Source of the DNA: Oligoflexia bacterium | GTDB taxonomy: Bacteria; Bdellovibrionota; Bdellovibrionia; JABDDW01 | DNA: 64,000 nt | Reading direction: 5' to 3' | Assembly (NCBI GenBank): GCA_034439615.1 | Contig: JAWXAT010000003.1 | Location: 51,973 to 115,972 of the forward strand | Shown: positions 1 to 64,000 of the stretch, one piece after another | How positions within the stretch are numbered: the first letter of the stretch is position 1 | Layout: every line of letters begins with the position of its first letter | Notes under the pieces: model-generated | What the model was told of the DNA's origin: nothing | Databases searched by the model: none | The model's input: only the letters and a program-made list of their open reading frames with translations | Made by a program: the position numbers and the translations under genes

Positions 1-1
1 C

Positions 2-139
2 ACTTTGATCATCGGAGCACTTGAATTTAATGCGCTTAAAGGAAAGCTTGGTCCTTTGACTACCGTAAAGGGTGTTATCCACTGTGGCCTTGCACTCACA
101 GTGGTTATGTATTTGATTGTAGAAGTATTAACTAAATAA
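2..139 (+). CDS. 3' end of an upstream gene; hydrophobic C-terminus (...GLALTVVMYLIVEVLTK*), probable membrane protein
   Basis: Frame 2 is open from the window edge to TAA at 137-139. A rho-independent terminator follows directly. Confidence 0.3.
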   Translation, partial: TLIIGALEFNALKGKLGPLTTVKGVIHCGLALTVVMYLIVEVLTK

Positions 140-151
140 CGATGATGTAAA

Positions 152-178
152 AACGGCATCTTCGGGTGCCGTTTTTTG
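152..178 (+). terminator. Rho-independent terminator
   Basis: 9-bp stem aacggcatc/ggtgccgtt with a ttcg loop, followed by a T-tract (gttttttg). Confidence 0.6.
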
Positions 179-306
179 TTTCACTCTCCAGTGCTCTTCT
201 AAGTCATCGAACCAAAACATTTTTTATTTGGCATGCTCAAATCACATACACTCCGCAGATTTATTACATATTGTTCATATGTGGATTTGCCTTTATTATC
301 CAGCCC

Positions 307-1077
307 ATGAAAACAAAAACATTTGCTATAACCCTTGTGGTTCCCATGTTGTTAGCTGCTTGCGGCGATGGTCAAAAAGGACACAAAAGTACGTCCAATG
401 ACAAAGTTTCAGTTAATAATACTGAGAAGGCGATCGATCTTAGTAAACCTCAAAGAGAGTGTACTGAAAAAGAATTTGATCGTTTTGAATTTAAAGGTAC
501 TAAAATTGAAATTGGTCAAGTCCCTGCGGGCAAATATGAATTTCGCAGTGGAGAAGTATACATTCATGCTTCGAATGGTCAGCAATCTGTAGAGGCTTTA
601 GCAACTGATTCAGTAGACGCATCGTCTCCAGAATTGTTTTCAAACACACGGCTTGAATGTGCACGCTCCAAAAACATCACACCTGATCTTGAACTTTTAG
701 TAACAAGTTTTCCAACAACTATGTGGCGTAAAATTGAGGCTGATGGAAAAAACGTTAACCTTTTGGGTGCTCGTTACATAAATGTGGTAATTGGCAAAAC
801 AGGTGTTGAACAAACGTATTTGGTAAAACCTGCATACAATGCCACTACTGGGTTTCCGGATGCATTGAAATTCAAACCCAGCCAATTTGATGGTGTTGTA
901 ATTTATAAAAATCAAGATGGAAGCTTAGATTTAGTAAAACTCATTACCAATAGCGTAAATGGTTTAACTACCACTTCTATTAGTGTCGCAAGATATGCTC
1001 CTATTGTAGATGCTCCTAAAGTCAAAGAAGATGAGAATTTTTCTGATTCCCCTGAGTCATTAGCACGCAGTTCATAA
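307..1077 (+). CDS. Hypothetical lipoprotein
   Basis: MKTKTFAITLVVPMLLAACGDG is a signal peptide with a lipobox (LAAC). The ORF-track start at 166 reads through the terminator, so ATG at 307 is the likelier start. Confidence 0.6.
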   Translation: MKTKTFAITLVVPMLLAACGDGQKGHKSTSNDKVSVNNTEKAIDLSKPQRECTEKEFDRFEFKGTKIEIGQVPAGKYEFRSGEVYIHASNGQQSVEALATDSVDASSPELFSNTRLECARSKNITPDLELLVTSFPTTMWRKIEADGKNVNLLGARYINVVIGKTGVEQTYLVKPAYNATTGFPDALKFKPSQFDGVVIYKNQDGSLDLVKLITNSVNGLTTTSISVARYAPIVDAPKVKEDENFSDSPESLARSS

Positions 1078-1183
1078 ATATTTATCTTGCCAGGAGAGTG
1101 GCTCTAGCCTTTCTTCTTAAGACCTAAGTCGCCAAATAAAATCTGGACTCTCTAAGATATTTCTTCACTGTCAAACTAGTAAG

Positions 1184-2203
1184 ATGCGAAACTTCATAAA
1201 AACGCTTCTTATCTTATCGGGAGTATTTCTTGTTACTTCTTGCGGCCCTCATGAAAGTTTTAGCGTTAAAAGTCTCCTTAACGAGCCCGATGCTGATACG
1301 CCACCAAGTACAGGTAATGAGGGTCTTACCTCTGCACTTAAAATTTGCTCAAAATTAAGTTTTTCAAATGTTAAGTGGCCATCTTCATTAACAGCCTCAG
1401 ATCGCGACGCATTAATGTTAGCTCTTAATCTCTCTGGCAGTTTTGAAGGCAGTGCAGGTTGGGGGAATATCACAAACAATTTTGATGGCACGGGCTTAAG
1501 CCTCGGTCTACTCAATCAAACATTGGGTACTGGCTCACTTCAGCCGCTACTTATCGAAATGCGAAATAATAATTATACAAAAATGGAAAGTGTCTTTGGG
1601 AGTAAGCGGTTTCAAAGTGTGCTTGATATGTTAGCGCTTTGGGAAAAAAATAAAATTTTAACGCTTGAAGATTTTGAAACCTCGAATCGATTCGATATTG
1701 GTTTTGATACTTTAATTAAAGCGGCATCTCGTAATTCTGATTCTATAAATTGGGCAAAGGCCAATCTGTATCAAAGTAATGGGCGCTTCATACCGGAGTG
1801 GTCAAAGGAACTCACAGCTTTGGCAAAATTACCCGAGTATATCTCGATTCAAATAAAAGCAACACTGCCCATGCATACAAGATCACTTGATTACGAAAAA
1901 CGCATTGGTGTTAGAGAGCTGCGTGCCTATCTCATGATGTTTGATGTGACAGTACAAAATGGGAGCATTCCCTCTACTGATTGGGCAGATTTTGCCACAT
2001 ATTTAAAAGCCAGCCCGAAGGCAACTGCCACTGAGCGATTAGATAAGATTCTTGAACTACGTCTTCGCCACGTGCGTACTGAGTATGTCAGTGACGTCAA
2101 AGCGCGCAAGCAGGCCATTATAAACGGTCGCGGTATAGTGCATGGCACTTCACGTAAGCTTGAAACTGAATACTGCTACTCTGGATCACTGAGTTATCGT
2201 TGA
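1184..2203 (+). CDS. Hypothetical lipoprotein, possibly chitosanase/lysozyme-like (GH46-like motif, weak)
   Basis: N-terminus MRNFIKTLLILSGVFLVTSCG carries a lipobox. The internal motif SFEGSAGWG...NFDGTG resembles the GH46 catalytic Glu / DGxG region. This is recalled from memory only. Confidence 0.5.
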   Translation: MRNFIKTLLILSGVFLVTSCGPHESFSVKSLLNEPDADTPPSTGNEGLTSALKICSKLSFSNVKWPSSLTASDRDALMLALNLSGSFEGSAGWGNITNNFDGTGLSLGLLNQTLGTGSLQPLLIEMRNNNYTKMESVFGSKRFQSVLDMLALWEKNKILTLEDFETSNRFDIGFDTLIKAASRNSDSINWAKANLYQSNGRFIPEWSKELTALAKLPEYISIQIKATLPMHTRSLDYEKRIGVRELRAYLMMFDVTVQNGSIPSTDWADFATYLKASPKATATERLDKILELRLRHVRTEYVSDVKARKQAIINGRGIVHGTSRKLETEYCYSGSLSYR

Positions 2204-2282
2204 TAATTTCTGATTGTTATGTCATTGATTGTTTCTAAATTAGATAATTTCTGATCAAAATCTTGAATTATAAGGAATTACA

Positions 2283-3959
2283 ATGGCACAGGAATTTGCG
2301 TATACAATGAAGGGTTTGGGTAAGGTATATCCCCCCAACAAACAAGTCCTTAAAGATATTTTTCTCTCATTTTATCATGGTGCCAAAATCGGTGTTCTTG
2401 GCCTTAACGGCTCAGGTAAAAGTTCGCTGCTTAAAATTATGGCCGGCATGGATAAAGAATTCGTTGGTGAAGCATTTCCTGGTAAAAACATACGCGTTGG
2501 ATTTCTTCCGCAAGAACCAAAGCTTGATGAATCAAAAACTGTAAAAGAAAATGTTCAAGAGGGTATGGGTGAAGTTGTTGCTTTGCTGCGACGCTTTGAT
2601 GAGATCAATGCTAAGTTTGCAGAAGAGATGCCTCCTGAAAAAATGGAAAAACTTTTAGAGGAGCAAGCTCGCGTTCAAGAAAAACTCGATCATCTTAATG
2701 CTTGGGAATTAGACCGCACTTTAGAGGTCGCTATGGATGCACTTCGTTGCCCCCCTGGTGAAAGTGCAGTTACAAATCTTTCTGGTGGTGAGCGTCGCCG
2801 TGTGGCTATGTGCAAATTACTACTTGAAGCTCCTGAATTATTATTACTTGATGAGCCGACAAACCATCTAGATGCTGAATCAGTATCTTGGCTTGAGAAT
2901 CATCTCAGAGATTACAAGGGTGCGGTAATCGCAGTTACCCATGATCGTTATTTTTTAGATAATATTGCAGGCTGGATCTTAGAACTTGATCGTGGAACAG
3001 GAATTCCTTGGAAGGGAAATTACTCTTCTTGGCTTGAGCAAAAACAAGCACGTTTGGCCGGAGAAGAAAAAACTGAAAGTAAGCGTCAACGTACTTTATC
3101 AAAAGAGCTTGAATGGATTCGAATGAGTCCACGTGCTCGTCAAAGTAAGAGTAAGGCTCGTATTTCTGCATATGAAAATCTATTGGCAGAAGAACAAAAA
3201 ACTAAAATGGAAGATGTAGAGATACAAATTCCACCTGGGCCACGTTTGGGTGATGTGGTTATTAAGCTTGAGAGCGTTTCCAAAGCTTACGGAGATAAAT
3301 TATTAGTTGATAATGCAAGTTTCTCAATTCCTCCAGGAGCAATTGTTGGGATCATTGGCCCCAATGGTGCTGGTAAAACAACTTTATTTCGCATGATCAC
3401 GGGTCAAGAAAAACCTGATAAAGGAAATGTCGTTGTAGGAAGTACTGTGAAGCTTGGTTATGTTGATCAATCACGCGCATCACTTGATGATAAAAAAACA
3501 ATTTATGAAGAAATCTCAGGCGGTGCTGAGCAAATATTAATTGGTAAGCGTGAACTCCCGGCGCGTCAGTATGTTTCTTGGTTTAACTTTTCAGGTACAG
3601 ATCAGCAAAAGCGAGTGGGTGTACTTTCTGGTGGTGAGCGCAATCGTGTTCATTTGGCAAAAATGCTAAAAGAGAGTGCCAACGTATTACTCCTCGACGA
3701 ACCAACAAACGACCTTGATGTAAATACTCTTCGTGCGCTTGAAGATGCGCTCTTGAATTTTTCAGGCTGCACCTTGGTAATCAGCCATGATCGCTGGTTT
3801 TTAGATCGTATTGCGACTCACATATTAGCCTTTGAAGATGAAAGTCGCGTGGTCTTTAACGAGGGTAATTATCAAGATTACGAAGAAGACTTAAAAAAGC
3901 GATTGGGAGTCGAAACCCTCACACCTCATCGAATTCGTTATAAGAAATTAAAACAGTAG
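2283..3959 (+). CDS. ettA: Energy-dependent translational throttle protein EttA (ABC-F ATPase)
   Basis: 558 aa with two ABC cassettes (Walker A GLNGSGKS / GPNGAGKT, signature LSGGERRRV / LSGGERNRV). Near-colinear with E. coli EttA/YjjK from the N-terminus MAQEF... Confidence 0.95.
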   Translation: MAQEFAYTMKGLGKVYPPNKQVLKDIFLSFYHGAKIGVLGLNGSGKSSLLKIMAGMDKEFVGEAFPGKNIRVGFLPQEPKLDESKTVKENVQEGMGEVVALLRRFDEINAKFAEEMPPEKMEKLLEEQARVQEKLDHLNAWELDRTLEVAMDALRCPPGESAVTNLSGGERRRVAMCKLLLEAPELLLLDEPTNHLDAESVSWLENHLRDYKGAVIAVTHDRYFLDNIAGWILELDRGTGIPWKGNYSSWLEQKQARLAGEEKTESKRQRTLSKELEWIRMSPRARQSKSKARISAYENLLAEEQKTKMEDVEIQIPPGPRLGDVVIKLESVSKAYGDKLLVDNASFSIPPGAIVGIIGPNGAGKTTLFRMITGQEKPDKGNVVVGSTVKLGYVDQSRASLDDKKTIYEEISGGAEQILIGKRELPARQYVSWFNFSGTDQQKRVGVLSGGERNRVHLAKMLKESANVLLLDEPTNDLDVNTLRALEDALLNFSGCTLVISHDRWFLDRIATHILAFEDESRVVFNEGNYQDYEEDLKKRLGVETLTPHRIRYKKLKQ

Positions 3960-4036
3960 GCATATTTTATATCTCGTCTTTAGTCGGTGTCAGATGATTG
4001 GCTTTAGCATTGCCTTTCATAGCCGAAAAGAAAGGT

Positions 4037-4591
4037 ATGAAGGATGCGAAGAGTTTTGCTGAAATTCTAGACTCGCTGATTAAGCCCACTGAAAGCCAAC
4101 TTGATAATTCATTGGGTTTTTCAAAATCATATACACTCAATGCTAAGACTGAGCTTCAAGCTGATTTTCTAAGTCGCCTTGTTTTTGGTAACGACCAGTT
4201 TAAAGTGACACTTGATAAATCGGTAATGCATAACGTAAAAGTTAAATATAAAACTGAAAATAAAAAAGTAAATGCACAAAAATTATTTGATTTTGTGACG
4301 CCGGTTTCAGCGCCTACTTTCAAACTCGCACCAACTTCAAATAAAGTTGAGACTCCAAAGTCACGAGTGAAACGAAAACTTACATTTGATCAATTAAATG
4401 CGCTTAAGGTTTTTTTAAAATTTGGTGAATCAAAAATAGATGAGTATTCAACAACTGAAGAAATCAAGAGTGCGTATCGCAGGCTTGCAAGAAAATATCA
4501 TCCTGATGCTCGCGTTAATGTGAGTGATATAAAATTAAATAACGCTGAAGCATTTAAGTTGATTTCTGCCGCATATAAAAAATTAATTTGA
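4037..4591 (+). CDS. J-domain (DnaJ-like) protein with a C-terminal J domain
   Basis: The C-terminus EEIKSAYRRLARKYHPDAR contains the HPD motif. Start placed at ATG 4037 because of the upstream aaagaaagg RBS; the track start 3998 is less likely. Confidence 0.6.
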   Translation: MKDAKSFAEILDSLIKPTESQLDNSLGFSKSYTLNAKTELQADFLSRLVFGNDQFKVTLDKSVMHNVKVKYKTENKKVNAQKLFDFVTPVSAPTFKLAPTSNKVETPKSRVKRKLTFDQLNALKVFLKFGESKIDEYSTTEEIKSAYRRLARKYHPDARVNVSDIKLNNAEAFKLISAAYKKLI

Positions 4592-5470
4592 TCCGATTTG
4601 AGAACCCAATTTAATAAAACTTTCACGATTTTGTTTTGATTGCTCAATAATGTCCCCGTCGGGTTTCCAACGGCCAGGTTCTCCCATGAGAATTACAGTT
4701 GATGCCCCGAAGAGAAAATATCCTTTTTCATCGCCTCGTTTGTAGGGTTGATCACTTGGATGTGTTTGAATAATTTTACCAACGGCCATGGCCCCTACTT
4801 CTATGTAGGCGAGTTTGCCGAAGTTGGTAGTTTCTAAAATACTAATGTGCCGTTCATTTGTGCAAAAAATATCACTTTTATATTTTAATGCTAAGGGATT
4901 AACAGAGTGTAAAGTTCCTTCAATGCGATAGGTCTTGTTTGTTGTACCGTCATCTGGATAATGAAAACGATGATAATCTACCGGGCATAGTCGGGCAATC
5001 AAGAGGGGGCCTCCAATAAAGGGCTCTGCAAGTTTCTCGCTGTCGAGTAATGCTTGAGCTGAAAGATGATCTCCTTTTACGGGGTATTTTTGATCAGCTA
5101 TTATTTTTTCAAAGGCTAGATATCTTGCTTCAGCAAATGCGGGCATTGAACTGCTTTTTGCAAATGGCCTTACATTGGGTTTAAAGCGTCTGATAAAAAA
5201 ATCATTAAATGTTTTAAAATGTTCATTTTCATATTCACTCATTTTAATTTTAAAATTTTGAATAAATGGTGCAATGGCTTTTTGACTTAATCTTGAGTCT
5301 TGGTAAAACCCATAAGCTTTACTTATAATTTTTCGTGTTAAAAATCTTTCAGCTATTTTTTGTCCGTATGAAGTCTCGTAGAGCCATCGAACTATTTGAT
5401 CGCCATAGACTTGCTCGGTTTCAAGTCGACCCTGCTCACGGTTCCAAAATTTTATTTCAGGTGTGTTCAT
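4583..5470 (-). CDS. psd: Phosphatidylserine decarboxylase proenzyme
   Basis: PVDYHRFHYP motif and the FGASTV self-cleavage (GST) motif near the C-terminus. Size 295 aa is typical. Confidence 0.85.
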   Translation of the reverse strand: MNTPEIKFWNREQGRLETEQVYGDQIVRWLYETSYGQKIAERFLTRKIISKAYGFYQDSRLSQKAIAPFIQNFKIKMSEYENEHFKTFNDFFIRRFKPNVRPFAKSSSMPAFAEARYLAFEKIIADQKYPVKGDHLSAQALLDSEKLAEPFIGGPLLIARLCPVDYHRFHYPDDGTTNKTYRIEGTLHSVNPLALKYKSDIFCTNERHISILETTNFGKLAYIEVGAMAVGKIIQTHPSDQPYKRGDEKGYFLFGASTVILMGEPGRWKPDGDIIEQSKQNRESFIKLGSQIGSN

Positions 5471-7578
5471 TGTGCTCGACCCGTTTTGATGCGTTTAGGA
5501 ATATAGTAACTTCTTTTGTCAGCAAGACTGCGCGCAACTAAAAGTGCTTCTGCATGAGCCCAACCTAGGGGGCAAACGCTGACCCCCGTTTGTTCACACA
5601 TTACTCCTGTGGCTGGATTAATACTTTCTACCAAAACATTAACATGTGGCATGGGATCTTCGCCTCGCATGATAGCGGCAAGGGCTCGCTCGCCAGAAAG
5701 TAGGGGCCAGGCTTTGCCAACTTGATTTGTACCGTAAGCATCATGATTATATCTTAAATAACCGAGGCCTCCGGGAGCTTGTGCACGCGCCATTCGATCA
5801 TAAATAGTTAATGAAGAGGTAAAGCGCGGGTCTTGACCTGCGATCAAACCAGAAATGATCCATTGAAGAAAGCCGCCATCTATAATTTCATTTTCTTCAT
5901 AAACTTGTCCGCCGTTTGCAATTTGAAGTGGTGTTGCGTGATTGTGATTATCAGGGTGACCAATATGAATGCGTTCAAAATAATTTCGCCCAAGATTTCC
6001 ATTTGCAACAAGTGTCCATTGAAAAACATTATCGCGCCATTTATTTGCAGTGTTCATATAAATTTGTGCGCGACTTGGATCCCTTTCTTTTTCAAGCCAA
6101 GCAGCTTCATAAAGACCTTGAGTAGCAATTGCTATAGAATTTGGACTCAATCCAGCAACTTCTTCCCAGCGATCTTGACCTGTATAGGGGCCAAATTTCA
6201 CCAGTGCATCTGCAGCGCGAACGACCATTGAGCGAAACTCATCGTAGTTAATGGCTCGCTCTTCTAAAAGCTTACCCACTAAAATAATCGGAAACCCAGT
6301 TTGATCTATTTGGAAAATGCGCCAACTTGGATCGCCATTTACCCAAGTGTTTTGCCAAAATGTTCCATCTGATTTTTGAGTTTTTACAAAATAACGAGCG
6401 ATATTTGTAGCTGTTATGTAATCTCCAGCAGCCATAAGACCTAAAGCCATTTGTGCAAGATCCCGCGGCCATACACGGTGATAACCGCCATTGGCATCTC
6501 CAGTGCGAAGTCTTGCTGATTCATAATCATGTTCTGAGAGTTCGATTTGATCTGGAAGCGAAGGCTTTGCAGGCCCAGCAACAATTGCGCCGAGAAAAAA
6601 TTTATCTTCCATACCTTTGATCATAAGTACGTGAGGTTCAAGCTTTTGACCGATTGAATTAAGTTTTGCCAAGTACGCTGACCATTCTTGTTGTTGGAGG
6701 GCGAGTAATTGACTAACGGGTGTGTTGAAATTTTTATGAGTGAGTTGTCTTAAGACTTCAGTGGGGTTTAGCCCAGCTTGTTCTGCTGTAAAACTTAATG
6801 CGAGTGTTAACTGAACTTGAGATGTGTTTGGAGTAAACCCGAGTGCACCTGAGACATTTCCATTGCGAGCACTCTGATACTTATATGGAAGTGCATGATA
6901 CTGATTTAGTTGATTCCATGGGGCATTCACGCCTTCAAAGCCAACGGCGCCATCTTCAGCGGGGCGATTCATTTTTAAAATTTGAACGGTACGACGTGCA
7001 AATACGGCGGGCTCATCACCACGACGATCAGATTGATAGCTGAGAATTTCACCAGGCTCTTGAGCATTGGCTATGATGGCAACAGCATCTCCACCAGCGG
7101 TGTTGTCAGTAGCTGGATTATGTAAAACATAAATGCGGGGTGGTTGAGGCGTATTGATCGAAAGTTGATAATTCACGATAACTGTTGGTTGAGTTGGATC
7201 AAGTAAAATATCTTTTTCAATACGAATGTTGGCTCTGCGGCTCACCGAACTAACGTGATAAGCCAGGGAATGTGGATATCGAGTAACGGTATGAACGAAA
7301 TCTTTACGCTCTTCTAAAATAGTATTATCGACGATAAAAATAAGTTGAGTGTCACGTGTTTGGGCGCGATCAAGTGAGGGGTAATAAACCTCTGATAAAA
7401 TACCTTCAGCGATTGTGGCGGTTACAGGTTGTTTAAGTGTTGCGAGAAATCCTTGTTTATCAGGGCGCCCCCAAACGCCCATCATGCCAGGGCCATTGGG
7501 TGCTTCATTAAAATTTGGTGTCGCACCAATTGTGAATATGCATAGAAGTAATATGGTAGAGAAAATACTTCTTTTCAT
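5467..7578 (-). CDS. Secreted glycoside hydrolase family 15-like protein (glucoamylase / glucodextranase / trehalase-like)
   Basis: Signal peptide MKRSIFSTILLLCIFTIGA. Contains HRVWPRD and the general-acid motif GQDRWEEVAG (DxWEE) typical of GH15 (alpha/alpha)6 barrels. Confidence 0.6.
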   Translation of the reverse strand: MKRSIFSTILLLCIFTIGATPNFNEAPNGPGMMGVWGRPDKQGFLATLKQPVTATIAEGILSEVYYPSLDRAQTRDTQLIFIVDNTILEERKDFVHTVTRYPHSLAYHVSSVSRRANIRIEKDILLDPTQPTVIVNYQLSINTPQPPRIYVLHNPATDNTAGGDAVAIIANAQEPGEILSYQSDRRGDEPAVFARRTVQILKMNRPAEDGAVGFEGVNAPWNQLNQYHALPYKYQSARNGNVSGALGFTPNTSQVQLTLALSFTAEQAGLNPTEVLRQLTHKNFNTPVSQLLALQQQEWSAYLAKLNSIGQKLEPHVLMIKGMEDKFFLGAIVAGPAKPSLPDQIELSEHDYESARLRTGDANGGYHRVWPRDLAQMALGLMAAGDYITATNIARYFVKTQKSDGTFWQNTWVNGDPSWRIFQIDQTGFPIILVGKLLEERAINYDEFRSMVVRAADALVKFGPYTGQDRWEEVAGLSPNSIAIATQGLYEAAWLEKERDPSRAQIYMNTANKWRDNVFQWTLVANGNLGRNYFERIHIGHPDNHNHATPLQIANGGQVYEENEIIDGGFLQWIISGLIAGQDPRFTSSLTIYDRMARAQAPGGLGYLRYNHDAYGTNQVGKAWPLLSGERALAAIMRGEDPMPHVNVLVESINPATGVMCEQTGVSVCPLGWAHAEALLVARSLADKRSYYIPKRIKTGRAQ

Positions 7579-7587
7579 TAAATCATC

Positions 7588-8787
7588 CTATAAATGATTG
7601 AGGTTGAAACGTTTTTTATAAGTCGTTGGAGCAACACGCTCTTGTTGCATGCCTGCATTTGTAATTGTCACATTGAATTCAATACGATCATTATACTGAA
7701 CAATGTTTTCAACACTTATGCCTCTTTTTGCATCAACAAATTTTGTAATTTTGAGGGCTCCAGGAAACGGATCACTTTCGTCGCCAAAATTTTCGCTGAT
7801 CGGTGGGAGAGGTCGGTGACCAAGATTTGTTCCAGAGTTTATGTCATCGCGCCCGTCTGCTTGGATGATTTTATAATTATTCCAGATAAGAAGTCCGTGT
7901 CCTCTGTGATCAGTGGAGAAACCTTGTTTTGAACGATACTCAAGGTAGTAGTTTGTTCCATAGCCAAGGGGAATAGCAATCACATCGCCGCTGGTTTCTA
8001 CGGGTCTAAGTTTTAATCCTAATTGAGTTTTATTAATGATTTGTGGTTTTACCCAACCGATTTGTATTTTGCTGTACGGCTCAAAATGACTTGGATATCG
8101 AAATAGATTTTCCTGTTTGATCGTATTGGTGGTTCCCCAGGCGCCAAGGCCCATCATGCCCCACATTCCGATTCCGTAGCGTCCGTGATAGTGATCGTTA
8201 TAGAGATCGGGAAATCCGAAAAGTTCATGTCCTGCTTCGTGAAGAAAAAAACCAATGGGAAGTGCACCGCCAATTGAGCCAACACCTTCTGATTGAAAAA
8301 CGATGGTGTGTTCTGCCTGAGATAACCTTCCAAACATACATGAAGGTCCAACGCGATCATGGGGAATGCGACCAGTGTGTACGATAAAGAGATGATCCAC
8401 TTTGCCGTCGTTATTTGAATCGTAATCTTTCATATTTATGAGGTTTGAAAACTGTTTCCAACCTTCTTGTGCAATGAAATTGGGTTCACATCCTCTTTGT
8501 GCATTCCATTTAAGTGTGGAGCGTTTCCATTCTAAAACATCACCGGTGATATCAAACTTACCGGTTGAGTTTTCTACAAAGTATTGTCTGAGTGAAGGAG
8601 CTTGAAGTTTAAAGAAAGTGTCGTCGACAACTTGTCTTGTGTGGTTGCTGGGTTTATCAGCCCATTCTAAAAGTAACACTAGGGCTCGCTGATTACCGAG
8701 CCAGGTACCAGTGGTGGGAACTGTGGAACCAATTGATGTTGAGCTCAGACATATAATTACTGCGAAAACCAGAATAAAAATTTTCAT
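7588..8787 (-). CDS. Secreted M6-like zinc metalloprotease (immune inhibitor A-like)
   Basis: HEAGHELFGFPDLY matches the HExxH...PDLYD motif of the M6 family. Signal peptide MKIFILVFAVIICLSS. Start moved to ATG 8787 where the signal peptide begins. Confidence 0.65.
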   Translation of the reverse strand: MKIFILVFAVIICLSSTSIGSTVPTTGTWLGNQRALVLLLEWADKPSNHTRQVVDDTFFKLQAPSLRQYFVENSTGKFDITGDVLEWKRSTLKWNAQRGCEPNFIAQEGWKQFSNLINMKDYDSNNDGKVDHLFIVHTGRIPHDRVGPSCMFGRLSQAEHTIVFQSEGVGSIGGALPIGFFLHEAGHELFGFPDLYNDHYHGRYGIGMWGMMGLGAWGTTNTIKQENLFRYPSHFEPYSKIQIGWVKPQIINKTQLGLKLRPVETSGDVIAIPLGYGTNYYLEYRSKQGFSTDHRGHGLLIWNNYKIIQADGRDDINSGTNLGHRPLPPISENFGDESDPFPGALKITKFVDAKRGISVENIVQYNDRIEFNVTITNAGMQQERVAPTTYKKRFNLNHL

Positions 8788-8857
8788 AAACCCCTCTCCC
8801 TTTTGCACAGATAAATAACCGGGTGAAGGTGGGTGAGTCAACTAGAAGGAGTTGTGC

Positions 8858-10108
8858 TCAATCCTGGACGGTTAAATAATCTGACGGTGAGAGAAGGGGT
8901 AAGATTGGTACACGTGCAAGAACTGGATCGAAGGTGAATATAAGTGAACCTAAACTAGCTAATGTGATTTCGGCGATAATAGATCCGCTGAATTTTCCTT
9001 TATAGCGGCTATGCACAACAGGAGCGTTGAGGAGTAATCGTTCAAAACCAACATTTCTGCCTAAGGGTTCACATACTGCATCTTTTAAAACTCCGATAGT
9101 ATCAGCGTCAGCTTTTATTGAGACAATCCCTTCAGTAGGTGTGCCGAGGTTGCGAGTAAAAAAACCGGTGAAAATGGAGGCGTTTGCGAAGCCCAGTCGA
9201 TAGGCGATTGAGTCTAAACCGCTAATTGTACTTGCACAAGTGTTACGACCAAGTCCTAAAGCAATAGCGCGAGCACTTGAGATTTGTAAATTACGTGAAT
9301 CGTTTGTAGTCGTGAAGGTTACAGGTCCAGAAATAAAAACTGATTTTGTGACATAGAGGTGACAACCTTTTTCTGTGTTAATTTGAGCGTTGTTTAGCCA
9401 AAGAATTCCATCGATAATGACTTCACCCTCACAAGTTATAATGTTTGCGTTGGTGAAATAGCCGCCAAGTGTAGAGAGTTGAATGCCAGATAGTGCTGGG
9501 GAGTCAGAATGAGTCGGAATATATTTAAGAGTTTCGCCACCACTGAGATTTGCCACAGCTCTTATTCGATCAGCAGTGGGTGCACCGATGTAAACGCTGC
9601 TTACCTCTTTAACTTGCACTGCTTTACTTACTTCAACATCACTGTTTGCTAAAATAAATTTGAGGTACGCTGCTAATGTGGGTTCTGAAACATCGACATC
9701 TGAGGTTGGTGCGCGCGGCACGGTGATTGTCTTTCCTGTGAGTGTTGCAGATGCCCAATTTTTATTACTACCCGTTGTTAAATCAAAGTCCCCATAAACG
9801 CTATTGCCCTTTGTGTTATGCAATCCGAACGGAAGAACACTGGGAGTGCCACCAAAAAAATAATTCAACCCCCGACCATCACCACCATATCCGAAATCAG
9901 TAATGATGTTGGATCCGATATTTGAGTGACACATGATGCAACCAGTACCTCGAGAAGCAAGTGCGGGTTGTATAGTGCGAAAAGCATTAAAGGCGAGGGG
10001 TCTTACGGACTGCTCTACCTTGTAAAAATGCATTTCGCTGCACCCAGATGCTGAAAAAGCCGAACCAATAAGCAACGTAATATTGAAGAGATGTTTAAGT
10101 AGTGCCAT
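8858..10108 (-). CDS. Hypothetical lipoprotein with a single CxxCH motif and a beta-helix-like repeat region
   Basis: MALLKHLFNITLLIGSAFSASGC signal/lipobox, GCIMCHS (CxxCH) near the N-terminus, then a Gly/Thr/Asn-rich region consistent with a parallel beta-helix. Start taken at ATG 10108. Confidence 0.5.
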   Translation of the reverse strand: MALLKHLFNITLLIGSAFSASGCSEMHFYKVEQSVRPLAFNAFRTIQPALASRGTGCIMCHSNIGSNIITDFGYGGDGRGLNYFFGGTPSVLPFGLHNTKGNSVYGDFDLTTGSNKNWASATLTGKTITVPRAPTSDVDVSEPTLAAYLKFILANSDVEVSKAVQVKEVSSVYIGAPTADRIRAVANLSGGETLKYIPTHSDSPALSGIQLSTLGGYFTNANIITCEGEVIIDGILWLNNAQINTEKGCHLYVTKSVFISGPVTFTTTNDSRNLQISSARAIALGLGRNTCASTISGLDSIAYRLGFANASIFTGFFTRNLGTPTEGIVSIKADADTIGVLKDAVCEPLGRNVGFERLLLNAPVVHSRYKGKFSGSIIAEITLASLGSLIFTFDPVLARVPILPLLSPSDYLTVQD

Positions 10109-10377
10109 ATGCCAAACCCCGCAAACTATATGCTGCAATTGAAAAGCCCACTAGGGTGCTATCTGGGTGTTTGGCGGTGACAATGGGGTGATCAATTGTA
10201 TGGGTTTTTGACGAATTCATGGAGGAGAGGTCGCGAGAGTAAGCGTGTGGAAAACAAACAAGGCCTGGAATTTTAGCTGTATCTTCAGTCGTTCTCGGTT
10301 TATATCTGTCGAAAATGGATTATTCGGTTCCAGTGCCAAAACCGATTGCCAAATAGACAGAGCAAATGGAATGTTGA

Positions 10378-11166
10378 ATGAACTCACTTATGAAAAATCT
10401 CATTGCAGTGGTCATAGTTTCAATCGGAGCAGTCGCAATGGCTGCCAACAAAGGTAAAGTGCTCGAAGATCTTACTTGGAAAGAGGCTGAAAAGGCGCTG
10501 ACGCCACAGACGATCGTGGTCATTCCCCTAGGAGCCGCTGCTAAAGAACATGGCCCACATTTGAAACTCAAAAATGATTTCCTAATGGCGGAATATTTGA
10601 AAAAACGTGTGATCAAGAAGGCTAATGTGGTTATTGCGCCAACATTGAATTACGGGTTTTACCCTGCATTTCTGGACTACCCCGGTTCAACCCATTTAAG
10701 GTTAGAAACCGCACGCGACATGGTCGTGGACATTTGCAAGAGTCTCGCTCAACACGGCCCCAAAAAATTTTACGTGATCAATACGGGCGTTTCTACGCTA
10801 AAATCGCTGGCACCAGCGGCTGAGCTCTTGGCAAAGGAAGGGATTACTCTTCATTATACAAATATTCTTAAAGCAATGGAGCCTGTGGAAAAGGCCGTTC
10901 TGAAACAAGAGGGCGGAACCCATGCCGACGAAGGTGAGACGTCAATGATGCTGGTGATGGCTCCCGAATCCGTCGATATGAAGAAGGCCCAAAAGGATTA
11001 CCACCCAGGTGATGGGCCGCTTTCGCGAACAAAAAAAGAAGGCACCACATTCTCTGCATCGGGAATCTGGGGTGATGCGACTTTAGCCTCAAAAGCTAAA
11101 GTACTCGTCGAAGCGCTTGTTAAATCAATAATGACTGACATTCAAAATTTGGAAAATCTTCGGTGA
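10378..11166 (+). CDS. Creatininase (creatinine amidohydrolase) family protein with an N-terminal signal sequence
   Basis: PLGAAAKEHGPHLKLKND matches the creatininase-family metal-binding region (GSTEQHGPHLPL). Hydrophobic N-terminus. Confidence 0.7.
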   Translation: MNSLMKNLIAVVIVSIGAVAMAANKGKVLEDLTWKEAEKALTPQTIVVIPLGAAAKEHGPHLKLKNDFLMAEYLKKRVIKKANVVIAPTLNYGFYPAFLDYPGSTHLRLETARDMVVDICKSLAQHGPKKFYVINTGVSTLKSLAPAAELLAKEGITLHYTNILKAMEPVEKAVLKQEGGTHADEGETSMMLVMAPESVDMKKAQKDYHPGDGPLSRTKKEGTTFSASGIWGDATLASKAKVLVEALVKSIMTDIQNLENLR

Positions 11167-11302
11167 TAGTTTCATTGATCCCTAAGACAGGCAAATTCAT
11201 AACTTACAATATATTAAATCTAGCGCCTGAATCTTGATGGCCAAAGATAGGCTCTTTGAGTTTTGGATTCAATACAAAATCACTTGACCATATGTCTTAT
11301 TT

Positions 11303-11638
11303 ATGAGACATTACACCTGTATGATTACAAGCCTCCCTCAGTGCTCAAGAGAAATTGCTGACTTTCCTGAGGATATTAGGGGTGAGTTGGCCGATGCTTT
11401 GGCTCGATTGGATGAGGGCCATACTCTTTCGATGCCCTTATCACGGACCATGTCCTCTATAGGCAGGGGAGTTCATGAACTTAGGTTTCGAGATAGGGCC
11501 GGAATTTATAGAGTTATCTATGTTTTGATTGGTGGAGGAACAATTTATTTACTCCATGCATTTATGAAAAAGGCCAGCCAAACACCACAACCTAATATTG
11601 ATTTGGCAAAGAAACGATTGAAGGAGATTGGAAGATGA
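11303..11638 (+). CDS. Type II toxin, HigB/RelE-ParE superfamily (Gp49/HI1419-like killer protein)
   Basis: GVHELRFRDRAGIYRVIYV...GGTIYLLHAF resembles Gp49-like (TIGR02683-type) toxins. Overlaps by 4 nt with a downstream HTH gene, in toxin-first order. Confidence 0.65.
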   Translation: MRHYTCMITSLPQCSREIADFPEDIRGELADALARLDEGHTLSMPLSRTMSSIGRGVHELRFRDRAGIYRVIYVLIGGGTIYLLHAFMKKASQTPQPNIDLAKKRLKEIGR

Positions 11639-11922
11639 AACGTAAAAGCACTGGTTCAGAAATAGCAAAAATGGTTAGTATTTCTCAAGCTCGGGGTATG
11701 GAGGCTACTATTAAGGCTCAACTTATCACGGCTATTTTGGCAACCATCCAAAAAAAGAAACTCACCCATGTGCAGGTTGCTAAATTAGCGAAACTTCCCC
11801 GAAGTGCCGTTACAGGGATTCTCTCGGGTAGTTTGCAAAAGGTCACTATTGACCGCGTATTAAGACTTATTGAAGCTGTTGGGCTTATTGCTGAGGTTCG
11901 TGTTAAGAATTCAGCCGCATAG
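11635..11922 (+). CDS. HigA-like HTH antitoxin (HI1420-type addiction-module antidote, XRE-like)
   Basis: 95-aa protein with an HTH (LTHVQVAKLAKLPRSAVTGI). Translationally coupled to the upstream toxin gene. Confidence 0.65.
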   Translation: MKRKSTGSEIAKMVSISQARGMEATIKAQLITAILATIQKKKLTHVQVAKLAKLPRSAVTGILSGSLQKVTIDRVLRLIEAVGLIAEVRVKNSAA

Positions 11923-12060
11923 ATTTTTTATTTGGAATTATGGACAACGGCACAGAAGCTGCTAATAAATCTTTGACTATCTCGAAAGAGCATACTGAAT
12001 TAATTTAGGAGCATTTGTGCAAAAGAAATTGACGGTTTTGAGTCTTGGGAAGAAAAAAAA

Positions 12061-12150
12061 TGGAGGAGAGAGAGGGATTTGAACCCTCGAAACGCTTTCG
12101 CGTTTACACGATTTCCAATCGGGCGCCTTCAACCACTCGGCCACCTCTCC
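12061..12150 (-). tRNA. tRNA-Ser (anticodon GGA), class II with long variable arm, CCA encoded
   Basis: Reverse complement ggagagg tg gccgagtggttgaaggc ... ttGGAaa ... long variable stem-loop (aaacgc gaaa gcgttt) ... gagggttcaaatccctc tctctcc t cca. The 7-bp acceptor stem pairs cleanly. Close to E. coli tRNA-Ser. Confidence 0.9.
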
Positions 12151-12313
12151 GTTATCTGAACAGACGTCTGTGAGTAGCATAAAATCTCAGTGATTTCCAA
12201 ATTTTGTGTACCCTTTGGCTATTTTCTAAGCTCATTTGTTTGATTTTAATTAAAAACCCTAAAACTGGGCTTTTTAAGTTGCCTGGCTTTTAGTTTTCAG
12301 CCAAACATGCGCC

Positions 12314-13759
12314 ATGATTAGCTCCCTTGCACTTGTTGTTGTTATCGTTATTGATCAATTCCGTATGGATGAATATTTCCGAATTAAATCTAAATTAAGC
12401 AAATCAGGATTAGTACGGCTTTTAGATCAAGGTATTTTGTACGATGACGCTCATCACAGTCAGTTTTTTAATGTCACTTGCCCCGGTCATGTAGCTATCT
12501 CAACGGGTTCTGACCCAGGCCTTCATGGGATCATGTTTAATTTTGATTATGATAAGAAATTAAAAAAAGACACTTATTGTACAGCTGATGTTGATAACGA
12601 ATGGCTCGAAGCTGCGGCTGATAACAGCAAAGGCAATTTAGCTTTAGGCACAAGTGCTAAGCGCATTCTCACCACCACCGTAGGTGATGAAATGAAAATG
12701 CTTTGGAAAGATGACTCCAAAGTAGTGTCTGTCTCAGCAAAAGATCGTGCTGCAATTGCGCTGGCGGGTCATGCGGGTGACGGCGTTTACTGGTATGCAC
12801 CTAAGTCAAATATTTGGACAACCAGTACAGCATATTCTGCCTCAAAAGAATTGCCTACGTGGCTTAAAACCTTGAATAAAAAAATCAACGGCAGAAAAGC
12901 GCCACCTGATGGTGGTTACATTCAAAGTTTAGACGCAATTATTGATACGACAGATATAGCACTGGCTGCGGCAGATGCATTTCAATTAGGAAAACACAAA
13001 AAAACAGATGCCCTATGGGTGAGTTATTCCACACATGATTATGTCTCTCACCACTACGGAGATGATACCAAAGAACTTGAAAAAGCATTTATTGTTGAAG
13101 ATCAAAATATCGGGCGTCTTGTTTCTGAATTGCAAAAAAAAATCGGCAATAAAAAATTAATCGTTGTAGTCACCGGTGATCATGGGGCGGGCGTTGATAT
13201 TAAAAAACACCAAAAACAAAATATTCCGGGTGGGAAAGTCGATTTTGATAAAGAAAAAGCCAGAATTAATAAATGTCTAAATCTTTCTGGTGTTGGTTCT
13301 GTCGGATTCCTCGGCACTTCCTCTATTCATTTGTCAGATACGGTGAAGCAAGAAGATTTAGTAGACGCCCGTAAAAAGGCAAAGCAATGTTTGATCGCTG
13401 ATGGTTCAATTTGGAGTGCCTTTACTCGGGATGAAATTTTATCCAATCAATATCCTCAAGTCCCTTGGCTTAAGAGTTTGGCAAAATCGTATAACCCTGC
13501 GCGAGGCCCAGATGTGGTGGGAGTTTTGAATCCTTATTGGAATTCCAGTGATGACAATACCATTTCTCATGAAACATCGTATGACTATGACAGTTGGGTA
13601 CCGCTTGCAGTATGGTGGCCCGGTGTGAAGCCCCGTAAAATACATCGACGTGTAGATATCACAAGCCTTGCACCCACATTGTCTCGCATTCTTGAAACCC
13701 GTAGACCCAGCGGTGCTACCTATGAATTGTTAACCGAGGTTCTCGACGCCACCCATTGA
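12314..13759 (+). CDS. Alkaline phosphatase superfamily, nucleotide pyrophosphatase/phosphodiesterase (NPP) family protein
   Basis: VIVIDQFRMDEY and FNVTCPGHVAISTGSDPGLHGIMFN match the NPP / type I phosphodiesterase metal-site motifs. Confidence 0.7.
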   Translation: MISSLALVVVIVIDQFRMDEYFRIKSKLSKSGLVRLLDQGILYDDAHHSQFFNVTCPGHVAISTGSDPGLHGIMFNFDYDKKLKKDTYCTADVDNEWLEAAADNSKGNLALGTSAKRILTTTVGDEMKMLWKDDSKVVSVSAKDRAAIALAGHAGDGVYWYAPKSNIWTTSTAYSASKELPTWLKTLNKKINGRKAPPDGGYIQSLDAIIDTTDIALAAADAFQLGKHKKTDALWVSYSTHDYVSHHYGDDTKELEKAFIVEDQNIGRLVSELQKKIGNKKLIVVVTGDHGAGVDIKKHQKQNIPGGKVDFDKEKARINKCLNLSGVGSVGFLGTSSIHLSDTVKQEDLVDARKKAKQCLIADGSIWSAFTRDEILSNQYPQVPWLKSLAKSYNPARGPDVVGVLNPYWNSSDDNTISHETSYDYDSWVPLAVWWPGVKPRKIHRRVDITSLAPTLSRILETRRPSGATYELLTEVLDATH

Positions 13760-13791
13760 CATCAAGCATATTTCGGCTGAAAGTCATATTT

Positions 13792-14943
13792 ATGGAAATC
13801 CTGCATTTTTGCCCATCAAGAAGTTACTCGGGTCTTGAGCAATACGCATTTCAAATGGCCGCAGAACAAAAGAAAAAAGGCAAGAGTGTTGCCTTTGTTG
13901 TGTTTCCTGGATCAAAGCTTGAAGAAGAATGCAAAAAAGCAGGTCTTCAAGTCATTCCGTATGATTTTCATCCAGCTCTTGCGCCTATAAAATTTTGGTG
14001 GAAGCTTAAACGTGTTTTTGACAGCTCACCTGAGCTTTCAGTTATTCATCTTCATTCCACACAAGAGATTTTTCATATCTACGGAGCCATGATTTATCGT
14101 AAGTTTTTTCGATTTGCGTTCAAGAGTGTTAAACCTCCTAAAATTATTTTGCAAATTCATATTTGGCTCAATCACCGGAAGCAAGATCCATTTCATACTG
14201 CCCTATATTCTTTGGTCGATGAAGTCTGGTGCAGCAGTGGCTCGGCAAAAGAAGCGTTGATAAAAAATCTGCCTGTGAGCCCCTCTAAAATTCGCATCGT
14301 AAATTATGGCCGTGATATCGAAAAAACAGAAAATGGTTTTTTAACTCAAGAAAAGGCCAGAGAGGAATTAAAACTTCCTCAAAATGTTGTGATCTTTGGA
14401 ACCGTCAGTCGCCTTGAGGAATCAAAGGGAATAAAAGAGTTTTTAGAAGGGGGAATTGAGTTTTTGCGCAAACACCCACAAGTGCATTTAGCTATTATTG
14501 GTGGAGCAAGTCCCAATAATCCCGAAGCTGAAAAATACACCCAAGAGTTAAATCAGATGGTGGATGTTCTTGAGAATGCAAATCGTAGCCGCATTCATTT
14601 TTTGGGAACAGTTCATGATTCATATAAATATTTAAAAGCTTTAGATGTGTACGTACTTCCAAGTTATGAAGAGTGTTTTTCTTTGGCACTTCTTGATGCT
14701 CAATTAGCCGCATTGCCAGTTGCCGGCACACAAAGCGGTGGAACACCTGAGATTGTATGCGAGGGAGAAACAGGATGGCTCTTTAAACCTCGTGATGCAA
14801 AAGCGTTAAATGTAAAAATGGAAGTTGCTCTGACCATTCAAGATCAATGGCCCACCTTCGGCGCTCGCGCCAAAGCCCGCGTGAAAAAAGATTTTGATCA
14901 AGCGCAGATTTTTGATCAAATTTTAAATTATTATAAACATTAA
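13792..14943 (+). CDS. Glycosyltransferase family 4 (GT-B fold)
   Basis: C-terminal GT4 motif ...YVLPSYEECFSLALLDAQLAALPVAGTQSGGTPEIV...ETGWLF. ATG 13792 preferred as start; track start 13756 overlaps the upstream gene. Confidence 0.75.
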   Translation: MEILHFCPSRSYSGLEQYAFQMAAEQKKKGKSVAFVVFPGSKLEEECKKAGLQVIPYDFHPALAPIKFWWKLKRVFDSSPELSVIHLHSTQEIFHIYGAMIYRKFFRFAFKSVKPPKIILQIHIWLNHRKQDPFHTALYSLVDEVWCSSGSAKEALIKNLPVSPSKIRIVNYGRDIEKTENGFLTQEKAREELKLPQNVVIFGTVSRLEESKGIKEFLEGGIEFLRKHPQVHLAIIGGASPNNPEAEKYTQELNQMVDVLENANRSRIHFLGTVHDSYKYLKALDVYVLPSYEECFSLALLDAQLAALPVAGTQSGGTPEIVCEGETGWLFKPRDAKALNVKMEVALTIQDQWPTFGARAKARVKKDFDQAQIFDQILNYYKH

Positions 14944-14993
14944 AAAATCAAAATAGAAGACCAAGGCTTAAAATGACGGTTTTTTGTCATCAT

Positions 14994-15812
14994 TTATTGA
15001 ATGCTTGATGACTGCTGAAGTCCATTTTCTGTGCGGGCAACGCCGCGTTTGACGAGTTCGTCGAGGCGTTCTTGATTGGCGAGATCTTTTGTCTGCGTTT
15101 TATGCCAGAGGTGATATTGTAGAGCTTCGCCTTTAACGCTTTTCATTTTTAAACCTAAAAATTTCAAACGGTATTCAACATCTGAATCTTCACCATAAGC
15201 ACCGGAGAAATCATTTCCAAAACCGTTAATGGCAATGAGGTGTTTTTTGTGAACGCTGAAATTACAGCCGCGAATATCGTGGACCGTTGTTTGGTCGAAA
15301 AGCCCTAGTAGAAACTTTGGAGTTTTAAAAAATCTCCAGAATTTATAAGTTTCACCAGCGATAGAATCCCACAAAAGATAAAAAGGCATTTTCTCTAAAT
15401 AACCTGCTGCAATTCTCTCTGCGGTTAAATAATCAGCAGCTGATTTTGAAAGCTCAACGCGACGCCCGGTGAGAAATGCTTTTTCATCGGCCATTTCTTT
15501 ATGAGCCAAGATAAAGTCTTTGTGCAAAACCACATCACCGTCGATAAAAACCATGTATTCATGCTCTGAAGCTAAAACGGCTTTGTTCAGCGCAAGTGGT
15601 TTTCTGTTTCCAATATCTTTTTGAGTAATGTGGTTGATTGGAATATTTAATTTTTTACGCCATTCATCTACAAGCTTCTTATTATCGGCAAACTCGCCAT
15701 CTTCGGTGATGATGAGTTGGTCAGGCATCAAAGATTGTCTTTTAACAGATTCTAAAACGCGATTGAGAAAGTCTGTTGATTTATAAATAGCGATGCTGAG
15801 AGAAATTTTCAT
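14994..15812 (-). CDS. Glycosyltransferase family 2 (LPS / core-type)
   Basis: MKISLSIAIYKSTDFLNRVLESVKRQS...DGDV has the GT2 N-terminal Rossmann/DxD pattern. Confidence 0.7.
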   Translation of the reverse strand: MKISLSIAIYKSTDFLNRVLESVKRQSLMPDQLIITEDGEFADNKKLVDEWRKKLNIPINHITQKDIGNRKPLALNKAVLASEHEYMVFIDGDVVLHKDFILAHKEMADEKAFLTGRRVELSKSAADYLTAERIAAGYLEKMPFYLLWDSIAGETYKFWRFFKTPKFLLGLFDQTTVHDIRGCNFSVHKKHLIAINGFGNDFSGAYGEDSDVEYRLKFLGLKMKSVKGEALQYHLWHKTQTKDLANQERLDELVKRGVARTENGLQQSSSIQ

Positions 15813-16372
15813 AAGTTTTTTTGTTTAAATTCTGAAATTGTCATTAATTTTTGATCGCGATCTGAAATAATAGGATTATCTACGGGCCATTTGATTCCTA
15901 GCTCTGGGGCATTCCATAAAATTCCAGCTTCGCCTTTTGGATTATATACCGTATCGACTTTATACAAAACATCAGCGGGCTCGGACCCCATTACGCAAAA
16001 TCCATGGGCAAAACCTGCTGGAATATATAAAAGTCGTCCATTTTCAGCGCCAAGTTCAATGCCGATATGTTTTAAAAATGTGGGCGAGTTTTTTCTGATA
16101 TCAACGACAACATCCCAAATTTTTCCGCGTGTTACGCCAACAACTTTTTCTTGTACGGGTTCAAATTGGAAATGAAGTCCACGCAAGACTCCAGCCTTTG
16201 AAAAAGAATGGTTATCTTGAACGAAATTATAAGGAACACCGTGTTCTTTAAATTTCTCAGAATTAAAACGCTCAATAAAATAACCCCTCGAATCTGAAAA
16301 CACTTTCAGCTCAATAAGTTTTAGGCCTTCTAATTCTAGATTTGATACTTTCAACTTAAATGCTCCATACAA
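15809..16372 (-). CDS. rfbC: dTDP-4-dehydrorhamnose 3,5-epimerase
   Basis: 187 aa. FSDSRGYFIERF...HGFCV are RmlC cupin motifs. Lies in an operon with rfbD and rfbA. Confidence 0.9.
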   Translation of the reverse strand: MYGAFKLKVSNLELEGLKLIELKVFSDSRGYFIERFNSEKFKEHGVPYNFVQDNHSFSKAGVLRGLHFQFEPVQEKVVGVTRGKIWDVVVDIRKNSPTFLKHIGIELGAENGRLLYIPAGFAHGFCVMGSEPADVLYKVDTVYNPKGEAGILWNAPELGIKWPVDNPIISDRDQKLMTISEFKQKNL

Positions 16373-17253
16373 GCTTTTACGGCTTGATCCCAGGGGCGTA
16401 ACTTCACTCCCAAGATTTTATTTAACTTTGCCATGTCTAAACGTGAGTTAAGGGGCCGAACCACTGGGTTTTTATAGTCCTTCGTACTCACGGGCTTTAC
16501 CATTTTTACCTTGAGTGGAATATTCTTGTCCATGGCGCATTTAAATATTTCCTGGGCAAATCCGTGCCATGTGGTTTCGCCCTCATTACACATATGAAAA
16601 ATCCCTCGGGAGAATTCTTTAAGTCCATTTAATTTTATAATGGCGTCTAATGTGCCCATGGCCAAATCATTGGCATATGTTGGGGCGCCCCATTGATCGT
16701 TGATAACTTGTAATTCTTCGCGTTCCTGACCAAATTTCAGCATGGTGCGTAGAAAGTTTTTACCAGATTCATCATAGACCCATGATGTTCTAAAAATTAT
16801 CCACTTATCCCCAATCTCTGAGATGAGTTTTTCACCTCGAACTTTAGAGCGCCCGTAGGCATTCAAAGGGTTTGTTGAAAGATCTTCTGTGGCAGGCGAT
16901 GTGTGAGTTCCGTCAAAAACGTAATCTGTGGAGTAGCTAATAAAAGAAGCGTTATTCTCTGCACACCATTTAGCCATGATTCGAGGTGTGTCACCATTGA
17001 CGATGTTCGCGAGATCTTCTTCAGTTTCAGCCCGGGCCACATCTGTATAAGCTGCGGTGTTAATAACCCACTGAGGTTGATGCTTATATAAAACTTCGGC
17101 CACAGTTTTTGGTTTTGTTAGATCAAATTCTGAACGAGTAAGGGCTACGACTTCGACTTCGACTTTTTGATTATTGAGTGTGGATTGTTTGCCAAAAGCT
17201 GTAACGAGAGCTTTTCCTAATTGTCCCGTCGATCCTGTGACGAGAATTTTCAT
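16351..17253 (-). CDS. rfbD: dTDP-4-dehydrorhamnose reductase
   Basis: [19 protein letters not shown](P)-binding N-terminus. 300 aa. RmlD-like. Confidence 0.88.
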
Positions 17254-18113
17254 TCAAGTAGCCTTCTTAAATAATCGCCGTAAGAACTTTTTGGATATTT
17301 CTCAGCAATGGCTTCTAATTGTGTGCGATTGATAAAACCTTTGCTAAAAGCAATTTCTTCTAAACAGGCAATTTGTAAACCTTGTCGTTTTTCTAAAGTC
17401 TGAACAAATTGCGCCGCAGATAAAAGTGAATCAGCTGAACCTGTATCAAGCCAAGCCACTCCTCGACCCAAAAGTTTTACGTTTAATTTACCTTTTTGAA
17501 GATAGGCTTTGTTAACATCAGTGATTTCTAATTCACCGCGAGCTGAAGGTTTAAGATTTTTTGCAATCTCAACACAGGTTTTATCGTAGAAATAAATTCC
17601 TGTAACAGCCCATTTAGATTTTGGAACTTTTGGTTTTTCTTCTAAACTCAGGGCTTTTCCATTTCCGTCAAAATCTACAACGCCGTATTTTTCAGGATCT
17701 TGTACTTGATAGGCAAATACACACGCACCGTCTTTTAACTTAGATGATTCATCAAGGAGTAAAGTCATCTCATGACCGTAGAAAATATTATCGCCCAAAA
17801 TTAAACAAACTGAATCATTGCCGATAAAATCAGCGCCGATGGTTAGTGCTTGTGCGATGCCCGCGGGTTTTGCTTGTTCTTCATATGAAAGTTTAAGGCC
17901 AATTTCACTTCCATCGCCTAAAAGATCACGAATGCGAGGAAGATCTCGAGGTGTGCTGATGATGAGAATTTCTTTGATTCCAGCTAGCATCAAATTCGAT
18001 AACGGATAATAAATTGTAGGTTTATCGTACACAGGAAGGAGTTGTTTACTCACGGTGAGTGTGAGTGGGTAAAGCCTTGTGCCACTTCCGCCAGCTAATA
18101 ATATGCCCTTCAT
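17250..18113 (-). CDS. rfbA: Glucose-1-phosphate thymidylyltransferase
   Basis: [18 protein letters not shown]...[10 protein letters not shown] is the canonical RmlA N-terminus. 287 aa. Confidence 0.93.
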
Positions 18114-18233
18114 GCCTTAAATCCTCGCTTCAATAAATATGATCTAAAATAGATGTTTTGTGAGTAGCATAAACTTTACTTTAGGTCTACTTTTTCACTT
18201 GGCTTTCCGCGGTGGTTTGGAGAGATTGTAGAT

Positions 18234-19058
18234 ATGTCGGAAACCAAAATTTCAGCTTTTATAATATGTAAAAACGAAGAGGGTGTTATTGAAAACGCTC
18301 TTAAAAGCCTCACTTGGGCTGATGAAATCATCGTTGTAGACGGGGAGAGCACAGATAATACTCAAGCTATTGCTCGAAAATATACGGATAAGGTTTTTAT
18401 TCGAGGTTGGACTAATTTCGGTGAGCAAAGAAATTTCGCCCTCAATCACACAAAACACCCGTGGGTTTTCTTTTTAGATGCCGATGAAGTGTGTTCCGTT
18501 GATCTTATAAATTGGCTTACAAATTTTAAGAAAAAAGGAGAAGAGTGGGCCGAGCGCACGGCGATTTTTACTCCAAGTGTTCATCCATTAGGAGAGCCTA
18601 AAACCCCGCGCGTAGATCTCTATGAAATTAGAAGGTGGGAACATTTTCGCGGCCAGCTTTACCGCTATGGTGCTGCAAACCCATCTCATCAATGGCGATT
18701 TTTTCGCCGAGAAGGCGCAAATTTCACCGGCGAAGTTCATGAATACCCGGTGGTGCAAGGTCGCATCTTAAGGATTGAATTCCCAATTTATCATTACCCA
18801 CGCGCAACACTTGCTCAAATGATGGATAAAATGAATCGCTACTCAACACTTGAAGCGGAGCAATTATTCAAGCGCGGTGTAAAACACGGCCCCAGCTACA
18901 TGCTGTTTTCAGGCTTGGCCCAATTCTCAAAAGCATTTTTCAGAAAACGCGGTTTTCGCGACGGAACGTTAGGTTTTATTTTAGCTGTTCTTGAAGCAAG
19001 CGGATTTTTCTTACGCCAGGCGAAACTGTATTTAAAAAATCAAAAACTTACAAAGTGA
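18234..19058 (+). CDS. Glycosyltransferase family 2 (KdtX/WaaE-like LPS core glycosyltransferase)
   Basis: ISAFIICKNEEGVIENALKSL...IIVVDGESTDNT matches the GT2 family. Confidence 0.7.
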   Translation: MSETKISAFIICKNEEGVIENALKSLTWADEIIVVDGESTDNTQAIARKYTDKVFIRGWTNFGEQRNFALNHTKHPWVFFLDADEVCSVDLINWLTNFKKKGEEWAERTAIFTPSVHPLGEPKTPRVDLYEIRRWEHFRGQLYRYGAANPSHQWRFFRREGANFTGEVHEYPVVQGRILRIEFPIYHYPRATLAQMMDKMNRYSTLEAEQLFKRGVKHGPSYMLFSGLAQFSKAFFRKRGFRDGTLGFILAVLEASGFFLRQAKLYLKNQKLTK

Positions 19059-19064
19059 TAAGTT

Positions 19065-19571
19065 TCATAGCAACCCTCTTTTCTTCGCAAAAAATTCTTT
19101 CAAAACTCTCGAACACTCAGCTTCACAAACTCCACTCAACACTTTAGGTCTGTGATTCAATCGCTCATCTTTCAAAATGCCATAAAGTGAATCAACAGCT
19201 CCAGCTTTTGGATCCCTTGTTCCATACACTACGCGACTCACGCGTGACAAAACAATGGCTCCCGCGCACATTACGCAAGGTTCGAGAGTCACATACAAAG
19301 TACAGCCCGTGAGTCGCCAACGACCTAATTTCAATGCCGCGGCTTGAAGAGCCAAAAGCTCCCCATGGCCTACGGGGTTTTTCCCACTTTCACGAATGTT
19401 ATAGGCCTCAGCCACGATTTCAGGAGTCTGTAATAAAGTTCCAGTCACAGGGTCATGATCCAAAACGACCAGTGCCCCGATGGGAACCTCATCTATAGAA
19501 GCCGCTTCCTGAGCCAGTTCTAGGGCGCGAAGCATAAAGTCTTGATCGGTTTTAGAAGCTTGTGAATCCAT
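19065..19571 (-). CDS. tadA: tRNA-specific adenosine deaminase
   Basis: HGELLALQAA (HAE) and VTLEPCVMCAGA (PCxxC) are CDA-fold zinc-ligand motifs. 168 aa. Confidence 0.9.
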   Translation of the reverse strand: MDSQASKTDQDFMLRALELAQEAASIDEVPIGALVVLDHDPVTGTLLQTPEIVAEAYNIRESGKNPVGHGELLALQAAALKLGRWRLTGCTLYVTLEPCVMCAGAIVLSRVSRVVYGTRDPKAGAVDSLYGILKDERLNHRPKVLSGVCEAECSRVLKEFFAKKRGLL

Positions 19572-19732
19572 AGGAATCTCTATAGTCTAGAGCCCAATAA
19601 ATTGACAAAGCATATTATGGCTGGTAGCTACAATAGGCTTTATAAACAGCTTAAAAAGCTCTAAACTTTGCGATCAAGTTACTGAGGTGACTGGTGAGCA
19701 AACAAATGACTCTTGGAAAGGGGTGATGTTTC

Positions 19733-19936
19733 GTGCCCGGAATTAAAATTCGCGATGGTGAAAGTTTTGAAGGTGCTATGCGCCGATTCAAAAAACAGTG
19801 TGAAAAAGGCGGAATTCTCTCTGAAATTAAAAAAAGAGAGCATTACGAAAAACCAAGCGTGCGATTAAAGAAAAAGTCGATCGCGGCGCGTAAACGCAAT
19901 TTGAAAAAATTGCGAAAAAGCCTGGAGACCCCCTAA
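19733..19936 (+). CDS. rpsU: 30S ribosomal protein S21
   Basis: GTG start. [42 protein letters not shown] aligns with E. coli S21. RBS ggaaagggg upstream. Confidence 0.92.
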
Positions 19937-20416
19937 GTGTCATTGAAAAAAAAATTGATGGACGACCTTAAAGCGTCCATGAAAAATGGTGATAAGCTTC
20001 GTCTCTCAGTTATTCGCATGGTTCAGTCAACGCTCAAAAATAAAGAGATCGACGATCGTGTGAAGCCTGAAGATCCAAATGATAAGCGCACCCCAGAACA
20101 GCGCGATGATGAAAACGTCTTAGCTGTTTTTAAAACTCTACTCAAGCAACGTAAGGATTCTATCGAGCAGTTCGCTGCCGGTGGACGTCAAGACTTGGTT
20201 GATCAAGAAACAGCAGAAATGAAGATCATTGAATCTTATCTTCCTCAACAAATGGGGCGAGAAGAGATTGAAAAGATCGTCACAGAAGCTGTGAGTTCTG
20301 CGGGTGCTACATCAGCAAAAGAAATGGGTGCAGTCATGAAAATTGTAATGGCTAAAACTCAAGGTCGTGCTGACGGAAAACTTATTAGCGAATTGGTAAA
20401 GGCTAAGCTTCAATAA
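19937..20416 (+). CDS. GatB/YqeY domain protein
   Basis: MSLKKKLMDDLKASMKNGDKLRLSVIRMV is typical of the YqeY family. Sits between rpsU and dnaG. Confidence 0.85.
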   Translation: MSLKKKLMDDLKASMKNGDKLRLSVIRMVQSTLKNKEIDDRVKPEDPNDKRTPEQRDDENVLAVFKTLLKQRKDSIEQFAAGGRQDLVDQETAEMKIIESYLPQQMGREEIEKIVTEAVSSAGATSAKEMGAVMKIVMAKTQGRADGKLISELVKAKLQ

Positions 20417-20483
20417 AAAGATATTTGAAATGAATGTCTTTTGATGCCCAGGGAATTAATAAACTAAGAATAAGCAACAAGGG

Positions 20484-20524
20484 GCTCTGATGGTTACAAA
20501 TCGTCAGAGCTCTTTTTATTTTTC
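20484..20524 (+). terminator. Rho-independent terminator / attenuator between yqeY and dnaG
   Basis: Stem gctctgatg / cgtcagagc with loop gttacaaat, followed by tctttttattttt. Confidence 0.55.
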
Positions 20525-20552
20525 GGGTAACTTTTGGTAGGGGATTTTTAGT

Positions 20553-22325
20553 TTGCGATTCAACGAAGAATTCATCGAAAACGTACGCGAAGCCAATAAT
20601 ATCGTCGATCTCATTGGTCAATTCGTACAGTTACAAAAAGCTGGTTCAAGCTTTCGAGGTCTTTGTCCGTTTCCAAGTCATGCAGAAAAAACGCCGAGTT
20701 TTTACGTCAGTGATGTGAAACAACTCTACCATTGTTTTGGCTGTAAAAAATCTGGCTCAGCTTATAACTTTCTCATGGATTTTCAAGGCATGTCATTTCC
20801 TGATGCGGTGGAGTATCTTGCCAATCGAGCGAATATTGCACTCCCTGTACAAGAAAAAATCACACCAGCTCAGGCTGCAGTGACAGATGAGCGCCATCAA
20901 CAACTCAAAGTAAATAAATATGTGGCCGTATATTTTTATAATAAATTAAAAGCATTGAGCTCAGATCAAGGAGCTCAAAAATATCTTCATGACAGAGGCT
21001 TGACTCCAGAGATCGTTGAAGAATTCAAACTTGGTTATGCATCGACGGGCTGGAGTGATCTAGCAGGGGCATTGCTACGAGCGCGAGCTCCATTACAATC
21101 GGCTGAAAAATTAGGACTCATTAAGAAAAAACAAAGTGGTGATTACTTCGATTTATTTCGCGACCGATTGATGTTTCCGATTTTATCACCTAACGGAAAC
21201 GTTTTAGGTTTTGGTGGAAGAAGTCTTGGCGATCAAATGCCAAAATATATTAATTCTTCTGATAGCCCTGTGTTTAACAAGGGTAAAACTCTTTACGGAT
21301 TACATGTAACTGCAAAACATATTCGCGCTCAAAATGAAGTTTACATCGTTGAGGGCTACATGGATCTCTTAGCGCTTTATCAATTTGGCGTAAAGAATGT
21401 GGTGGCAACACTTGGGACAGCCTTTACTCTCGAGCATGCAAAGAGCCTTAAAAAGCTATGCTCACGTGTTGTCGTACTATTTGACGGTGACGATGCTGGG
21501 CAATTAGCAGCCGATAAAAGTCTTCCGATGCTACTTGATGCCGGAGTTTTTTCTCGATGTCTCTCTTTGCCCGGCCAAAAAGACCCTGATGATTATTTAA
21601 GAGAGTTTGGATTAGAAGAATTCCAGCGTTTAGCGGCACAAGCGCCAGATCATTTCATCAGTTTTATGAATCGTCACATGGCACATTTCAAGGGCCAACC
21701 CAGCGAAAAGGTAGAGCTTCTTGATGTCTTGGGACCTCTTTTGGAGCGTGTAACAGATCAACGGTTGAGAATTCTTTACTTACAAGAAGTGGCAGAGCGA
21801 CTGGGTATGGAGCAACGTCTCGTGGCGCAGCAACTTCGCGCGCAACACGCGCAACCTGCTGAAAATACACAGATAAATGTAAATACTGAGAAGACAGAAA
21901 AAATTCCTACCGAAGAGGAGATCTTGGTTCAATTTATGCTACAGAAACCAGTGCACCTCGAGTTCATTCAAGCTTCGGGTGCCATTGAGAAATTCGTAAA
22001 TAATGAGGCCCGCATGGTTGCCCAAAAGGTAGTTGAAAAATATTGTCAAAACCCAAATGATTTTGATAAATTGGGCGCTTCGCTAAAGGGTGAAGGTGTT
22101 AATTCAGAATTGCTAACAAATCATATTGGATTTAATAGCGGGTTAGACAAAGCAGGAGATGAGCAGTTGATCCAAGATTGCCTTGTACGGGTAAAAGATC
22201 GGTATTTAAAACGCATGTCTAAGAATCTTTTAAACTCGATTAAAAGCGAACCTGATCTCAATAATGAACAGTTAGAAATTTTCATGAAAATTGCAATGGA
22301 ACAAAAAGGCCCCCAACAGCCTTAA
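20553..22325 (+). CDS. dnaG: DNA primase
   Basis: TTG start. Zinc-ribbon CPFPSHAEKTPSF...HCFGC, TOPRIM region (EGYMD, DGDDAG). 590 aa. Confidence 0.93.
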   Translation: MRFNEEFIENVREANNIVDLIGQFVQLQKAGSSFRGLCPFPSHAEKTPSFYVSDVKQLYHCFGCKKSGSAYNFLMDFQGMSFPDAVEYLANRANIALPVQEKITPAQAAVTDERHQQLKVNKYVAVYFYNKLKALSSDQGAQKYLHDRGLTPEIVEEFKLGYASTGWSDLAGALLRARAPLQSAEKLGLIKKKQSGDYFDLFRDRLMFPILSPNGNVLGFGGRSLGDQMPKYINSSDSPVFNKGKTLYGLHVTAKHIRAQNEVYIVEGYMDLLALYQFGVKNVVATLGTAFTLEHAKSLKKLCSRVVVLFDGDDAGQLAADKSLPMLLDAGVFSRCLSLPGQKDPDDYLREFGLEEFQRLAAQAPDHFISFMNRHMAHFKGQPSEKVELLDVLGPLLERVTDQRLRILYLQEVAERLGMEQRLVAQQLRAQHAQPAENTQINVNTEKTEKIPTEEEILVQFMLQKPVHLEFIQASGAIEKFVNNEARMVAQKVVEKYCQNPNDFDKLGASLKGEGVNSELLTNHIGFNSGLDKAGDEQLIQDCLVRVKDRYLKRMSKNLLNSIKSEPDLNNEQLEIFMKIAMEQKGPQQP

Positions 22326-22346
22326 TAGTTTAATTTTAGGAGACCC

Positions 22347-24215
22347 ATGGCTAAGAAAACTAAAACAAATAACGACACGGATAAGCCCGGAAAAAAAGAA
22401 GGCAAATCAGCCAAGGCTGCACCTGTCGAAAAACTCTCCGTAAAACAACTGCAAGATAAGATCGTCTCTGAAATAAAGAGATTTATCAGCATGGGTAAAA
22501 GCCGTGGGTACTTAACCTATGAAGAAGTAAATGATCTTTTGCCAGCTGAAATTGCAAGTCCTGAGCTTCTCGATATGCTTATGGAAGCTCTTGATCAAAA
22601 TGACATCAAGCTTGTTGATTCAACCAAAAAAGTAAAAGGTAAAGACGGAGAAGAATTCCTCAAAGAACCTACCGAAGCTGCGGCAGAGGAAGAAGAAGAA
22701 GAGGAAGAAGAAGACGAAGAAGGTGGCAAGGGTAATGACCCTGTACGTCTCTATCTTCGCAAAATGGGAAGTGTAAGTCTTCTCACGCGAGAAGGCGAAG
22801 TAGAGATCGCTAAGAAAATTGAAGAAGGTGAATTAGAGATTCTAAAAGTTATTTTGAGTTCACCTCTTGGTACTGGCGAAATCATCAATATCGGTGAACG
22901 TCTTGATAAAGGTCGCATTAAAGTAAAAAGTATTTTTCGCGGTCTTGAAGACGAAGACACAACATACGACGAAAAAGAATATATCCAAAAAATTTATGAT
23001 CTCATTGGTCACGTTAAAGCTTACAAGAAAAAATCTCAAAAATGTTTTGATCAACTCAATAAACATGGCCTGAGCCCAGCGACAAAAGAAAAAATTCATG
23101 CAGAGCTCAATGAGAATAAAGCAGAGGTTTTTAAGAACTTCCAAGACGTAAGCTTTAATAGAAAAACTATTGATCGCATTGTAATTAAATTTAAAAACTT
23201 AGTAACACGTCTGAATCAACTCAATAGTCTCATCACTATGGGTGTTCGTCGTGCAGATACAGCAAACATCGAAGAACTCAACGAGCTGAGCAAGCGATTA
23301 AAAGATAATCCTAAAGATCGCAGTAAGTTTATGCGCGATACTAGCATGACTTGCGAAGCGCTTGACGTTTTATGTGAGCAATTAAACACAGCTAAAAAAC
23401 GTATTGATCGAGTTGAAGTTGAAGCTCAGATGCACACTATGTGGGTTAAAGACACTTACTGGGGCATCGAAGGCGGAGAAAGAAAAGCTGACAAGGCTAA
23501 ATCAGAACTTGTTGAAGCAAACCTTCGCTTGGTTGTTAGTATTGCGAAAAAATATACAAACCGTGGTCTTCAATTCTTGGATTTAATTCAAGAGGGAAAC
23601 ATTGGTTTGATGAAAGCCGTTGATAAGTTTGAATACCGTCGTGGTTATAAGTTTTCAACTTATGCCACATGGTGGATTCGTCAGGCCATCACACGCGCCA
23701 TTGCCGATCAAGCTCGAACAATTCGTATTCCTGTACATATGATCGAGACCATTAATAAATTGATTCGCACTTCACGTTATCTTGTTCAAGAAATTGGTCG
23801 TGAGCCAACTCCTGAGGAGATAGCTGTGAAAATGGAAATGCCTATTGATAAAGTTCGTAAGGTTCTCAAAATTGCAAAAGAACCTATCAGTCTCGAAACA
23901 CCAGTAGGTGAAGAAGAAGACAGTCATTTAGGTGACTTTATCGAAGATAAAAAAGTTATTAATCCATCTGATGCCATCATTAATTTAAATTTAGCAGAGC
24001 AAACACGCCGAGTGCTTGCGACACTTACACCTCGTGAAGAAAAAGTACTTCGCATGCGTTTTGGTATTGGTGAGGAAAGTGATCATACTCTCGAAGAAGT
24101 TGGACAAGATTTTAATGTAACTCGAGAGAGAATTCGTCAGATTGAGGCAAAGGCGTTGAGAAAACTCCGTCATCCTAGTCGTGCGAAGAAGTTAAAAGCG
24201 TTTATTGATAATTAA
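22347..24215 (+). CDS. rpoD: RNA polymerase sigma-70 factor
   Basis: Region 1.2 ([24 protein letters not shown]), an acidic spacer, region 2 ([50 protein letters not shown]) and region 4 are all present. Confidence 0.95.
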
Positions 24216-24260
24216 ACAGTATTGTAGATTTAGATTTTTTTTAGAAGTGGAAGCGCGTAC

Positions 24261-24337
24261 GGGCCTATAGCTCAGCTGGTTAGAGCTCCCGGCTCATAAC
24301 CGGGCAGTCCCAGGTTCGAATCCTGGTGGGCCCACCA
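24261..24337 (+). tRNA. tRNA with CAU anticodon (elongator tRNA-Met; tRNA-Ile2 (LAU) not excluded), CCA encoded
   Basis: gggccta ta gctcagctggttagagc tcccgg ctCATaa ccggg cagtc ccaggttcgaatcctgg tgggccc a cca. The 1-72 G-C pair and the anticodon stem argue against an initiator. Confidence 0.88.
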
Positions 24338-24371
24338 TTTAATGAAAGTTTTAATCTCTGCGAGGAGGCAA

Positions 24372-25082
24372 ATGTTAATACGAGAAGAGCTTGAGAAGTT
24401 AAGTAGGTTGCAAGAGTTGGATTTAAAAATCGATCGAGCTCGAAAACTAGTTAGTTCAGCGCCCTCCGCTTTTGCTAAGGTGGAAGATGAAATCAAAACG
24501 CAAACGTCAGCTTTAACAGCTGCTCAAAATCTAAAAGCTGATCTTGAAAGACAAAAGCGTTCACTTGAATCAGAAATCACAATGGATGGCGATCGCATTA
24601 AAAATATCGAATCGCGACTCAGTGGTGTAACAAACAATAAAGAATTCCACGCAGCTTCAAAAGAATCTGATAAAGCAAAAAAAATGATCAGTGATCGTCA
24701 AAAAACAGTCGGTGAGCTTGCAGAAAAAATCACATCTCAAGATACTTTACTCGCAGAAATTCAAGCGCGTTTAGATGATCTTGCTAAAGTACTTGTTGAT
24801 AAAAAATCTGAGGTTGGTAGCCAAGTTGGTGAAGCTGATAAAGAAATCGCAGCATACGCTGGTGATCGTAATTCTATGGTGGCTGGAATTAATCCTCCAC
24901 TGATTAGTCGTTATAATCGTATTCGCGCTGTTTATAGCGATGCAATTGTAACTGTAAATTCAGGTCATTGCACATCTTGTAACGTTGCTTTGCCCCCACA
25001 AATGTACATTCGTGTTCAAAAGGGTGAAGATCTCATTACCTGTCCTAATTGCCAAAGACTCTTGTATTACAAAATACAGTGA
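24372..25082 (+). CDS. Zinc-ribbon / coiled-coil protein (COG1579 / DUF164 family)
   Basis: C-terminal CTSCNVALPPQ...CPNCQRL zinc ribbon after a long coiled coil. ATG 24372 follows a GAGGAGG RBS; the track start 24342 lacks an RBS. Confidence 0.7.
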   Translation: MLIREELEKLSRLQELDLKIDRARKLVSSAPSAFAKVEDEIKTQTSALTAAQNLKADLERQKRSLESEITMDGDRIKNIESRLSGVTNNKEFHAASKESDKAKKMISDRQKTVGELAEKITSQDTLLAEIQARLDDLAKVLVDKKSEVGSQVGEADKEIAAYAGDRNSMVAGINPPLISRYNRIRAVYSDAIVTVNSGHCTSCNVALPPQMYIRVQKGEDLITCPNCQRLLYYKIQ

Positions 25083-25098
25083 ACGTAGATAAACACTG

Positions 25099-25518
25099 AT
25101 GGGGCCACAAGCAAAGCTTCCCCATGAAGTGATTGTTTATACCGATGGTGCAAGTCGAGGTAATCCCGGGCCTGCATCTGCGGGTGTCGCTATTTTTTCA
25201 GCCGATGGTAAGTTACTCGAAGAGATTTCACTTAAGCTGGGTAATCAAACAAATAATTTTGCTGAATACACCGCACTCATTGAAGCATTAAAAGCTTGTG
25301 CTGCCGGTGGAGCAAAAGTTCTTATGGTGCGCGCTGATTCGCAGTTTATGATTCGACAAATGCAAGGTCTTTATAAGGTCAAAGCTGAGGGGATTATTCC
25401 GCTCTATCAACAATGCAAAAAATTAACAGCACATTTTGAAGTAATTAAATTTGAACATATTCCACGAGAACAAAATGTTCATGCCGATAGGTTGGCTAAT
25501 AAAGCGTTGGATAGTTAA
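25099..25518 (+). CDS. rnhA: Ribonuclease HI
   Basis: VIVYTDGASRGNPGPASAGVAIF...NNFAEYTALIEAL...HADRLAN are the RNase H catalytic motifs. 139 aa. Confidence 0.9.
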   Translation: MGPQAKLPHEVIVYTDGASRGNPGPASAGVAIFSADGKLLEEISLKLGNQTNNFAEYTALIEALKACAAGGAKVLMVRADSQFMIRQMQGLYKVKAEGIIPLYQQCKKLTAHFEVIKFEHIPREQNVHADRLANKALDS

Positions 25519-25577
25519 ATATTTTATCGCTGAACATCATGTATCTTGGCCTTCAGAGCCACTTCTGTTATAAATGT

Positions 25578-25937
25578 AATTCTCAAAAGTAGAGTGGATG
25601 ATCGCTGCTTCAGGCTTTTATAGATGAAGGAGAGGAAAGTCCGGACTCCGTTGGATAGTGCAAAGGGTAACGCCCTTCCGCCGTGAGGCGAGGAACAGTG
25701 GAACAGAGAGAATGTCCAGGGCATTGAGCCGGAACACGGGAACGGGAGTTTTCGGGGAGCCGCTGGAGTGAAAACAGCCAAACTCTGCACGGAGCAAGAT
25801 CAAATAGGGAAGCAATAGTAGGGTGTATCCGCCCGTAGCTTCCGGGTAAGATCGCTTGAGCCTTGAGAGTAATCTCAGGCCTAGAGGAATGATCATCCTC
25901 GACAGGATCCGGCTTACAGCTTTACTTGTGAGAATTA
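25578..25937 (+). ncRNA. rnpB: RNase P RNA (bacterial type A)
   Basis: The conserved GGAAAGTCCGGACTCC (P4 5' strand) and ACAGAGAGAATG.. / ..GGATCCGGCTTA (P4 3') motifs are present. P1 pairs aattctcaaaagtagag (5') with ctttacttgtgagaatt (3'). A terminator follows. Two ORF-track ORFs on the minus strand overlap it and are spurious. Confidence 0.85.
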
Positions 25938-25938
25938 T

Positions 25939-25978
25939 GCGGGCTTTAACGCTAAAACGTTAAAGCCCGCACTTTTTT
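25939..25978. terminator. Rho-independent terminator after rnpB, probably bidirectional and also serving the convergent AMMECR1 gene
   Basis: 13-bp stem gcgggctttaacg / cgttaaagcccgc with a 6-nt loop, then acttttttg. Confidence 0.6.
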
Positions 25979-26002
25979 GTAAGGTTAAGCTTAAATATTT
26001 TT

Positions 26003-26578
26003 TTACGAAATAAATTCTTCAATGGCATTGAGTAGTGGGCCGCCATTAAGTTCAATGCCCGTAAAATACTCAACTAGTGTATTTGGATCTCTCCACGCTT
26101 TATGAGACAGCTTCGCTTTTTCGCAACACGCTTCTAAAAATTGTTCAGACGACCAATTATTATCACTTGCCACGTGTGGCAGTAAGACGGCGCGATTGGC
26201 TCCTCGAGAGATGATAAGGCCAGTTTGTTTAATTTTGATGTCATCTGCTGATTTAAGTTTTTTTATTTCTGATAAAAGTGTCACGTTGATTTCAAGATCT
26301 TTGATTTCATTTTCTTCAATTGGGGGGTGACGAGAATCATGTGTTGCTGCGGTTCCAGCTACTTCAAAAAGTGTTTCAGCTAAAGTTGTATTTGAATCTA
26401 AAAGCCCCATGCTTCCGCGAATATTTCCTGATTTTTTCAGCGTGATAAAGAGGCCGGTTTTATGTTCCCAGCGCGGATCTAGAACTTGCTTGAGTTGTTT
26501 ACTCATAGTTTTGCCGGTGACAATTTGCCAGACACCTAACGAGGCTATTTGAATGACTTGTTTATCAAATTCAGACAT
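26003..26578 (-). CDS. AMMECR1 domain protein
   Basis: GLFITLKKSGNIRGSMG matches the AMMECR1 FVTL...LRGCIG region with Cys replaced by Ser. AVLLPHVASDNNWSSEQFLEACCEKAKL matches the family C-terminus. Confidence 0.7.
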   Translation of the reverse strand: MSEFDKQVIQIASLGVWQIVTGKTMSKQLKQVLDPRWEHKTGLFITLKKSGNIRGSMGLLDSNTTLAETLFEVAGTAATHDSRHPPIEENEIKDLEINVTLLSEIKKLKSADDIKIKQTGLIISRGANRAVLLPHVASDNNWSSEQFLEACCEKAKLSHKAWRDPNTLVEYFTGIELNGGPLLNAIEEFIS

Positions 26579-26740
26579 AAACGCAAATTAACCTTACTCG
26601 GTTAAAAATAACAGTGAATTTCGCTCTGCATTGACCATTTTGATGTTTTGTGTCAGAGGATGAGTTATGTAAGAATCACATAATTTCAAAAGCAATTAAA
26701 AGGTGTGAAACCTGCTCCAGATAAGGGTAGTTAAAAGGTT

Positions 26741-27247
26741 ATGGATTTAAGAAAATCGTTGTTTCAATTAGAGCAATTAAGCCCAAGGCTTGCACGAAAA
26801 CTGTGGGAGCTCACACCTTTGATGAGTGCTCCTTTGACTTTAGTCATGGGCTTTAAAGTAAAGCTGTTAACCGATACATCGGTTGAAGTAGAAATTCCAT
26901 ATGGAAGACAAAATCGAAATGAAGTGGGGCAATTGCAAAGTTCAGTTTTAATTGCGGCAGCTGAGTACGCATCTAACATGTTATGGAAGCGACATCTTAA
27001 TCCAGAATTAGATCAAGTGAGATTAGAGGCATTACAAAGTCAGTTTTTTAAGCCGGCATTTTCAGCAGTGCGTGTGCGAGCATCGCTTGGAGAAATTGAA
27101 CGAGAAAAAGTATTACGAAAGATTCGTTCAGGTGAAGAAGTAACGTGTGAATTATCAGTAGTAGTGACAGATGAAAAAGATCAAACAGTAGCAAGCGTAA
27201 ATGGACATTGGATTTTAAAAACACTGCGTCCGTTGGCTTTAGGTTAA
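26741..27247 (+). CDS. Hotdog-fold thioesterase-like protein (DUF4442-like)
   Basis: About 168 aa. Size and pattern are consistent with PaaI / hotdog-fold proteins. Assignment is weak. Probably co-transcribed with hppD. Confidence 0.4.
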   Translation: MDLRKSLFQLEQLSPRLARKLWELTPLMSAPLTLVMGFKVKLLTDTSVEVEIPYGRQNRNEVGQLQSSVLIAAAEYASNMLWKRHLNPELDQVRLEALQSQFFKPAFSAVRVRASLGEIEREKVLRKIRSGEEVTCELSVVVTDEKDQTVASVNGHWILKTLRPLALG

Positions 27248-27258
27248 GGAGAAATAAC

Positions 27259-28302
27259 GTGAGTATTAAATTAAATGGTGTGGATTCAATCGAATTTGCA
27301 GTGAAATCACTAAGCGAAAGAGAAAAGCAATTAACCGATTGGGGTTTTAGTAAACTTGGTGAGGGAAAATCATCTTCAACGCGAAGTACACTTTGGGGGC
27401 AAGGGAAAATAAAGTTTATCCTTTCACAAGGAGATGATGACAAAAGTTATGCATCAAAATTTGTAGCCGCACATGGTGATGGAATTTGTCAAGTTGCACT
27501 CAACGTTGACGATGCAGAAAAAACTTACAGCGAAGCAGTAAAACGTGGAGCTACAGAGGTACATGAGCCTAAAAAAGATAAATTAGCTGATGGTGATTAT
27601 ACGCAAGCAAGTATTAAGGCTGTAGGTGATGTCTTGCATACTTTTGTTTCACGCAAAAACACTCGTGTTTTTAACCCCGTTGTCCAAGTAGAAGTTGAAA
27701 ATTACCCTAAAGGTTTTGGAATGTTTGCTGTAGATCATCTCACTTGCAACGTTGAAGCAGGCAAGATGGAATATTGGGCTGATTTTTATCATAAGATTTT
27801 TGATTTTAAAGTCACACGGTTTTTTAAAATCACAACTGGCCGCACAGGATTATTGAGTAAGGTATTGGAGAATTCTGAGGGCACAGTTAAAATCCCTATA
27901 AATGAACCTACTGAAACTAAGAGCCAGATTCAAGAATACTTAAATGTGAATCATGGTGCTGGAGTTCAACATTTAGCGCTTTCAACGGCTGATATTTTAG
28001 AGACACTTCCTCAATTGAGAAAATCGGGGCAAGAATTTTTAAATGTCCCAGATACTTATTATGATGATGTTCCTAAGCGCATTAATAATATGAAAGAAGA
28101 TTTAAAAAAACTTCAAGCACAGCGCATTTTAGCTGATGGTGATAATTCTGGTTATTTACTGCAAATTTTTTCACAAAATGCAGTGGGACCATTTTTCTTT
28201 GAAGTCATTCAGCGTGCAGGCAATCAAGGGTTTGGCGAAGGAAATTTTAAAGCACTATTTGAAGCTATCGAAAGAGATCAAGAGCGACGTGGTGTTTTAT
28301 AA
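27259..28302 (+). CDS. hppD: 4-hydroxyphenylpyruvate dioxygenase
   Basis: GTG start after an aaggag RBS. Two VOC domains. HLALSTADILETL and the C-terminal LLQIFSQNAVGPFFFEVIQRAGNQGFGEGNFKALFEAIE are HPPD hallmarks. Confidence 0.9.
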   Translation: MSIKLNGVDSIEFAVKSLSEREKQLTDWGFSKLGEGKSSSTRSTLWGQGKIKFILSQGDDDKSYASKFVAAHGDGICQVALNVDDAEKTYSEAVKRGATEVHEPKKDKLADGDYTQASIKAVGDVLHTFVSRKNTRVFNPVVQVEVENYPKGFGMFAVDHLTCNVEAGKMEYWADFYHKIFDFKVTRFFKITTGRTGLLSKVLENSEGTVKIPINEPTETKSQIQEYLNVNHGAGVQHLALSTADILETLPQLRKSGQEFLNVPDTYYDDVPKRINNMKEDLKKLQAQRILADGDNSGYLLQIFSQNAVGPFFFEVIQRAGNQGFGEGNFKALFEAIERDQERRGVL

Positions 28303-30905
28303 TGGAAAACATCAAAGATCTAATAGGGTGTCGATGTCACGCTGGTAATTACTTTGCACCACGGCCACATGTTAAAGAAAAAGTACCGGCGCATACGTTT
28401 CCTTGGGCAAAGGTTCAGTACAGTGAAGAAAGACCTGTACTGCCAATTCATCAGTTTTTAGATCTTGTTTTAGATGTGAAAGAAAAAACACTTAAAGGCA
28501 GTAACACGATTTCATTTAAGGTTGCATATCGCGAAGTTAATTCTTTTAAAATTGATTCCATCGATTTACGTATTTCTACTGTTGAAATTAATAAAAAATC
28601 TATTCAATTTGAAGTCCAAGAAAAACACATTATGATTTTTCTGCCCGATACACTTAAGCGCGGCGACACGGGTGAAGTAAAAATAAATTATGAAGCCCGT
28701 GATCCAAAGGCAGGGATTTATTTTATAAACCCTGATGATAAATATCCAAATCGTCCTATTCAGGTTTGGACTCAAGGTCAAGATGATGATTCTCGTTATT
28801 GGTTTCCTTCATTTGATGAGCCGGGAATTAAATGTTCATTTGAAATGAAAATAGAAGTACCCGCGGGTTTCATCGCAACAAGTAATGGCGCTTTATTGAG
28901 TGAATCAAGAAGTGGTAAATACTGGACGTTTCACTGGCGAAGTGGGGCGTTGATTCCGAGTTATCTTGTGACGCTTACTGCTGGAATGTTTTCTGAGATT
29001 AAAGAAACATGGCGTGGAAAACTAGTTGCTTATCTTTGTGAAAAAGGGCGTGAAGAAGAGGTTAAGCTGAGCTTTGGAAAAACTCCGAAGATGATGGATC
29101 TTTTTAGTGAAAAACTGGGTGTTGAGTATCCGTACGAAAAATACTATCAAATCGCAGTAGCAGAATTTGTTTTTGGCGGAATGGAAAATACATCTGCCAC
29201 CACACAAACAGATACGGTTTTACACCCTCTAGAGCTTGATGAAGATTTTACTAGTGATGATCTGGTGTCTCACGAACTAGCGCATCAGTGGTTTGGGAAT
29301 CTTGTGACCTGTAAATCCTGGAGTCATGGCTGGCTAAACGAAGGCTGGGCTACGTTTATGGAGACGGTTTTTAAAGAGGTCGACCTTGGAGTTGAAGAAA
29401 CTCACTATTTTCGATTCGAAGAACTCAATATTTATTTAGCAGAAGATTCGGGCCTTTACCGTAGACCTATTGTTACTCATTTTTATAGTGACCCAGGTGA
29501 AGTTTGGGATCGGCATTTGTATCAAAAAGGTGGGCTTGTATTAAATATGCTCAAAAATCTAATTGGTAATGAAGATTTTTGGAACGGAACGAAAAATTAT
29601 CTGTTGTTACATAAAGGTGGTGCAGTTGAGACCGTTGATTTTCAAAGAGCACTTGAGAAAGAATCTGGCAAAAATCTTCAAGAGTTTTTTGATCAATGGA
29701 TTTTTAAAGCCGGTCATCCAGAATTAAAAGCCGGTTTTGAGTGGGATCAAACTCAAAAAATTGCAAAACTCAAATTTAATCAAAAACAAACTGTAGATGC
29801 ATTAACTTCACTTTTTAAAATTGATTCAGAAATTGAATTTGTTTTCTCAGATAAGTCGGTTGTGAAGCTTCCTATTAAAATCGATGAAAAAGAGCAGACA
29901 TTTGCAGCTCATTTAAAAGAGAAGCCATTGTATTGTCGTTTTGATGTTGGAAATTCAATTATCAAAACACTTGAATGGGCATTGCCGCTTGAGATGCTCA
30001 AAAATCAATTAAAAAATGATGACGATGTGATTGGTAAAATATGGGCGATTAAAGCAATTGCAAAGGAAGCAACGAGTGAGGGGATCGACACATTAATTGA
30101 TCGCCTCGATAATGATTCATTTTGGGGAATTCGTATTGAAGCTGCTGCAGCTTTAGGAAGTACACGTTCAAATCAAGCACGTAAGGCCTTGTTACGAGCA
30201 TTGAAAAAAGAAAAGAAAGGTAAAGTGCGCACGCGTATTTGTTTAGCCCTGGGTGATTTTCGAGATCAAGAAGTTGCAGATGTACTGATTGCGACACTTG
30301 AATCTGATAAAAATATTTTTGTTCGTGGTGCCGCAGCCAATGCATTAGGACGTACAAAATCTCAAAATGCTTTTGATGCACTTAAAAAAGCGCTTAAAAC
30401 TAAAACCTGGAATGACTATGTTGCAACACACGCCAATGTGGGTTTAAGAATGTTGCGCGACGCAAACGCGTTGCCATTATTTTTAGAGAATGCCCGCTAT
30501 GGAGCGCCTAAGTTTGCAAGGCCCGCCGCAACCATTGCACTTGGCGAGTATGGTCTTGATCGCGTTGAGGTCACAGAATTTTTAAAAGAAAGTTTGGATG
30601 ATCCATATTTACGTGTACGTTTTGCAGCCACTGATGCACTTGTGCGCAGGCGCGATCCGAGTGTCGCATGGGCACTAGAAGATGCCGCTCACCGCATTGT
30701 CGATGGTCATTTTAAAGCCGCAGCATTTCGTGCAGCAAAACGAGTGCGACACAATCAAGAGCGCCCTGAAGAGTTTACTGATTTTAAAGATACTCTTGAG
30801 AAGCTGCTTGATGAAAATCGAAAGCTGAAAGATCGCATGGAAATGCTTGAAGTAAAACCGCCGACACTTATCGCGAAAAAATCTAAGAAAACAAAACGTA
30901 AATAA
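28302..30905 (+). CDS. M1-family aminopeptidase (aminopeptidase N-like) with C-terminal HEAT/ARM-like repeats
   Basis: GMENTSA plus HELAHQWFGNLVT...WLNEGWATF (GxMEN, HExxH-18-E). C-terminal repeats resemble HEAT. The N-terminal start is uncertain. Confidence 0.85.
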   Translation: MENIKDLIGCRCHAGNYFAPRPHVKEKVPAHTFPWAKVQYSEERPVLPIHQFLDLVLDVKEKTLKGSNTISFKVAYREVNSFKIDSIDLRISTVEINKKSIQFEVQEKHIMIFLPDTLKRGDTGEVKINYEARDPKAGIYFINPDDKYPNRPIQVWTQGQDDDSRYWFPSFDEPGIKCSFEMKIEVPAGFIATSNGALLSESRSGKYWTFHWRSGALIPSYLVTLTAGMFSEIKETWRGKLVAYLCEKGREEEVKLSFGKTPKMMDLFSEKLGVEYPYEKYYQIAVAEFVFGGMENTSATTQTDTVLHPLELDEDFTSDDLVSHELAHQWFGNLVTCKSWSHGWLNEGWATFMETVFKEVDLGVEETHYFRFEELNIYLAEDSGLYRRPIVTHFYSDPGEVWDRHLYQKGGLVLNMLKNLIGNEDFWNGTKNYLLLHKGGAVETVDFQRALEKESGKNLQEFFDQWIFKAGHPELKAGFEWDQTQKIAKLKFNQKQTVDALTSLFKIDSEIEFVFSDKSVVKLPIKIDEKEQTFAAHLKEKPLYCRFDVGNSIIKTLEWALPLEMLKNQLKNDDDVIGKIWAIKAIAKEATSEGIDTLIDRLDNDSFWGIRIEAAAALGSTRSNQARKALLRALKKEKKGKVRTRICLALGDFRDQEVADVLIATLESDKNIFVRGAAANALGRTKSQNAFDALKKALKTKTWNDYVATHANVGLRMLRDANALPLFLENARYGAPKFARPAATIALGEYGLDRVEVTEFLKESLDDPYLRVRFAATDALVRRRDPSVAWALEDAAHRIVDGHFKAAAFRAAKRVRHNQERPEEFTDFKDTLEKLLDENRKLKDRMEMLEVKPPTLIAKKSKKTKRK

Positions 30906-31245
30906 GAGTTTGTCGTTATCCGGAGATACCCAAACTTTTGGCTTGTGGGTTGAGATGGTTATTAGACTAAGAACCAGCGCAATTTAAATTGACGCTTGCT
31001 TGTCTAGTTTTCTTAAAATTAACCGAAGAGAACATTGGGTATTGGTTCTCATGCGGGCCTCCTTATCAATCGGAGGCATTCCATAGCCTTGGCAACCAAG
31101 AGCTTGGCAAGCAGTAACACTGCAAGCGAGCCTCAGGTGTCAGGGCCTTTTTATTTGTATCTCAGAAAATTATGCTTCGAAAGTGGACGAAATAGCGATG
31201 AAGTTCTGGCCGGGAGTATTGCAAATTCAATAAGGTGCCGAAAGA

Positions 31246-31560
31246 TTGATGGCATGTAATTGGGCAATTGCGGGGGATAAACTAATGAAGCGGTTCTTGG
31301 GTAATCTTGAAAATTCAAAAAGACATTTTTATAGAGGTCTTTCGTTTCTTTGTCTCACAGTAACTTTCGTTTTGTTTCAAAATTTTAGTTGGAGCACAAA
31401 TAAAATTAAACTTGATGTAAGTTCATTTCGCAATATGGCCACTGGTAATATTGAAATTAGTATCGATACAAAACAAGCGGCATCTCCTTACACCTATGGA
31501 ATGCCGAATGTTCCTATATATATATCGAAATACGCTCTCTTGATGCATCTCAAACTTTGA
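31246..31560 (+). CDS. Possible N-terminal signal-peptide fragment of the downstream Cys-rich protein, split by a frameshift at a (TA)5 tract
   Basis: MKRFLGNLENSKRHFYRGLSFLCLTVTFVLFQNFSWS looks like a signal peptide. The frame of the downstream gene is open back to 31461. Removing one TA unit at 31515-31524 fuses the two ORFs. Confidence 0.3.
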   Translation: MMACNWAIAGDKLMKRFLGNLENSKRHFYRGLSFLCLTVTFVLFQNFSWSTNKIKLDVSSFRNMATGNIEISIDTKQAASPYTYGMPNVPIYISKYALLMHLKL

Positions 31561-32870
31561 TAGGAAGTAAGGATGGTCTTTATACTGATGCCAATGGTCG
31601 CCTAGATTATCTCTTTAAACATCCTCATAATGGTTCAATGGAGAACTACAGACTCTTTGTGAGAGCTGGTGGACCTCAATGTGATGCAAACGCTGCAATT
31701 TTAGGTACCTGCGATTATAAACAGCTCCTCTATTTAACAAAAAGAGAAATACAAGTTGCGCTTGCTGCAGATTGGGGTGGGGCTATTTATGAACTTTGGA
31801 GTTATCCGACGACTAAGGGTTTTAACTTAATTGATCATATTGATACTGGCGCTCTATTTCAGGCCTCAATTTACGAATGTCAGCCAAGAGATGCCGCAGG
31901 TAATCTTTTGCTAGATAGTACGGGTCGTGTACTAGATGGACACTCGGCCGCATGTGATGCCAGTGTTACCAACCCAGCACAGGCGGGAAGTTATAATAGA
32001 GCGGCAAATGTCATAGTGAAGAATCCTGTTGATTGGACCTATGAAGTTGTTAACACAAGTGGCGGTCAAGCTGTTCAATTAAAAATAGTATCCAATGGTG
32101 GAAATGTCCCCATGCTTGATTATGCACATGGTGGTGCAGCGACGCACTTTAAGATGGAACAAATTATAACCATGCCCACTGACAATAGCGCTTATTTTGA
32201 CATTCAGTACAAGATTCACCACATTGGCGATGATGTTCACTGGCTACAAGAAAGCGAACTTCCGTCAATATATCTACCAGATGTGAGTGGCGGTTTAAAA
32301 CCCCGATTCAGAGGTTATCTTTCACATGCATATACTCGTGAGGGCGATGGAGTTACCATAGCTGCCATTGAAGGTCACCAAAACCCAGTAGTTGCTCAGG
32401 GTGATTTATCAATTCATTTAACATTGCGTAAGCTTTCTCAAAATAGTGATTTCAAACTCGTAAACGGAAGACCTAAAATCAAAAGCTGTCATTTGCCTCA
32501 AGATCGGCATTTAACAGAATGCTTATCTGAAAATCCGGCAAGCCCCACTTATTACTTATCACCAGTTACATCCGATCAAGGGATAGTTGGATCTGGTGAT
32601 AAAATTATTTTTGATAGAACATTTAGAGTTAGGACCGATTGGAATTGGGCAGCTCAAAACTGTAATCAAAGAACTCCCACTAACGCGAGTGATTTTTCTG
32701 GAACTCATAACACCGTGGGTTTATCAAATGGGGATTCTCGTTTTCTTTGTCTAGATCGTAGGTGGCATGACTGTGGCTGGGAAGGAAATGACCCAACGTG
32801 GTCATCTAAGGTTCCCGATGGAAAAGCAATTGGCGGTTGGCTCTGCTCCCAAGGCACTTGGAGTCGTTAG
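31557..32870 (+). CDS. Hypothetical Cys-rich (secreted?) protein
   Basis: 437-aa ORF with a TTG start, no signal peptide of its own, and many Cys residues. No recognisable domain. Confidence 0.5.
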   Translation: MIGSKDGLYTDANGRLDYLFKHPHNGSMENYRLFVRAGGPQCDANAAILGTCDYKQLLYLTKREIQVALAADWGGAIYELWSYPTTKGFNLIDHIDTGALFQASIYECQPRDAAGNLLLDSTGRVLDGHSAACDASVTNPAQAGSYNRAANVIVKNPVDWTYEVVNTSGGQAVQLKIVSNGGNVPMLDYAHGGAATHFKMEQIITMPTDNSAYFDIQYKIHHIGDDVHWLQESELPSIYLPDVSGGLKPRFRGYLSHAYTREGDGVTIAAIEGHQNPVVAQGDLSIHLTLRKLSQNSDFKLVNGRPKIKSCHLPQDRHLTECLSENPASPTYYLSPVTSDQGIVGSGDKIIFDRTFRVRTDWNWAAQNCNQRTPTNASDFSGTHNTVGLSNGDSRFLCLDRRWHDCGWEGNDPTWSSKVPDGKAIGGWLCSQGTWSR

Positions 32871-32894
32871 AGCTTAAGCCAACGGTTATCGATT

Positions 32895-33794
32895 TCAAGA
32901 ATTCGTGGAGTTTTTGGTCGCTGCTTGTAAGTAGCGGCTAGGTAATGTGCGATTCAAGCAAGATTGAACATACTGACTTGCTTGAACTTGTTTGGCTAAA
33001 TTGATTCCGGTGTCAAAACCCATTTCATGCAGCATGTAGAGTAAGTCTTCGGTGGCCACATTGCCTGCAGCACCTGGTGCGTATGGGCAACCGCCTAGGC
33101 CGCCACTACTGGAATCAAAAATTTTCACACCTGCTTGTAAACCTGCGAGAATATTGGCTAGTGCTGTACCTCTTGTATCGTGAAAATGCAGAGCAAGTTT
33201 TTTTGAACCCATAAGTTTTAAAAGTGATTTTGTGAGTTTTTCAACTTGTTTTGGGTTCGCAACACCAATGGTGTCTCCAATGCTGATTTCATGAACACCT
33301 AACTTAAGTAGGCGCTCGGTTACTTTTAATACAGCTTTAGGATTTATCACACCTTCGTATGGGCAACCAAAACACGTAGAGACATAACCGCGAATGCGCA
33401 TTTTTAATTTTTTTGCATTGGGTAAAAATGTTTCGAAGCGTTCAAAGCTACCATCAATAGATGTGTTGATGTTACGTTGATTGAACGTTTCACTGGCTGC
33501 TGTGAAAATCGCGATGTTTTTAACACCAGATTCAGCGGCATCTTGAAATCCGCGGTCATTGGGCACAAGGTTCCAGTATTGGGTTTTTAATGATTTACCA
33601 AGTGCCTTTGTTAATTCTTTTGTGTTGGCCATTTGAGGAATTTTTTGAGGATTAACAAATGCCCCAACTTCAATATCTGAATGCCCGGCTTGAGATAAAA
33701 GTTCAATGAAATGTTTTTTTTGTTCTAGGCTCAGTATTTTTACTTCGTTTTGTAATCCGTCGCGTGGGCCTACTTCAAATATTTTAATGCGCAT
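32895..33794 (-). CDS. Hydroxymethylglutaryl-CoA lyase
   Basis: MRIKIFEVGPRDGLQNE is the canonical HMGL N-terminus. TIM-barrel DRE-TIM family. Last gene of the liu cluster. Confidence 0.9.
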   Translation of the reverse strand: MRIKIFEVGPRDGLQNEVKILSLEQKKHFIELLSQAGHSDIEVGAFVNPQKIPQMANTKELTKALGKSLKTQYWNLVPNDRGFQDAAESGVKNIAIFTAASETFNQRNINTSIDGSFERFETFLPNAKKLKMRIRGYVSTCFGCPYEGVINPKAVLKVTERLLKLGVHEISIGDTIGVANPKQVEKLTKSLLKLMGSKKLALHFHDTRGTALANILAGLQAGVKIFDSSSGGLGGCPYAPGAAGNVATEDLLYMLHEMGFDTGINLAKQVQASQYVQSCLNRTLPSRYLQAATKNSTNS

Positions 33795-33802
33795 ATGAGC
33801 CT

Positions 33803-34165
33803 CTATTTTTCTAATTCTACAATTTTATCATCGAGTAAGACTTGTTCGCCGGCATTTTTAAAAATATTTTTTATTTTTCCATCAAATGAAGCTTTCAGCG
33901 CGTATTCCATCTTCATCGCTTCTAATACACAAACAGTTTCACCCGATTTAACACTTTGGCCAGGTTTGAAATTTAATTTTAAAACCTTACCAGGCATGGG
34001 TGAGCGTAGAAAACCATCGGTGACTCCGTGGGTCTGTTTGCTGCGTCGAGCGCTAGAGGATGTGTTCATATCTACTGTGAAAGTGCGGCCTTCAAAGTGC
34101 ATCCAAAGTGTGGAGCCGATCTTTTTGATAAAGCCGCGACGTAAATCACTCATGATGTCACCCAC
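33803..34165 (-). CDS. Biotin carboxyl carrier (BCCP) domain protein, C-terminal part of the methylcrotonyl-CoA carboxylase alpha subunit
   Basis: CVLEAMKMEY is the biotinylation motif (AMKM). GTG start. Overlaps the biotin carboxylase ORF by 16 nt in a different frame. Confidence 0.8.
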   Translation of the reverse strand: MGDIMSDLRRGFIKKIGSTLWMHFEGRTFTVDMNTSSSARRSKQTHGVTDGFLRSPMPGKVLKLNFKPGQSVKSGETVCVLEAMKMEYALKASFDGKIKNIFKNAGEQVLLDDKIVELEK

Positions 34166-35634
34166 GGTGATTGATAACGAAGGCCAGAATTATTTGAGAG
34201 GTCACTTCCATTTTGATTGCCAGTGGAGGTGGTTGATTTTTGAGCAGCTGTTTTTGCAAATTCTTTTTGTGTTTCGGTTAATTCAGAAAGTTTAAAACTA
34301 CCTTTGTACTCTTCTTCTAAAAAACGAGTACTGACATTGTTCATTTGATATTTTTTATTGAGCAATACTGATTTTAAAAATTCAATATTTGTATGAACTC
34401 CAAAAATAACAGTTTCACAAAGTGTAGAGTACATGCGTCTGAGGTTTTCTTCACGAGTTGGAGCCCATGTGATAATTTTGCCGATCATAGGGTCATAGTT
34501 GGGTGTAATTGTATCGCCAACGTCATAACCAAAATCAAAGCGACGATGGGGGCCAAGAGGAAGGTGTAATTCTTGGATTGTTCCAGGGCTGGGTAAAAAC
34601 TCAAGTGCTGGGTTTTCAGCATAGATTCTTACCTCTAATGCATGACCTCTTTGTGAGATATCTGTTTGTTCAATTTCGAGTTCATGGCCTAATGCTATTG
34701 CAAATTGTAAACGTACAAGGTCAACGCCGCATACAAGTTCAGTGACTGTGTGTTCTACCTGCAGTCTTGTGTTGAGCTCCATAAAGTAAAAATTATTTTT
34801 TTCATCTAATAAAAACTCAACTGTACCTGCATTTGTGTAATCTGCAGCTTCAGCAATTTTAAGTGCTGCTGCTGTAATTTTATCGCGCAGTTCAGGTGTA
34901 ATAGCCGTTGATGGTGTTTCTTCAAAAATCTTTTGATGTCTTCTTTGAATGCTGCATTCGCGCTCAAAAAAATGAAGTCGTTTTCCGCGCGTATCACATA
35001 AAATTTGAACTTCGATATGTCTTGGCTTTTGAATATAGCGCTCAATAAATACTTGATCAGAACCGAATGCATTTTTAGCTTCTCTTTGAGCTGAGCTTAA
35101 GAGTTCAAAAAAATCTGAGTCATGTTCAACGACCTTCATTCCCTTGCCACCGCCACCGGATGCGGCTTTAACGATGCAGGGGAATCCAATTTTTCGAACT
35201 TCTGCTAATAATTTGGCGGGGTCTGTTTCAGAGCCAGTGTACGCCGGAGTGACGGGAACATTATTCGCCTTAGCTAATTCTTTGGCCTTTATTTTATTTC
35301 CTGCAGTAAAAATTGATTTTGCTGATGGCCCAACAAAAGTAATACCAGCACTTTCGAGCGCCACTACAAATTCAGCATTTTCACTTAAAAACCCAAACCC
35401 TGGATGAAGTAGTTCTGCCTTTGCTGATAGTGCACTATTCACAACTACCGGAATATTTAAATAGGTTTCAAGTGATGATGATCCTGTGAGTTCTACGGTT
35501 TCATCAGCCATTCGATAGGCTATTGTATTTTTATCAGGACTTGAATGAAGTAATATCGATGTAAAACCTAGCTCTTGGCAGGTGCGAATGATGCGAACAG
35601 CAACTTCACCGCGATTGTTAATGGCGACGCGCAA
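34150..35634 (-). CDS. Biotin carboxylase (BC domain) of the methylcrotonyl-CoA carboxylase alpha subunit
   Basis: ATP-grasp biotin carboxylase motifs (MRVAI...GFPCIVKAASGGGGKGMKVV, ...EMNTRLQVEH). Sits in the liu operon between mccB/hydratase and hmgL. Confidence 0.9.
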   Translation of the reverse strand: MRVAINNRGEVAVRIIRTCQELGFTSILLHSSPDKNTIAYRMADETVELTGSSSLETYLNIPVVVNSALSAKAELLHPGFGFLSENAEFVVALESAGITFVGPSAKSIFTAGNKIKAKELAKANNVPVTPAYTGSETDPAKLLAEVRKIGFPCIVKAASGGGGKGMKVVEHDSDFFELLSSAQREAKNAFGSDQVFIERYIQKPRHIEVQILCDTRGKRLHFFERECSIQRRHQKIFEETPSTAITPELRDKITAAALKIAEAADYTNAGTVEFLLDEKNNFYFMELNTRLQVEHTVTELVCGVDLVRLQFAIALGHELEIEQTDISQRGHALEVRIYAENPALEFLPSPGTIQELHLPLGPHRRFDFGYDVGDTITPNYDPMIGKIITWAPTREENLRRMYSTLCETVIFGVHTNIEFLKSVLLNKKYQMNNVSTRFLEEEYKGSFKLSELTETQKEFAKTAAQKSTTSTGNQNGSDLSNNSGLRYQSPWVTS

Positions 35635-36423
35635 TTATGTACCCCTTCGCCATGTGGGTATGCGTTTTTCAAAAAAAGCATTCATACCCTCTTGACCCTC
35701 TTTAGAAACTCTCCGTTGAGCTATTGTTTTTACGGTAAGTTTTCTTGCTGCTGGCCAGTTTGATGTTTTTATTTTTTGAATAAGATCTTTTGTGATTCGA
35801 GTAGCTTCTGGGCCATTATTAACAATAAGTTTTAGTTTTTCTTGAATAAAATTTTCTGCATCTGCCACAGCACCGGTAAAATGTACGAGCCCAATTTGTT
35901 GAGCATGTAAAGCTTTGAACACCTCGGCCGTGAGCATCAAAGGCCTGGCTTGTGATTCGGGAATTTTTCGTAAAACATAGGGTGAAATAATACTGGGAAC
36001 TAAACCCAGTCTGACTTCACTGAGACAAAATTTTGTTTCAGTTTCAGCGGCAACGATATCGCAGACAGCTGTTAATCCAACTCCTCCGCCCATTACACTC
36101 CCTTGAATGACAGCTAAAACAGGCACGGGGCATTGAAAGATGGCTTCGTACATGTCAGAAAGTTTTTGAGTGTCTTTTTTATTTTGGGCTAAAGTGAATT
36201 TCATAGATTTGCGCATCCAGTTGAGATCCCCTCCAGCGCAAAAACTAGGCCCCGCACCTCGAAGTACAACTGCTAAAATCGATGAATCTTTTTTTATAGA
36301 TTTAAAAATTTCTGTAAGGCCTTTGATCAAATCTGCATCTAATGCGTTATGCACTTCGGGGCGTGAAAGGGTGACGTGTAAAACAGAATTAAATTTATCA
36401 GCTTTTAAGTTTGTCATCGTCAT
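35635..36423 (-). CDS. Enoyl-CoA hydratase family protein (likely methylglutaconyl-CoA hydratase, LiuC)
   Basis: Crotonase fold with AVVLRGAGPSFCAGGDLNWM. Operon context with MCC subunits and HMG-CoA lyase. Confidence 0.8.
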   Translation of the reverse strand: MTMTNLKADKFNSVLHVTLSRPEVHNALDADLIKGLTEIFKSIKKDSSILAVVLRGAGPSFCAGGDLNWMRKSMKFTLAQNKKDTQKLSDMYEAIFQCPVPVLAVIQGSVMGGGVGLTAVCDIVAAETETKFCLSEVRLGLVPSIISPYVLRKIPESQARPLMLTAEVFKALHAQQIGLVHFTGAVADAENFIQEKLKLIVNNGPEATRITKDLIQKIKTSNWPAARKLTVKTIAQRRVSKEGQEGMNAFFEKRIPTWRRGT

Positions 36424-36426
36424 CTT

Positions 36427-38100
36427 TCACATGCGGTACACGCCACTGGGCGTGGGTGGTATTTCTTGATTCGTGCTCGCAGCCAAACCAAGCGCTAATA
36501 CTTTTCGGGTGTAAGCCGGGTTAATGATTCCGTCATCCCAAAGTCTTGCGGTGGAATAATAGGGGCTGCCTTCATTTTCATATTTTTCTAAAGTCGGTTT
36601 TTTAAACGCCTCTTGTTCTACTGGCGTCATAGTTTTTTTCTGACTACTGAGTTGATCCATCTTCACTGTTAATAAAACATTGGCTGCTTGTTCACCTCCC
36701 ATGACGCTAATACGTGCGTTGGGCCACATCCAGAGTTGTCGTGGACGAAACGCTCTGCCGCACATTCCATAATTCCCGGCACCAAAACTTCCGCCAATGA
36801 TTACGGTAAATTTAGGCACACGTGCATTGCTCACGGCCATAACCATTTTTGCACCATCTTTTGCGATGCCCTCATTTTCGTATTTTTTTCCAACCATAAA
36901 GCCCGTGATATTTTGTAAAAAAACCAACGGAATATTTCTTTGACAGCAAAGTTCAATAAAATGTGTAGTCTTTAATGCACTTTCACTAAATAAAACTCCG
37001 TTGTTGGCTATGATTCCTACGGGAAATCCCCAAATGCGTGCAAAGCCACAGACCAAAGTTGTTCCGTACAGCGCTTTGAATTCTTGAAACTCACTGCCAT
37101 CTACAATGCGCGCGATAATTTCACGAACATCAAATGGTTTTCTTGGATCATTTGGAATGATTCCATAAATTTCTTTAGAATCATAAAGTGGATCTTTTTT
37201 CTCAATTGCACTTAGAGCCAATGTTGATTGCGCAAGTGACGGGCGATTGAGATTTTGAATAATATTGCGCGTGATCTCAAGTGCGTGATTTTCATCCTCT
37301 GCAAAATGATCTGTGACCCCACTTTTTTGACAATGCACAAGTGCACCGCCAAGACTTTCGGCATCAACGATCTCACCCGTGGCAGCTTTCACAAGAGGCG
37401 GGCCACCTAAAAAAATCGTACCATTTCCTTTTACAATAACTGATTCATCACACATGGCTGGGACATAGGCTCCCCCAGCGGTGCATGAACCCATCACTAC
37501 TGCGATTTGTGGAATGCGAGCTGCTGACATACGGGCTTGATTATAAAAAATCGCTCCGAAATGATCGCGATCTGGAAACACCTCTGCTTGTAGTGGCAAA
37601 AAGGCGCCACCTGAATCTACGAGGTAAACACAGGGCAAATTATTTTCTAGGGCAATTTCTTGTGCTCTTAAATGTTTTTTAACAGTGATGGGAAAATAGG
37701 TGCCACCTTTTACTGTGGCATCGTTTGCAACGATGATGACTTCGCGACCATGAATAACACCTATGCCTGTGATGATTCCTGCGCTTGGTGCTTCGCCGTC
37801 AAACATTTCCCATGCAGCAAGGGCGCTGAATTCTAAAAAGGGCGTACCAGGGTCTATTAGTTTTTGAACGCGTTCACGTGCCGGAAGTTTACCGCGAGAT
37901 TTATGTTTTCGTAAGGCTTCTTCTCCTCCACCTGATTCAACTTGTCGCAAATGCATTTCTAATTTTTTTAAAAGTTTTGCATACGACTCTTTATTGGCGT
38001 TGAATTCAGGGCTTGATGTGTTTACTTGCGTTTCAATTGTTTCCACGGGCTCAGATTCGATCACATTTCGCGTCAAATTACAAAAAGTAAGGCCGTGCAT
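36427..38100 (-). CDS. Methylcrotonyl-CoA carboxylase beta subunit (carboxyltransferase)
   Basis: [34 protein letters not shown] and the downstream carboxyltransferase domains. The start is uncertain. ATGs at 38130 and 38100 both lie in a tandem repeat and lack an SD, so a downstream GTG (e.g. VETIETQ...) is possible. Confidence 0.85.
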
Positions 38101-38136
38101 TTTTGCATTACAAAAAGTAAGGTCGTGCATTTTTGG
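38077..38136. repeat. Tandem direct repeat, 2 x 30 bp (attacaaaaagtaaggYcgtgcatttttgS)
   Basis: Two adjacent 30-nt copies, 28/30 identical. They lie in the divergent intergenic region between mccB (-) and the RluA-family gene (+). Confidence 0.85.
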
Positions 38137-38187
38137 GATTTTGGAGATTATTTGTGCGTTGCTGTGCGTTATGGGGTAGAAGTAAGT

Positions 38188-39144
38188 ATGAATTTAGCTG
38201 TGGGAGCAAAGGCTTTGTCGAAGCGTTTTGGGTTTTACCCGGGCCCGCTTGAGCCAATGGTGCTTTTGGATTATTTAGCTCAAAAAGTGAGTGCGGATCT
38301 TGTGATCGCGCAAAGGTCATTCACCAAAGATGAGCTAGAGTGGCTGATCGAATTTGGTGCAGTTTATAAAAATCAAAAACGAGTTTTAGACCCACAAGAC
38401 TTGATTCACTCAACAGATACTCTGCGTGTGCATTTTGAGCCGCGGCGATACGCTGTAAATGAATCTGACCTTCAAAAGCGTATTATTTTTTCTAATGATG
38501 ATTTTCTTATTATGAATAAACCATCAGGTTTACCCATGCATCCCACACTTGATAATCTTAAAGAAAATCTGATTCATGGACTTAGGAAAGTTACTGGTCA
38601 TAATTATTTTGTAACGCATAGACTTGATGTTCCAACATCGGGATTAGTGCTCATTGCTAAAACTCCAGAGTATCAATCACTGTTTAATAATTTAGTTTCA
38701 CAAAGAAATTTAAAGAAATTTTATCTAGCCAGAACTCTTAAGCCGCTTCAGCCACGTTTATACCGACACTTTATGAAAGATACTGTGCGCGCTCCAAAAG
38801 AAGTGGAGGATGTTGTTCCCTCTGACACAAACGAAAAGTGGATTGAATGTCTTTTGCAAATTCATAGTTGTAATGCTCTCAAGCTCGGAGGTTTTGAATT
38901 GGGGATTGAACTTCTCACAGGTCGCACCCATCAAATCAGAGCGCAATTATCTCAAAGTGGAGCTCCAATTGTTGGTGATGAAATGTATGGAGGTATTTCA
39001 CACGACGAGTTTGGTCTGCATGCGGTTGAGATGATTTTTTCTTGTCCAAAGACTGGGGGGTATCACCAGTATAAGGTCCCATGTCACTGGAATCATTTGG
39101 GGATAACCTTGCCTTATAACGCGTCGACCGTTAATCTTAAGTAA
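38188..39144 (+). CDS. RluA-family pseudouridine synthase
   Basis: [15 protein letters not shown] is the catalytic Asp motif HRLDxxTSG. The N-terminal S4-like region is present. The track start 38026 runs through the tandem repeat, so ATG 38188 is preferred. Confidence 0.85.
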
Positions 39145-39165
39145 GTAGTTTCGCAAGGAGGCAGC

Positions 39166-40215
39166 ATGCAATACAGCAAGCAATATGTGCTTGTGATTTT
39201 GAGTCTTTTTTCAATTTCTGCAATGGCACAAAATTCTACAAAGCCAAAATCGAAGCCTCGACAAAAGTCAGATCAAATTCAGCCGTATAAACGTCAGTCA
39301 CCAGCAATTGAAAATTCAGATGAATTTAGTAGTAACAAAACAGAAACTAAAAAATCAAATGCAGTTCGCACTTATTATTTTTTTCAACCAGGTGCTAAGC
39401 GAAGTGCGATTACATTAACTCCTTATTATTCAACTTATAGTACTGAGACAGGTATTGGCGGATTTCGTTTTCAAACAGTAAAGTATACCGAGACAGTAGC
39501 ACTTCTTTCATATGAATTCGGCCTTACAAGTAATCACACTGTAGGTTTAAATCTTAGTTTTGGAAGTAGTGAATTAAAATACGCTTATGAAACAAATCCT
39601 CCTCCTGAAGAGACAGAAAAAGAATCTGGTCTTGGAGATATTGTGCTGCTTTATAAGGGCTTATACCCAATGAAGAAGATGAGTCTCATCTACGGATTAA
39701 ATTTTAATTATTCGGGCACAAAAACAAGTGCCACTTCAACAGTAACGGGTACACGTAATTCAGGTGGAATGTCTTTTGCCCCGATGGTGGGTGTTCAATA
39801 TAAATTCACACCAGGCAGTGTTGTGGGAGCGAAGCTCAATTATCTTTTTAAAATGGAGCGCTCGATGACGAGTTCAGCTACGGGTGCTAACGTCGCTATA
39901 AAAGAAACGGGTGGTAGTCAGTATTTATTAACTGCATTTTATGAAAAGCAATTTGGTAAATTTTTTCTCACACCTTATGTAGGTTTTGGGAATGCGGGTG
40001 ATGTTACAACAACACCCGCAGGTGGCACAGCTGTGGCGACCAAGGGTTACACCATTATACCGTTTGGTTTCGACTCACTTTATCAAATGAGTAAAAATCT
40101 TCAGTTGGGAATTTATTACCATGGAGATAACCATGGTGCCTACACCTCAGGAACCCTTGAAGTGCTTTCATTCACCCAGCATCAAATTGGTTTGTTCGGT
40201 CGATTTTTATTCTAA
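39166..40215 (+). CDS. Putative outer-membrane beta-barrel protein
   Basis: Signal peptide MQYSKQYVLVILSLFSISAMA. Alternating amphipathic pattern. C-terminal ...GLFGRFLF with a terminal Phe typical of OMPs. Confidence 0.5.
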   Translation: MQYSKQYVLVILSLFSISAMAQNSTKPKSKPRQKSDQIQPYKRQSPAIENSDEFSSNKTETKKSNAVRTYYFFQPGAKRSAITLTPYYSTYSTETGIGGFRFQTVKYTETVALLSYEFGLTSNHTVGLNLSFGSSELKYAYETNPPPEETEKESGLGDIVLLYKGLYPMKKMSLIYGLNFNYSGTKTSATSTVTGTRNSGGMSFAPMVGVQYKFTPGSVVGAKLNYLFKMERSMTSSATGANVAIKETGGSQYLLTAFYEKQFGKFFLTPYVGFGNAGDVTTTPAGGTAVATKGYTIIPFGFDSLYQMSKNLQLGIYYHGDNHGAYTSGTLEVLSFTQHQIGLFGRFLF

Positions 40216-41896
40216 TCTTTAGGTTGCTTCAAACTGTTAATCCATTTTTGAACAACTTCACTGAGCACAGACATCGGCACACCGCCTTCGCTGAGTACGA
40301 CGCTGTGATATTGTTTGATATCAAATTTTGAACCCAATTCTTGCTTAGCTAATTCTCTCAGTCTTAAGAATTCACGTTGTCCAATTTTGTAAGCAAGAGC
40401 TTGACCGGGTGAAACAGCATAGCGATTGATTTCAGTTTGAGCATTGTGTTGAGCTATTGCTGTGTTCTCCATGAAAAACTTCAAAGCCTGGGCTCGTGAC
40501 CATTTTTTATGATGAATGCCAGTATCAACAACGAGACGTGCTGCGCGCCATGCCTGATCACTCCACATTCCAAACATCGAGAGCTCATCACGGTAAAATC
40601 CAACTTCACTCATCAAGAGTTCGCTGTAGTGAGCCCAACCTTCGACATAAGCGGTGTTACCCCAACTCGCTCTAAATCTTGGTAGATCTTTAAGCATCAA
40701 TGCGGTTGATACTTGAAGCAGATGCCCTGGTAAACCTTCATGTGCACTTAATGAATCCATGAGGTAGCGTGCTCGTGTTTCAGGTAGATATGTATTGATG
40801 TAGAAGTAGCCAGGGCGTGTGAAATTTTGGTCTGGAGCTCCTGCGTACCCGGCGGCTGCTGATTGTTCCATGACCGGATCAATTTTTCTTACTTCATATT
40901 GAGCAGGGGGCATATTTATAAACAACTTAGGTAGGAATGATTTTGCTCGTTCCATGCTTGCGGCTGCTGCTTCATAAACTTCGTCTCGAGTTTTAAAAAA
41001 GTTATTGGGATCTTGACGAACATGTATAAAAAATTCTTGAAGAGTCCCCGTGAATCCGAGTTTGCTAGCAATAGCTAGCATTTCAGTTTGGCACTTTTTA
41101 AGCTCTTCAAAACCAATTTGGTGAATGACCTCGGGATCAAGGCTTGCGGTGGTGAAATAGCTAATTAATTTTTTATAAGATTTTACACCGTTTGGTTGTG
41201 CCCAAATACCGTCGTGATCTGTAGTTGTATGGGGAAGATATTTATTTTTCAAATAGTCATGCATCTTTTTAAAAGACACGGCAATATGTGTGGATAGGGC
41301 ATCTTGTGCACGTTTTAAATAAACTGGATCTGTGATTTTTGCGACATGGGTGTTAAATGGTGATACCCCAGCGTCGAGTGCTTTAATATTGGCTTCAATC
41401 TGAGTGATGGCCAATTCAACTCCGAAGCGCGGAGCAATATAACCTTTGGTAATTCCTTTGTTCCAAGATTTAATTTTATTGTCAAAATACGCAGGCACAG
41501 CTTCAAGTCGTTTGATGAAATTTTCTAAATCTTGGGTCGTCTTCAATGGAAAGTATGTGAAAGTGTCGGCAAGCCAAACGTGAGGGCTCGAAAGTTGATT
41601 GTATTGAGCCTTTTTTGAAAACCAATAAGTGTGGATCTCCATGCTGTTGTAGCTTCGGAGCTAAGATCCTCTAGGCGATCATTATATTTAGTTTCACCTT
41701 CAAAGGTGGACCACATAGGGGCGTAGGCCATAAGGGCATCCCAATAATCTTGGCTTAATTGGGTAAGTGCTTGATTTGCAGTTTCATTGCGAGATTGTTG
41801 GGGCTGGTGCAAAAGTTTACTATCGATTCGAAATGCAAATGAAGATGTTGAAGTGAAAAATAACAATATGATTGTCAGCAGTTTATAAACACCCAT
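40212..41896 (-). pseudogene. DUF885-family protein, disrupted by a frameshift (N-terminal and C-terminal parts in different frames)
   Basis: The C-terminal ORF 40212..41642 carries the DUF885 HEGLPGHLLQ motif. The upstream ORF 41543..41896 supplies the signal peptide (MGVYKLLTIILLFFTSTSSFA) and the N-terminal conserved region. The two ORFs overlap by about 100 nt. An A6 homopolymer lies in the overlap. Confidence 0.6.
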
Positions 41897-42041
41897 GCTT
41901 TTACCCCCTGGTATGCAAAAATTAAGAAAACTATTAGGCATTGTTTTAATGAGTGGGCGGGGGAAGTGTCAATTGCAAAGATCTGTTAGATCGCAGGTTT
42001 TAAGATTTATGTGGAGTAAATAAATTATAAGTAATGATTAT

Positions 42042-42893
42042 TTAGCGAGGATCAATCGCAATCCAAAAATCTGAATCTGGATTGTATAAAACATTTGTCA
42101 CGTTTAAATTAAAATACAAAGACGGATCTTTTGTTGCACTCACGATTTGATGACCTGCAAAGCGCACAACACTATTTTGAAATTGGGAATGGAAAAACCG
42201 GTATGCATCTCGTACAGCCCCAGAAATTACTCCATCAATAACAAGTTTGTTAATATCTGCGATTGTTAAACCTGTTTTATAAGTCATCATTAATGAGTCA
42301 TTTGCGAGGTCAGCATCTAAGACCTTGGTGACGCTGACATAACTGTCGGCAAGTATTTTATATAAATTCACATGATCAGCTAATATTCTTGGCGATTTAA
42401 ATTTCTTAATTACAGTTAGACGACCTTTAATTTTTATTAGTACAACGGTTCCTTCACTGCCTTCTCCTAAAACATTTAAAATCGGATACCGTGAACCATT
42501 AAATTCTATTTCATCAATTCGGTTTTTGGGTGGAATTAATCGTTGTTTTAGTATTTGTAAATGGGCCTGAACAAGTTTGGGTTTAGCTTCTGCAATAATA
42601 GAATGGTTTTCTTGAATATATTCATGTGATAATTTTATTTTTACGTCGGGTTTAATTTCATCAAATTTTATTGGTTTACCATTTTTTTTCTCAACCCATT
42701 TTACAAAACTCGATTTAATTCGTGCATTGCCATCCAACGCCCCTTCAACTTCATCAATAAGAAATTCGTCAATTGAACTAAGTGTCTTAATGCAAAATCC
42801 ATTTGGGCGAATGGTGGCATTAGCAGGCGAGGCTAAAAAAACTAATAAAATAGGCAAAATAACTTGATACATATCACGGCTATAAGCACGCAA
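42042..42893 (-). CDS. Secreted protein with a protein-kinase-like N-lobe; truncated or atypical, possible pseudokinase
   Basis: Signal peptide MRAYSRDMYQVILPILLVFLASPANA. LGEGSEGTVV resembles a Gly-rich loop, VIKKF a beta3 Lys, and NVLYNPDSDFWIAIDPR a degenerate catalytic loop that ends at the DFG position. Confidence 0.4.
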   Translation of the reverse strand: MRAYSRDMYQVILPILLVFLASPANATIRPNGFCIKTLSSIDEFLIDEVEGALDGNARIKSSFVKWVEKKNGKPIKFDEIKPDVKIKLSHEYIQENHSIIAEAKPKLVQAHLQILKQRLIPPKNRIDEIEFNGSRYPILNVLGEGSEGTVVLIKIKGRLTVIKKFKSPRILADHVNLYKILADSYVSVTKVLDADLANDSLMMTYKTGLTIADINKLVIDGVISGAVRDAYRFFHSQFQNSVVRFAGHQIVSATKDPSLYFNLNVTNVLYNPDSDFWIAIDPR

Positions 42894-43067
42894 TATGCCA
42901 AAAATGAACTCGCTTATAAGCTGTAGGCATGGCTAGGTGCAGGTTTAAGGGGTGAATAAGATCCAGAAATTGTCACTAAAAGTGAGAAAAACTGTCATTT
43001 TCTATGGGTGACTTGCCATTGGGTTTTACGCGTGATATTTGCTTTCATCTGAGGTTTGGGGGATATA

Positions 43068-44429
43068 ATGCAATACTTTTACAAGCTAATTTTATCGTTA
43101 ACAACCTTCGTTTTCTTGACGTTTCCGGTTTCTGTAAATGCGCTAGCGCCTGTTGTTTACCCACAAATAATTGCAACTTCACTTGCCCCTTCAGGTATTG
43201 AAGCGATTATTGAATTCACTTCCACAGTTGTTATGCCTGAGAATACGCAACTCACCCAACAGACGTTAACGAATATGGCTATAAAACAGACGAGTCATCT
43301 TTTGTCTGTATTTGAAGTTGAGGAATATACAAAAAAAATTGGTGGATGGAGTTCTGATGTATTGGGTTTGATAAGCCTTGGACCCATGGTTTCAGTGACT
43401 TACATCTCAGATAAAAATACAAATCTAGGTCACGAGGTAACTTACAGAGCCGTTCAAAGAGTAATTGCGCGTCGAAGACTCATACAGCCAGGTGAAACAA
43501 AAGCCCTGCCACTTTTTATTCCACGAGATCCTTCAAAAATTTATGCATTAGAATGTACATCTCGTCAGGTACCTGAGAAAGAATTTTTCTTTTATTTTTG
43601 GAATCCTTTCAAGCGAGGTTGTGCTTCGCAATTAACGGGTGTGAATAAAGTAGATGAAGTCACAGCGTCACTTACGGGATTACCAATTCCTAATCCAGAA
43701 ACAACTCGTCCTGATTACGCAAGTCTTGCTGCACAAGCGAGAGCAAGAGGTGAGTTGCGCGTATCTGTTTTACTTGGATTTGATAGCAGTTGGAGAAATC
43801 GTCAAGATGTTGGGAGACGCAGTTACAACGCCCTTATTGATCAATTTGTAAATAAATCTGGATTCCAAATTGTGAAGGTTGGCGATTACAAAACAAAACC
43901 ATTTATTGATTTGGTACGCGCCGAAAGTGCGACGCAGCCAAAAGTAAGTCTGTCAATTTCGCTTACTGAAAGTGATATAGACAGGCCCGTCATTTTTGCT
44001 CAGCGCGCTCGTTATGCTTATGAAAATTCAGATATAGTTGTATATGCAGGGCATTCTGGTCTTGGTGGAAGCTTGAACTTAGACAAAATTGCAGCGTTTA
44101 GTAGCTCGAATCCGGCAATGCCCATTCCGATTCGGTTTCCGAATGCTTATCAGATTTTGTATTTTGATAGTTGTGCTAGTTATTATTTCTACGCTCATTC
44201 ATATGCATTGCAACGTCGTGGAATGCGCAAAGTCGATGTTATCAGTAATGGTCTTGCGAGTTATTTTCTCAGTCAAAATGAAGATATTCGTGTATTTGTA
44301 AAAACCTTTAGTGCCCTTCAAACTTTTATCGATGCTGAAGGATCACCTTCATGGCTCGATATTCTTAATCGCATTGAACGAGCACCTGGGCCAAGCTATT
44401 TTGTAAACGTGTTACAAGTACGTCAGTGA
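43068..44429 (+). CDS. Secreted clan-CD cysteine peptidase-like protein (caspase / clostripain / gingipain-like His-Cys dyad)
   Basis: Signal peptide MQYFYKLILSLTTFVFLTFPVSVNA. IVVYAGHSG (beta-strand + HG) followed about 44 aa later by ILYFDSCAS (beta-strand + DxC) matches the clan CD dyad spacing. Confidence 0.4.
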   Translation: MQYFYKLILSLTTFVFLTFPVSVNALAPVVYPQIIATSLAPSGIEAIIEFTSTVVMPENTQLTQQTLTNMAIKQTSHLLSVFEVEEYTKKIGGWSSDVLGLISLGPMVSVTYISDKNTNLGHEVTYRAVQRVIARRRLIQPGETKALPLFIPRDPSKIYALECTSRQVPEKEFFFYFWNPFKRGCASQLTGVNKVDEVTASLTGLPIPNPETTRPDYASLAAQARARGELRVSVLLGFDSSWRNRQDVGRRSYNALIDQFVNKSGFQIVKVGDYKTKPFIDLVRAESATQPKVSLSISLTESDIDRPVIFAQRARYAYENSDIVVYAGHSGLGGSLNLDKIAAFSSSNPAMPIPIRFPNAYQILYFDSCASYYFYAHSYALQRRGMRKVDVISNGLASYFLSQNEDIRVFVKTFSALQTFIDAEGSPSWLDILNRIERAPGPSYFVNVLQVRQ

Positions 44430-45265
44430 AGCGGGTGAACAGGTGGAGATTTTAAATGTCTTACAAAGCTTCGAAGTTTTTCAACCTCAGGTGATGGCGG
44501 CGATTTATTCATAAACAAAGTGAGATCGTTGTGGGCGTCAGCGAAATGTCCAATTTGGTATAATAACAAGCCACGTTCTTTATATTCATTCACCCGCATG
44601 GGGCTAGTTTCAATAATCATATCTAATACTGTTAAGAGCGATGACCACTGTCTCGAATCAAGATACATTCCTTTGAGCATTCCTAAAAAGCGAACCATCA
44701 TTTGCGCTTCAGTAGGTGTTTCAAGAAAAGTTCCGTTAAGAGCGACACTTTTGCCCATTTTTTGAGATAACTTTTTTTGTAGTTCAGAAACAGAAAGAAG
44801 TTTTCCTTGATCTGAAGGGTCTAAGAAAAAAAGTTGATGGCGATAAAGTGTCTTTACATAAAAATGGCCAGGAAAATTTACAAAATTTATCGGTGCAAGA
44901 CCTGAGCGTTGACAAAGTTCACGGTAAAGTAAAGCCAGTGCTAATGGGTGACCTTCGCGGTTTTCTAAAAGCTTAGCCATAAAAAGTGAATCGGGATTAT
45001 TTTCCCCTGTTTTTTTAAATTGTTTCTTATTAAATAAAAAATCATTGAGCGCTGATATTCCTTCAATAGCATCATTGTAAGGTTGGTTTTGTGAAGCAAA
45101 CTCATGAATAAGAAAATCGATACGTTTACTTGTTTTTTGAGCGCATACTTGTTTGCCGCTTAAGATTTCATGGGTTAATAAAATGAGTGGAAGTGTGGTT
45201 ACCCGAGAAGGTGATGCTGCTAATGCCACTCTATATGATGTCAAATCGATACGAGCAATACTCAT
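44423..45265 (-). CDS. SirB1/YchA-like protein (transglutaminase-like + TPR-like, UPF0162 family)
   Basis: REGHPLALALLYRELCQRSGLAPINFVNFPGHFYVK matches the conserved core of the YchA/SirB1 family. Confidence 0.6.
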   Translation of the reverse strand: MSIARIDLTSYRVALAASPSRVTTLPLILLTHEILSGKQVCAQKTSKRIDFLIHEFASQNQPYNDAIEGISALNDFLFNKKQFKKTGENNPDSLFMAKLLENREGHPLALALLYRELCQRSGLAPINFVNFPGHFYVKTLYRHQLFFLDPSDQGKLLSVSELQKKLSQKMGKSVALNGTFLETPTEAQMMVRFLGMLKGMYLDSRQWSSLLTVLDMIIETSPMRVNEYKERGLLLYQIGHFADAHNDLTLFMNKSPPSPEVEKLRSFVRHLKSPPVHPLH

Positions 45266-45365
45266 ATGAAAAACTGTAAGATAATTTTTTTAATTCTACA
45301 AGACTAGAACATGGCGCTAAATACCAATGCGCATTAGAAGTTACGCGTCATAAAACCGAGTGTTT

Positions 45366-46325
45366 TTACTTTTGCGGGAGTTGTGCTTTTAGCGATTCAA
45401 TTATTTTTTGTTCTTCAAGATCCTTGGCAGTAAAGTCTTGGGTAAGTTTGTCATTTTCGGTAGTTGCATCTTTAATTTTATTTTCAATATCGGTGAGCTC
45501 TTGTTCAAATTCACTTTGTTTCAATTCCCCAATGCTTAACGCTTCGTCACGTGCTTCTGTATTCGTAGCGATTTGACTTTTTAGGTTATCTAAAACCTGT
45601 TTTTGTTCACCTAGATCATAGGTCAGGGTTTTATGTTTGAGTTCAAGTTCTTTACCAGTCAATGGCTGTTTACGCATGATCATGTAGCCCTTAACTTTTG
45701 TAGCTAAGTCGTCGCATTCTTTTCCAAGCGCATCTATTTCTTCTACTGTCTTTGTAAAACTTTCTTTAGCTTTCCTTTCAGCAGCAAGTGCTTCGTGATT
45801 TGGATTTGTTTTGTATTGCTCGACATAAAAATTAAGCCGAAAGGGATCGTCACTATCATTTTGTTGAAAAATTTCATATTTTCGCAAGAGATCTGTCAAA
45901 GCTCCTTGTTTAATTTCGTCTTCAGCTTCTTTGCCTTTTCCTTCGAGTTTTTTTCCGAGGTTGGCTTTTTTTTGTGCATCGGGTGTTGCGCTTTTGTTGA
46001 GATAATCAACACCTTCACTTAGTGAAATGAAAAGTTTTACCTGCTGATTGCCGGGCATAATCATTAGGGCCCAGTGTTGTGTCGGAACTCCGGAACATGC
46101 ACTTAAAGCTCCACGCATAACAGCATAACTGATAATTCCCAAAAGAAAGTTCCGCGCCGCATCATCAGTTACGGTGTACTGACTTGCATCAAATAGAACT
46201 TTAAAACGCCCCTGATTAATTTTTTGCTCGAGTTTAAAGCGAACAGCGGCGGCTTCGGATTCTCCGAGACCACCTATGATTGTGACTACTTGTATTTCAC
46301 CTTGAGTTGAAAAGCTAATTTCCAT
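45366..46325 (-). CDS. STAS-domain (anti-sigma-antagonist-like) protein with a long C-terminal coiled coil
   Basis: N-terminus EIQVVTIIGGLGESEAAAVRFKLEQKINQGRFKVLFDASQYTVTDDAARNFLLGII has the STAS/SpoIIAA pattern. Asp sits at the usual phospho-Ser position. The C-terminal 200 aa are Glu/Lys-rich heptads. Confidence 0.5.
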   Translation of the reverse strand: MEISFSTQGEIQVVTIIGGLGESEAAAVRFKLEQKINQGRFKVLFDASQYTVTDDAARNFLLGIISYAVMRGALSACSGVPTQHWALMIMPGNQQVKLFISLSEGVDYLNKSATPDAQKKANLGKKLEGKGKEAEDEIKQGALTDLLRKYEIFQQNDSDDPFRLNFYVEQYKTNPNHEALAAERKAKESFTKTVEEIDALGKECDDLATKVKGYMIMRKQPLTGKELELKHKTLTYDLGEQKQVLDNLKSQIATNTEARDEALSIGELKQSEFEQELTDIENKIKDATTENDKLTQDFTAKDLEEQKIIESLKAQLPQK

Positions 46326-46343
46326 GATTCAAGTCTACTTACC

Positions 46344-47276
46344 TTGACAGTTATTAAGCAAGCCCGAGAAGATGTTGAGATGGCAAAAAAAGATGCAAGA
46401 ACACCCGATCAAAAGATAAAACAGCTAGAGATGGAGCTAGAAGACCGCGAACGCGAACTTTTAGCGTTCAGAAAAGAACTTGGCGACGTGAATGTTCAGC
46501 TGGAGAAGTTTATCAACCAGATGTCCAATGAATTGCAACTGGCTTCACTCATTCAGCGAAGTCTAGTGCCCACAGAGATACCGACGATTCCTGGTTTTGA
46601 GTTTTCTACAAAATTTGTAGCGTCACCCATATCTGGGGGTGATTATTTCGATATTTTTGAACTCGAAGATAAAATGCGTTTTGGAATCATCATGGCCAAT
46701 TCATCTGGTCATGGAATGGCCTCACTTTTTTTATCGGTATTATTAAAGCTCACAACTCAAATTGAAGCGCGTAAAGGTCTGGACCCCAGCGAAGTTTCAA
46801 ATAATATGACTAAAGAAATGCAAGGTGCTGTTAATGCAAAAGATACGACAAATCTTTTTTATGGTGTCATTGATCGTCGTCGTTACACACTGACTTATTC
46901 AAAAGCTGGAAATATAAATTCTTATATTTACAATCGAGAACAAGATAAATTGGTGAGGCTCGAGGCCACACAAGGCCCTATCGCTAAAAGTTCAAAGCCA
47001 AATCAAAAGAGTGAAACCATTTCTCTGGATCCGAGAGATAAACTTATTGTTACAAGTGAAGGTCTAACAAAGGCTCTAAATCGCTCTGATGAAGCATTTA
47101 GTGAAGATCGTCTTTTTGAGCATATTCTAAAAAATCCTGGTGCGAAGTGCCACGACATGCGAAATGAAATATTGTTTCAGTTAGAAAAGTTTACAAATGG
47201 CCGCGATTACATTCAGGATTTGAGCATTCTCGTGATGGAAGTAAAAGACAAAGTTATTAAACTTCGTAAAGGTTGA
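46344..47276 (+). CDS. PP2C-family serine phosphatase (SpoIIE/RsbU-like) with an N-terminal coiled coil
   Basis: SLVPTEIPTIPGFEFSTKFVASPISGGDYFDIF...GHGMASLF...GLTKALN are PPM motifs. Divergent from the STAS gene, 18 bp apart. Confidence 0.8.
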   Translation: MTVIKQAREDVEMAKKDARTPDQKIKQLEMELEDRERELLAFRKELGDVNVQLEKFINQMSNELQLASLIQRSLVPTEIPTIPGFEFSTKFVASPISGGDYFDIFELEDKMRFGIIMANSSGHGMASLFLSVLLKLTTQIEARKGLDPSEVSNNMTKEMQGAVNAKDTTNLFYGVIDRRRYTLTYSKAGNINSYIYNREQDKLVRLEATQGPIAKSSKPNQKSETISLDPRDKLIVTSEGLTKALNRSDEAFSEDRLFEHILKNPGAKCHDMRNEILFQLEKFTNGRDYIQDLSILVMEVKDKVIKLRKG

Positions 47277-48082
47277 CATCATCCTCCTCAGATATAAGCT
47301 CAGATGTTATGGTAACTCAGTTATTTAAAAGAGGATCATATTTTTTAGGTGCCTGTGCCCGTGAAGTTGGTGCCAATGTCATGGCAGCAAATTTATATCC
47401 ATTTGGTTTTTTTAATGCAGCACTCAAAGCGCAAAAACATTCAACCCTTGCCGTAAATCCAAGGCCTATCATTCTTGTTCATGGAATTATTCACAATAGA
47501 TCTGCATTCGTTTATTTAAAGCTAAGAATGCAAAAACTTGGTTGGGAAAATATTTATCCGCTCAATTACAGTACATTTCATGGAAATGTCTTTTATATGG
47601 TTGAGCAACTCGCTGAAAAAGTGAATGAGGTCATGCGTGTCACGGGATGTGATCAGGTAGATATTGTTGCACATTCTTTGGGTGGAATTGTTTCGCGTAC
47701 CTATATGAGTTTGGGTGAAGGTCGAGGCAGGGTAAAAAGATTAATCACTCTTGGAACGGCGCACCAAGGAACAGCTTTAAGTTTTTTAGCTAAAGGGCTT
47801 TCTCGCGGAGCGTTAGATTATGATATGAAGATGAAGTCATTTTTACTTCGTCTTTTAGAAAACACGGCTCTTCCAAATAATAGTGAAGTGGTGAGCATCT
47901 ATTCAGCATTTGATTGGACTGTTGTTCCCTCTGACAATGCTATTATTCGTGGTCAACCTGAAAGTTCATTTAAGAATGTAAAATTAGATTATTTAGGTCA
48001 TACAGGCCTTCTGTACAGTAACGAAGCCTTCGATGTCGTCACAAAAGAAATACTTTCAATAGAAACTCAAAGAGCAGATTAG
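47273..48082 (+). CDS. Lipase/esterase, alpha/beta hydrolase (Bacillus LipA-like)
   Basis: PIILVHGI...VDIVAHSLGG (GxSxG nucleophile elbow) closely resembles B. subtilis LipA (PVVMVHGIGG...VDIVAHSMGG). Overlaps the PP2C stop codon. Confidence 0.75.
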   Translation: MTSSSSDISSDVMVTQLFKRGSYFLGACAREVGANVMAANLYPFGFFNAALKAQKHSTLAVNPRPIILVHGIIHNRSAFVYLKLRMQKLGWENIYPLNYSTFHGNVFYMVEQLAEKVNEVMRVTGCDQVDIVAHSLGGIVSRTYMSLGEGRGRVKRLITLGTAHQGTALSFLAKGLSRGALDYDMKMKSFLLRLLENTALPNNSEVVSIYSAFDWTVVPSDNAIIRGQPESSFKNVKLDYLGHTGLLYSNEAFDVVTKEILSIETQRAD

Positions 48083-48129
48083 ATTTGCCAATGGTTTTCC
48101 GATATGATCAAAGGCATATCATAATAATT

Positions 48130-48145
48130 TTTCGCGCGCGCGAAA
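48130..48145. promoter_or_regulatory. Perfect 16-bp palindrome tttcgcgcgcgcgaaa ((CG)5 core) 13 nt upstream of the gltA start
   Basis: Seen directly in the sequence. It abuts the putative RBS (aaagga). It may be an operator, a terminator stem for the lipase gene, or an RBS-occluding hairpin. Confidence 0.4.
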
Positions 48146-48157
48146 GGACAAATTTTC

Positions 48158-49306
48158 ATGGCATCAGAGTCGAAAGTTGAAGTGTATGACAAAGCAATTG
48201 ATAAAGGATTAGAGGGGATCGTCGCTTGTACGACAGCGGTTTCTTCAATTGTCGATGCCACTCTCACTTACGCAGGTTACACAATTGACGATTTGTCTGA
48301 ACACTCAACCTTTGAAGAAACAACATTTCTACTTTGGAATAAGCGATTTCCAAAAGTTACAGAGTTAGAAAAATTCAAAAAAGATTTAGCTCAAAATATG
48401 ATACTCGAAAAAGAGTATGTAAATTTCTTAAAAGGACTTCCCAATAAAAACGTACATCCCATGGAGTGGCTCAGAACTGCCGTATCAGGCCTAGCACTCT
48501 GGGATAAAGAAGCTACCGATATCTCCGCTGAATCTAATCAACATAAAGCACTTCGTTTAACAGCTAAAATGGGCCCAATCGTTGCCGCACTTGAGAGATT
48601 TCGCACCGGTCAACAATTGCTCGAGCCAAAACTTGATAAATCACTTGCTTGGAATTTTTTGTATCTGCTTAAAGGTAAAGAGCCTGACCCCTATCATGTG
48701 AAAGTATTTGATACCGCTCTCATTTTACATGCTGATCATGAGTTAAACTGTTCAGCATTTAGTGTTCGTGTGACCACAAGTTCTCTGAGTGATTTACATT
48801 CTGCTATCACGAGCGGAATCGGTACACTTAAAGGGCCTCTGCATGGCGGTGCAAATGAGCAAGTCATGAAGATGCTCCTTAAAATCGGCAACATGAAAGA
48901 ATGTGAAACTTTTGTTAAAAATGCGCTTGAGAACAAAGAAAAAGTAATGGGTTTTGGTCATCGCGTTTATAAAAACGGAGATCCACGGGCAAGAATTTTA
49001 AAAAGCATGTCACAGGAACTTGGTAAGCGCCGTGGTGAACCACAATGGTATGATATGAGCGTTCATATTGACGATATCATGCAAGACAAAAAAGGCCTTT
49101 TGCCCAATGTCGATTTTTATTCAGCCAGTGTTTATTACTGTCTTGATGTTCCCATTGATCTGTACACACCTATCTTTGCTGTAAGCCGCATCTCTGGTTG
49201 GATTGCACATGCGTTTGAGCAATATGCAAACAATCGTATTTATCGTCCACGCGGCCATTACTCTGGCAATCGCGATCTCAAATGGGTCGCCCCTGATAAG
49301 CGATAA
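48158..49306 (+). CDS. gltA: Citrate synthase
   Basis: Citrate synthase signature around ...GFGHRVYKNGDPRA. Catalytic His/Asp regions present. 382 aa. Confidence 0.92.
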   Translation: MASESKVEVYDKAIDKGLEGIVACTTAVSSIVDATLTYAGYTIDDLSEHSTFEETTFLLWNKRFPKVTELEKFKKDLAQNMILEKEYVNFLKGLPNKNVHPMEWLRTAVSGLALWDKEATDISAESNQHKALRLTAKMGPIVAALERFRTGQQLLEPKLDKSLAWNFLYLLKGKEPDPYHVKVFDTALILHADHELNCSAFSVRVTTSSLSDLHSAITSGIGTLKGPLHGGANEQVMKMLLKIGNMKECETFVKNALENKEKVMGFGHRVYKNGDPRARILKSMSQELGKRRGEPQWYDMSVHIDDIMQDKKGLLPNVDFYSASVYYCLDVPIDLYTPIFAVSRISGWIAHAFEQYANNRIYRPRGHYSGNRDLKWVAPDKR

Positions 49307-49438
49307 TTAAATTTCGTCTAACTTCTAAACAATAAATTCAAATTTCAAAATTTGAAGTTCAAACCTTTGTCTTAAGTTCTTAGTCCAGATTCCGATCATT
49401 TAATTGGGCAAATTGAATATATAACTGAAGGGCAGTGT

Positions 49439-50131
49439 ATGAATGCGCAATACAACTTTATTTTGGTGAGCCGAAAGACGGGCGATGCTTTCAAAATTCG
49501 CGATGAAATAGAGCGTAATCGACTTTACTCTGTTGAAATGATCGAAACCGCACCGGCTGCTTTGGGTCGTCTCGCAAAAGGGGACATCAGCTGTATGGTT
49601 TTTAATTTTGATAGTTTTAATCAACAAAAAATCAGCGTCATCACTAATCTTCGCGATATGGGTTATACATTTCCCGTCATCATTTTTGCCGCATTCGTTC
49701 AAAAAGAAGCCTATGATATTGTGAAAAAAATGGATCGCGTTATTATTATCGAATGCCCTTTTGAAGCCAAAGATGTTTGGGGAATATGTCAAAAAATAGT
49801 TCAAGGTGCAAAAGTTAATCAGCGTATTTTTCGTCGATTCTATACAAATCAAAAAGCGGTACTTGAAAAAACAATCAGCGGTGAAATCATCGCGGGCGCA
49901 ATTTATAATCTCAGCCATGGTGGAGCCTATATGGAGTTGCACTCAGGACGCGTGAGACGCGGTGAGATTCTCAAGGTTACAATTCAATTAAATAAAATTT
50001 CAAAAGCTTATAATGTCGACGCGCAAGTTGTCTGGACTACTCCACAGGGTTTTTGGCTGGGAAAGCCTGCTATTGGCTTAAAATTCATGAAGGCAGGCGA
50101 TGTCTACAGAAATTTACTCGACAAGCTGTAA
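49439..50131 (+). CDS. PilZ-domain protein with a degenerate N-terminal receiver-like domain (paralog 1 of 3)
   Basis: PilZ motifs QRIFRRF (RxxxR) and YNLSHGGAY (NxSxGG). The N-terminal ~120 aa have CheY-like alternation but lack the acidic pocket (LVSRKTGD, CPF in place of KPF). Confidence 0.75.
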   Translation: MNAQYNFILVSRKTGDAFKIRDEIERNRLYSVEMIETAPAALGRLAKGDISCMVFNFDSFNQQKISVITNLRDMGYTFPVIIFAAFVQKEAYDIVKKMDRVIIIECPFEAKDVWGICQKIVQGAKVNQRIFRRFYTNQKAVLEKTISGEIIAGAIYNLSHGGAYMELHSGRVRRGEILKVTIQLNKISKAYNVDAQVVWTTPQGFWLGKPAIGLKFMKAGDVYRNLLDKL

Positions 50132-50170
50132 CAGAGTTTAAAGTTCGAATCGTTTTGATTGGGGATATAA

Positions 50171-50866
50171 ATGTCAGATAAATCAAAATATACATTTCTT
50201 CTGTTCAGACAAGAATCAGAAGGCTGTGACCAAATTGTTGCAGAGATTGGTGCAAATCCACTATGTCAAATAATTCAAGTCGATACGATTCGTGAAATTT
50301 TTGATCATGCGGCGGATGGTAGTGCGAATTCATTAATTTTTAATTTAAAAATTTTTGACTCCAATACACTTAAGGTTATTCAAAAAATAAAATCAATCAC
50401 ACCAACACTTTCTACAACAATCGTTACAGCGCAGAAAATTCAAAATATCGACATGCAAAAATTAAAGAAATACAATGAGATTGTCATTATAGATAAGCCT
50501 GTAAAGCATGGTGATTTTGCATTGCTGACGGAGAGACTTGCAGAAGGCAAGCCAATATACTTTCGCGAACATAAACGATTTAATACGATTCAAATAGCCC
50601 ATCTTGAGAAACTGACCTCTAATGAACAATATGAAGGTAGTGTTTATACTATTAGTAAGGGCGGCGCCTATATTGAACTTACCAAGGGTAATGTCAAACC
50701 AGGAGAGCTCTTTCGCGTCTCTATTAAATTAGATCAATTATCAAAAGCGCATAATTTTAATGCTGAAGTGATTTGGACTGCACCAAAAGTGCGGCAAGGG
50801 CTGGCAGTTGGCCTGAAATTTATTAATGAAGAGCAAGTCTATAGAACTTTGCTTGAGAAGGTATAA
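50171..50866 (+). CDS. PilZ-domain protein with a degenerate N-terminal receiver-like domain (paralog 2 of 3)
   Basis: REHKRF (RxxxR) and YTISKGGAY (xxSxGG). C-terminal GLKFINEEQVYRTLLEKV is shared with the other paralogs. Confidence 0.75.
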   Translation: MSDKSKYTFLLFRQESEGCDQIVAEIGANPLCQIIQVDTIREIFDHAADGSANSLIFNLKIFDSNTLKVIQKIKSITPTLSTTIVTAQKIQNIDMQKLKKYNEIVIIDKPVKHGDFALLTERLAEGKPIYFREHKRFNTIQIAHLEKLTSNEQYEGSVYTISKGGAYIELTKGNVKPGELFRVSIKLDQLSKAHNFNAEVIWTAPKVRQGLAVGLKFINEEQVYRTLLEKV

Positions 50867-50869
50867 AAT

Positions 50870-51571
50870 ATGAGTAAGAGCGGACGTCAACAGTATTTAC
50901 TAATTAGTCATGTCGAAGAAATCGGTTCCGAAATAGAAAGTGCGCTGACAACTGGTCGTGCATTCACTTTGCATCGTGTGGCGAGTCTCAGTGAGGCGCT
51001 TCAAAAACTATCAGATGGTGAAATTAAATGTGTTATTTTTAGTATTCCTGTTTTTCATCAGAAAAGTGTCAAATTTATATCTAAACTTCGTGATATTTAT
51101 CGAGAGATGCCAATTATTATCGTATCAGGAAAAATTCAGAGAGAGGCGTTTGATAGCGCAACTGAAATTAAGCGTGTTGTTATTTTAGAGCAATCATTCG
51201 TAAAAACTGAACTTCTGGCAATATGCGAAAAAGTAGCAAAAGGCCACGAAATCTATCAGCGTAAAACCAAACGATTCTCAACTGACCAGATGGTTGATTT
51301 AGAGCGGATGCTCACTGGCGAAGTAATGAAGGGTTTTTTATTTAATCTTAGCCAAGGTGGTGCATTCATTAACATCGAGAGAGGTGTTATAGTGCCCGGG
51401 GATATTCTAAAAATGAATGTTAAACTCGATAAGTTGGATAAATCACATCTTGTTTTTGCAAAAGTAATATGGGTGTTACAACAAGGTTTTGGATTAAATA
51501 AACCAGGTGCAGGTTTGAAATTCATGAAGGCTGAAGAGGTTTATAGTAGTCTTTTAGATACCGTTAAATAG
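50870..51571 (+). CDS. PilZ-domain protein with a degenerate N-terminal receiver-like domain (paralog 3 of 3)
   Basis: RKTKRF (RxxxR) and FNLSQGGAF (NxSxGG). C-terminal GLKFMKAEEVY. Only 3 nt separate it from paralog 2. Confidence 0.75.
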   Translation: MSKSGRQQYLLISHVEEIGSEIESALTTGRAFTLHRVASLSEALQKLSDGEIKCVIFSIPVFHQKSVKFISKLRDIYREMPIIIVSGKIQREAFDSATEIKRVVILEQSFVKTELLAICEKVAKGHEIYQRKTKRFSTDQMVDLERMLTGEVMKGFLFNLSQGGAFINIERGVIVPGDILKMNVKLDKLDKSHLVFAKVIWVLQQGFGLNKPGAGLKFMKAEEVYSSLLDTVK

Positions 51572-52508
51572 ACGGTTCGTGTTGCTTGAGGCTTAGTTCC
51601 TCAATTTGAATAGTGACGTGTTCAATATTAAATCGCTTTTTAAGCATTTCTCTAATTTCACATAAAAGTTCATGTCTTGATTCACCAACAGCAACAACGT
51701 GTACGCTGAGACTCACCATTCCGGATGTAATACTCCAAACATGCAGGTCATGTACCTCTGTGATGCGCGGAATTTTACTTATAGCATCTTGAATTTCATC
51801 GCTATCGAGATGCAGTGGTGTGCCTTCAAGAATTACGTGTGCGGTATCTAAAATAAGTCTAAAAGATGATGCGATAATAATAAGTGCAATGATAACACTC
51901 ACAATGGGATCAGCTTTAGTCCAGCCATAAAAATATATTAATAGACCTGCGATCATTGCTCCTAGTGAACCTAGGGCGTCAGCTAAAACATGAAACAAGG
52001 CGCCACGCATATTGGGATGTGCGTGATTTCCGTGAGTTAAAAGCCATGCACCAACAAGATTAAAAATAAGGCCGCCTGTTGAAATCCAAAACATTTCCAC
52101 TGATTTGATTTCTACAGGATTATTAAAACGATCCCAAGCTCCCCACATAATCACACATGAGAGGAGCACTAAAAAAATACCATTGATGAAAGCTGCTAGT
52201 ATCTCTAGGCGTAAAAAACCATAAGTACGATGAGCCGTGGCTGGTTTAGAACTCATCATGAAAGCAAAGAGACTTAAACTTAAAGCCGCTGTATCAGTGA
52301 GCATGTGAACAGCATCTGAAATAAGGGCTAATGAATTTGTGTAAAACCCCCCAAATGCCTCGGCTATCATGAATAAGAAGGTGAGGGCTATGACCCACTT
52401 TAGTTGCCGTATGTTTTTTGAGTTATCTAAGCCATGAGAGTGACTCCCATGCATATGGGGGTGTTGATGATCGTGATGATGTTCATGGTCATGATGCGTA
52501 GTGCCCAT
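51564..52508 (-). CDS. Cation diffusion facilitator family transporter (CzcD/ZitB-like) with a His-rich N-terminus
   Basis: MGTTHHDHEHHHDHQHPHMHGSHSHG is a His-rich metal-binding tail. Six TM helices. HxxxD motifs (HMLTD, HVLAD). Confidence 0.85.
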   Translation of the reverse strand: MGTTHHDHEHHHDHQHPHMHGSHSHGLDNSKNIRQLKWVIALTFLFMIAEAFGGFYTNSLALISDAVHMLTDTAALSLSLFAFMMSSKPATAHRTYGFLRLEILAAFINGIFLVLLSCVIMWGAWDRFNNPVEIKSVEMFWISTGGLIFNLVGAWLLTHGNHAHPNMRGALFHVLADALGSLGAMIAGLLIYFYGWTKADPIVSVIIALIIIASSFRLILDTAHVILEGTPLHLDSDEIQDAISKIPRITEVHDLHVWSITSGMVSLSVHVVAVGESRHELLCEIREMLKKRFNIEHVTIQIEELSLKQHEPSI

Positions 52509-52564
52509 AATAAAATAGCTATTCTAGAAATGCTGCCTTGTCACGAAAACTTTCATAGTACAAA

Positions 52565-53623
52565 ATGGCGCTCATGATCAAAAAAACGAGTAAAACTAAA
52601 ATCAGGCTCACACAATCCGTTTCTTGCGCGGGTTGAGCCGCTAAACTGAGCCCAGCGTTGCTGCGGCAAGCAGTTAAAGGTCTAAAACAGCCGGCTGATC
52701 CCAGACTTCTTGTTGGGTTCGATAAAGCCGACGATGCAGGTGTGTATCTAATTTCTCCTGAACTTGCCTTGATTCAAACCGTTGATTTTTTTACTCCTAT
52801 TGTTGATGATCCGATTTGGTTTGGGCGAATTGCTGCGGCCAATTCTTTAAGCGATGTTTACGCCATGGGTGGAAAGCCTTTAACCGCACTGAATGTATAT
52901 TGTGTGCCTGAAGATCTTGATCCAAAAGTCATTGGTCAAATTCTTCAAGGTGGGATCGAAAAAATGACTGAAGCAAAATGCGCACTAGTCGGTGGGCATT
53001 CAGTGAAAGATCTTGAGTTAAAATACGGATTATCGGTTACGGGAACCATTCACCCTGGACGTATTTTTTCAAATGACAAAGCCCTTGTAGGGCAAGCATT
53101 GGTACTTACAAAAAAACTAGGCACAGGAATTATTACAACCGCAGCAAAGTTTGAAGATTGTCCCAAAAAACTTCTGAAAGAAGCCATTGAACAAATGGCA
53201 AGGCTCAATGAGCGAGCCTGTAATGCCATGATAAAGACAGATGCCACCTCATGCACAGATATTACGGGTTTTGGATTTTTGGGACATCTTGCTGAGATGA
53301 CGCGCGCAAGTCAGGTGAAAGCTAAAATTTATTCTAAGAAAATTCCATATTTCAAAGGGCTTGAAAAGTTAATCGCAGATGAGTACGTCACTCGGGGTGA
53401 TAAAACAAATCGTGAGTACGCAAATAATGTTGTATTTAAAAATGTCGAAATGTTTATGCAAAGTATACTTTTTGACCCGCAGACTAGCGGCGGTCTTTTA
53501 ATTTCAATGTCTAAAAGTAATGTAGAAAAATTTCAACTTGAGATGAAAAAGGCAGGTCAACAGTCTTGGGTCGTTGGTGAAATCACGGCTAAAGATCGTA
53601 AGGGATCGATCGAAGTAATATGA
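52565..53623 (+). CDS. selD: Selenide, water dikinase (selenophosphate synthetase) with an in-frame TGA (52634-52636) at the catalytic Cys17 position; probable selenocysteine
   Basis: The track ORF (52658..) lacks the N-terminal motif. Extending the same frame upstream gives MALMIKKTSKTKIRLTQSVSCAG-[TGA]-AAKLSPALL..., colinear with E. coli SIRLTQYSHGAGC(17)GCKISPKVL, with TGA at Cys17. Downstream motifs DDAGVY and FGRIAAANSLSDVYAMGG are present. Start at ATG 52565 or 52574. Confidence 0.8.
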
Positions 53624-54288
53624 TTGAAACTTTTTATTTAGATCGCCCAAAATCTGCTAATGCCCTTGATCTCGCTACTGCTAAACAAATTTCATTAAAA
53701 ATTAAGAATTGTACAGGGCTTGTCATTGCCTCAAAAAATTCAAAAGTTTTTTGCTCTGGTGGCGATCTTAAAGCTTATTCAAAAATGAAAACAAAAAATG
53801 AAGGTATAAAAGTAAATCGCGAGATTCGAAAAACACTTGATGGGTTTCAAAAAGCCCCCGTTATAATAGTCGCAGCCGTTGAGGGTATATGTATTGGAGG
53901 AGGCTGTGAGTTGGCTTTAGCCGCTGATCGTATAGTGGCAAGTTCCAGTGCGCGTTTTGCCTTTAAACAAGTTTTACTTTCATTATCCCCTGGATGGGGC
54001 GGAGCACAGAGATTGTTAAATCGTGTCAGCGCTTCCATTGCCTTTGATTGGCTTACGTCAGGTCGCTGGGTGAGTGCGCAAGAAGCATTTCGTTGTGGTT
54101 TGATCGATGAGATCACGTCACCTGGTACTGTTGAAGAAAAAGCACATGAATTTATATTAGAACGTGCCTTCGTGACGCCAGAGTTGATTTTAAAAATAAA
54201 AGAAATTGTAGCGAATCCATCTAAAGAAGAGAAGATTTTTGAAAGTCTTTGGTTTTCAAAAAACCATCAAACCACATTAAAGCGGTAA
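53620..54288 (+). CDS. Enoyl-CoA hydratase/isomerase (crotonase) family protein
   Basis: VFCSGGDLKAY...ICIGGGCELALAADRIVA are the crotonase oxyanion-hole motifs. Overlaps the selD stop. Confidence 0.8.
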   Translation: MIETFYLDRPKSANALDLATAKQISLKIKNCTGLVIASKNSKVFCSGGDLKAYSKMKTKNEGIKVNREIRKTLDGFQKAPVIIVAAVEGICIGGGCELALAADRIVASSSARFAFKQVLLSLSPGWGGAQRLLNRVSASIAFDWLTSGRWVSAQEAFRCGLIDEITSPGTVEEKAHEFILERAFVTPELILKIKEIVANPSKEEKIFESLWFSKNHQTTLKR

Positions 54289-54295
54289 AATTTAA

Positions 54296-57200
54296 TTATT
54301 TTAAAGTAGCTGCTGGCAGGCCATTTGTGAGTAGTAACACACAACCATCACCTATTTGCTTAACTCCTGGTACAGAAACAAGGGGAGTTGTCACAGTCGC
54401 GATTGTATCAACGGCAGCTTTTGCAAAGGTAATATCACCCGCGAAGGGTCTGAGCATAAGTCGTGAAAAAGCACGTGTTTTAATTTCAGGTAGAGTTTCA
54501 GTTGCGGGGACGCCAATTGTAAGCATGTTTTGAAGTAATTGGCCTGTGACATTTTCCCAAGTTCTGTATGCAAGATTGTATTTAAATCTGTCTTTGCCAA
54601 TTCTTCGGTTAAAGTATTCTTGAACCGTTGGATGTGCTCTGAGCTCTTCTTTGATGTCTTTGAGTCTGTAGCCAGCTGCTAATTCAAAGGCTTGTTCAGT
54701 TTGAAATTGTAATCCACCTAGTGGAAGCCCGAAGCTTGTTGAATAGCTAGTAATATAACTATCAATGTCAAATCGCTTAAGTAAACCCAAGCTTATAGTT
54801 AAGTGTGTGGTAAAAGCTGCGGGCATATTGGCCCAAATCAATTTGTTGTAATAACTCCAAGCCTTTAAAAGCGTATTATCAGGATTTTTAACTAGCTGAT
54901 GTTTGTACCATTCAAAATAAGTCATCTCGCGTTCATGCCTATCTTGATTAAAAATAATTCTACCTTGTTGGTCATGGATTTTTTTAGGCTTTACAGAAAT
55001 GGTGAGTTCTTCTTTTGTAGGGACTTTTCCGAATTGACCTTCATGCATTTCATCTTGTTGAATTTTAAGCCAAACATCCGAGAGCACACCAGAAATTACT
55101 GCATAAGTGTAACCACTAAAAAATACCATTCGAGACAAATAGTACCACGAGGTGGGGCTGTGAATGGAGTCTTGGATAGGTCTTAAAATGGGATCCGTAA
55201 CCCCTGCCAACAAAAGGAAAGTGAAAAAAAGTTCTTGGGGCTTATCTACAATGTTACCCGCAATCATAGACCGTACTGCGCGCGCCATGGCTTGGGGGTT
55301 ATTAATTTGTCGTTCAACAACTTGCATTCTTGCTACTTGGCGATTATTTAAAGGGTTAAGTTGTCGATTCAAAAAATCGGGATCAACTCTGTGTACGTAT
55401 TTACGAAAAAGATTCGTGGCTGAGAGTTTGGTTTCATTTTCAGTTCTGATTTTAGCTTCTGTAAGTAGCTCTGGAGTTATAACTTGCTCGACATATCTCT
55501 GAGCTACTGATGCATCTAGTTGCAATTCGTTTTTGTAAGGTAATGTAATATTTTTGAGTGTCTCTAAGTTTAGATTTGCATTTTGGGGCACAACTCCATG
55601 TTTTGAAACTAAATCTTGAAGATAGAGTTCAGATGCTCGCTCTACAACAAGATTGAAATGGTTTTCAAAAAATATTTTATTTTGCTCGGTAAATTTATTG
55701 ATTTTTTTATCATAGATATTAGCAATGCCTTCTTTTTTGAAGAAATCATGAAGATCGTTACTTGTATTCATGTGGTTGACGAGGGCTTGGAAAGATTTTT
55801 TAAATGCATGTTCGTAAAGGACCTTCTCGACATTGATAAATTGAGTTTCCCAGGCATCTACTTGGTGGCGATAATCTGCTTCATAAATATCTTCAAAACG
55901 ATTTTTCATCCCACCATTAATTTTGTTGGGTATTACTCCGCGAGTAGCTCTGGCGTAAAGCTTGGGATAAATTATCATGCCAATGAGGGCTTTAGGCTTC
56001 CAAATAAATGAACGTAACGCAAACCAATTATTCCAAATGCGCGTGTAGGTGCGCCCGGAGTTTGTAAATGAGCAATAGCTATAAGTAAAATGTTTAATCG
56101 CTTGAAAAAGAGTGCTGATCTGTCGATCTGATTTTTGGTCAAGTTGTTGAGTGCTTGGAGTTTTGCCAATAGCTTTTAGCATGCGATAATAAAATCCGCC
56201 CTCTCGCTGAGCTTGTTCTAATTCACGTACTTGTTCTTCTGCTTCTGCGTTTTGTTCAGCAGTGAATTCGAGTTCTTTGTCTTTTCCACTTTGTTTTGCA
56301 TGTGAGGTTGCCAGAGCTTCTAGATATGTTTTTTCTTGGGAATTTTGTCTTTTTATAAAAGCTGTTTTAAGAGCACCTAACCAACTTACTTCTGTGTTTT
56401 TGAATTGTGAGATTCCAATTTTGCGTAAGTCTTTAAAAAGAAGATACGAGTTTACAATCAAATGAGGAATTCCCAAGGTCATATAAAGTGTAGTGATAAT
56501 GGCGCCAAGGCCGATACCAAATCTGCTGATTTTGTCAGGTGCCAAATAAGCATTGTAGAAATTTGAAGGGTTAAGGCCAGCAAAAGTTTCCATGAAGGCT
56601 GTCGATGTAAGTCTTGATCCATCTATGGCCCAATTCATGATTGATCGTGTGAGATCTGTTGATAGATAAAAAAGATGAGCCATTTGTTCAGGAAACACAA
56701 TGCCCATGGCAGTGCCTGTGACGATGGCTCCTGCGATTTGAACATTGGGATGATTTGCAATTCTCAGTATACCTTCATTCAACGCCGCTGTTCGGCTAGC
56801 TTTGCTGTGGGGGCTAAATGCAGAAGCTATGAGTGCTAAGCCTTGAATAATTTTAGGCGCGCCATTGGGCTGAGGCAAAGTCATGCGTGCCCAAAATTGA
56901 TGAAGTTTTGAAAGTAGCCTTTTTTCTGCTTCGATATTTGCGCTGATATTTTTTGCAGTTTTTTCGATAAAGTCTTGGTGCATGAGTTTATCGGAATCAA
57001 CAGCGTTAGACTGATCTTTCTTTAGACCCTTAAGACCCTTAGCAAATTCTAAAAGCTTTGCTTCTGAACCGGCAATGTCTTGCATTTGTTGTTGAAAATC
57101 TTTGCCTTTAAGTTCTACAGCGCGCATGAGGTATTCTTGTAAGCCATCACCAAGTGGTTGCATTTGTGTTAATGCTTTTGGATCAAGCATATTGACATTG

Positions 57201-57946
57201 ATGTTGTAGGCAGATTGTTGGATGAGTGACATCTCATTAAGATGTTCTTTGCCAATTACAACTTGATTAATATGAAGTTGGTTATTCTTTATATCGAGAT
57301 TATTTAATCGATTTCCAAACTGAACGGGAATTTTAAAAACCGGTGGGTTCACTCTGCCAAGAATTGGATCATACGATTTAAGATCAATAAATGAAATCGA
57401 TTGCACACCAGAGGGCGTGAGATTGTGTTTTTCTACAAAAACTAGGTAATCACCAAAAACTGCAAAACCAATGACGGGCATACGAAAGTCATAGAGTAGT
57501 TTTCCTTGATAATGAATTTGCAGTTTTGATTCATTCGAACTTAAGAAGGTAGGTTTAAATCTTTTTGAATGTGCTGAGAGAACTTTTTGAGTGTTTGTTG
57601 AATCGAAAGCGGCATATGTAAGTGCTGAGTAATCGATAAAATGAGCTTTTGGGTTCTCGTGTGAAATAATGTCGAGCAATCTCCAACGATCAAGGGGGCT
57701 ATTGATCGCAAACCCGTCAAGTGTTTGGCGAAGATGATCAACTTCAGCTTTTTGCTCAGTACGTAAATTAAAACCGGGTACTAAGAGTGTCGGGGTTGTA
57801 TTGGTGACACCACTGGTAGCGATCACTTGTAAAACTTCAATTCCAGGCTCTAAGATATTATCTTGTGCGCTTGCCGGGCTTAACAACAACGGGTTAAGGG
57901 TGAGTGATAAGCAAATCGCAATGTGAATGAACTTTGCTAACGCCAA
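54296..57946 (-). CDS. Large (1216 aa) hypothetical secreted/membrane protein
   Basis: Signal peptide MALAKFIHIAICLSLTLNPLLLSPASA. Several internal hydrophobic segments. No recognisable domain. Confidence 0.6.
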   Translation of the reverse strand: MALAKFIHIAICLSLTLNPLLLSPASAQDNILEPGIEVLQVIATSGVTNTTPTLLVPGFNLRTEQKAEVDHLRQTLDGFAINSPLDRWRLLDIISHENPKAHFIDYSALTYAAFDSTNTQKVLSAHSKRFKPTFLSSNESKLQIHYQGKLLYDFRMPVIGFAVFGDYLVFVEKHNLTPSGVQSISFIDLKSYDPILGRVNPPVFKIPVQFGNRLNNLDIKNNQLHINQVVIGKEHLNEMSLIQQSAYNINVNMLDPKALTQMQPLGDGLQEYLMRAVELKGKDFQQQMQDIAGSEAKLLEFAKGLKGLKKDQSNAVDSDKLMHQDFIEKTAKNISANIEAEKRLLSKLHQFWARMTLPQPNGAPKIIQGLALIASAFSPHSKASRTAALNEGILRIANHPNVQIAGAIVTGTAMGIVFPEQMAHLFYLSTDLTRSIMNWAIDGSRLTSTAFMETFAGLNPSNFYNAYLAPDKISRFGIGLGAIITTLYMTLGIPHLIVNSYLLFKDLRKIGISQFKNTEVSWLGALKTAFIKRQNSQEKTYLEALATSHAKQSGKDKELEFTAEQNAEAEEQVRELEQAQREGGFYYRMLKAIGKTPSTQQLDQKSDRQISTLFQAIKHFTYSYCSFTNSGRTYTRIWNNWFALRSFIWKPKALIGMIIYPKLYARATRGVIPNKINGGMKNRFEDIYEADYRHQVDAWETQFINVEKVLYEHAFKKSFQALVNHMNTSNDLHDFFKKEGIANIYDKKINKFTEQNKIFFENHFNLVVERASELYLQDLVSKHGVVPQNANLNLETLKNITLPYKNELQLDASVAQRYVEQVITPELLTEAKIRTENETKLSATNLFRKYVHRVDPDFLNRQLNPLNNRQVARMQVVERQINNPQAMARAVRSMIAGNIVDKPQELFFTFLLLAGVTDPILRPIQDSIHSPTSWYYLSRMVFFSGYTYAVISGVLSDVWLKIQQDEMHEGQFGKVPTKEELTISVKPKKIHDQQGRIIFNQDRHEREMTYFEWYKHQLVKNPDNTLLKAWSYYNKLIWANMPAAFTTHLTISLGLLKRFDIDSYITSYSTSFGLPLGGLQFQTEQAFELAAGYRLKDIKEELRAHPTVQEYFNRRIGKDRFKYNLAYRTWENVTGQLLQNMLTIGVPATETLPEIKTRAFSRLMLRPFAGDITFAKAAVDTIATVTTPLVSVPGVKQIGDGCVLLLTNGLPAATLK

Positions 57947-58178
57947 AATTTTCTCCAGTTTCGAATTACATTTTCAATGCAATGCCAATGCCGTCTGGGG
58001 TGACTTGTGATAAAGGTTTTAGTTGGTATGTGTGCCGAACTAATCGTCTGAGGCGTCGTTTTGAGGCTCTAATTCGTAATATAGACCAAAAGTTTTACAC
58101 CTAAATCAGTGCCATCTAACTGAAATATCAGGAAGATTTTGGCCCGGGGTTTGCTCTTACTAATAGTACGAGCAAAGG

Positions 58179-61100
58179 ATGTTAAAAATGAAAAACAAAC
58201 TCTCAAGCCTTATGACTTTTTTTTCGTGGATTATAATTTTTCAACTAGCCCTTGGCAGCACACTCGTCGATGTAGCTAAAGCACAAGAAGCCACGCAAGT
58301 GCTGACACAAAGCATAGTTACTAATCAAGATGCTCGAATGGCTATTGCTGATGCAGTTGTTGACCCTGCGATTTCAGCTATTGCAGCTGATACAACTTTT
58401 CCTCGAGAGTTAGATCTTAGCTCAAATGATCCTATCGTTGATCAAGATCCATTTTTTCAAAATGCTCAAAGTTGGGGGCAAATCACGGGCCAAGTATCTG
58501 GTGAATTAGCATTTTCAAATGATGGCCAAGTCTCACAAATCAAACTTCCGTTTCAAAATAAAGTTTGGAAACTAAAAGCACCGATTCACCCGATTTTTGC
58601 AACCAGTGATTATGTTTTCTTCGCAGCTAATGCGGGGAGCGATATTTTCTCGGCCTCTTCAAATGACGGTGCTGATTTTGGCGAGGGAATATTCTATGTT
58701 CCGTATAACGAACTCTTAGCTTCAAGTGCACAAGAAGAAAAAATTCCTGTTTACTTTTTTCCTATGCCTGGCACGGGTTGGCAAGCCACAGCAAAAGCGG
58801 ATGTTTTAGTAACTGAAATTCCTCAGCACGATATTGTTGTATTCACAGATACCCAAGGCGCTCCCTTGCCTGTGAAAGTTGAGGATCTTAAATCTATAGC
58901 TAAAGTTGAATCTGTAAACTTTATGATGGCTCAAAGCATGGCTATGCAAGCGGCTATTGATAAACTTAAGGCTAATAAGAGCCAAATTGAATCTGTGCGA
59001 CAAAACTTTATTAATAATCTACAAACACTTAGTAAAGCCGCTCTAAAAGAAGATGAAAAATCATTTTCACGAGCACACGAATCTATCGCGAATAGTTTTG
59101 GACAGGTTTTAACTTCAATGAAATCTGTTTTAGGAACAACGAAGCTCACTTTGCCTCGCGGGAGTACCGCGGGATTCGGGATGCTCTTCACGGGATTTGA
59201 TTTAGACAAATCAAATCAAAGCACTATCTTTGCAAACTATCAGCAAACCAAATTAGAAAAATGGCGAACTGCTTTTCTTCAGGTTTTAGGTATTAACACT
59301 GCTCATGCAGATGCCGAACTCACAAGAGTTCTTATTGGCGTTAGTATTGTACTCGCAAAATGCGCATTTATTTTTTCTGTTGGTACAGCTCTGCGATATA
59401 CGGTTTTAAGACAAAAAATTAAAGAGCGAATGGGTGTTAGCGGTATTGGGAAAAATGGGTTTCAAGTAAACCTCACTGTTTTTGCACAATCACTAACGTT
59501 TGTTGCGCAATTTCCCTATGTGACATCTACCAATACTATTGAGTACATTATGGATCGCGCCGGAACTGCTGAAAACGGCCGCATCAGAAAACTCTTTAAC
59601 GCAACATTTGGTTACTCGCGAAAAATCAATAATAAAACTCCAGTCAATCATAAGACGCTGATTTACGGTGTTGGTATTCTTGGCTTTGTTGACACAGCCC
59701 TTGTTGCCTTTCAGCAGTACATGGTCATTCCGTGGATTGTTTCTGGTCTTGTTGTGATTTTTCCTGGTCTTGCAAGTCGCGCTGAAGCTGCCTGGGGAAT
59801 GGGCGGCAATATGGCTTTATATAATCTCATAGCAGTCATCGGTAATCTTACGGCTTACATTTCTTCAGGTGCTTATGCCTATGCCAATCAAGTTCAAGAA
59901 ATTTCAACAAATGATGCATTAAGAATTGTCGCTGATGAAATGCGTAAAGAAGGTGTGAATCCCGATGATCCAATAAACAAAAGACTCTTTGATACGCGTG
60001 TGAAAAAAATGGTTCGCGCATCACTCAATAGTAAGGGTTTGCCAGATGAAAGAGCTTTTCTCTTTGATGCCAATTCTTTTTATCAAAGTATTCAAGGCTT
60101 TTTTGGCTATAAGCCAACAGATAAATCAAATCCTGAGGAATATTATGCAGTTTTAAGACAAGGGCTAGTCTTAAGAGCCCTAAATAATGCAATTGTTGTT
60201 GCACAAGATACAAAAAATGAACGTGCACTTGTTGTTTTAAAAGGAGCCAAAGAAGATTTTAGTCTTGTTGAGAAATTTAAATCTGATCCATCAGCATTTT
60301 TGACTCCCACAAAAATTAAAGAAGTGGCTGAGCGTTATCGTAATGTACGACAAGAGCTTACTTCCTTTACTTTTACAGGTGGCCCATCTGATCGAATAAC
60401 AAAGCTCGGTAATTGGCGTAATAAAGGGTCAAATGCAGGAGTGCGGTCAGCGGCACAGATTTATCGAAAAGAATTTTTTAGTTTAATGGAAATAAAAGAA
60501 GTTGCTGTGTCTGTCGGTACTCAAACTGCTCAAGATATAAGCCCCGAAGCATTAGACCCGTCACTCAGAGAAGGTCGGTTTGCACGTTGGCAATTAAAAA
60601 GAGCTATTACAAAAGCTAATGAAAAATTTGTCGCTCAGTTTAAAGTAGATCCCATTGAACTTTTTGGTGAGTCTGGTGATGCAGCTCAAGCAAATTTACG
60701 CACGCAATGGGAAAAACTCTATCGCAGTGAATTGGTAAGTTTAGTTGGTTTGCGTCCTGACTCAACTGAAACACAGTTAATGGCAGATGTTGAGGCTGAA
60801 ACTGAGAGTTTATTTAAAGTGCGACTTGAGTCAAATGCCTCACTTAAAACATATTTGGCTACACTATCTGCTTATGAACGCGCACGGGTAACAGAAATTT
60901 ATAGAACAGATGTTTTTGTTCAAAAATATGTCGATGCCACTATTAAAACCGAAAAAGTTCCACCGCACTCACCTGCACAACCGGGTATATTTCAAGGTTT
61001 GAGACAAACACAACTAGTAAGGCAAAATAAGGTTCTGACATCGGGGTTGCGGTTTATGGAGGGATTGTTTTCAGACACGCGCTATCAGCGGGGTTTAAAA

Positions 61101-61493
61101 AACCTACTCTTTCGTACAATTCCACTAGTAGAAGATATGGTTGCCGGAAATCTTCGTGAAATCAGAAGAACGCCCGTAGAAGGTACGTTTGGATATCTTT
61201 ATAATAGGGTTATTTGGGCAGCAGTTCTTCCCTATAAACAGTGGGGAGTTCAGAGATTGTTTCGTGGTTCGACTATTTCTGGTCCATGGGCCACTACAAA
61301 TCGTATTCTCACAAAAATAGGGTTTAAGCCTGGTGAGAATGCAAAAGGAATGTTGTCTTACGGAGTTATCGGAAGCTTTGCCACGTTTACTGGGGGTATA
61401 TTCTTTGGACTTTTCAGTGAAGATATCTTGCGGGGTGTGACAAAGGCGATTGATTCTTGCTCTGCGGTACTATCGAAGATAATCCCTTTTTAA
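58179..61493 (+). CDS. Large (1104 aa) hypothetical secreted/membrane protein
   Basis: Signal peptide MLKMKNKLSSLMTFFSWIIIFQLALG. Internal and C-terminal hydrophobic segments. Divergent from the 1216-aa gene. No recognisable domain. Confidence 0.6.
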   Translation: MLKMKNKLSSLMTFFSWIIIFQLALGSTLVDVAKAQEATQVLTQSIVTNQDARMAIADAVVDPAISAIAADTTFPRELDLSSNDPIVDQDPFFQNAQSWGQITGQVSGELAFSNDGQVSQIKLPFQNKVWKLKAPIHPIFATSDYVFFAANAGSDIFSASSNDGADFGEGIFYVPYNELLASSAQEEKIPVYFFPMPGTGWQATAKADVLVTEIPQHDIVVFTDTQGAPLPVKVEDLKSIAKVESVNFMMAQSMAMQAAIDKLKANKSQIESVRQNFINNLQTLSKAALKEDEKSFSRAHESIANSFGQVLTSMKSVLGTTKLTLPRGSTAGFGMLFTGFDLDKSNQSTIFANYQQTKLEKWRTAFLQVLGINTAHADAELTRVLIGVSIVLAKCAFIFSVGTALRYTVLRQKIKERMGVSGIGKNGFQVNLTVFAQSLTFVAQFPYVTSTNTIEYIMDRAGTAENGRIRKLFNATFGYSRKINNKTPVNHKTLIYGVGILGFVDTALVAFQQYMVIPWIVSGLVVIFPGLASRAEAAWGMGGNMALYNLIAVIGNLTAYISSGAYAYANQVQEISTNDALRIVADEMRKEGVNPDDPINKRLFDTRVKKMVRASLNSKGLPDERAFLFDANSFYQSIQGFFGYKPTDKSNPEEYYAVLRQGLVLRALNNAIVVAQDTKNERALVVLKGAKEDFSLVEKFKSDPSAFLTPTKIKEVAERYRNVRQELTSFTFTGGPSDRITKLGNWRNKGSNAGVRSAAQIYRKEFFSLMEIKEVAVSVGTQTAQDISPEALDPSLREGRFARWQLKRAITKANEKFVAQFKVDPIELFGESGDAAQANLRTQWEKLYRSELVSLVGLRPDSTETQLMADVEAETESLFKVRLESNASLKTYLATLSAYERARVTEIYRTDVFVQKYVDATIKTEKVPPHSPAQPGIFQGLRQTQLVRQNKVLTSGLRFMEGLFSDTRYQRGLKNLLFRTIPLVEDMVAGNLREIRRTPVEGTFGYLYNRVIWAAVLPYKQWGVQRLFRGSTISGPWATTNRILTKIGFKPGENAKGMLSYGVIGSFATFTGGIFFGLFSEDILRGVTKAIDSCSAVLSKIIPF

Positions 61494-61573
61494 CAACTCA
61501 TTATAGTTTTGGCCAAGCAATTGACTTATTTGTGGAATCCTGTAACTTAAAGGTTCGCTAAATAGGAGAAGCC

Positions 61574-61807
61574 ATGGCTGATAAAGCAAATAAGTACCCA
61601 CAAAATGTAGCAGGTAAATTCTATGTCGACACGCAGTGCATCTCTTGTGATGCTTGCTGCACTTCAGCGCCCAATAATTTTAAAATGAATGATGAAGAAG
61701 GCCACGCCTATTTATCTGTTCAACCAACCTCACCTGAAGAAGAAACTCAGTGTAAAGAAGCAATGGAAGGTTGCCCGGTTGAGGCTATCGGTAACGACGG
61801 GCCCTAA
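61574..61807 (+). CDS. Small ferredoxin (single [4Fe-4S]/[3Fe-4S] cluster type)
   Basis: CISCDACC...CPVEAI gives the CxxCxxC...CP ligand pattern. 77 aa. Confidence 0.8.
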   Translation: MADKANKYPQNVAGKFYVDTQCISCDACCTSAPNNFKMNDEEGHAYLSVQPTSPEEETQCKEAMEGCPVEAIGNDGP

Positions 61808-63531
61808 TGGATCGTGATAAACTTGCCACTCTTATAAATGAAATTGCCACTTATCTTGATCTTCTTGGTGAAAATCCTTTTAAAATTCGAGCCCATCAAA
61901 ATGCTGTTCGCATCATTGAATCATTTGATGGTGATTTAGAAAAAGCCATCAAGAGTGGAGCCATTGGTGAAGTAAAAGGCATTGGTCCAGCACTTAAAGA
62001 AAAATTCGAAGAGTTTTTAAAATCAGGTGAAATTACTGAGCATAAAAAACTTCAAAAAAAAATCCCTCAAGGTCTCATGGAGATGATTCGTATCCCTGGT
62101 CTCGGGCCAAAAAAGGTGCGCGCAATTTATAACAAACTAAATATCACATCAGTGGGTGAGCTTGAATATGCCTGTAAAGAAAATAGATTAGTAAAACTTG
62201 AGGGCTTTGGTGAAAAAACCCAAGTGAAGATTTTAAAAAACATTGAGTTTGTTAAAAAATATCAAGAATCGTTTCTATACTCCGATGCAGCCCTTGAGGC
62301 TCAAATTTTAGTTGCGGCACTTAAAAGTGTTAAGGGCGTTACTAAAATTGAAGTGGGTGGGTCGTTAAGACGTCGAAAGGAAATCGTACGTGACATCGAT
62401 ATTCTTGTGGCTACGAGTGATCCAAAGTCTGTAACTAAAAAGTTTTCAACACATCCCAGTGTTGAGAGCATCACTGGCAGTGGTGAAACAAAAACAAGTG
62501 TTGTTTTAAAAAATGGAATGGCTTGCGATTTACGAGTTGTTACTGAGCAAGAATTTCCGTTTGCGCTATTGTATTTTACAGGCAGTAAAGAACACAACAC
62601 CGTCATGCGCCAAATTGCCAAAGACAAAGGTTTAAAACTTAATGAGTATGGTTTGTACAAGGGAGAAAAACCAACACCTTGTAAAACAGAAGCAGAAATT
62701 TTTGAAAAACTAGGGCTTGTTTATATTTCACCAGAAATGCGCGAGAATAACGGCGAAATTGAAGCTGCAAAAAAGAAAAGTCTTCCCCAATTAATTGAGC
62801 GCGACCAAATTAGAGGCATATTTCATTGTCATACAACTGATAGTGACGGAACAAATACATTAGAAGAAATGGTCGGGGCTGCCCAAAAACTAGGTTTTGA
62901 ATATATTGGTATCAGTGATCACTCAGCTACTTCAGCTGGATACGCCCATGGAATGAAAAAAGATCGCCTTCTTGAACAATTTAAAGCCATTGAAGCCCTT
63001 CAGAAAAAATTTAAAATTAAAATTTTTAAAGGCATTGAATCAGATATTTTAAGTGATGGTAGCTTAGATTATGAAGATGCTGTGTTAAAGAAATTTGATT
63101 TCATCATCGGAAGTATTCATCAAGGGTTTACATTATCTCAAGATCAAATGACCAAAAGAGTTCTCAAAGCTGTAAAAAATCCCTATTTAGATTTTCTAGG
63201 TCATCCCACGGGGCGTTTACTATTAGCTCGAGAAGCATTTGAAATAAACATGCACACGATTATTGACGAGGCAGCCAAACAGGGTGTCATCATTGAGTTG
63301 AATGCAAACCCACAGCGACTCGACATGGATTGGCGACTTGGTAAATATCTAAAAGAAAAAGGTGGGCGTGTAAGTATTAATCCCGATGCTCATAGTATTG
63401 CAGGTCTTGAAGACGTGGAGTACGGGGTGGGTATCGCGCGTAAGGCTTGGCTGAGTGCTGAAAATATCGTTAACACATTGCCTGCTGATAAAGTACTCGC
63501 TGCACTTCCTCGCGCTCGTCATCTTAAGTAG
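61807..63531 (+). CDS. polX: DNA polymerase/3'-5' exonuclease PolX (Pol X core + PHP domain)
   Basis: N-terminal HhH / Pol-beta-like region (GIGPALKEKF, GLGPKKV) and C-terminal PHP motifs (FHCHTTDSDG, ISDH). 574 aa. Confidence 0.9.
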   Translation: MDRDKLATLINEIATYLDLLGENPFKIRAHQNAVRIIESFDGDLEKAIKSGAIGEVKGIGPALKEKFEEFLKSGEITEHKKLQKKIPQGLMEMIRIPGLGPKKVRAIYNKLNITSVGELEYACKENRLVKLEGFGEKTQVKILKNIEFVKKYQESFLYSDAALEAQILVAALKSVKGVTKIEVGGSLRRRKEIVRDIDILVATSDPKSVTKKFSTHPSVESITGSGETKTSVVLKNGMACDLRVVTEQEFPFALLYFTGSKEHNTVMRQIAKDKGLKLNEYGLYKGEKPTPCKTEAEIFEKLGLVYISPEMRENNGEIEAAKKKSLPQLIERDQIRGIFHCHTTDSDGTNTLEEMVGAAQKLGFEYIGISDHSATSAGYAHGMKKDRLLEQFKAIEALQKKFKIKIFKGIESDILSDGSLDYEDAVLKKFDFIIGSIHQGFTLSQDQMTKRVLKAVKNPYLDFLGHPTGRLLLAREAFEINMHTIIDEAAKQGVIIELNANPQRLDMDWRLGKYLKEKGGRVSINPDAHSIAGLEDVEYGVGIARKAWLSAENIVNTLPADKVLAALPRARHLK

Positions 63532-63540
63532 AAAGTCAAT

Positions 63541-64000
63541 ATGAGCCCAAGGGAATCTAAAGAAGCTGTTAAACTTCGTACTAAAAAAATAATATCTAGC
63601 TTAGAGAAAATGTACCCAGATGCCCATTGTTCACTTGATCACAAAAATCCATTACAGTTATTAATTGCCACGATGCTCAGTGCACAGTGCACAGACGCTC
63701 GCGTGAACTTGACAACACCAGCTTTGTTTGCAAAATACAAAACAGCAAAAGATTTTTCTCAAGCTCATATTGAAGATCTAGAGCGGCTTGTTCGTTCAAC
63801 GGGTTTTTACCGAAACAAAGCAAAAAATATTAAAGCCTGTGCACAATCATTAATGGATTTGCATAACGGTGATGTTCCAAAAACTATGGAAGAGCTTTCA
63901 TCACTTGCTGGCGTTGGTCGAAAAACAGCGAATGTAGTTTTAGGTAATGCCTACGGAATTCCAGGTATGGTTGTCGACACCCATGTGACGCGGCTTTCAA
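63541..64000 (+). CDS. nth: Endonuclease III, 5' part, truncated by the window end
   Basis: MSPRESKEAVKLRTKKIISSLEKMYPDAHCSLDHKNPLQLLIATMLSAQCTD...LAGVGRKTANVV is a near-canonical Nth (HhH-GPD) sequence. Absent from the ORF track because it is incomplete. Confidence 0.85.
   Translation, partial: MSPRESKEAVKLRTKKIISSLEKMYPDAHCSLDHKNPLQLLIATMLSAQCTDARVNLTTPALFAKYKTAKDFSQAHIEDLERLVRSTGFYRNKAKNIKACAQSLMDLHNGDVPKTMEELSSLAGVGRKTANVVLGNAYGIPGMVVDTHVTRLS

Follow-up and report, generated by a model that had tools for sequence, protein, structure and literature searches.

We find that three tandem genes immediately downstream of the citrate synthase gene gltA in an Oligoflexia genome encode paralogs, here A, B and C, that combine a phosphorylation-dead CheY-like receiver half with a canonical PilZ half. 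We put the probability at about 0.6 that these are soluble, one-polypeptide c-di-GMP receptors, in which a dead receiver, an RxxxR linker and a canonical PilZ domain follow one another, that they belong to a family restricted to Bdellovibrionota, and that they likely serve as adaptors. The observed parts of this reading are the domain identity, the dead active site, the intact motifs, the distribution of the family, and the order in which the duplications arose together with their age, each presented below.

Layout of the locus

Positions refer to the window, the whole 64-kb stretch of DNA analysed. The coordinates, lengths (230, 231 and 233 aa), common strand and intergenic gaps (39 nt between A and B, 3 nt between B and C) given in a first-pass annotation of this DNA are exact, and its placement of the genes downstream of gltA holds. 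The features are as follows.

46344-47276: SpoIIE-type phosphatase gene
48158..49306, + strand: citrate synthase (type II), gltA; PF00285 E 3.5e-129, TIGR01800 cit_synth_II 468 bits (cut-off 421)
49307..49438, + strand: AT-rich intergenic region, 132 nt, from the sequence read
49439..50131, + strand: paralog A, 230 aa, pseudo-receiver (~1-122) and PilZ (~126-230); PilZ 34.1 bits
50171..50866, + strand: paralog B, 231 aa, pseudo-receiver and PilZ; PilZ 41.5 bits, AlphaFold2 model
50870..51571, + strand: paralog C, 233 aa, pseudo-receiver (E7-H123) and PilZ (barrel E136-E219, helix H221-232)
51564-52508, − strand: CDF transporter gene, inserted between the REC-PilZ genes and the crotonase gene
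52658-53623: selD, between the CDF gene and the crotonase gene
53620..54288, + strand: short crotonase / enoyl-CoA hydratase family gene; ECH_1 E 7e-34

The three open reading frames are intact and carry Shine-Dalgarno-like sites (GAAGGG ahead of the ATG of paralog A), and at its 3′ end paralog C shares 8 nt with the convergent CDF gene. The 132 nt that separate the end of gltA from paralog A contain a 9-bp palindrome, TTCAAATTT-ca-AAATTTGAA, at 49337-49356, are poorly conserved among relatives, and hold neither a recognisable RNA element or riboswitch nor a terminator, with no Rfam match at E ≤ 1 and an unremarkable folding energy (z-score −0.22). A promoter and terminator scan gave counts at the shuffled expectation, with none in excess, and a search for DNA-level repeats or gene conversion among the three copies returned only short, AT-rich chance matches.

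The receiver half is degenerate

The N-terminal half of each protein is predicted to adopt the (βα)5 CheY-like fold, and the AlphaFold2 model of paralog B (pLDDT 93.8, pTM 0.80) contains this fold together with the barrel and helix of the C-terminal half. Receiver homology is clear at the family level, where a family profile matches PDB receivers with E 1.4e-9 and the Pfam Response_reg model (PF00072) matches 35 of 103 relatives at E < 0.01. Among the three paralogs themselves, none reaches the PF00072 threshold, the sole match being that of paralog C (20.3 vs 30.2 bits). The architecture proposed in the first-pass annotation, a pseudo-receiver plus PilZ in triplicate, is backed by HMM searches and structure prediction taken together, with PF07238 recognising all three PilZ halves and PF00072 recognising none of the receiver halves above threshold.

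All three proteins lack the set of five residues (DD, D, T/S, K) that forms a receiver active site. At the positions of CheY D12/D13/D57/T87/K109, the alignment places S, R, N, A, C in paralog A, R, Q, N, T or A (the alignment is ambiguous here) and K in paralog B, and S, H, S, S, Q in paralog C, such that the acidic pair and the phospho-Asp are absent throughout. The acidic pocket is therefore missing from every copy, as first annotated; the accompanying statement that the Lys of the KPF motif is lost applies to A and C but not to B, which retains the K-P of a receiver (‘IIDKPV’) but has no acidic pocket. Judged by these residues, A, B and C are pseudo-receivers by the definition in bioRxiv 10.1101/2025.06.23.661182. 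The alignment of the wider family indicates that the receiver is degenerate across the whole of it: just 3 of 220 members have Asp at D12, and D57 is Asn in 91/220 and Asp in 64/220 (~30%), while the K109 position is Lys/Arg-Pro in 175/220. Members that keep the D57 Asp or the Lys/Arg-Pro may retain some residual receiver-type input, A, B and C excepted.

The PilZ half retains the ligand motifs

The Pfam PilZ model (PF07238; gathering score 22.5 bits) is matched by all three paralogs, paralog C with 36.5 bits, and by 103 of 103 aligned relatives. The scores against TIGR02266, a Myxococcus paralogous PilZ-type family, are 24.9, 29.4 and 28.9 bits, below the cut-off of 68.7. AlphaFold2 models contain the six-stranded β-barrel and C-terminal α-helix of a canonical PilZ domain (strands 136-219 and helix 221-232 in paralog C; strands 137-218 and helix 220-230 in paralog B), and in Foldseek searches these halves match the PilZ domains of Alg44, BcsA, YcgR and MotI. 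The RxxxR and (N/T)xSxGG motifs and a shared C-terminal tail, GLKF(M/I)...VY..LL, are present in A, B and C as originally described. The motifs lie at these positions.

49823..49837, + strand: paralog A RxxxR, R129-R133, in the linker that follows receiver helix α5
49907..49924, + strand: paralog A NLSHGG ([D/N]hSxxG), residues 157-162
50564..50578, + strand: paralog B RxxxR, R132-R136
50648..50665, + strand: paralog B TISKGG, residues 160-165
51260..51274, + strand: paralog C RxxxR, R131-R135
51344..51361, + strand: paralog C NLSQGG, residues 159-164

In the AlphaFold2 models the RxxxR motif falls in the coil that runs from receiver helix α5 to the first barrel strand. Its second Arg is present in 103/103 aligned members, and the NxSxxG motif is nearly as constant, with the Ser in 102/103, the final Gly in 103/103 and Asn or Asp in 101/103. 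The [D/N]hSxxG motif is intact in A and C. Paralog B keeps the Ser, the Gly and the hydrophobic h residue and has Thr in place of D/N, the single Thr among the 103 aligned members (column 192: N95 D6 T1 S1); this Thr-for-Asn change may weaken or abolish c-di-GMP binding.

One conserved gene and two lineage-specific copies

In a profile search, relatives of ~230 aa make up at least 272 clusters. All named ones come from Bdellovibrionota MAGs, and the REC-PilZ family appears to be restricted to this phylum. Further profile searches returned MAG and metagenome proteins only, from which absence from Bdellovibrio bacteriovorus does not follow. An exhaustive profile search is needed to find relatives, as a word-indexed homologue search with paralog C returned only itself.

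The three paralogs are 29-35% identical to one another over their full length. Every single-copy relative has paralog A as its best match and clusters with it in an NJ tree, in which B is the most divergent copy and has long branches; on these relationships A is the ancestral orthologue of the single-copy Bdellovibrionota gene, and B and C are lineage-specific duplicates common to related Oligoflexia MAGs, where positional orthologues occur as three copies in MAG SJ240 and as two in nzgw168. The pattern is that of two tandem duplications in an Oligoflexia lineage, in which A probably came first, a common ancestor of B and C next and the split into B and C last, followed by divergence mainly in the receiver half. 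The triplicated array of the first-pass annotation is real in copy number; what it missed is that the array consists of one conserved single-copy gene plus two lineage-specific copies.

For B as for C, an intact orthologue occupies the equivalent position in a genome that shares 84% GltA identity, which argues for long-term retention of both under selection. The only orthologues available are 32-57% identical, so synonymous sites would be saturated for a dN/dS analysis. We regard it as very unlikely that A, B and C act as adaptors independently of c-di-GMP, in the manner of P. aeruginosa PilZ or M. xanthus PlpA, or that B and C are functionless, decaying duplicates. Some PilZ proteins are indeed non-binders (Galperin & Chou, bioRxiv 10.1101/814665; PlpA, PMC8316039), the second motif of B carries the non-canonical Thr, the branches of B are long, and the B orthologue in locus L003 is just 31-32% identical. 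However, non-binders have normally lost the motifs, and in this family no positions are better conserved; decay is difficult to reconcile with three intact reading frames, confident predicted folds and the positional orthologues just described.

Sub-functionalisation of A, B and C is plausible. It is favoured by the age of the duplicates, as another Oligoflexia MAG has a positional orthologue of each of the three, by the lower identity between paralogs in the receiver halves (22-27%) than in the PilZ halves (38-45%), and by the occurrence in B alone of Thr in place of a ligand-contacting Asn/Asp. Because divergence lies mainly in the receiver half, the three copies probably link the one ligand to different partners or respond to it at different thresholds. 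The faster divergence of the receiver could also reflect only a stronger ligand-binding constraint on the PilZ half.

A conserved gene neighbourhood

Paralog A sits in a conserved SpoIIE–gltA–(REC-PilZ)–crotonase neighbourhood, in which gltA, a SpoIIE-type phosphatase gene and a crotonase gene are the neighbours conserved phylum-wide, with Transglut_core2 and ABC-transporter genes also conserved alongside. A genome scan with an 11-sequence alignment and one narrow peptide pattern gave 15 loci, a biased sample. Citrate synthase adjoins the family gene in at least eight loci, inversions notwithstanding (L003, L004, L006, L008, L015, L018, L021 and L022), and a short crotonase gene follows it by 0-35 nt in at least nine loci from different Bdellovibrionota lineages (L007-L010, L012, L014, L016, L022 and L023). 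The crotonase gene comes directly after REC-PilZ in single-copy genomes; in the window, the CDF gene and selD intervene. An RpfF-like identity was considered for the crotonase of the window and rejected, the protein being generic by NCBIfam and PDB.

The rest of the 64-kb window is made up entirely of housekeeping and metabolic genes; flagellar, pilus, gliding and c-di-GMP turnover genes are all absent, and neither the window nor the conserved neighbourhood contains a histidine kinase gene. This genomic context names no partner for the REC-PilZ proteins, and together with the identity of the conserved neighbours it lends no support to the earlier suggestion of motility or predation switches.

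The phosphatase gene bears on a different assignment of roles, in which the receiver-like domain is the input, gating PilZ through docking, non-Asp modification or weak phosphorylation, with the PilZ C-terminal helix as the output. A SpoIIE/PP2C-type phosphatase gene as a conserved near neighbour would suit such an arrangement, as would the Asp kept at D57 in 64/220 members and the Lys/Arg-Pro at K109 in 175/220; the PilZ C-terminal helix has been proposed as an interaction surface (Galperin & Chou, bioRxiv 10.1101/814665), and M. xanthus PixA joins PilZ to a functional receiver (PMC8316039). We nevertheless consider this arrangement unlikely: neither the two acidic residues nor the phospho-Asp is present in A, B or C, D12 is gone from essentially the whole family, a histidine kinase gene is missing as noted above, and gltA lies between the SpoIIE gene and the family gene, accompanied in some loci by a hydrolase gene.

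We give still lower odds to the proposal that gltA, REC-PilZ and crotonase form a functional unit, with REC-PilZ in its c-di-GMP-loaded state binding and regulating the neighbouring crotonase or citrate synthase. The adjacency of both genes is consistent with this proposal, and the family profile has the RpfC receiver domain (3m6m) as its second-best PDB match. This receiver was reportedly solved in complex with the crotonase RpfF, which would be a precedent for regulation of a crotonase by a receiver. On the other hand, synteny within a single phylum may simply be inherited, and the SpoIIE, Transglut_core2 and ABC-transporter genes are conserved too; in the window the crotonase gene is 2 kb away, beyond a gene on the opposite strand, and its product has no RpfF-specific match. 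The more specific form of the proposal, by analogy with RpfC-RpfF, would make the family a c-di-GMP regulator of acyl-CoA or central carbon metabolism whose receiver docks on the crotonase, its gene lying directly downstream in most genomes, or on the upstream citrate synthase, and we hold this to be highly improbable. Were it true, the three copies would afford graded or target-specific control, and this would be a class of PilZ output not described before. The proposal concerns the target only and is compatible with the adaptor mechanism.

Proposed mechanism and relation to known systems

For A, B and C as c-di-GMP-dependent adaptors, the mechanism is modelled on the two-domain PilZ adaptors YcgR, MotI/DgrA, PlzA and MrkH. 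By this analogy, c-di-GMP would bind between the linker, with its RxxxR motif, and the barrel face that carries [D/N]hSxxG, fixing the linker and re-orienting both domains. The CheY-like domain, not switchable by Asp phosphorylation, would then serve as the partner-binding, or output, surface, with c-di-GMP taking the place of phosphorylation as the switch. Like A, B and C, these adaptors are soluble and small, consist of two domains and carry RxxxR in the linker that joins them. Foldseek pairs the PilZ halves of the two groups with E 1e-6 to 1e-4, and the adaptors provide the model for a ligand-driven domain closure that makes a partner-binding surface. A PilZN/YcgR_N domain (PF07317 or PF12945) has no Pfam match in A, B or C, the N-terminal domain of which has instead the α/β receiver fold.

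Fusions of REC and PilZ were catalogued in 2006, when the PilZ domain was first described (Amikam & Galperin, via Galperin & Chou, bioRxiv 10.1101/814665). These fusions resemble A, B and C in having both Pfam superfamilies in one polypeptide and a canonical PilZ domain (RxxxR, [D/N]hSxxG, C-terminal helix), and are listed but uncharacterised; the Bdellovibrionota family differs in that its receiver is degenerate throughout. PixA from Myxococcus xanthus, a predatory former deltaproteobacterium, is an orphan of the ~230-aa class that joins a c-di-GMP-binding PilZ domain to a receiver, but in the reverse order, with PilZ N-terminal and the receiver C-terminal, and its receiver has all phosphorylation residues (Asp180) and genetic evidence for phosphorylation control (PMC8316039). 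No orthology to PixA is detectable in A, B and C, which have neither the PixA-type order nor the phospho-Asp.

Catalytically dead receiver folds are used for interaction or oligomerisation, with c-di-GMP as ligand, in VpsT, FleQ and ShkA, where c-di-GMP binds on the receiver surface or at non-PilZ sites, with DNA binding or kinase control as the output (bioRxiv 10.1101/2025.06.23.661182). FrzS is likewise a pseudo-receiver (PMC1974792), and the FrzS and HP1043 receivers are among our Foldseek matches. Unlike VpsT, FleQ and ShkA, paralogs A, B and C have a dedicated PilZ domain as the presumptive ligand site and no other output domain. Cle proteins reportedly bind c-di-GMP via a short, arginine-rich C-terminal extension, with no PilZ domain. 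In Caulobacter Cle, c-di-GMP switches the interaction of a CheY-like domain with its partner, the flagellar motor (PMC5677366). We found no full-length REC-PilZ structure, the best query-normalised TM-score being 0.46 with one domain covered per match, and no paper on REC-PilZ or CheY-PilZ proteins under such names, which bears out the initial view that such proteins are poorly characterised.

Significance

The locus is fairly ordinary. The practical value of the finding is modest, given that the two domains, their combination in one protein and the general logic were known before and that the organisms are uncultured. PilZ proteins are the commonest c-di-GMP receptors. Bdellovibrio-type predators have many of them, 15 in B. 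bacteriovorus HD100, with few outputs assigned (PMC3271064). What emerges here is a compact, phylum-restricted family in which a phosphorylation-dead receiver partners the PilZ domain where PilZN usually would, and which combines a conserved location on the chromosome with a lineage-specific tandem expansion. The family offers a clean natural test of whether a CheY-like domain can be switched by c-di-GMP instead of by phosphorylation, and the three paralogs would make a useful set for asking how a single ligand comes to drive several outputs.

The tandem array and its flanks

We find that the triplicate REC-PilZ feature, three tandem paralogs (A, B and C) that each join a pseudo-receiver to a PilZ domain, is real and correctly read, the positions, lengths, strand and gaps (39 nt for A-B, 3 nt for B-C) in the first-pass annotation all being exact and the citrate synthase gene gltA lying upstream as stated:

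48158-49306 (+), citrate synthase gene gltA (PF00285 E 3.5e-129; TIGR01800 exceeds its cut-off)
49439-50131 (+), paralog A, 230 aa
50171-50866 (+), paralog B, 231 aa
50870-51571 (+), paralog C, 233 aa
51564-52508 (-), cation-diffusion-facilitator (CDF) gene, convergent with C, its 3' end sharing 8 nt with the end of C
53620-54288 (+), crotonase gene, generic type

The gltA product belongs to the type II/2-methylcitrate synthase subfamily, and 132 nt separate the end of its gene from the start of A. A purine-rich, Shine-Dalgarno-like stretch lies 5' of each paralog, and GC content around A-C (0.37-0.39) is the same as in the window. No Rfam family matches the gltA-A spacer, which folds unremarkably and is only slightly conserved among relatives, and promoter and terminator scans gave no informative signal. 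The spacer contains a perfect 9-bp AT-rich palindrome (TTCAAATTT-ca-AAATTTGAA, 49337-49356), a possible operator or weak hairpin that MAG SJ240 shares only in part. A 180-aa antisense ORF (49400-49942, -), which fully overlaps paralog A and is absent from the public contig's gene calls, almost certainly just shadows the AT-rich coding strand.

Domain architecture and family distribution

All three proteins exceed the Pfam PilZ gathering score, carry RxxxR (A, R129-R133; B, R132-R136; C, R131-R135) and a second PilZ motif (NLSHGG, TISKGG and NLSQGG, respectively), and share a C-terminal GLKF…VY..LL helix, which bears out the PilZ assignment first made from the sequence alone. The companion check with the Pfam receiver model came out negative, scoring below threshold in all three with a sole match in C (20.3 vs 30.2 bits). 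Despite this, we assign the N-terminal half to the receivers, because a 103-member family profile matches the solved receivers HemR, RpfC, Spo0F and CheY (best E 1.4e-9, positions 2-119) and AlphaFold2 models of B (pLDDT 93.8, pTM 0.80) and C (pLDDT 93.9, pTM 0.82) give a receiver-type (β-α)x5 fold joined by a coil to a β-barrel, with a helix closing the chain. A structure search returned no solved structure spanning both halves.

We searched 1.84 billion cluster representatives exhaustively with a profile and retrieved 583 proteins at E<=1e-3, of which 272 reach E<=1e-10 and 73 reach E<=1e-30. Nearly all of them have 213-243 aa and align end to end, and the two-domain architecture is therefore that of a stable family. 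Named relatives are all Bdellovibrionota MAGs (Oligoflexia, Bdellovibrionia, Bdellovibrionales, Bdellovibrionaceae), with the remainder metagenomic; no cultured or characterised member appears among the matches, an absence that searches cannot prove. A word-indexed search with C matched only its own record, 'MAG: PilZ domain-containing protein [Oligoflexia bacterium]', and the A-C locus is also present on a 45-kb Logan contig. The best-conserved positions are the ligand motifs (second Arg in 103/103, Ser in 102/103, GG, and Asn/Asp in 101/103), and receiver β5/α5 also holds a conserved, family-specific 'EKP…G…K' segment.

The original account of PilZ already listed fusions of the REC+PilZ kind (Amikam & Galperin 2006, as cited in bioRxiv 10.1101/814665), and A-C already carry PilZ-domain annotation in databases. 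Our literature search found no paper using 'REC-PilZ' or similar names, and the sole studied receiver/PilZ protein it turned up was M. xanthus PixA (PMC8316039), which differs in its opposite domain order and functional Asp. What is new here is descriptive: a receiver that is degenerate family-wide, a range confined to Bdellovibrionota, a conserved neighbourhood and the history of the duplications.

Degeneration of the receiver

Aligned to CheY and Spo0F via the family HMM, the active-site positions D12/D13/D57/T87/K109 (CheY numbering) read S,R,N,A,C in A, R,Q,N,(T or A),K in B, where the T/A choice hinges on the placement of a one-residue insertion, and S,H,S,S,Q in C. The reported loss of the acidic pocket holds for all three, and that of the KPF Lys fails for B, which keeps K-P. 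With these residues, neither canonical Mg2+ binding nor phosphoryl acceptance would be possible in any of them. Of 220 relatives, only 3 keep the Asp of D12. The residue counts at D57 are 91 Asn, 64 Asp and 18 Glu, those at K109 are 107 Lys and 68 Arg, and none of the residue patterns listed has the full quintet. Such D12 loss, with no full quintet among the listed patterns, makes the whole family one of pseudo-receivers as Bourret et al. define the term (bioRxiv 10.1101/2025.06.23.661182).

History of the triplication

Full-length pairwise identity among A, B and C is 29-35% (22-27% in the receiver halves, 38-45% in the PilZ halves). No DNA-level repeat is found between the copies; the duplication is therefore old. 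In a sample of 15 genome loci and 5 further contigs, the gene is single-copy in most genomes, and that copy is always nearest A; MAG nzgw168 has two copies, and SJ240 has three in the window's order (identity 57% for A, 32% for B, 54% for C; 84% for GltA). A neighbour-joining tree, computed without support values, groups A with the single-copy genes and places B, C, SJ240 copies 2 and 3, and nzgw168 copy 2 in one clade. Because of the similarity to single-copy genes, the shared loci and the tree, A appears to be the ancestral copy, with a first duplication giving a BC ancestor and a second giving B and C; both would predate the split of the window organism and SJ240. A rival reading holds that the copies are ligand-independent or decaying. 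B is the outlier, since among 103 members it alone carries Thr at the D/N position; that copies have stayed intact, motifs included, across the window-SJ240 distance argues against pseudogenes, an outcome the first-pass annotation had considered.

Three ~220-aa ORFs in relatives' loci, directly 3' of gltA or directly 5' of crotonase, may be strongly diverged extra copies: L015:1476-2141 is a weak family member (E 5e-33), and L021:7172-7837 and L024:2118-2774 have no Pfam match.

Genomic neighbourhood

The window belongs to the core of the chromosome, with genes for dnaG-rpoD, RNase P RNA, rml, leucine catabolism, peptidases, selD and PolX:

12064-12150 (-), tRNA gene
20553-22325, dnaG, just 5' of the RNase P/tRNA region
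22347-24215, rpoD, just 5' of the same region
24261-24334 (+), tRNA gene
25586-25932 (+), bacterial class A RNase P RNA, 214 bits
45366-46325 (-), 319-aa protein, C-terminal half coiled-coil-rich, no Pfam or NCBIfam family
46344-47276, SpoIIE/PP2C-type phosphatase gene, divergently paired with the preceding gene
54296-57946 (-) and 58179-61493 (+), divergent ORFs of 1216 and 1104 aa, no Pfam match at E<=0.001, both also present in the gene calls of the Logan contig
61807-63531 (+), PolX-type DNA polymerase (pol β thumb and palm, HhH, PHP domains)

The 319-aa protein has a 44%-identical counterpart beside the phosphatase in nzgw168. Pfam searches of 45 window ORFs found no gene of the GGDEF, EAL or HD-GYP type and none for flagella, pili or gliding. 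The motility or predation outputs proposed earlier are unsupported. The sole motility-related neighbour across all loci seen is a divergent gene for a 252-aa FliG_C-domain protein, just 5' of the REC-PilZ gene on a metagenomic contig (L023:3843-4601, -).

One gene order is found again and again in the phylum, Transglut_core2/TPR – SpoIIE-type phosphatase – (α/β hydrolase) – gltA – REC-PilZ – crotonase, and its elements remain linked despite inversions. In at least 9 loci, a short crotonase/enoyl-CoA hydratase gene (222-241 aa) lies 0-35 nt 3' of the family gene, which is single-copy in L007, L008, L009, L010, L012, L014, L016, L022:5001-6391 (where the two abut) and L023:5001-6416. This tight adjacency suggests an ancestral two-gene operon, split in the window's lineage by the interposed minus-strand CDF gene and selD. 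A metabolic enzyme of this neighbourhood as the target is one rival to the adaptor reading set out below. In two Bdellovibrionales MAGs, the type II slot holds a longer citrate synthase (~455 aa) on the opposite strand (L009:1512-2876, -; L010:3669-5042, -); it is only 26-27% identical, a non-orthologous enzyme at the same chromosomal address.

A proposed c-di-GMP-switched adaptor mechanism

In YcgR, MotI and PlzA, c-di-GMP binding closes two domains and thereby forms a partner surface. The family resembles these YcgR-type proteins in carrying RxxxR between its domains, on the coil linking receiver helix α5 to the barrel in the models of B and C, and YcgR-type PilZ structures are among the structure-search matches. 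By this analogy, the best-supported reading is that A, B and C are c-di-GMP-switched adaptors, in which c-di-GMP bound at RxxxR and the barrel would close the domains and create a partner surface. The CheY-like domain would then bind partner proteins and be presented to them under c-di-GMP control, the simplest reading because its phosphorylation site is destroyed; one rival is a receiver that serves as input, not output. Known c-di-GMP-regulated pseudo-receivers named in bioRxiv 10.1101/2025.06.23.661182 are VpsT, FleQ and ShkA. For switched adaptors, the faster divergence of the receiver halves between paralogs would fit partner diversification, and the Thr of B may shift its affinity for c-di-GMP.

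Follow-up and report, generated by a model that had tools for sequence, protein, structure and literature searches.

A selD gene with a probable selenocysteine-encoding TGA in an Oligoflexia bacterium

Genes and features at the selD locus

We analysed a 64-kb stretch of DNA from an Oligoflexia bacterium, called the window below. Its GC content is 40%, and its RpoD is about 67% identical to the RpoD of Bdellovibrio. It covers a housekeeping region; among its genes are dnaG, rpoD, those of the rhamnose pathway, citrate synthase and the RNase P RNA. The selD gene lies between a divergent cation-efflux (CDF) gene and an enoyl-CoA hydratase-like (ECH) gene (Table 1).

Table 1. Features of the selD locus, in positions of the window
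Feature	Position	Strand	Remarks
Cation-efflux (CDF) gene, divergent	51564..52508	-	Cation_efflux and ZT_dimer domains; clade-conserved neighbour, no functional role implied
Full-length selD CDS (predicted)	52565..53623	+	352 codons and stop; residue 24 is the probable Sec-TGA
In-frame TGA, probably read as selenocysteine	52634..52636	+	Equivalent of E. coli SelD Cys17
Extended hairpin with lower stem	52644..52675	+	-13.9 kcal/mol; positions 10-43 after the U of the UGA
bSECIS-type core hairpin, GCCCAGC-[GUU]-GCUG(C)GGC	52650..52667	+	Fold, conservation and recoding control
selD as called in the ORF list	52658..53623	+	TTG start
TTG used as start by the ORF caller	52658..52660	+	Internal Leu codon; overlaps the apical loop and the 3' stem (first base)
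Enoyl-CoA hydratase-like (ECH) gene	53620..54288	+	ATG overlaps the selD stop (ATGA, 53620-53623); clade-conserved neighbour

In frame +2, the sequence was open from the ATG of the full-length CDS to the stop codon at 53621-53623, and the only interruption was the TGA. The frame remained open upstream as far as 52559, with a TAG preceding it at 52556-52558, and translation might instead begin at a second ATG, at 52574. The translation reads MALMIKKTSKTKIRLTQSVSCAG, then the TGA, then AAKLSPALLRQ, and the part following the TGA is AAKLSPALLRQAV and onward. A preliminary description of this DNA had reported a frame open to 52559 apart from one TGA, and had given exactly this translation; both statements were borne out. 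The ORF in the ORF list starts at a TTG downstream of the TGA, and the database protein P0001 begins at the same TTG and has 321 aa.

The distance from the start of the CDF gene to the selD ATG was 56 bp. Scanning for promoters and terminators gave no more sites than shuffled sequences did. The CDF protein had a very His-rich N-terminus (MGTTHHDHEHHHDHQHPHMHGSHSH and onward; 52430-52508, minus strand), which is typical of metal-binding tails.

The order of the divergent CDF gene, selD and the ECH gene was kept in clade relatives with Sec forms as well as in those with Cys forms of SelD (L005, L006, L008, L011, L017 and L132-L134). Among the 125 selD loci listed, the adjacency of selD and ECH was confined to the Oligoflexia clade, apart from a weak example in L100, a locus of the sister clade. 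Therefore, synteny is our reading of the adjacency; we found no support for a functional link of selD with the ECH gene.

Two very large ORFs, at 54296-57946 on the minus strand (1216 aa) and 58179-61493 on the plus strand (1104 aa), had no Pfam match and were located between the ECH-like gene and a PolX-like gene (61807-63531). In three relatives, L008 (the locus from the NCBI Oligoflexia MAG), L132 and L134, the ECH gene is followed within one or two genes by a gene for a 77-aa ferredoxin and by PolX. Because the interval from ECH to PolX is short in these relatives, the two ORFs look like a lineage-specific insertion. Downstream of citrate synthase, three tandem PilZ-domain paralogues of 230-233 aa each were found at 49439-51571; the triplet was present in L008, and one copy was present in L132 and in L134.

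The product of the full reading frame

With the TGA translated as a residue, the 352-aa product matched TIGR00476, the SelD equivalog, with 370.9 bits against a cut-off of 125. It passed NF002098 as well, with 309.2 against a cut-off of 299. Positions 1-309 of the TIGR00476 profile were matched to residues 14-318, so that the match spans the TGA. Pfam domains were in the order of AIRS (PF00586, residues 56-161) and then AIRS_C (PF02769, residues 175-346). The best match among solved structures was SelD of Aquifex aeolicus (2yye/2zod, E 2.4e-74), and E. coli SelD (3u0o) was aligned along 333 residues with E 3.1e-60.

The N-terminal loop had no gaps in the alignments to 2yye/2zod and 3u0o. In the alignment to 3u0o, residue 24, which is encoded by the TGA, was placed on Cys17 of E. 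coli SelD, and K27 on Lys20. In the alignment to 2yye/2zod, residue 24 was placed on the Cys in 'SSGCAAK' of the deposited A. aeolicus SelD sequence. We take Cys17 and Lys20 to be catalytic loop residues of SelD, and the product has the predicted Sec at the former position and Lys at the latter. The Sec of SelD is located in the N-terminal loop and is catalytic (PMC13188914). The full-length homologues closest to the product (P0003, P0004, P0005 and others, with 61-68% identity) have S/A-C-A-G-C-A-A/S-K-L in this region, with a Cys exactly at the TGA; P0003, P0004 and P0005 read SCAG-C-AAKL. In the full-length Cys homologues, the position of the TTG is an internal Leu codon.

The product thus is, as judged from its amino acid sequence, a full-length SelD, and it is predicted to make selenophosphate from selenide with the use of ATP. 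This outcome bears on three points of the preliminary description. It had aligned the loop with E. coli SelD without gaps and put the TGA on Cys17, and the alignment to 3u0o placed residue 24 there. It had proposed aligning the translation through the TGA to SelD families, which yielded the full-length match to TIGR00476 given above. It had also regarded selD as shortened by the ORF caller at the TGA, in agreement with the SelD profile match beginning upstream of that codon.

Conservation of the TGA codon

A TGA at the Cys17-equivalent codon was found in seven distinct relatives of the same Oligoflexia clade, with 58-84% protein identity. For the comparison at the DNA level, we used six close homologues that had been called short (L005, L006, L008, L009, L010 and L011; L007 is a duplicate of L006). 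All six had an in-frame TGA at the same codon, between RLTQSV[SA][CG]AG and A[AS]KLSP. When genome contigs were scanned with this one protein, the matches were limited to four distant loci, L001-L004. Of these, L002-L004 (Acidobacteriota/Dormiibacterota) carried TGA at this codon, and L001 carried Cys.

Metagenomes were scanned with a pattern that accepts TGA, TGC or TGT at the codon and ends at the Lys codon, before any hairpin. The listed scan matches, the window and the loci already at hand gave 128 SelD N-termini. Among these matches listed, the codon was TGA in 99, TGC in 22 and TGT in 7; the Sec form was therefore commoner than the Cys form among the motif-sharing SelD genes listed (99 vs 29).

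We also compared the 10 codons upstream of the TGA in all pairs of the eight Sec-form clade members. There were 150 synonymous differences and 30 non-synonymous differences. This excess of synonymous differences indicates that the supposedly untranslated N-terminus is under purifying selection at the protein level.

Lone in-frame stops commonly arise in MAGs as artefacts, and the gene callers took this TGA as a stop. Therefore, the TGA might be an error of sequencing or assembly, or a recent inactivating mutation that made selD a pseudogene. This is contradicted by the presence of the TGA in the seven relatives and in 99 of the 128 motif-sharing SelD genes among the matches listed, by the purifying selection on the upstream peptide and by the maintenance of a Sec-specific hairpin, which is described below. 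Where the preliminary description had named TGT or TGC at this codon as the result that would speak against Sec, the contig as assembled a second time (Logan SRR6448212, L135), possibly from the same reads, has TGA too. We regard an error or a pseudogene as exceedingly improbable.

Another explanation is that the called gene model is correct, and that the gene starts at the TTG and encodes a SelD-like protein of 321 aa that lacks the catalytic loop at the N-terminus. An ORF with this start does exist, and several databases store such short models (P0001, P0002, P0019 and others). However, the SelD profile is matched from its position 1, upstream of the TGA, and the 10 codons preceding the TGA are conserved at the protein level. 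Moreover, the TTG corresponds to an internal Leu codon of the full-length Cys homologues and sits in the loop of the hairpin. A downstream start is thus hardly credible.

A SECIS-type hairpin downstream of the TGA

A core hairpin begins 13 nt past the UGA, with the apical loop at 52657-52659 and a bulged C at 52664. The spacing between the UGA and the loop was 20 nt (52637-52656). The MFE was about -9.9 kcal/mol for the core alone, of which L013 has the same sequence, and -13.9 kcal/mol when the lower stem AACUG (52644-52648):CAGUU (52671-52675) was included. The published bSECIS model consists of an apical loop of 3-9 nt and an upper stem of 4-16 bp (PMC13188914, Fig. 2A), and also has a G within the first two loop positions, a distance of 16-37 nt between UGA and loop, and an MFE no higher than -7.5 kcal/mol (PMC13188914). 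The core hairpin agreed with the model on all four counts, with its 3-nt GUU loop, 7 bp and one bulge, 20-nt spacing and -9.9 kcal/mol.

Folding of the window sequence by itself was not significant (z -0.63 and -1.29), and Rfam gave no match at the locus, either at the gathering threshold or at E up to 10. The informative controls were the comparative and recoding ones only. In the recoding control, the peptide was fixed, codons were drawn from the window's own usage, and the MFE of positions 10-43 was calculated. The mean of 5000 synonymous recodings was -3.84 +/- 2.33 kcal/mol, compared with -13.9 kcal/mol of the native sequence, and 2 of the 5000 were as good.

For the comparative analysis, 12 clade sequences picked by peptide motif were aligned (alignment A1; positions counted from the U of the UGA). 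The helix 17-23:27-34 was paired in 100% of cells, and pairing fell to 15-71% in controls with slid partners. The loop was GUU, GGU or GGC in all 12 sequences, with G24 invariant. Pair 22-28 was G-C in seven and A-U in five, and pair 21-29 had one G-U; the covariation within the clade is thus that of one pair only, among related sequences. Over all Sec forms among the matches listed, pair 23-27 was GC in 46, CG in 19 and AU in 4. The core hairpin of the window was identical to those of L006, L010 and L013.

The hairpin was specific to the Sec forms. Among the matches listed, the core pairs (20-23:27-30) together with G24 were found in 50 of 90 distinct Sec forms but in 0 of 28 Cys forms (Fisher p = 1.6e-8, which is nominal because the sequences are related). 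When one of three hairpin classes was accepted, 86 of the 89 Sec forms qualified, as did 5 of the 28 Cys forms, again among the matches listed. Within the clade, the eight Sec forms folded at -8 to -14 kcal/mol, whereas four syntenic Cys forms folded at -1 to -4 kcal/mol. In these Cys forms (L017, L132, L133 and L134) the hairpin was absent; they encode a near-identical peptide (KL[SN]P.[LI]LR[QEK]A) with other codons.

The three classes, seen at +15 to +47 after the TGA in Sec-type selD of the metagenome loci L012-L131, differed in the place of the loop. In class 1, the apical loop was at +24-26 and mostly GGA, GUU or GGU. Among the matches listed, class 2 had the loop at +37-39 with GUU or GUG in 21 sequences, and class 3 had it at +20-24 in 22 sequences.

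Several other elements were rejected. We do not count the lower stem, which was paired in 63% of cells across the clade and is particular to the window and L005, among the conserved parts of the hairpin. The preliminary description had pointed to a hairpin ctgc-ggcaa-gcag at 52661-52673 and to a GGTC at 52679-52682 as candidates for the SECIS. Both the ctgc/gcag repeat and the GGTC do occur in the sequence, but they are not conserved and are not the SECIS. The hairpin at 52661-52673 was paired in 75%, with its inner pair broken in 8 of 12 sequences, and 383 of 500 shuffles, a nominal figure, were as good. It also competes with the fully conserved helix by overlapping its 3' arm. The GGTC was not conserved in L006, L008, L009 and L011. 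A SECIS-like fold just after the TGA, as that description had anticipated, is present, but the hairpin at 52650-52667 overlaps the proposed one rather than being equal to it.

Decoding of the UGA

The standard code is used in the window, where TGA terminates 19 of 50 ORFs. No other in-frame TGA was found in the window genes, and a read-through scan gave no second candidate besides selD. A read-through match at 43050 was non-coding sequence upstream of a signal-peptide start and was discarded.

ARAGORN found no tRNA-Sec in the 64-kb window, and no SelA, SelB or SelU domain was found in its 51 ORFs, selD itself counted. Since ARAGORN detected tRNA-SeC beside selD in 10 other loci, the negative result for tRNA-Sec in the window is real. 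A tRNA-SeC was located within a few kb of selD in L021, L027, L038, L044, L049, L050, L069, L078 and L115, which are unrelated metagenome loci; SelD was of the Cys form in L021, L027, L038, L050 and L069.

That the Sec machinery was not found in the 64-kb window would be in keeping with a UGA read through as a residue other than Sec, either by near-cognate suppression (Cys/Trp) or by a reassigned code. Reassignment is excluded by the termination of 19 of the 50 ORFs at TGA and by the lack of any other in-frame TGA in the window genes. Suppression is at odds with a hairpin that has a G-first loop at bSECIS spacing and is lost where the codon is Cys, since SelB-dependent recoding needs such a hairpin and simple suppression does not. 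Non-Sec read-through is therefore very unlikely.

We conclude, with a probability of roughly 90%, that the locus encodes a 352-residue Oligoflexia SelD in which the equivalent of Cys17 is selenocysteine, the UGA being recoded in translation. This conclusion is based on the family match across the TGA, the pairing of Cys and Sec forms at this position, the conservation of the TGA, the selection on the upstream codons and the Sec-specific hairpin. The four other explanations, namely error, downstream start, non-Sec read-through or reassignment, and the relic discussed below, are disfavoured because data on conservation, selection, stop usage or the hairpin contradict each of them; even together they have only a small chance of being right. 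The sequence evidence supports a selD with a Sec-encoding TGA at the Cys17-equivalent codon, and a called ORF that is too short.

According to the established bacterial pathway (PMC13188914, PMC1794560), SelB with GTP and Sec-tRNA(Sec) would bind the hairpin at 52650-52667 and put Sec at the UGA. The Sec-containing SelD product would then make selenophosphate, which SelA would use for making Sec-tRNA(Sec), again by the established pathway (PMC13188914, PMC1794560). Because selenophosphate is required for Sec-tRNA(Sec), SelD would depend on its own pathway. Binding of SelB, actual insertion of Sec, and selA, selB and selC elsewhere in the genome are what we infer from this scheme.

Comparison with known systems

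Sec-containing SelD is known in Haemophilus influenzae, Aquifex aeolicus, many Deltaproteobacteria and Clostridia. The SelD of the window shares with these the TIGR00476 family, the order of AIRS and AIRS_C, the recoded position in the N-terminal loop and a putative SECIS inside the CDS directly downstream of the recoded codon. Its G-U-A-A-K matches the loop 'SSG[C/U]AAK' of A. aeolicus SelD. Unlike the known cases, the host is an Oligoflexia MAG of Bdellovibrionota, and selD in the window does not adjoin selU/ybbB, selA, selB or tRNA-Sec.

With E. coli SelD (3u0o), the window SelD has in common the gap-free N-terminal loop and the Lys20 equivalent, K27. However, Cys17 of E. coli is encoded by TGC without a SECIS, whereas the window has a TGA and a hairpin. 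The loop of E. coli SelD reads G-A-G-C-G-C, whereas in the window a Cys is present three residues before the predicted Sec (C-A-G-U), and Cys19 of E. coli is replaced by Ala.

The SECIS of E. coli fdhF, the prototype of the bacterial element, has G23 and U24 in its loop and a bulged U on the 5' side. In the window, the G and U of the loop come close to this, at +24 and +25 with the U of the UGA as +1, and the bulge in the window hairpin and its relatives is a C or A in the 3' arm of the upper stem. The window hairpin has no similarity in primary sequence to the E. coli elements, and its loop has 3 nt. It agrees with the consensus bSECIS in being an in-CDS stem-loop just past the UGA, with a small loop starting with G-U and an MFE below -7.5 kcal/mol.

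Many genomes and selenoproteomes have SelD among their listed selenoproteins (PMC1794560). By breadth of distribution, Sec-SelD ranks second among the prokaryotic selenoprotein families (PMC13188914), and SelD is among the most abundant selenoproteins of marine metagenomes (PMC9312934). For Bdellovibrio bacteriovorus, the model species of the phylum, selD and ybbB have been reported, without Sec decoding (PMC1273633). Our literature search found no paper linking Oligoflexia to selenoproteins. A Sec-containing SelD is in itself textbook knowledge, and the lineage is mildly new.

Possible replacement of Sec by Cys in the clade

In a neighbour-joining tree of the clade SelD proteins (P0001-P0020), which has no support values, Sec forms and Cys forms were interleaved, with at least four Sec/Cys sister pairs. 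All Sec forms of the clade shared one homologous hairpin. Since Sec and Cys forms are interleaved while the Sec forms have this single hairpin in common, the distribution suggests an ancestral Sec form and repeated replacement of Sec by Cys. Such repeated replacement matches the documented Sec-to-Cys changes, which are known mainly for FdhA and SelD (PMC13188914).

The same interleaving could fit a relic, that is, a lineage that had Sec-SelD until recently and a genome that has lost selA, selB or selC, and with them the expression of the full-length protein. Losses of SelD along with that of the whole trait have been described (PMC1794560), selA, selB and tRNA-Sec are absent from the 64-kb window, and the decoding machinery of this organism is itself predicted. 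However, the TGA, the upstream frame and the hairpin are intact, and the core is identical to those of L006, L010 and L013, showing no visible decay. We consider a relic very unlikely, and a functional Sec-SelD remains the preferred reading.

If the ancestral-Sec scenario is true, independent Sec-to-Cys replacements would have been followed by rapid decay of the SECIS. The syntenic Sec and Cys relatives are a clean natural comparison, in which the SECIS hairpin is either present or erased while the peptide is nearly unchanged. A more speculative idea, which we hold as doubtful, is that SelD is the main or even the sole purpose for which the lineage keeps its Sec apparatus, in a loop that sustains itself; the lineage may also be in the course of abandoning the apparatus.

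Implications for annotation and for the lineage

SelD proteins of the Sec type in this clade were systematically stored in databases as N-terminally truncated entries of 315-327 aa (P0001, P0002, P0007, P0009, P0010, P0012, P0015, P0018 and P0019). P0019 is the truncated NCBI entry 'selenide, water dikinase SelD [Oligoflexia bacterium]'. As a separate observation, the Cys-form selD of L047 (3539 onward) had an in-frame stop 13 codons past the Cys (CAAKIAPGILDKV, then the stop), and is possibly a frameshifted or decayed copy.

The main value of the finding is the correction of the gene model, because the protein as called is without the catalytic N-terminus of SelD. The Oligoflexia genome is a probable Sec decoder, and therefore other TGA-interrupted genes elsewhere in the genome merit re-examination. 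The finding adds one lineage to a well-described selenoprotein family and, if true, would bring Sec decoding into a phylum for whose model species it has been reported as lacking.

Follow-up and report, generated by a model that had tools for sequence, protein, structure and literature searches.

Two large, divergently oriented genes lie within the window, a 64,000-nucleotide stretch of DNA from an uncultured Oligoflexia bacterium (Bdellovibrionota). Gene A (54296-57946, minus strand) encodes 1216 amino acids from a TTG start with a GGAGA box 6 nt upstream, and gene B (58179-61493, plus strand) encodes 1104 amino acids; both were called from open reading frames and their translations, and their coordinates, strands and lengths match the initial annotation exactly. 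The NCBI copy of B (P0004) is 1101 amino acids long, which places the start at the ATG at 58188, with an AAGGA box upstream. Full-length homologues of A and of B occur on other contigs at 21-39% identity, so both are, on the strength of this sequence conservation, real genes and chance ORFs are excluded; the closest homologues of either protein reach only 34-39%. The 232-bp spacer between the genes (57947-58178) had been described as a divergent promoter region. The spacer is present, but it contains no assignable promoter: a promoter and terminator scan of the region gave results at the level expected from shuffles (17 sigma-70-like matches versus 18.4), and a palindrome upstream of B, tested as an RNA hairpin, showed no stability beyond that of shuffled sequences (z -1.1).

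Both proteins begin with a signal peptide, as had been recognised earlier. Direct reading of residues 1-27 of A (57866..57946, minus strand) and residues 1-35 of B (58179..58283, plus strand; KD 1.76) revealed in each an n-region with K/R (K5 in A), a hydrophobic h-region and an A-x-A/Q cleavage site, with A-S-A/Q in A (SPASA/QDN) and A-K-A/Q in B (DVAKA/QEA). Defining type I Sec signal peptides by a basic n-region, a hydrophobic h-region, an A-x-A cleavage motif and no lipobox cysteine, we assigned both proteins to this class. By a crude test, 110 of the 139 A-family members that start with methionine also have a signal-peptide-like N-terminus.

An exhaustive profile search for A recovered 248 representatives with E ≤ 1e-3, including 198 with E ≤ 1e-30, and their lengths are almost always 1100-1600 aa; a word-index search gave only three proteins per family. 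Among its named members, the A family is seen only in Bdellovibrionota, and B belongs to a small Bdellovibrionota family, likewise uncharacterised, of about 10 members. Neither protein had a domain above the curated cutoffs of Pfam and NCBIfam, no family in these databases matched more than one of 36 A-family members, and comparison of five long A-family members with Pfam gave nothing recurrent; the 1078-aa C-terminal extension of a 2385-aa A-family member (P0026) showed no match to either family. PADLOC returned no match for A or B, PHROGs matched only at E values of at least 0.0046 and to families of unknown function, and a Foldseek search of BFVD with the A model gave nothing at E ≤ 1e-3, results that provide neither protein with an anti-phage defence or phage (e.g. 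tape-measure) identity. PDB sequence searches with both profiles yielded only noise, Foldseek comparison of the A model with solved and viral structures recovered no structural neighbour, and no description of these families was found in the literature. The initial view of two uncharacterised exported or membrane proteins with no assignable motif is thus upheld, as is the suggestion that this unannotated sequence space is a candidate for novel biology.

The AF2 model of A (pLDDT 83.2, pTM 0.80) comprises a beta head, long helices, and helices of 30-41 aa that enclose the hydrophobic stretches, which fall at residues 401-420, 473-498, 901-925, 937-960 and 1032-1083. All features of A given here are on the minus strand. 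The beta domain (residues 93-232; 57251..57670) has 12 strands, an invariant D188 in FIDL and a conserved LPVF, and in the model it resembles a propeller fragment. It is followed by a stalk (residues 233-355; 56882..57250) of long, coiled-coil-like helices, modelled partly at low confidence and ending in a conserved L-x-x-P-x-P motif (LTLPQPNGAPK). Residues 473-498 (56453..56530), which have the highest hydrophobicity in A (KD 1.69, family mean 1.75; family median Hessa-sum dG 2.2) and a conserved G-x-P-H...N, are likely a stop-transfer TM anchor, and the flanking charge goes from net negative to net positive across them. The basic domain beyond (residues 499-900; 55247..56452) is all-helical with pLDDT mostly >85, is net positive in 91% of members, contains conserved R645, P661, N677-G-G, E700 and E707, and is probably cytoplasmic. 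The hydrophobic block at residues 901-1083 (54698..55246), examined by conservation and hydrophobicity profile, consensus and loop charges, has the highest conservation in A; its four hydrophobic helices of 25-30 aa (901-925, 937-960, 1032-1057 and 1058-1083) are accompanied by small-xxx-small motifs and conserved K961, Q963, N1024 and D1060. The C-terminal helical domain (residues 1084-1216; 54299..54697), with EQAFELA, HP..Q.Y and a conserved C1202, would again be cytoplasmic.

The model of B, built from three sequences, reached a pLDDT of 34.8 and is unusable as a fold. Along the protein (all features on the plus strand), an acidic beta domain (residues 99-232; 58473..58874) contains the family motif VPVYFFPLPG and is directly preceded by D-P-x-V-D-Q-D-P-F-F (residues ~84-93), and a conserved P-R-G-S-T-A-G-F-G motif (residues 326-334; 59154..59180) comes after a helical stalk. 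Hydrophobic segments were located at residues 381-404, 491-535, 546-570 and 1058-1080. The strongest TM segment, residues 381-404 (59319..59390; KD 2.28, Hessa-sum dG 1.2), is followed by a strongly basic loop, residues 405-490, which is net positive in all eight members (8/8), and then by a hydrophobic helical hairpin (residues 491-535; 59649..59783). Residues 571-1000 (59889..61178) form a basic helical domain that we would place in the cytoplasm, and C-terminal hydrophobic helices occupy residues 1001-1080 (61179..61418).

The similar overall layout claimed for the two proteins was borne out, since the same elements occur in the same order in both families: a signal peptide, an acidic periplasmic beta domain, long helices, a TM anchor, a basic helical domain of ~400 aa and C-terminal hydrophobic helices. 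Hydrophobic clusters in the middle and near the C-terminus, also reported before, are evident in both (five stretches in A, four in B). The description of the remainder as alpha-helical holds for the long helices but not for the N-terminal beta domain of ~140 aa in each protein. Across 132 A-family members, the stretch of residues 28-355 mostly carries a net negative charge, a net positive charge is seen at 499-560 in 79% and at 561-900 in 91%, the loop at 926-936 is never positive, and 74-77% of members are positive at 961-1031 and 1084-1216. B has the same charge polarity, with a negative N-terminal part preceding the basic 405-490 loop. This positive-inside pattern is a strong fit to a polytopic inner-membrane protein, and most of the segments are only marginally hydrophobic; the summed Hessa central-position dG exceeds 3 for every A segment, with family medians of 2.2-6.9. 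Because of this marginal hydrophobicity, membrane integration is insecure for all but one helix per protein. The most plausible topology for both A and B is an inner-membrane one in which the N-terminus faces outward and the C-terminus lies inside.

The initial annotation proposed that A and B may be distant paralogs and called for pairwise and profile alignment. Full-length comparisons were non-significant: BLASTP gave an E value of 0.22, hhalign with 3-sequence, 132-sequence and 9-sequence profiles gave probabilities of 1-2%, and the HMM of each family had no match among the sequences of the other. The sole region of A with similarity to B is residues 93-232. When only the N-terminal beta domains were aligned, hhalign gave a score of 32.0 (P=7.6e-4, probability 25%), above both a column-shuffle null of 12.2±2.3, in which 0 of 150 shuffles scored as high, and a reversed control (21.2). 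The order of strands matches as well: when the two independently built models were aligned, their secondary-structure elements agreed at 68%, compared with 33-56% at shifted registers. Outside this domain, the A and B profiles were at the null level. Paralogy is therefore at most partial and weakly supported, with the alignments and models pointing to the N-terminal beta domain.

We scanned 16 loci (6 A-type and 10 B-type, 4 of the latter short or partial) with both family HMMs to evaluate pairing. No B-type gene was present at any of the 6 A-type loci and no A-type gene at any of the 10 B-type loci, and the conserved neighbourhood that had been recommended as a check did not emerge: there was no partner family and no recurrent neighbour of either family, each gene standing alone amid unrelated housekeeping genes that differ per locus. 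No secretion-system genes were found near these loci. The window and one other locus (L015) are the only places where a CDF transporter occurs close to A. A and B are thus adjacent by chance and are not a conserved pair, and the membrane-associated complex suggested for them loses its footing in this lack of co-location. A conserved two-gene system of A and B, considered as a candidate, is not supported by the 16 loci, which have one family each. Since the reading of the divergent pair as a complex has no backing from comparative genomics, A and B should be studied separately.

We propose, with a probability of roughly 0.4, that A and B are independent, lineage-restricted (Bdellovibrionota/Oligoflexia) giant envelope proteins, polytopic in the inner membrane, that would act as trans-envelope scaffolds or transducers. 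A cleavable Sec signal peptide would export each protein, leaving about 350-450 residues in the periplasm as an acidic, propeller-fragment-like beta domain carried by a stalk of long helices; next would come the stop-transfer TM helix (A 473-498, B 381-404), then a cytoplasmic, basic, all-helical domain of ~400 residues. A small C-terminal group of hydrophobic helices would re-enter the membrane, giving A five TM helices with the acidic loop 926-936 outside. More speculatively, each protein, probably homo-oligomeric, may couple an event at the periplasmic head, where a partner or a component of the envelope would bind, to the cytoplasmic domain via the conserved C-terminal membrane bundle with its charged residues. 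No functional partner, regulator or domain points directly to an activity. The result would be a trans-envelope scaffold or transducer rather than an enzyme or classical transporter.

Several other explanations were weighed. It is possible, though we think it unlikely, that A and B represent a new type of oligomeric channel, transporter or membrane-interface enzyme whose large soluble domains serve as gates, much as in CorA or MscK, and whose conserved charges at the edges of the membrane (H495, K961, Q963, D1060 and E1088 of A) build a conduction path or an active site; searches by sequence (36 members) and by structure recovered no family of transporters, channels or enzymes, there are only ~5 marginal TM helices, and ATPase or substrate-binding neighbours do not recur. 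Sec signal peptides, the marginal hydrophobicity of most TM-like segments, the inclusion of predators among the Bdellovibrionota, and stand-alone genes in variable contexts with fast divergence (34-39%) would all suit secreted, conditionally membrane-inserting alpha-helical effectors directed against prey membranes and functionally analogous to pore-forming toxins or translocators, in which the beta head is a receptor-binding module and the hydrophobic helices stay buried until triggered. This interpretation is nevertheless quite unlikely, as conservation peaks in the hydrophobic block at the C-terminus, the loci are free of secretion-system genes, and neither sequence nor structural comparison, including that with the PDB, found any likeness to alpha-helical pore-forming toxins or translocators; the family-wide positive-inside pattern, including the always-acidic 11-residue loop between hydrophobic helices, favours a static polytopic topology. 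Lastly, a hetero-oligomeric membrane complex of distant paralogues, co-regulated from the shared spacer, would draw on the divergent adjacency, the common architecture and the weak, register-consistent similarity of the beta domains, and on a 12-strand, partial-propeller-like head that could conceivably be completed by a partner, yet it is very improbable given the unpaired loci (6 A-type, 10 B-type), null-level profiles beyond the N-terminal domain, a spacer promoter signal not above shuffles, and an A family far larger than that of B (248 representatives versus ~10).

Extending the favoured reading of separate trans-envelope scaffolds or transducers, A and B might be two founding branches of an undescribed superfamily of Bdellovibrionota-specific trans-envelope machines with a new fold. 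In these, a partial-propeller head in the periplasm, completed by oligomerisation, a coiled-coil stalk, a charged bundle in the membrane and a large helical domain in the cytoplasm would serve some envelope function of the lineage, for example remodelling of the envelope or the contacting or invading of prey; we regard this as a doubtful conjecture. Bdellovibrionota biology, including predation and envelope remodelling, depends on many unannotated proteins. The novelty of A and B rests on their lack of matches rather than on a demonstrated new mechanism. With a large family, a length of ~1200 aa, a pTM of 0.80 and no solved or viral structural neighbour, A is a tractable target for defining a new family or fold, and it is suited to functional work in culturable relatives.

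Comparison with known systems places these proteins among several architectures. The top Foldseek matches of A, to vinculin/alpha-catenin and SMC-type coiled-coil proteins (E 0.04-0.2), reflect a shared build, either a large bundle made wholly of helices or a long coiled coil, and no real similarity (TM-score <0.1). For the beta domain of A, the closest known structures are beta-propellers (NirF, cytochrome cd1 nitrite reductase, WD40 proteins and BamB); a beta-propeller is a closed ring of 4-10 four-stranded blades, and the 12 strands of the A domain resemble a fragment of one. By architectural analogy, A and B share with CorA and MscK/MscS a large soluble helical domain and a small charged C-terminal TM cluster, and MscK resembles them further in its signal peptide and its extended N-terminal portion in the periplasm; however, TM number and order differ, and there is no CorA or MS_channel Pfam match and no structural match. 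An architectural analogy also exists with bitopic scaffolds that span the envelope, of the TolA and FimV/HubP type, which likewise combine an exported domain, a membrane anchor and a long helical region in a stand-alone gene. A and B differ from these in being without LysM, TolA or TPR domains, and A in particular carries further conserved hydrophobic helices at its C-terminus, together with a helical body that is folded in a high-confidence model rather than extended and of low complexity.

Gene A, on the minus strand (54296-57946, 1216 aa), and gene B, on the plus strand (58179-61493, 1104 aa from the first ATG), diverge across a 232-bp spacer, exactly as placed in the initial annotation, and both are true genes. 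Translation of A begins at a TTG codon that follows a GGAGA box. The mechanical ORF of B begins with the ATG at 58179, and a second ATG with an upstream AAGGA box follows nine bases on, at 58188; because the length of the identical NCBI protein (1101 aa, ‘hypothetical protein SGI74_00875 [Oligoflexia bacterium]’) fits this second ATG, where Shine-Dalgarno spacing is also better, B probably starts at 58188. The spacer had been proposed as a divergent promoter region; promoter-like signal there was not above shuffled expectation. Immediately upstream of B lies a near-perfect palindrome with 13-nt arms and a 1-nt spacer (58150-58176; TTTGCTCTTACTA A TAGTACGAGCAAA), which stops 2 nt short of the ATG at 58179 and directly adjoins the AAGGA box that serves the probable start at 58188. 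An operator role is possible; folded as RNA, the hairpin's stability was not above that of shuffles (z -1.1).

The surroundings are ordinary chromosome, comprising dnaG-rpoD, RNase P RNA, tRNAs, citrate synthase, acyl-CoA carboxylase subunits, a CDF transporter, an AIRS-family protein, enoyl-CoA hydratase, and a PolX-PHP polymerase. The class A bacterial RNase P RNA (25586-25932, 214 bits), downstream of dnaG-rpoD and tRNA-Met, confirms the window as part of the core chromosome. Three tandem same-strand paralogs of 230, 231, and 233 aa (49439-51571), each with a C-terminal PilZ domain and the third also with a weak receiver-domain match, constitute a small array of predicted c-di-GMP binders some 3 kb away from gene A; no such array was found beside A or B homologs elsewhere.

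The description of both proteins as uncharacterized and lacking recognizable domains was borne out: neither matched Pfam, NCBIfam, PADLOC, or PHROGs, PDB sequences did not match either family profile, and we found no description of either family in the literature. Word-indexed searches returned only two homologs per protein, full-length and at 27-35% identity. An exhaustive HMMER search of 1.84 billion representatives with the A-family profile recovered 248 proteins at E<=1e-3 (198 at E<=1e-30), nearly all of 1100-1600 aa and aligned end to end, and scanning genomic and metagenomic contigs for sequence patterns brought membership of the B family to about ten. When five unusually long and 36 diverse A members were compared to Pfam, no family was matched in more than one of them. 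When 30 A-family clusters were looked up, source names were available for only seven, every one ‘hypothetical protein’; the organisms given for five of these were Bdellovibrionales, Oligoflexia, or ‘Deltaproteobacteria’ MAGs, and the two genome-derived B loci belong to Bdellovibrionales and Bdellovibrionota MAGs. Giant unannotated proteins seem to be common in this lineage. The contig of the A homolog P0003 (locus L002) carries a 1444-aa protein (2132-6466) whose sole Pfam match is PF26745 (SPM), together with several more large domainless ORFs. Another A-family member, P0026 (2385 aa; Deltaproteobacteria MAG MBI2027927.1), bears an extra 1078-aa helical C-terminal extension that matches neither family nor any Pfam model, and results either from a fusion or from a missed stop.

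The signal peptides and the mid-protein and C-terminal hydrophobic clusters reported earlier were both recovered. The signal peptides are typical of type I (A-S-A|Q in A, A-K-A|Q in B), and signal-peptide-like N-termini occur in 110 of the 139 A-family sequences beginning with M. Hydrophobic segments lie at residues 401-420 (weak), 473-498, 901-925, 937-960, and 1032-1083 of A, and at 381-404, 491-535, 546-570, and 1058-1080 of B; by a simple Hessa-scale sum most are marginal, with only one segment per protein approaching spontaneous insertion. Across 132 members, A shows a textbook positive-inside charge distribution: the region before residue 473 is mostly net negative, 499-560 and 561-900 are net positive in 79% and 91%, the 11-residue loop that connects two hydrophobic helices (926-936) is positive in none, and 961-1031 and 1084-1216 are positive in ~75%. 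B has the same polarity, with an acidic N-terminal part and a positive loop after the first TM segment in 8 of 8 members. Conservation in A peaks in the C-terminal hydrophobic block, which contains small-xxx-small motifs and the near-invariant residues K961, Q963, N1024, D1060, and E1088. From signal peptides, hydrophobic segments, charge pattern, and conservation, we infer a polytopic inner-membrane protein with N-out/C-in topology, in which a periplasmic head and stalk of ~350-450 residues would be joined to ~400 residues of helical domain in the cytoplasm and, at the C-terminus, to a small membrane bundle. A confident AlphaFold2 model of A residues 28-1216, built from a 71-sequence alignment (mean pLDDT 83.2, pTM 0.80, 617 residues at pLDDT >=90), opens with a linker of low confidence, followed, in protein numbering, by a beta domain of 12 strands (93-232), a set of four long helices (233-355), and an all-helical body in which helices of 30-41 residues hold the hydrophobic stretches.

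The similar overall layout of A and B had also suggested paralogy. The architectural similarity was upheld; paralogy found weak support in the N-terminal domain only. Full-length BLASTP, HMM-versus-sequence, and profile-profile comparisons were non-significant even at 132 versus 9 sequences, and the TM region, central domain, and C-terminus stayed at null level. The top hhalign match was always one co-linear stretch (A 141-253, B 118-254), and the N-terminal third scored 32.0 (P=7.6e-4, probability 25%), against a column-shuffle null of 12.2+-2.3 (maximum 21.4; 0 of 150 attained the real score) and a reversed control of 21.2. B could be modeled from three sequences only (pLDDT 34.8), giving an unusable model whose secondary-structure string is still informative: the aligned strands and next helix coincide between the independently predicted models at 68%, compared to 33-56% at shifted registers. 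The above-null score and matching secondary structure make a common N-terminal module plausible, and the common architecture leaves room for paralogy of the whole proteins.

A conserved pair forming a membrane-associated complex was not supported. When all six-frame ORFs of six A-type and ten B-type loci (four of the latter short or partial) were searched with both family HMMs, 16 of 16 held exactly one family, in a comparison that spans distant relatives (nearest homologs only ~35-39% identical); neighbors were unrelated housekeeping genes, different at each locus. A CDF transporter gene lies ~2 kb or less from the A-type gene in the window (51564-52508) and in locus L015 (8366-9337); as the remaining four A loci lack it, the shared position probably reflects residual synteny or chance.

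On the best-supported reading, A and B are two separate, lineage-restricted, Sec-exported envelope proteins anchored in the inner membrane, function unassigned, adjacent here by chance and sharing a common design and perhaps an ancient N-terminal module. As a low-confidence guess, the periplasmic head on its stalk might bind an envelope component, with the conserved charged membrane bundle relaying signal or force to the helical domain in the cytoplasm. Alternatively, they could be an oligomeric channel, transporter, or membrane enzyme of a new type, or secreted membrane-inserting effectors for predation; an A-B complex is the least likely. Among known structures, Foldseek found no match to the A model at E<=1e-3 in 350,542 PDB chains and nothing in BFVD, and the best PDB matches, vinculin and MukB (E ~0.04, TM-score <0.1), bear no real likeness to it. 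Lying outside every library searched, the two families would, by this absence of matches, be new in kind.
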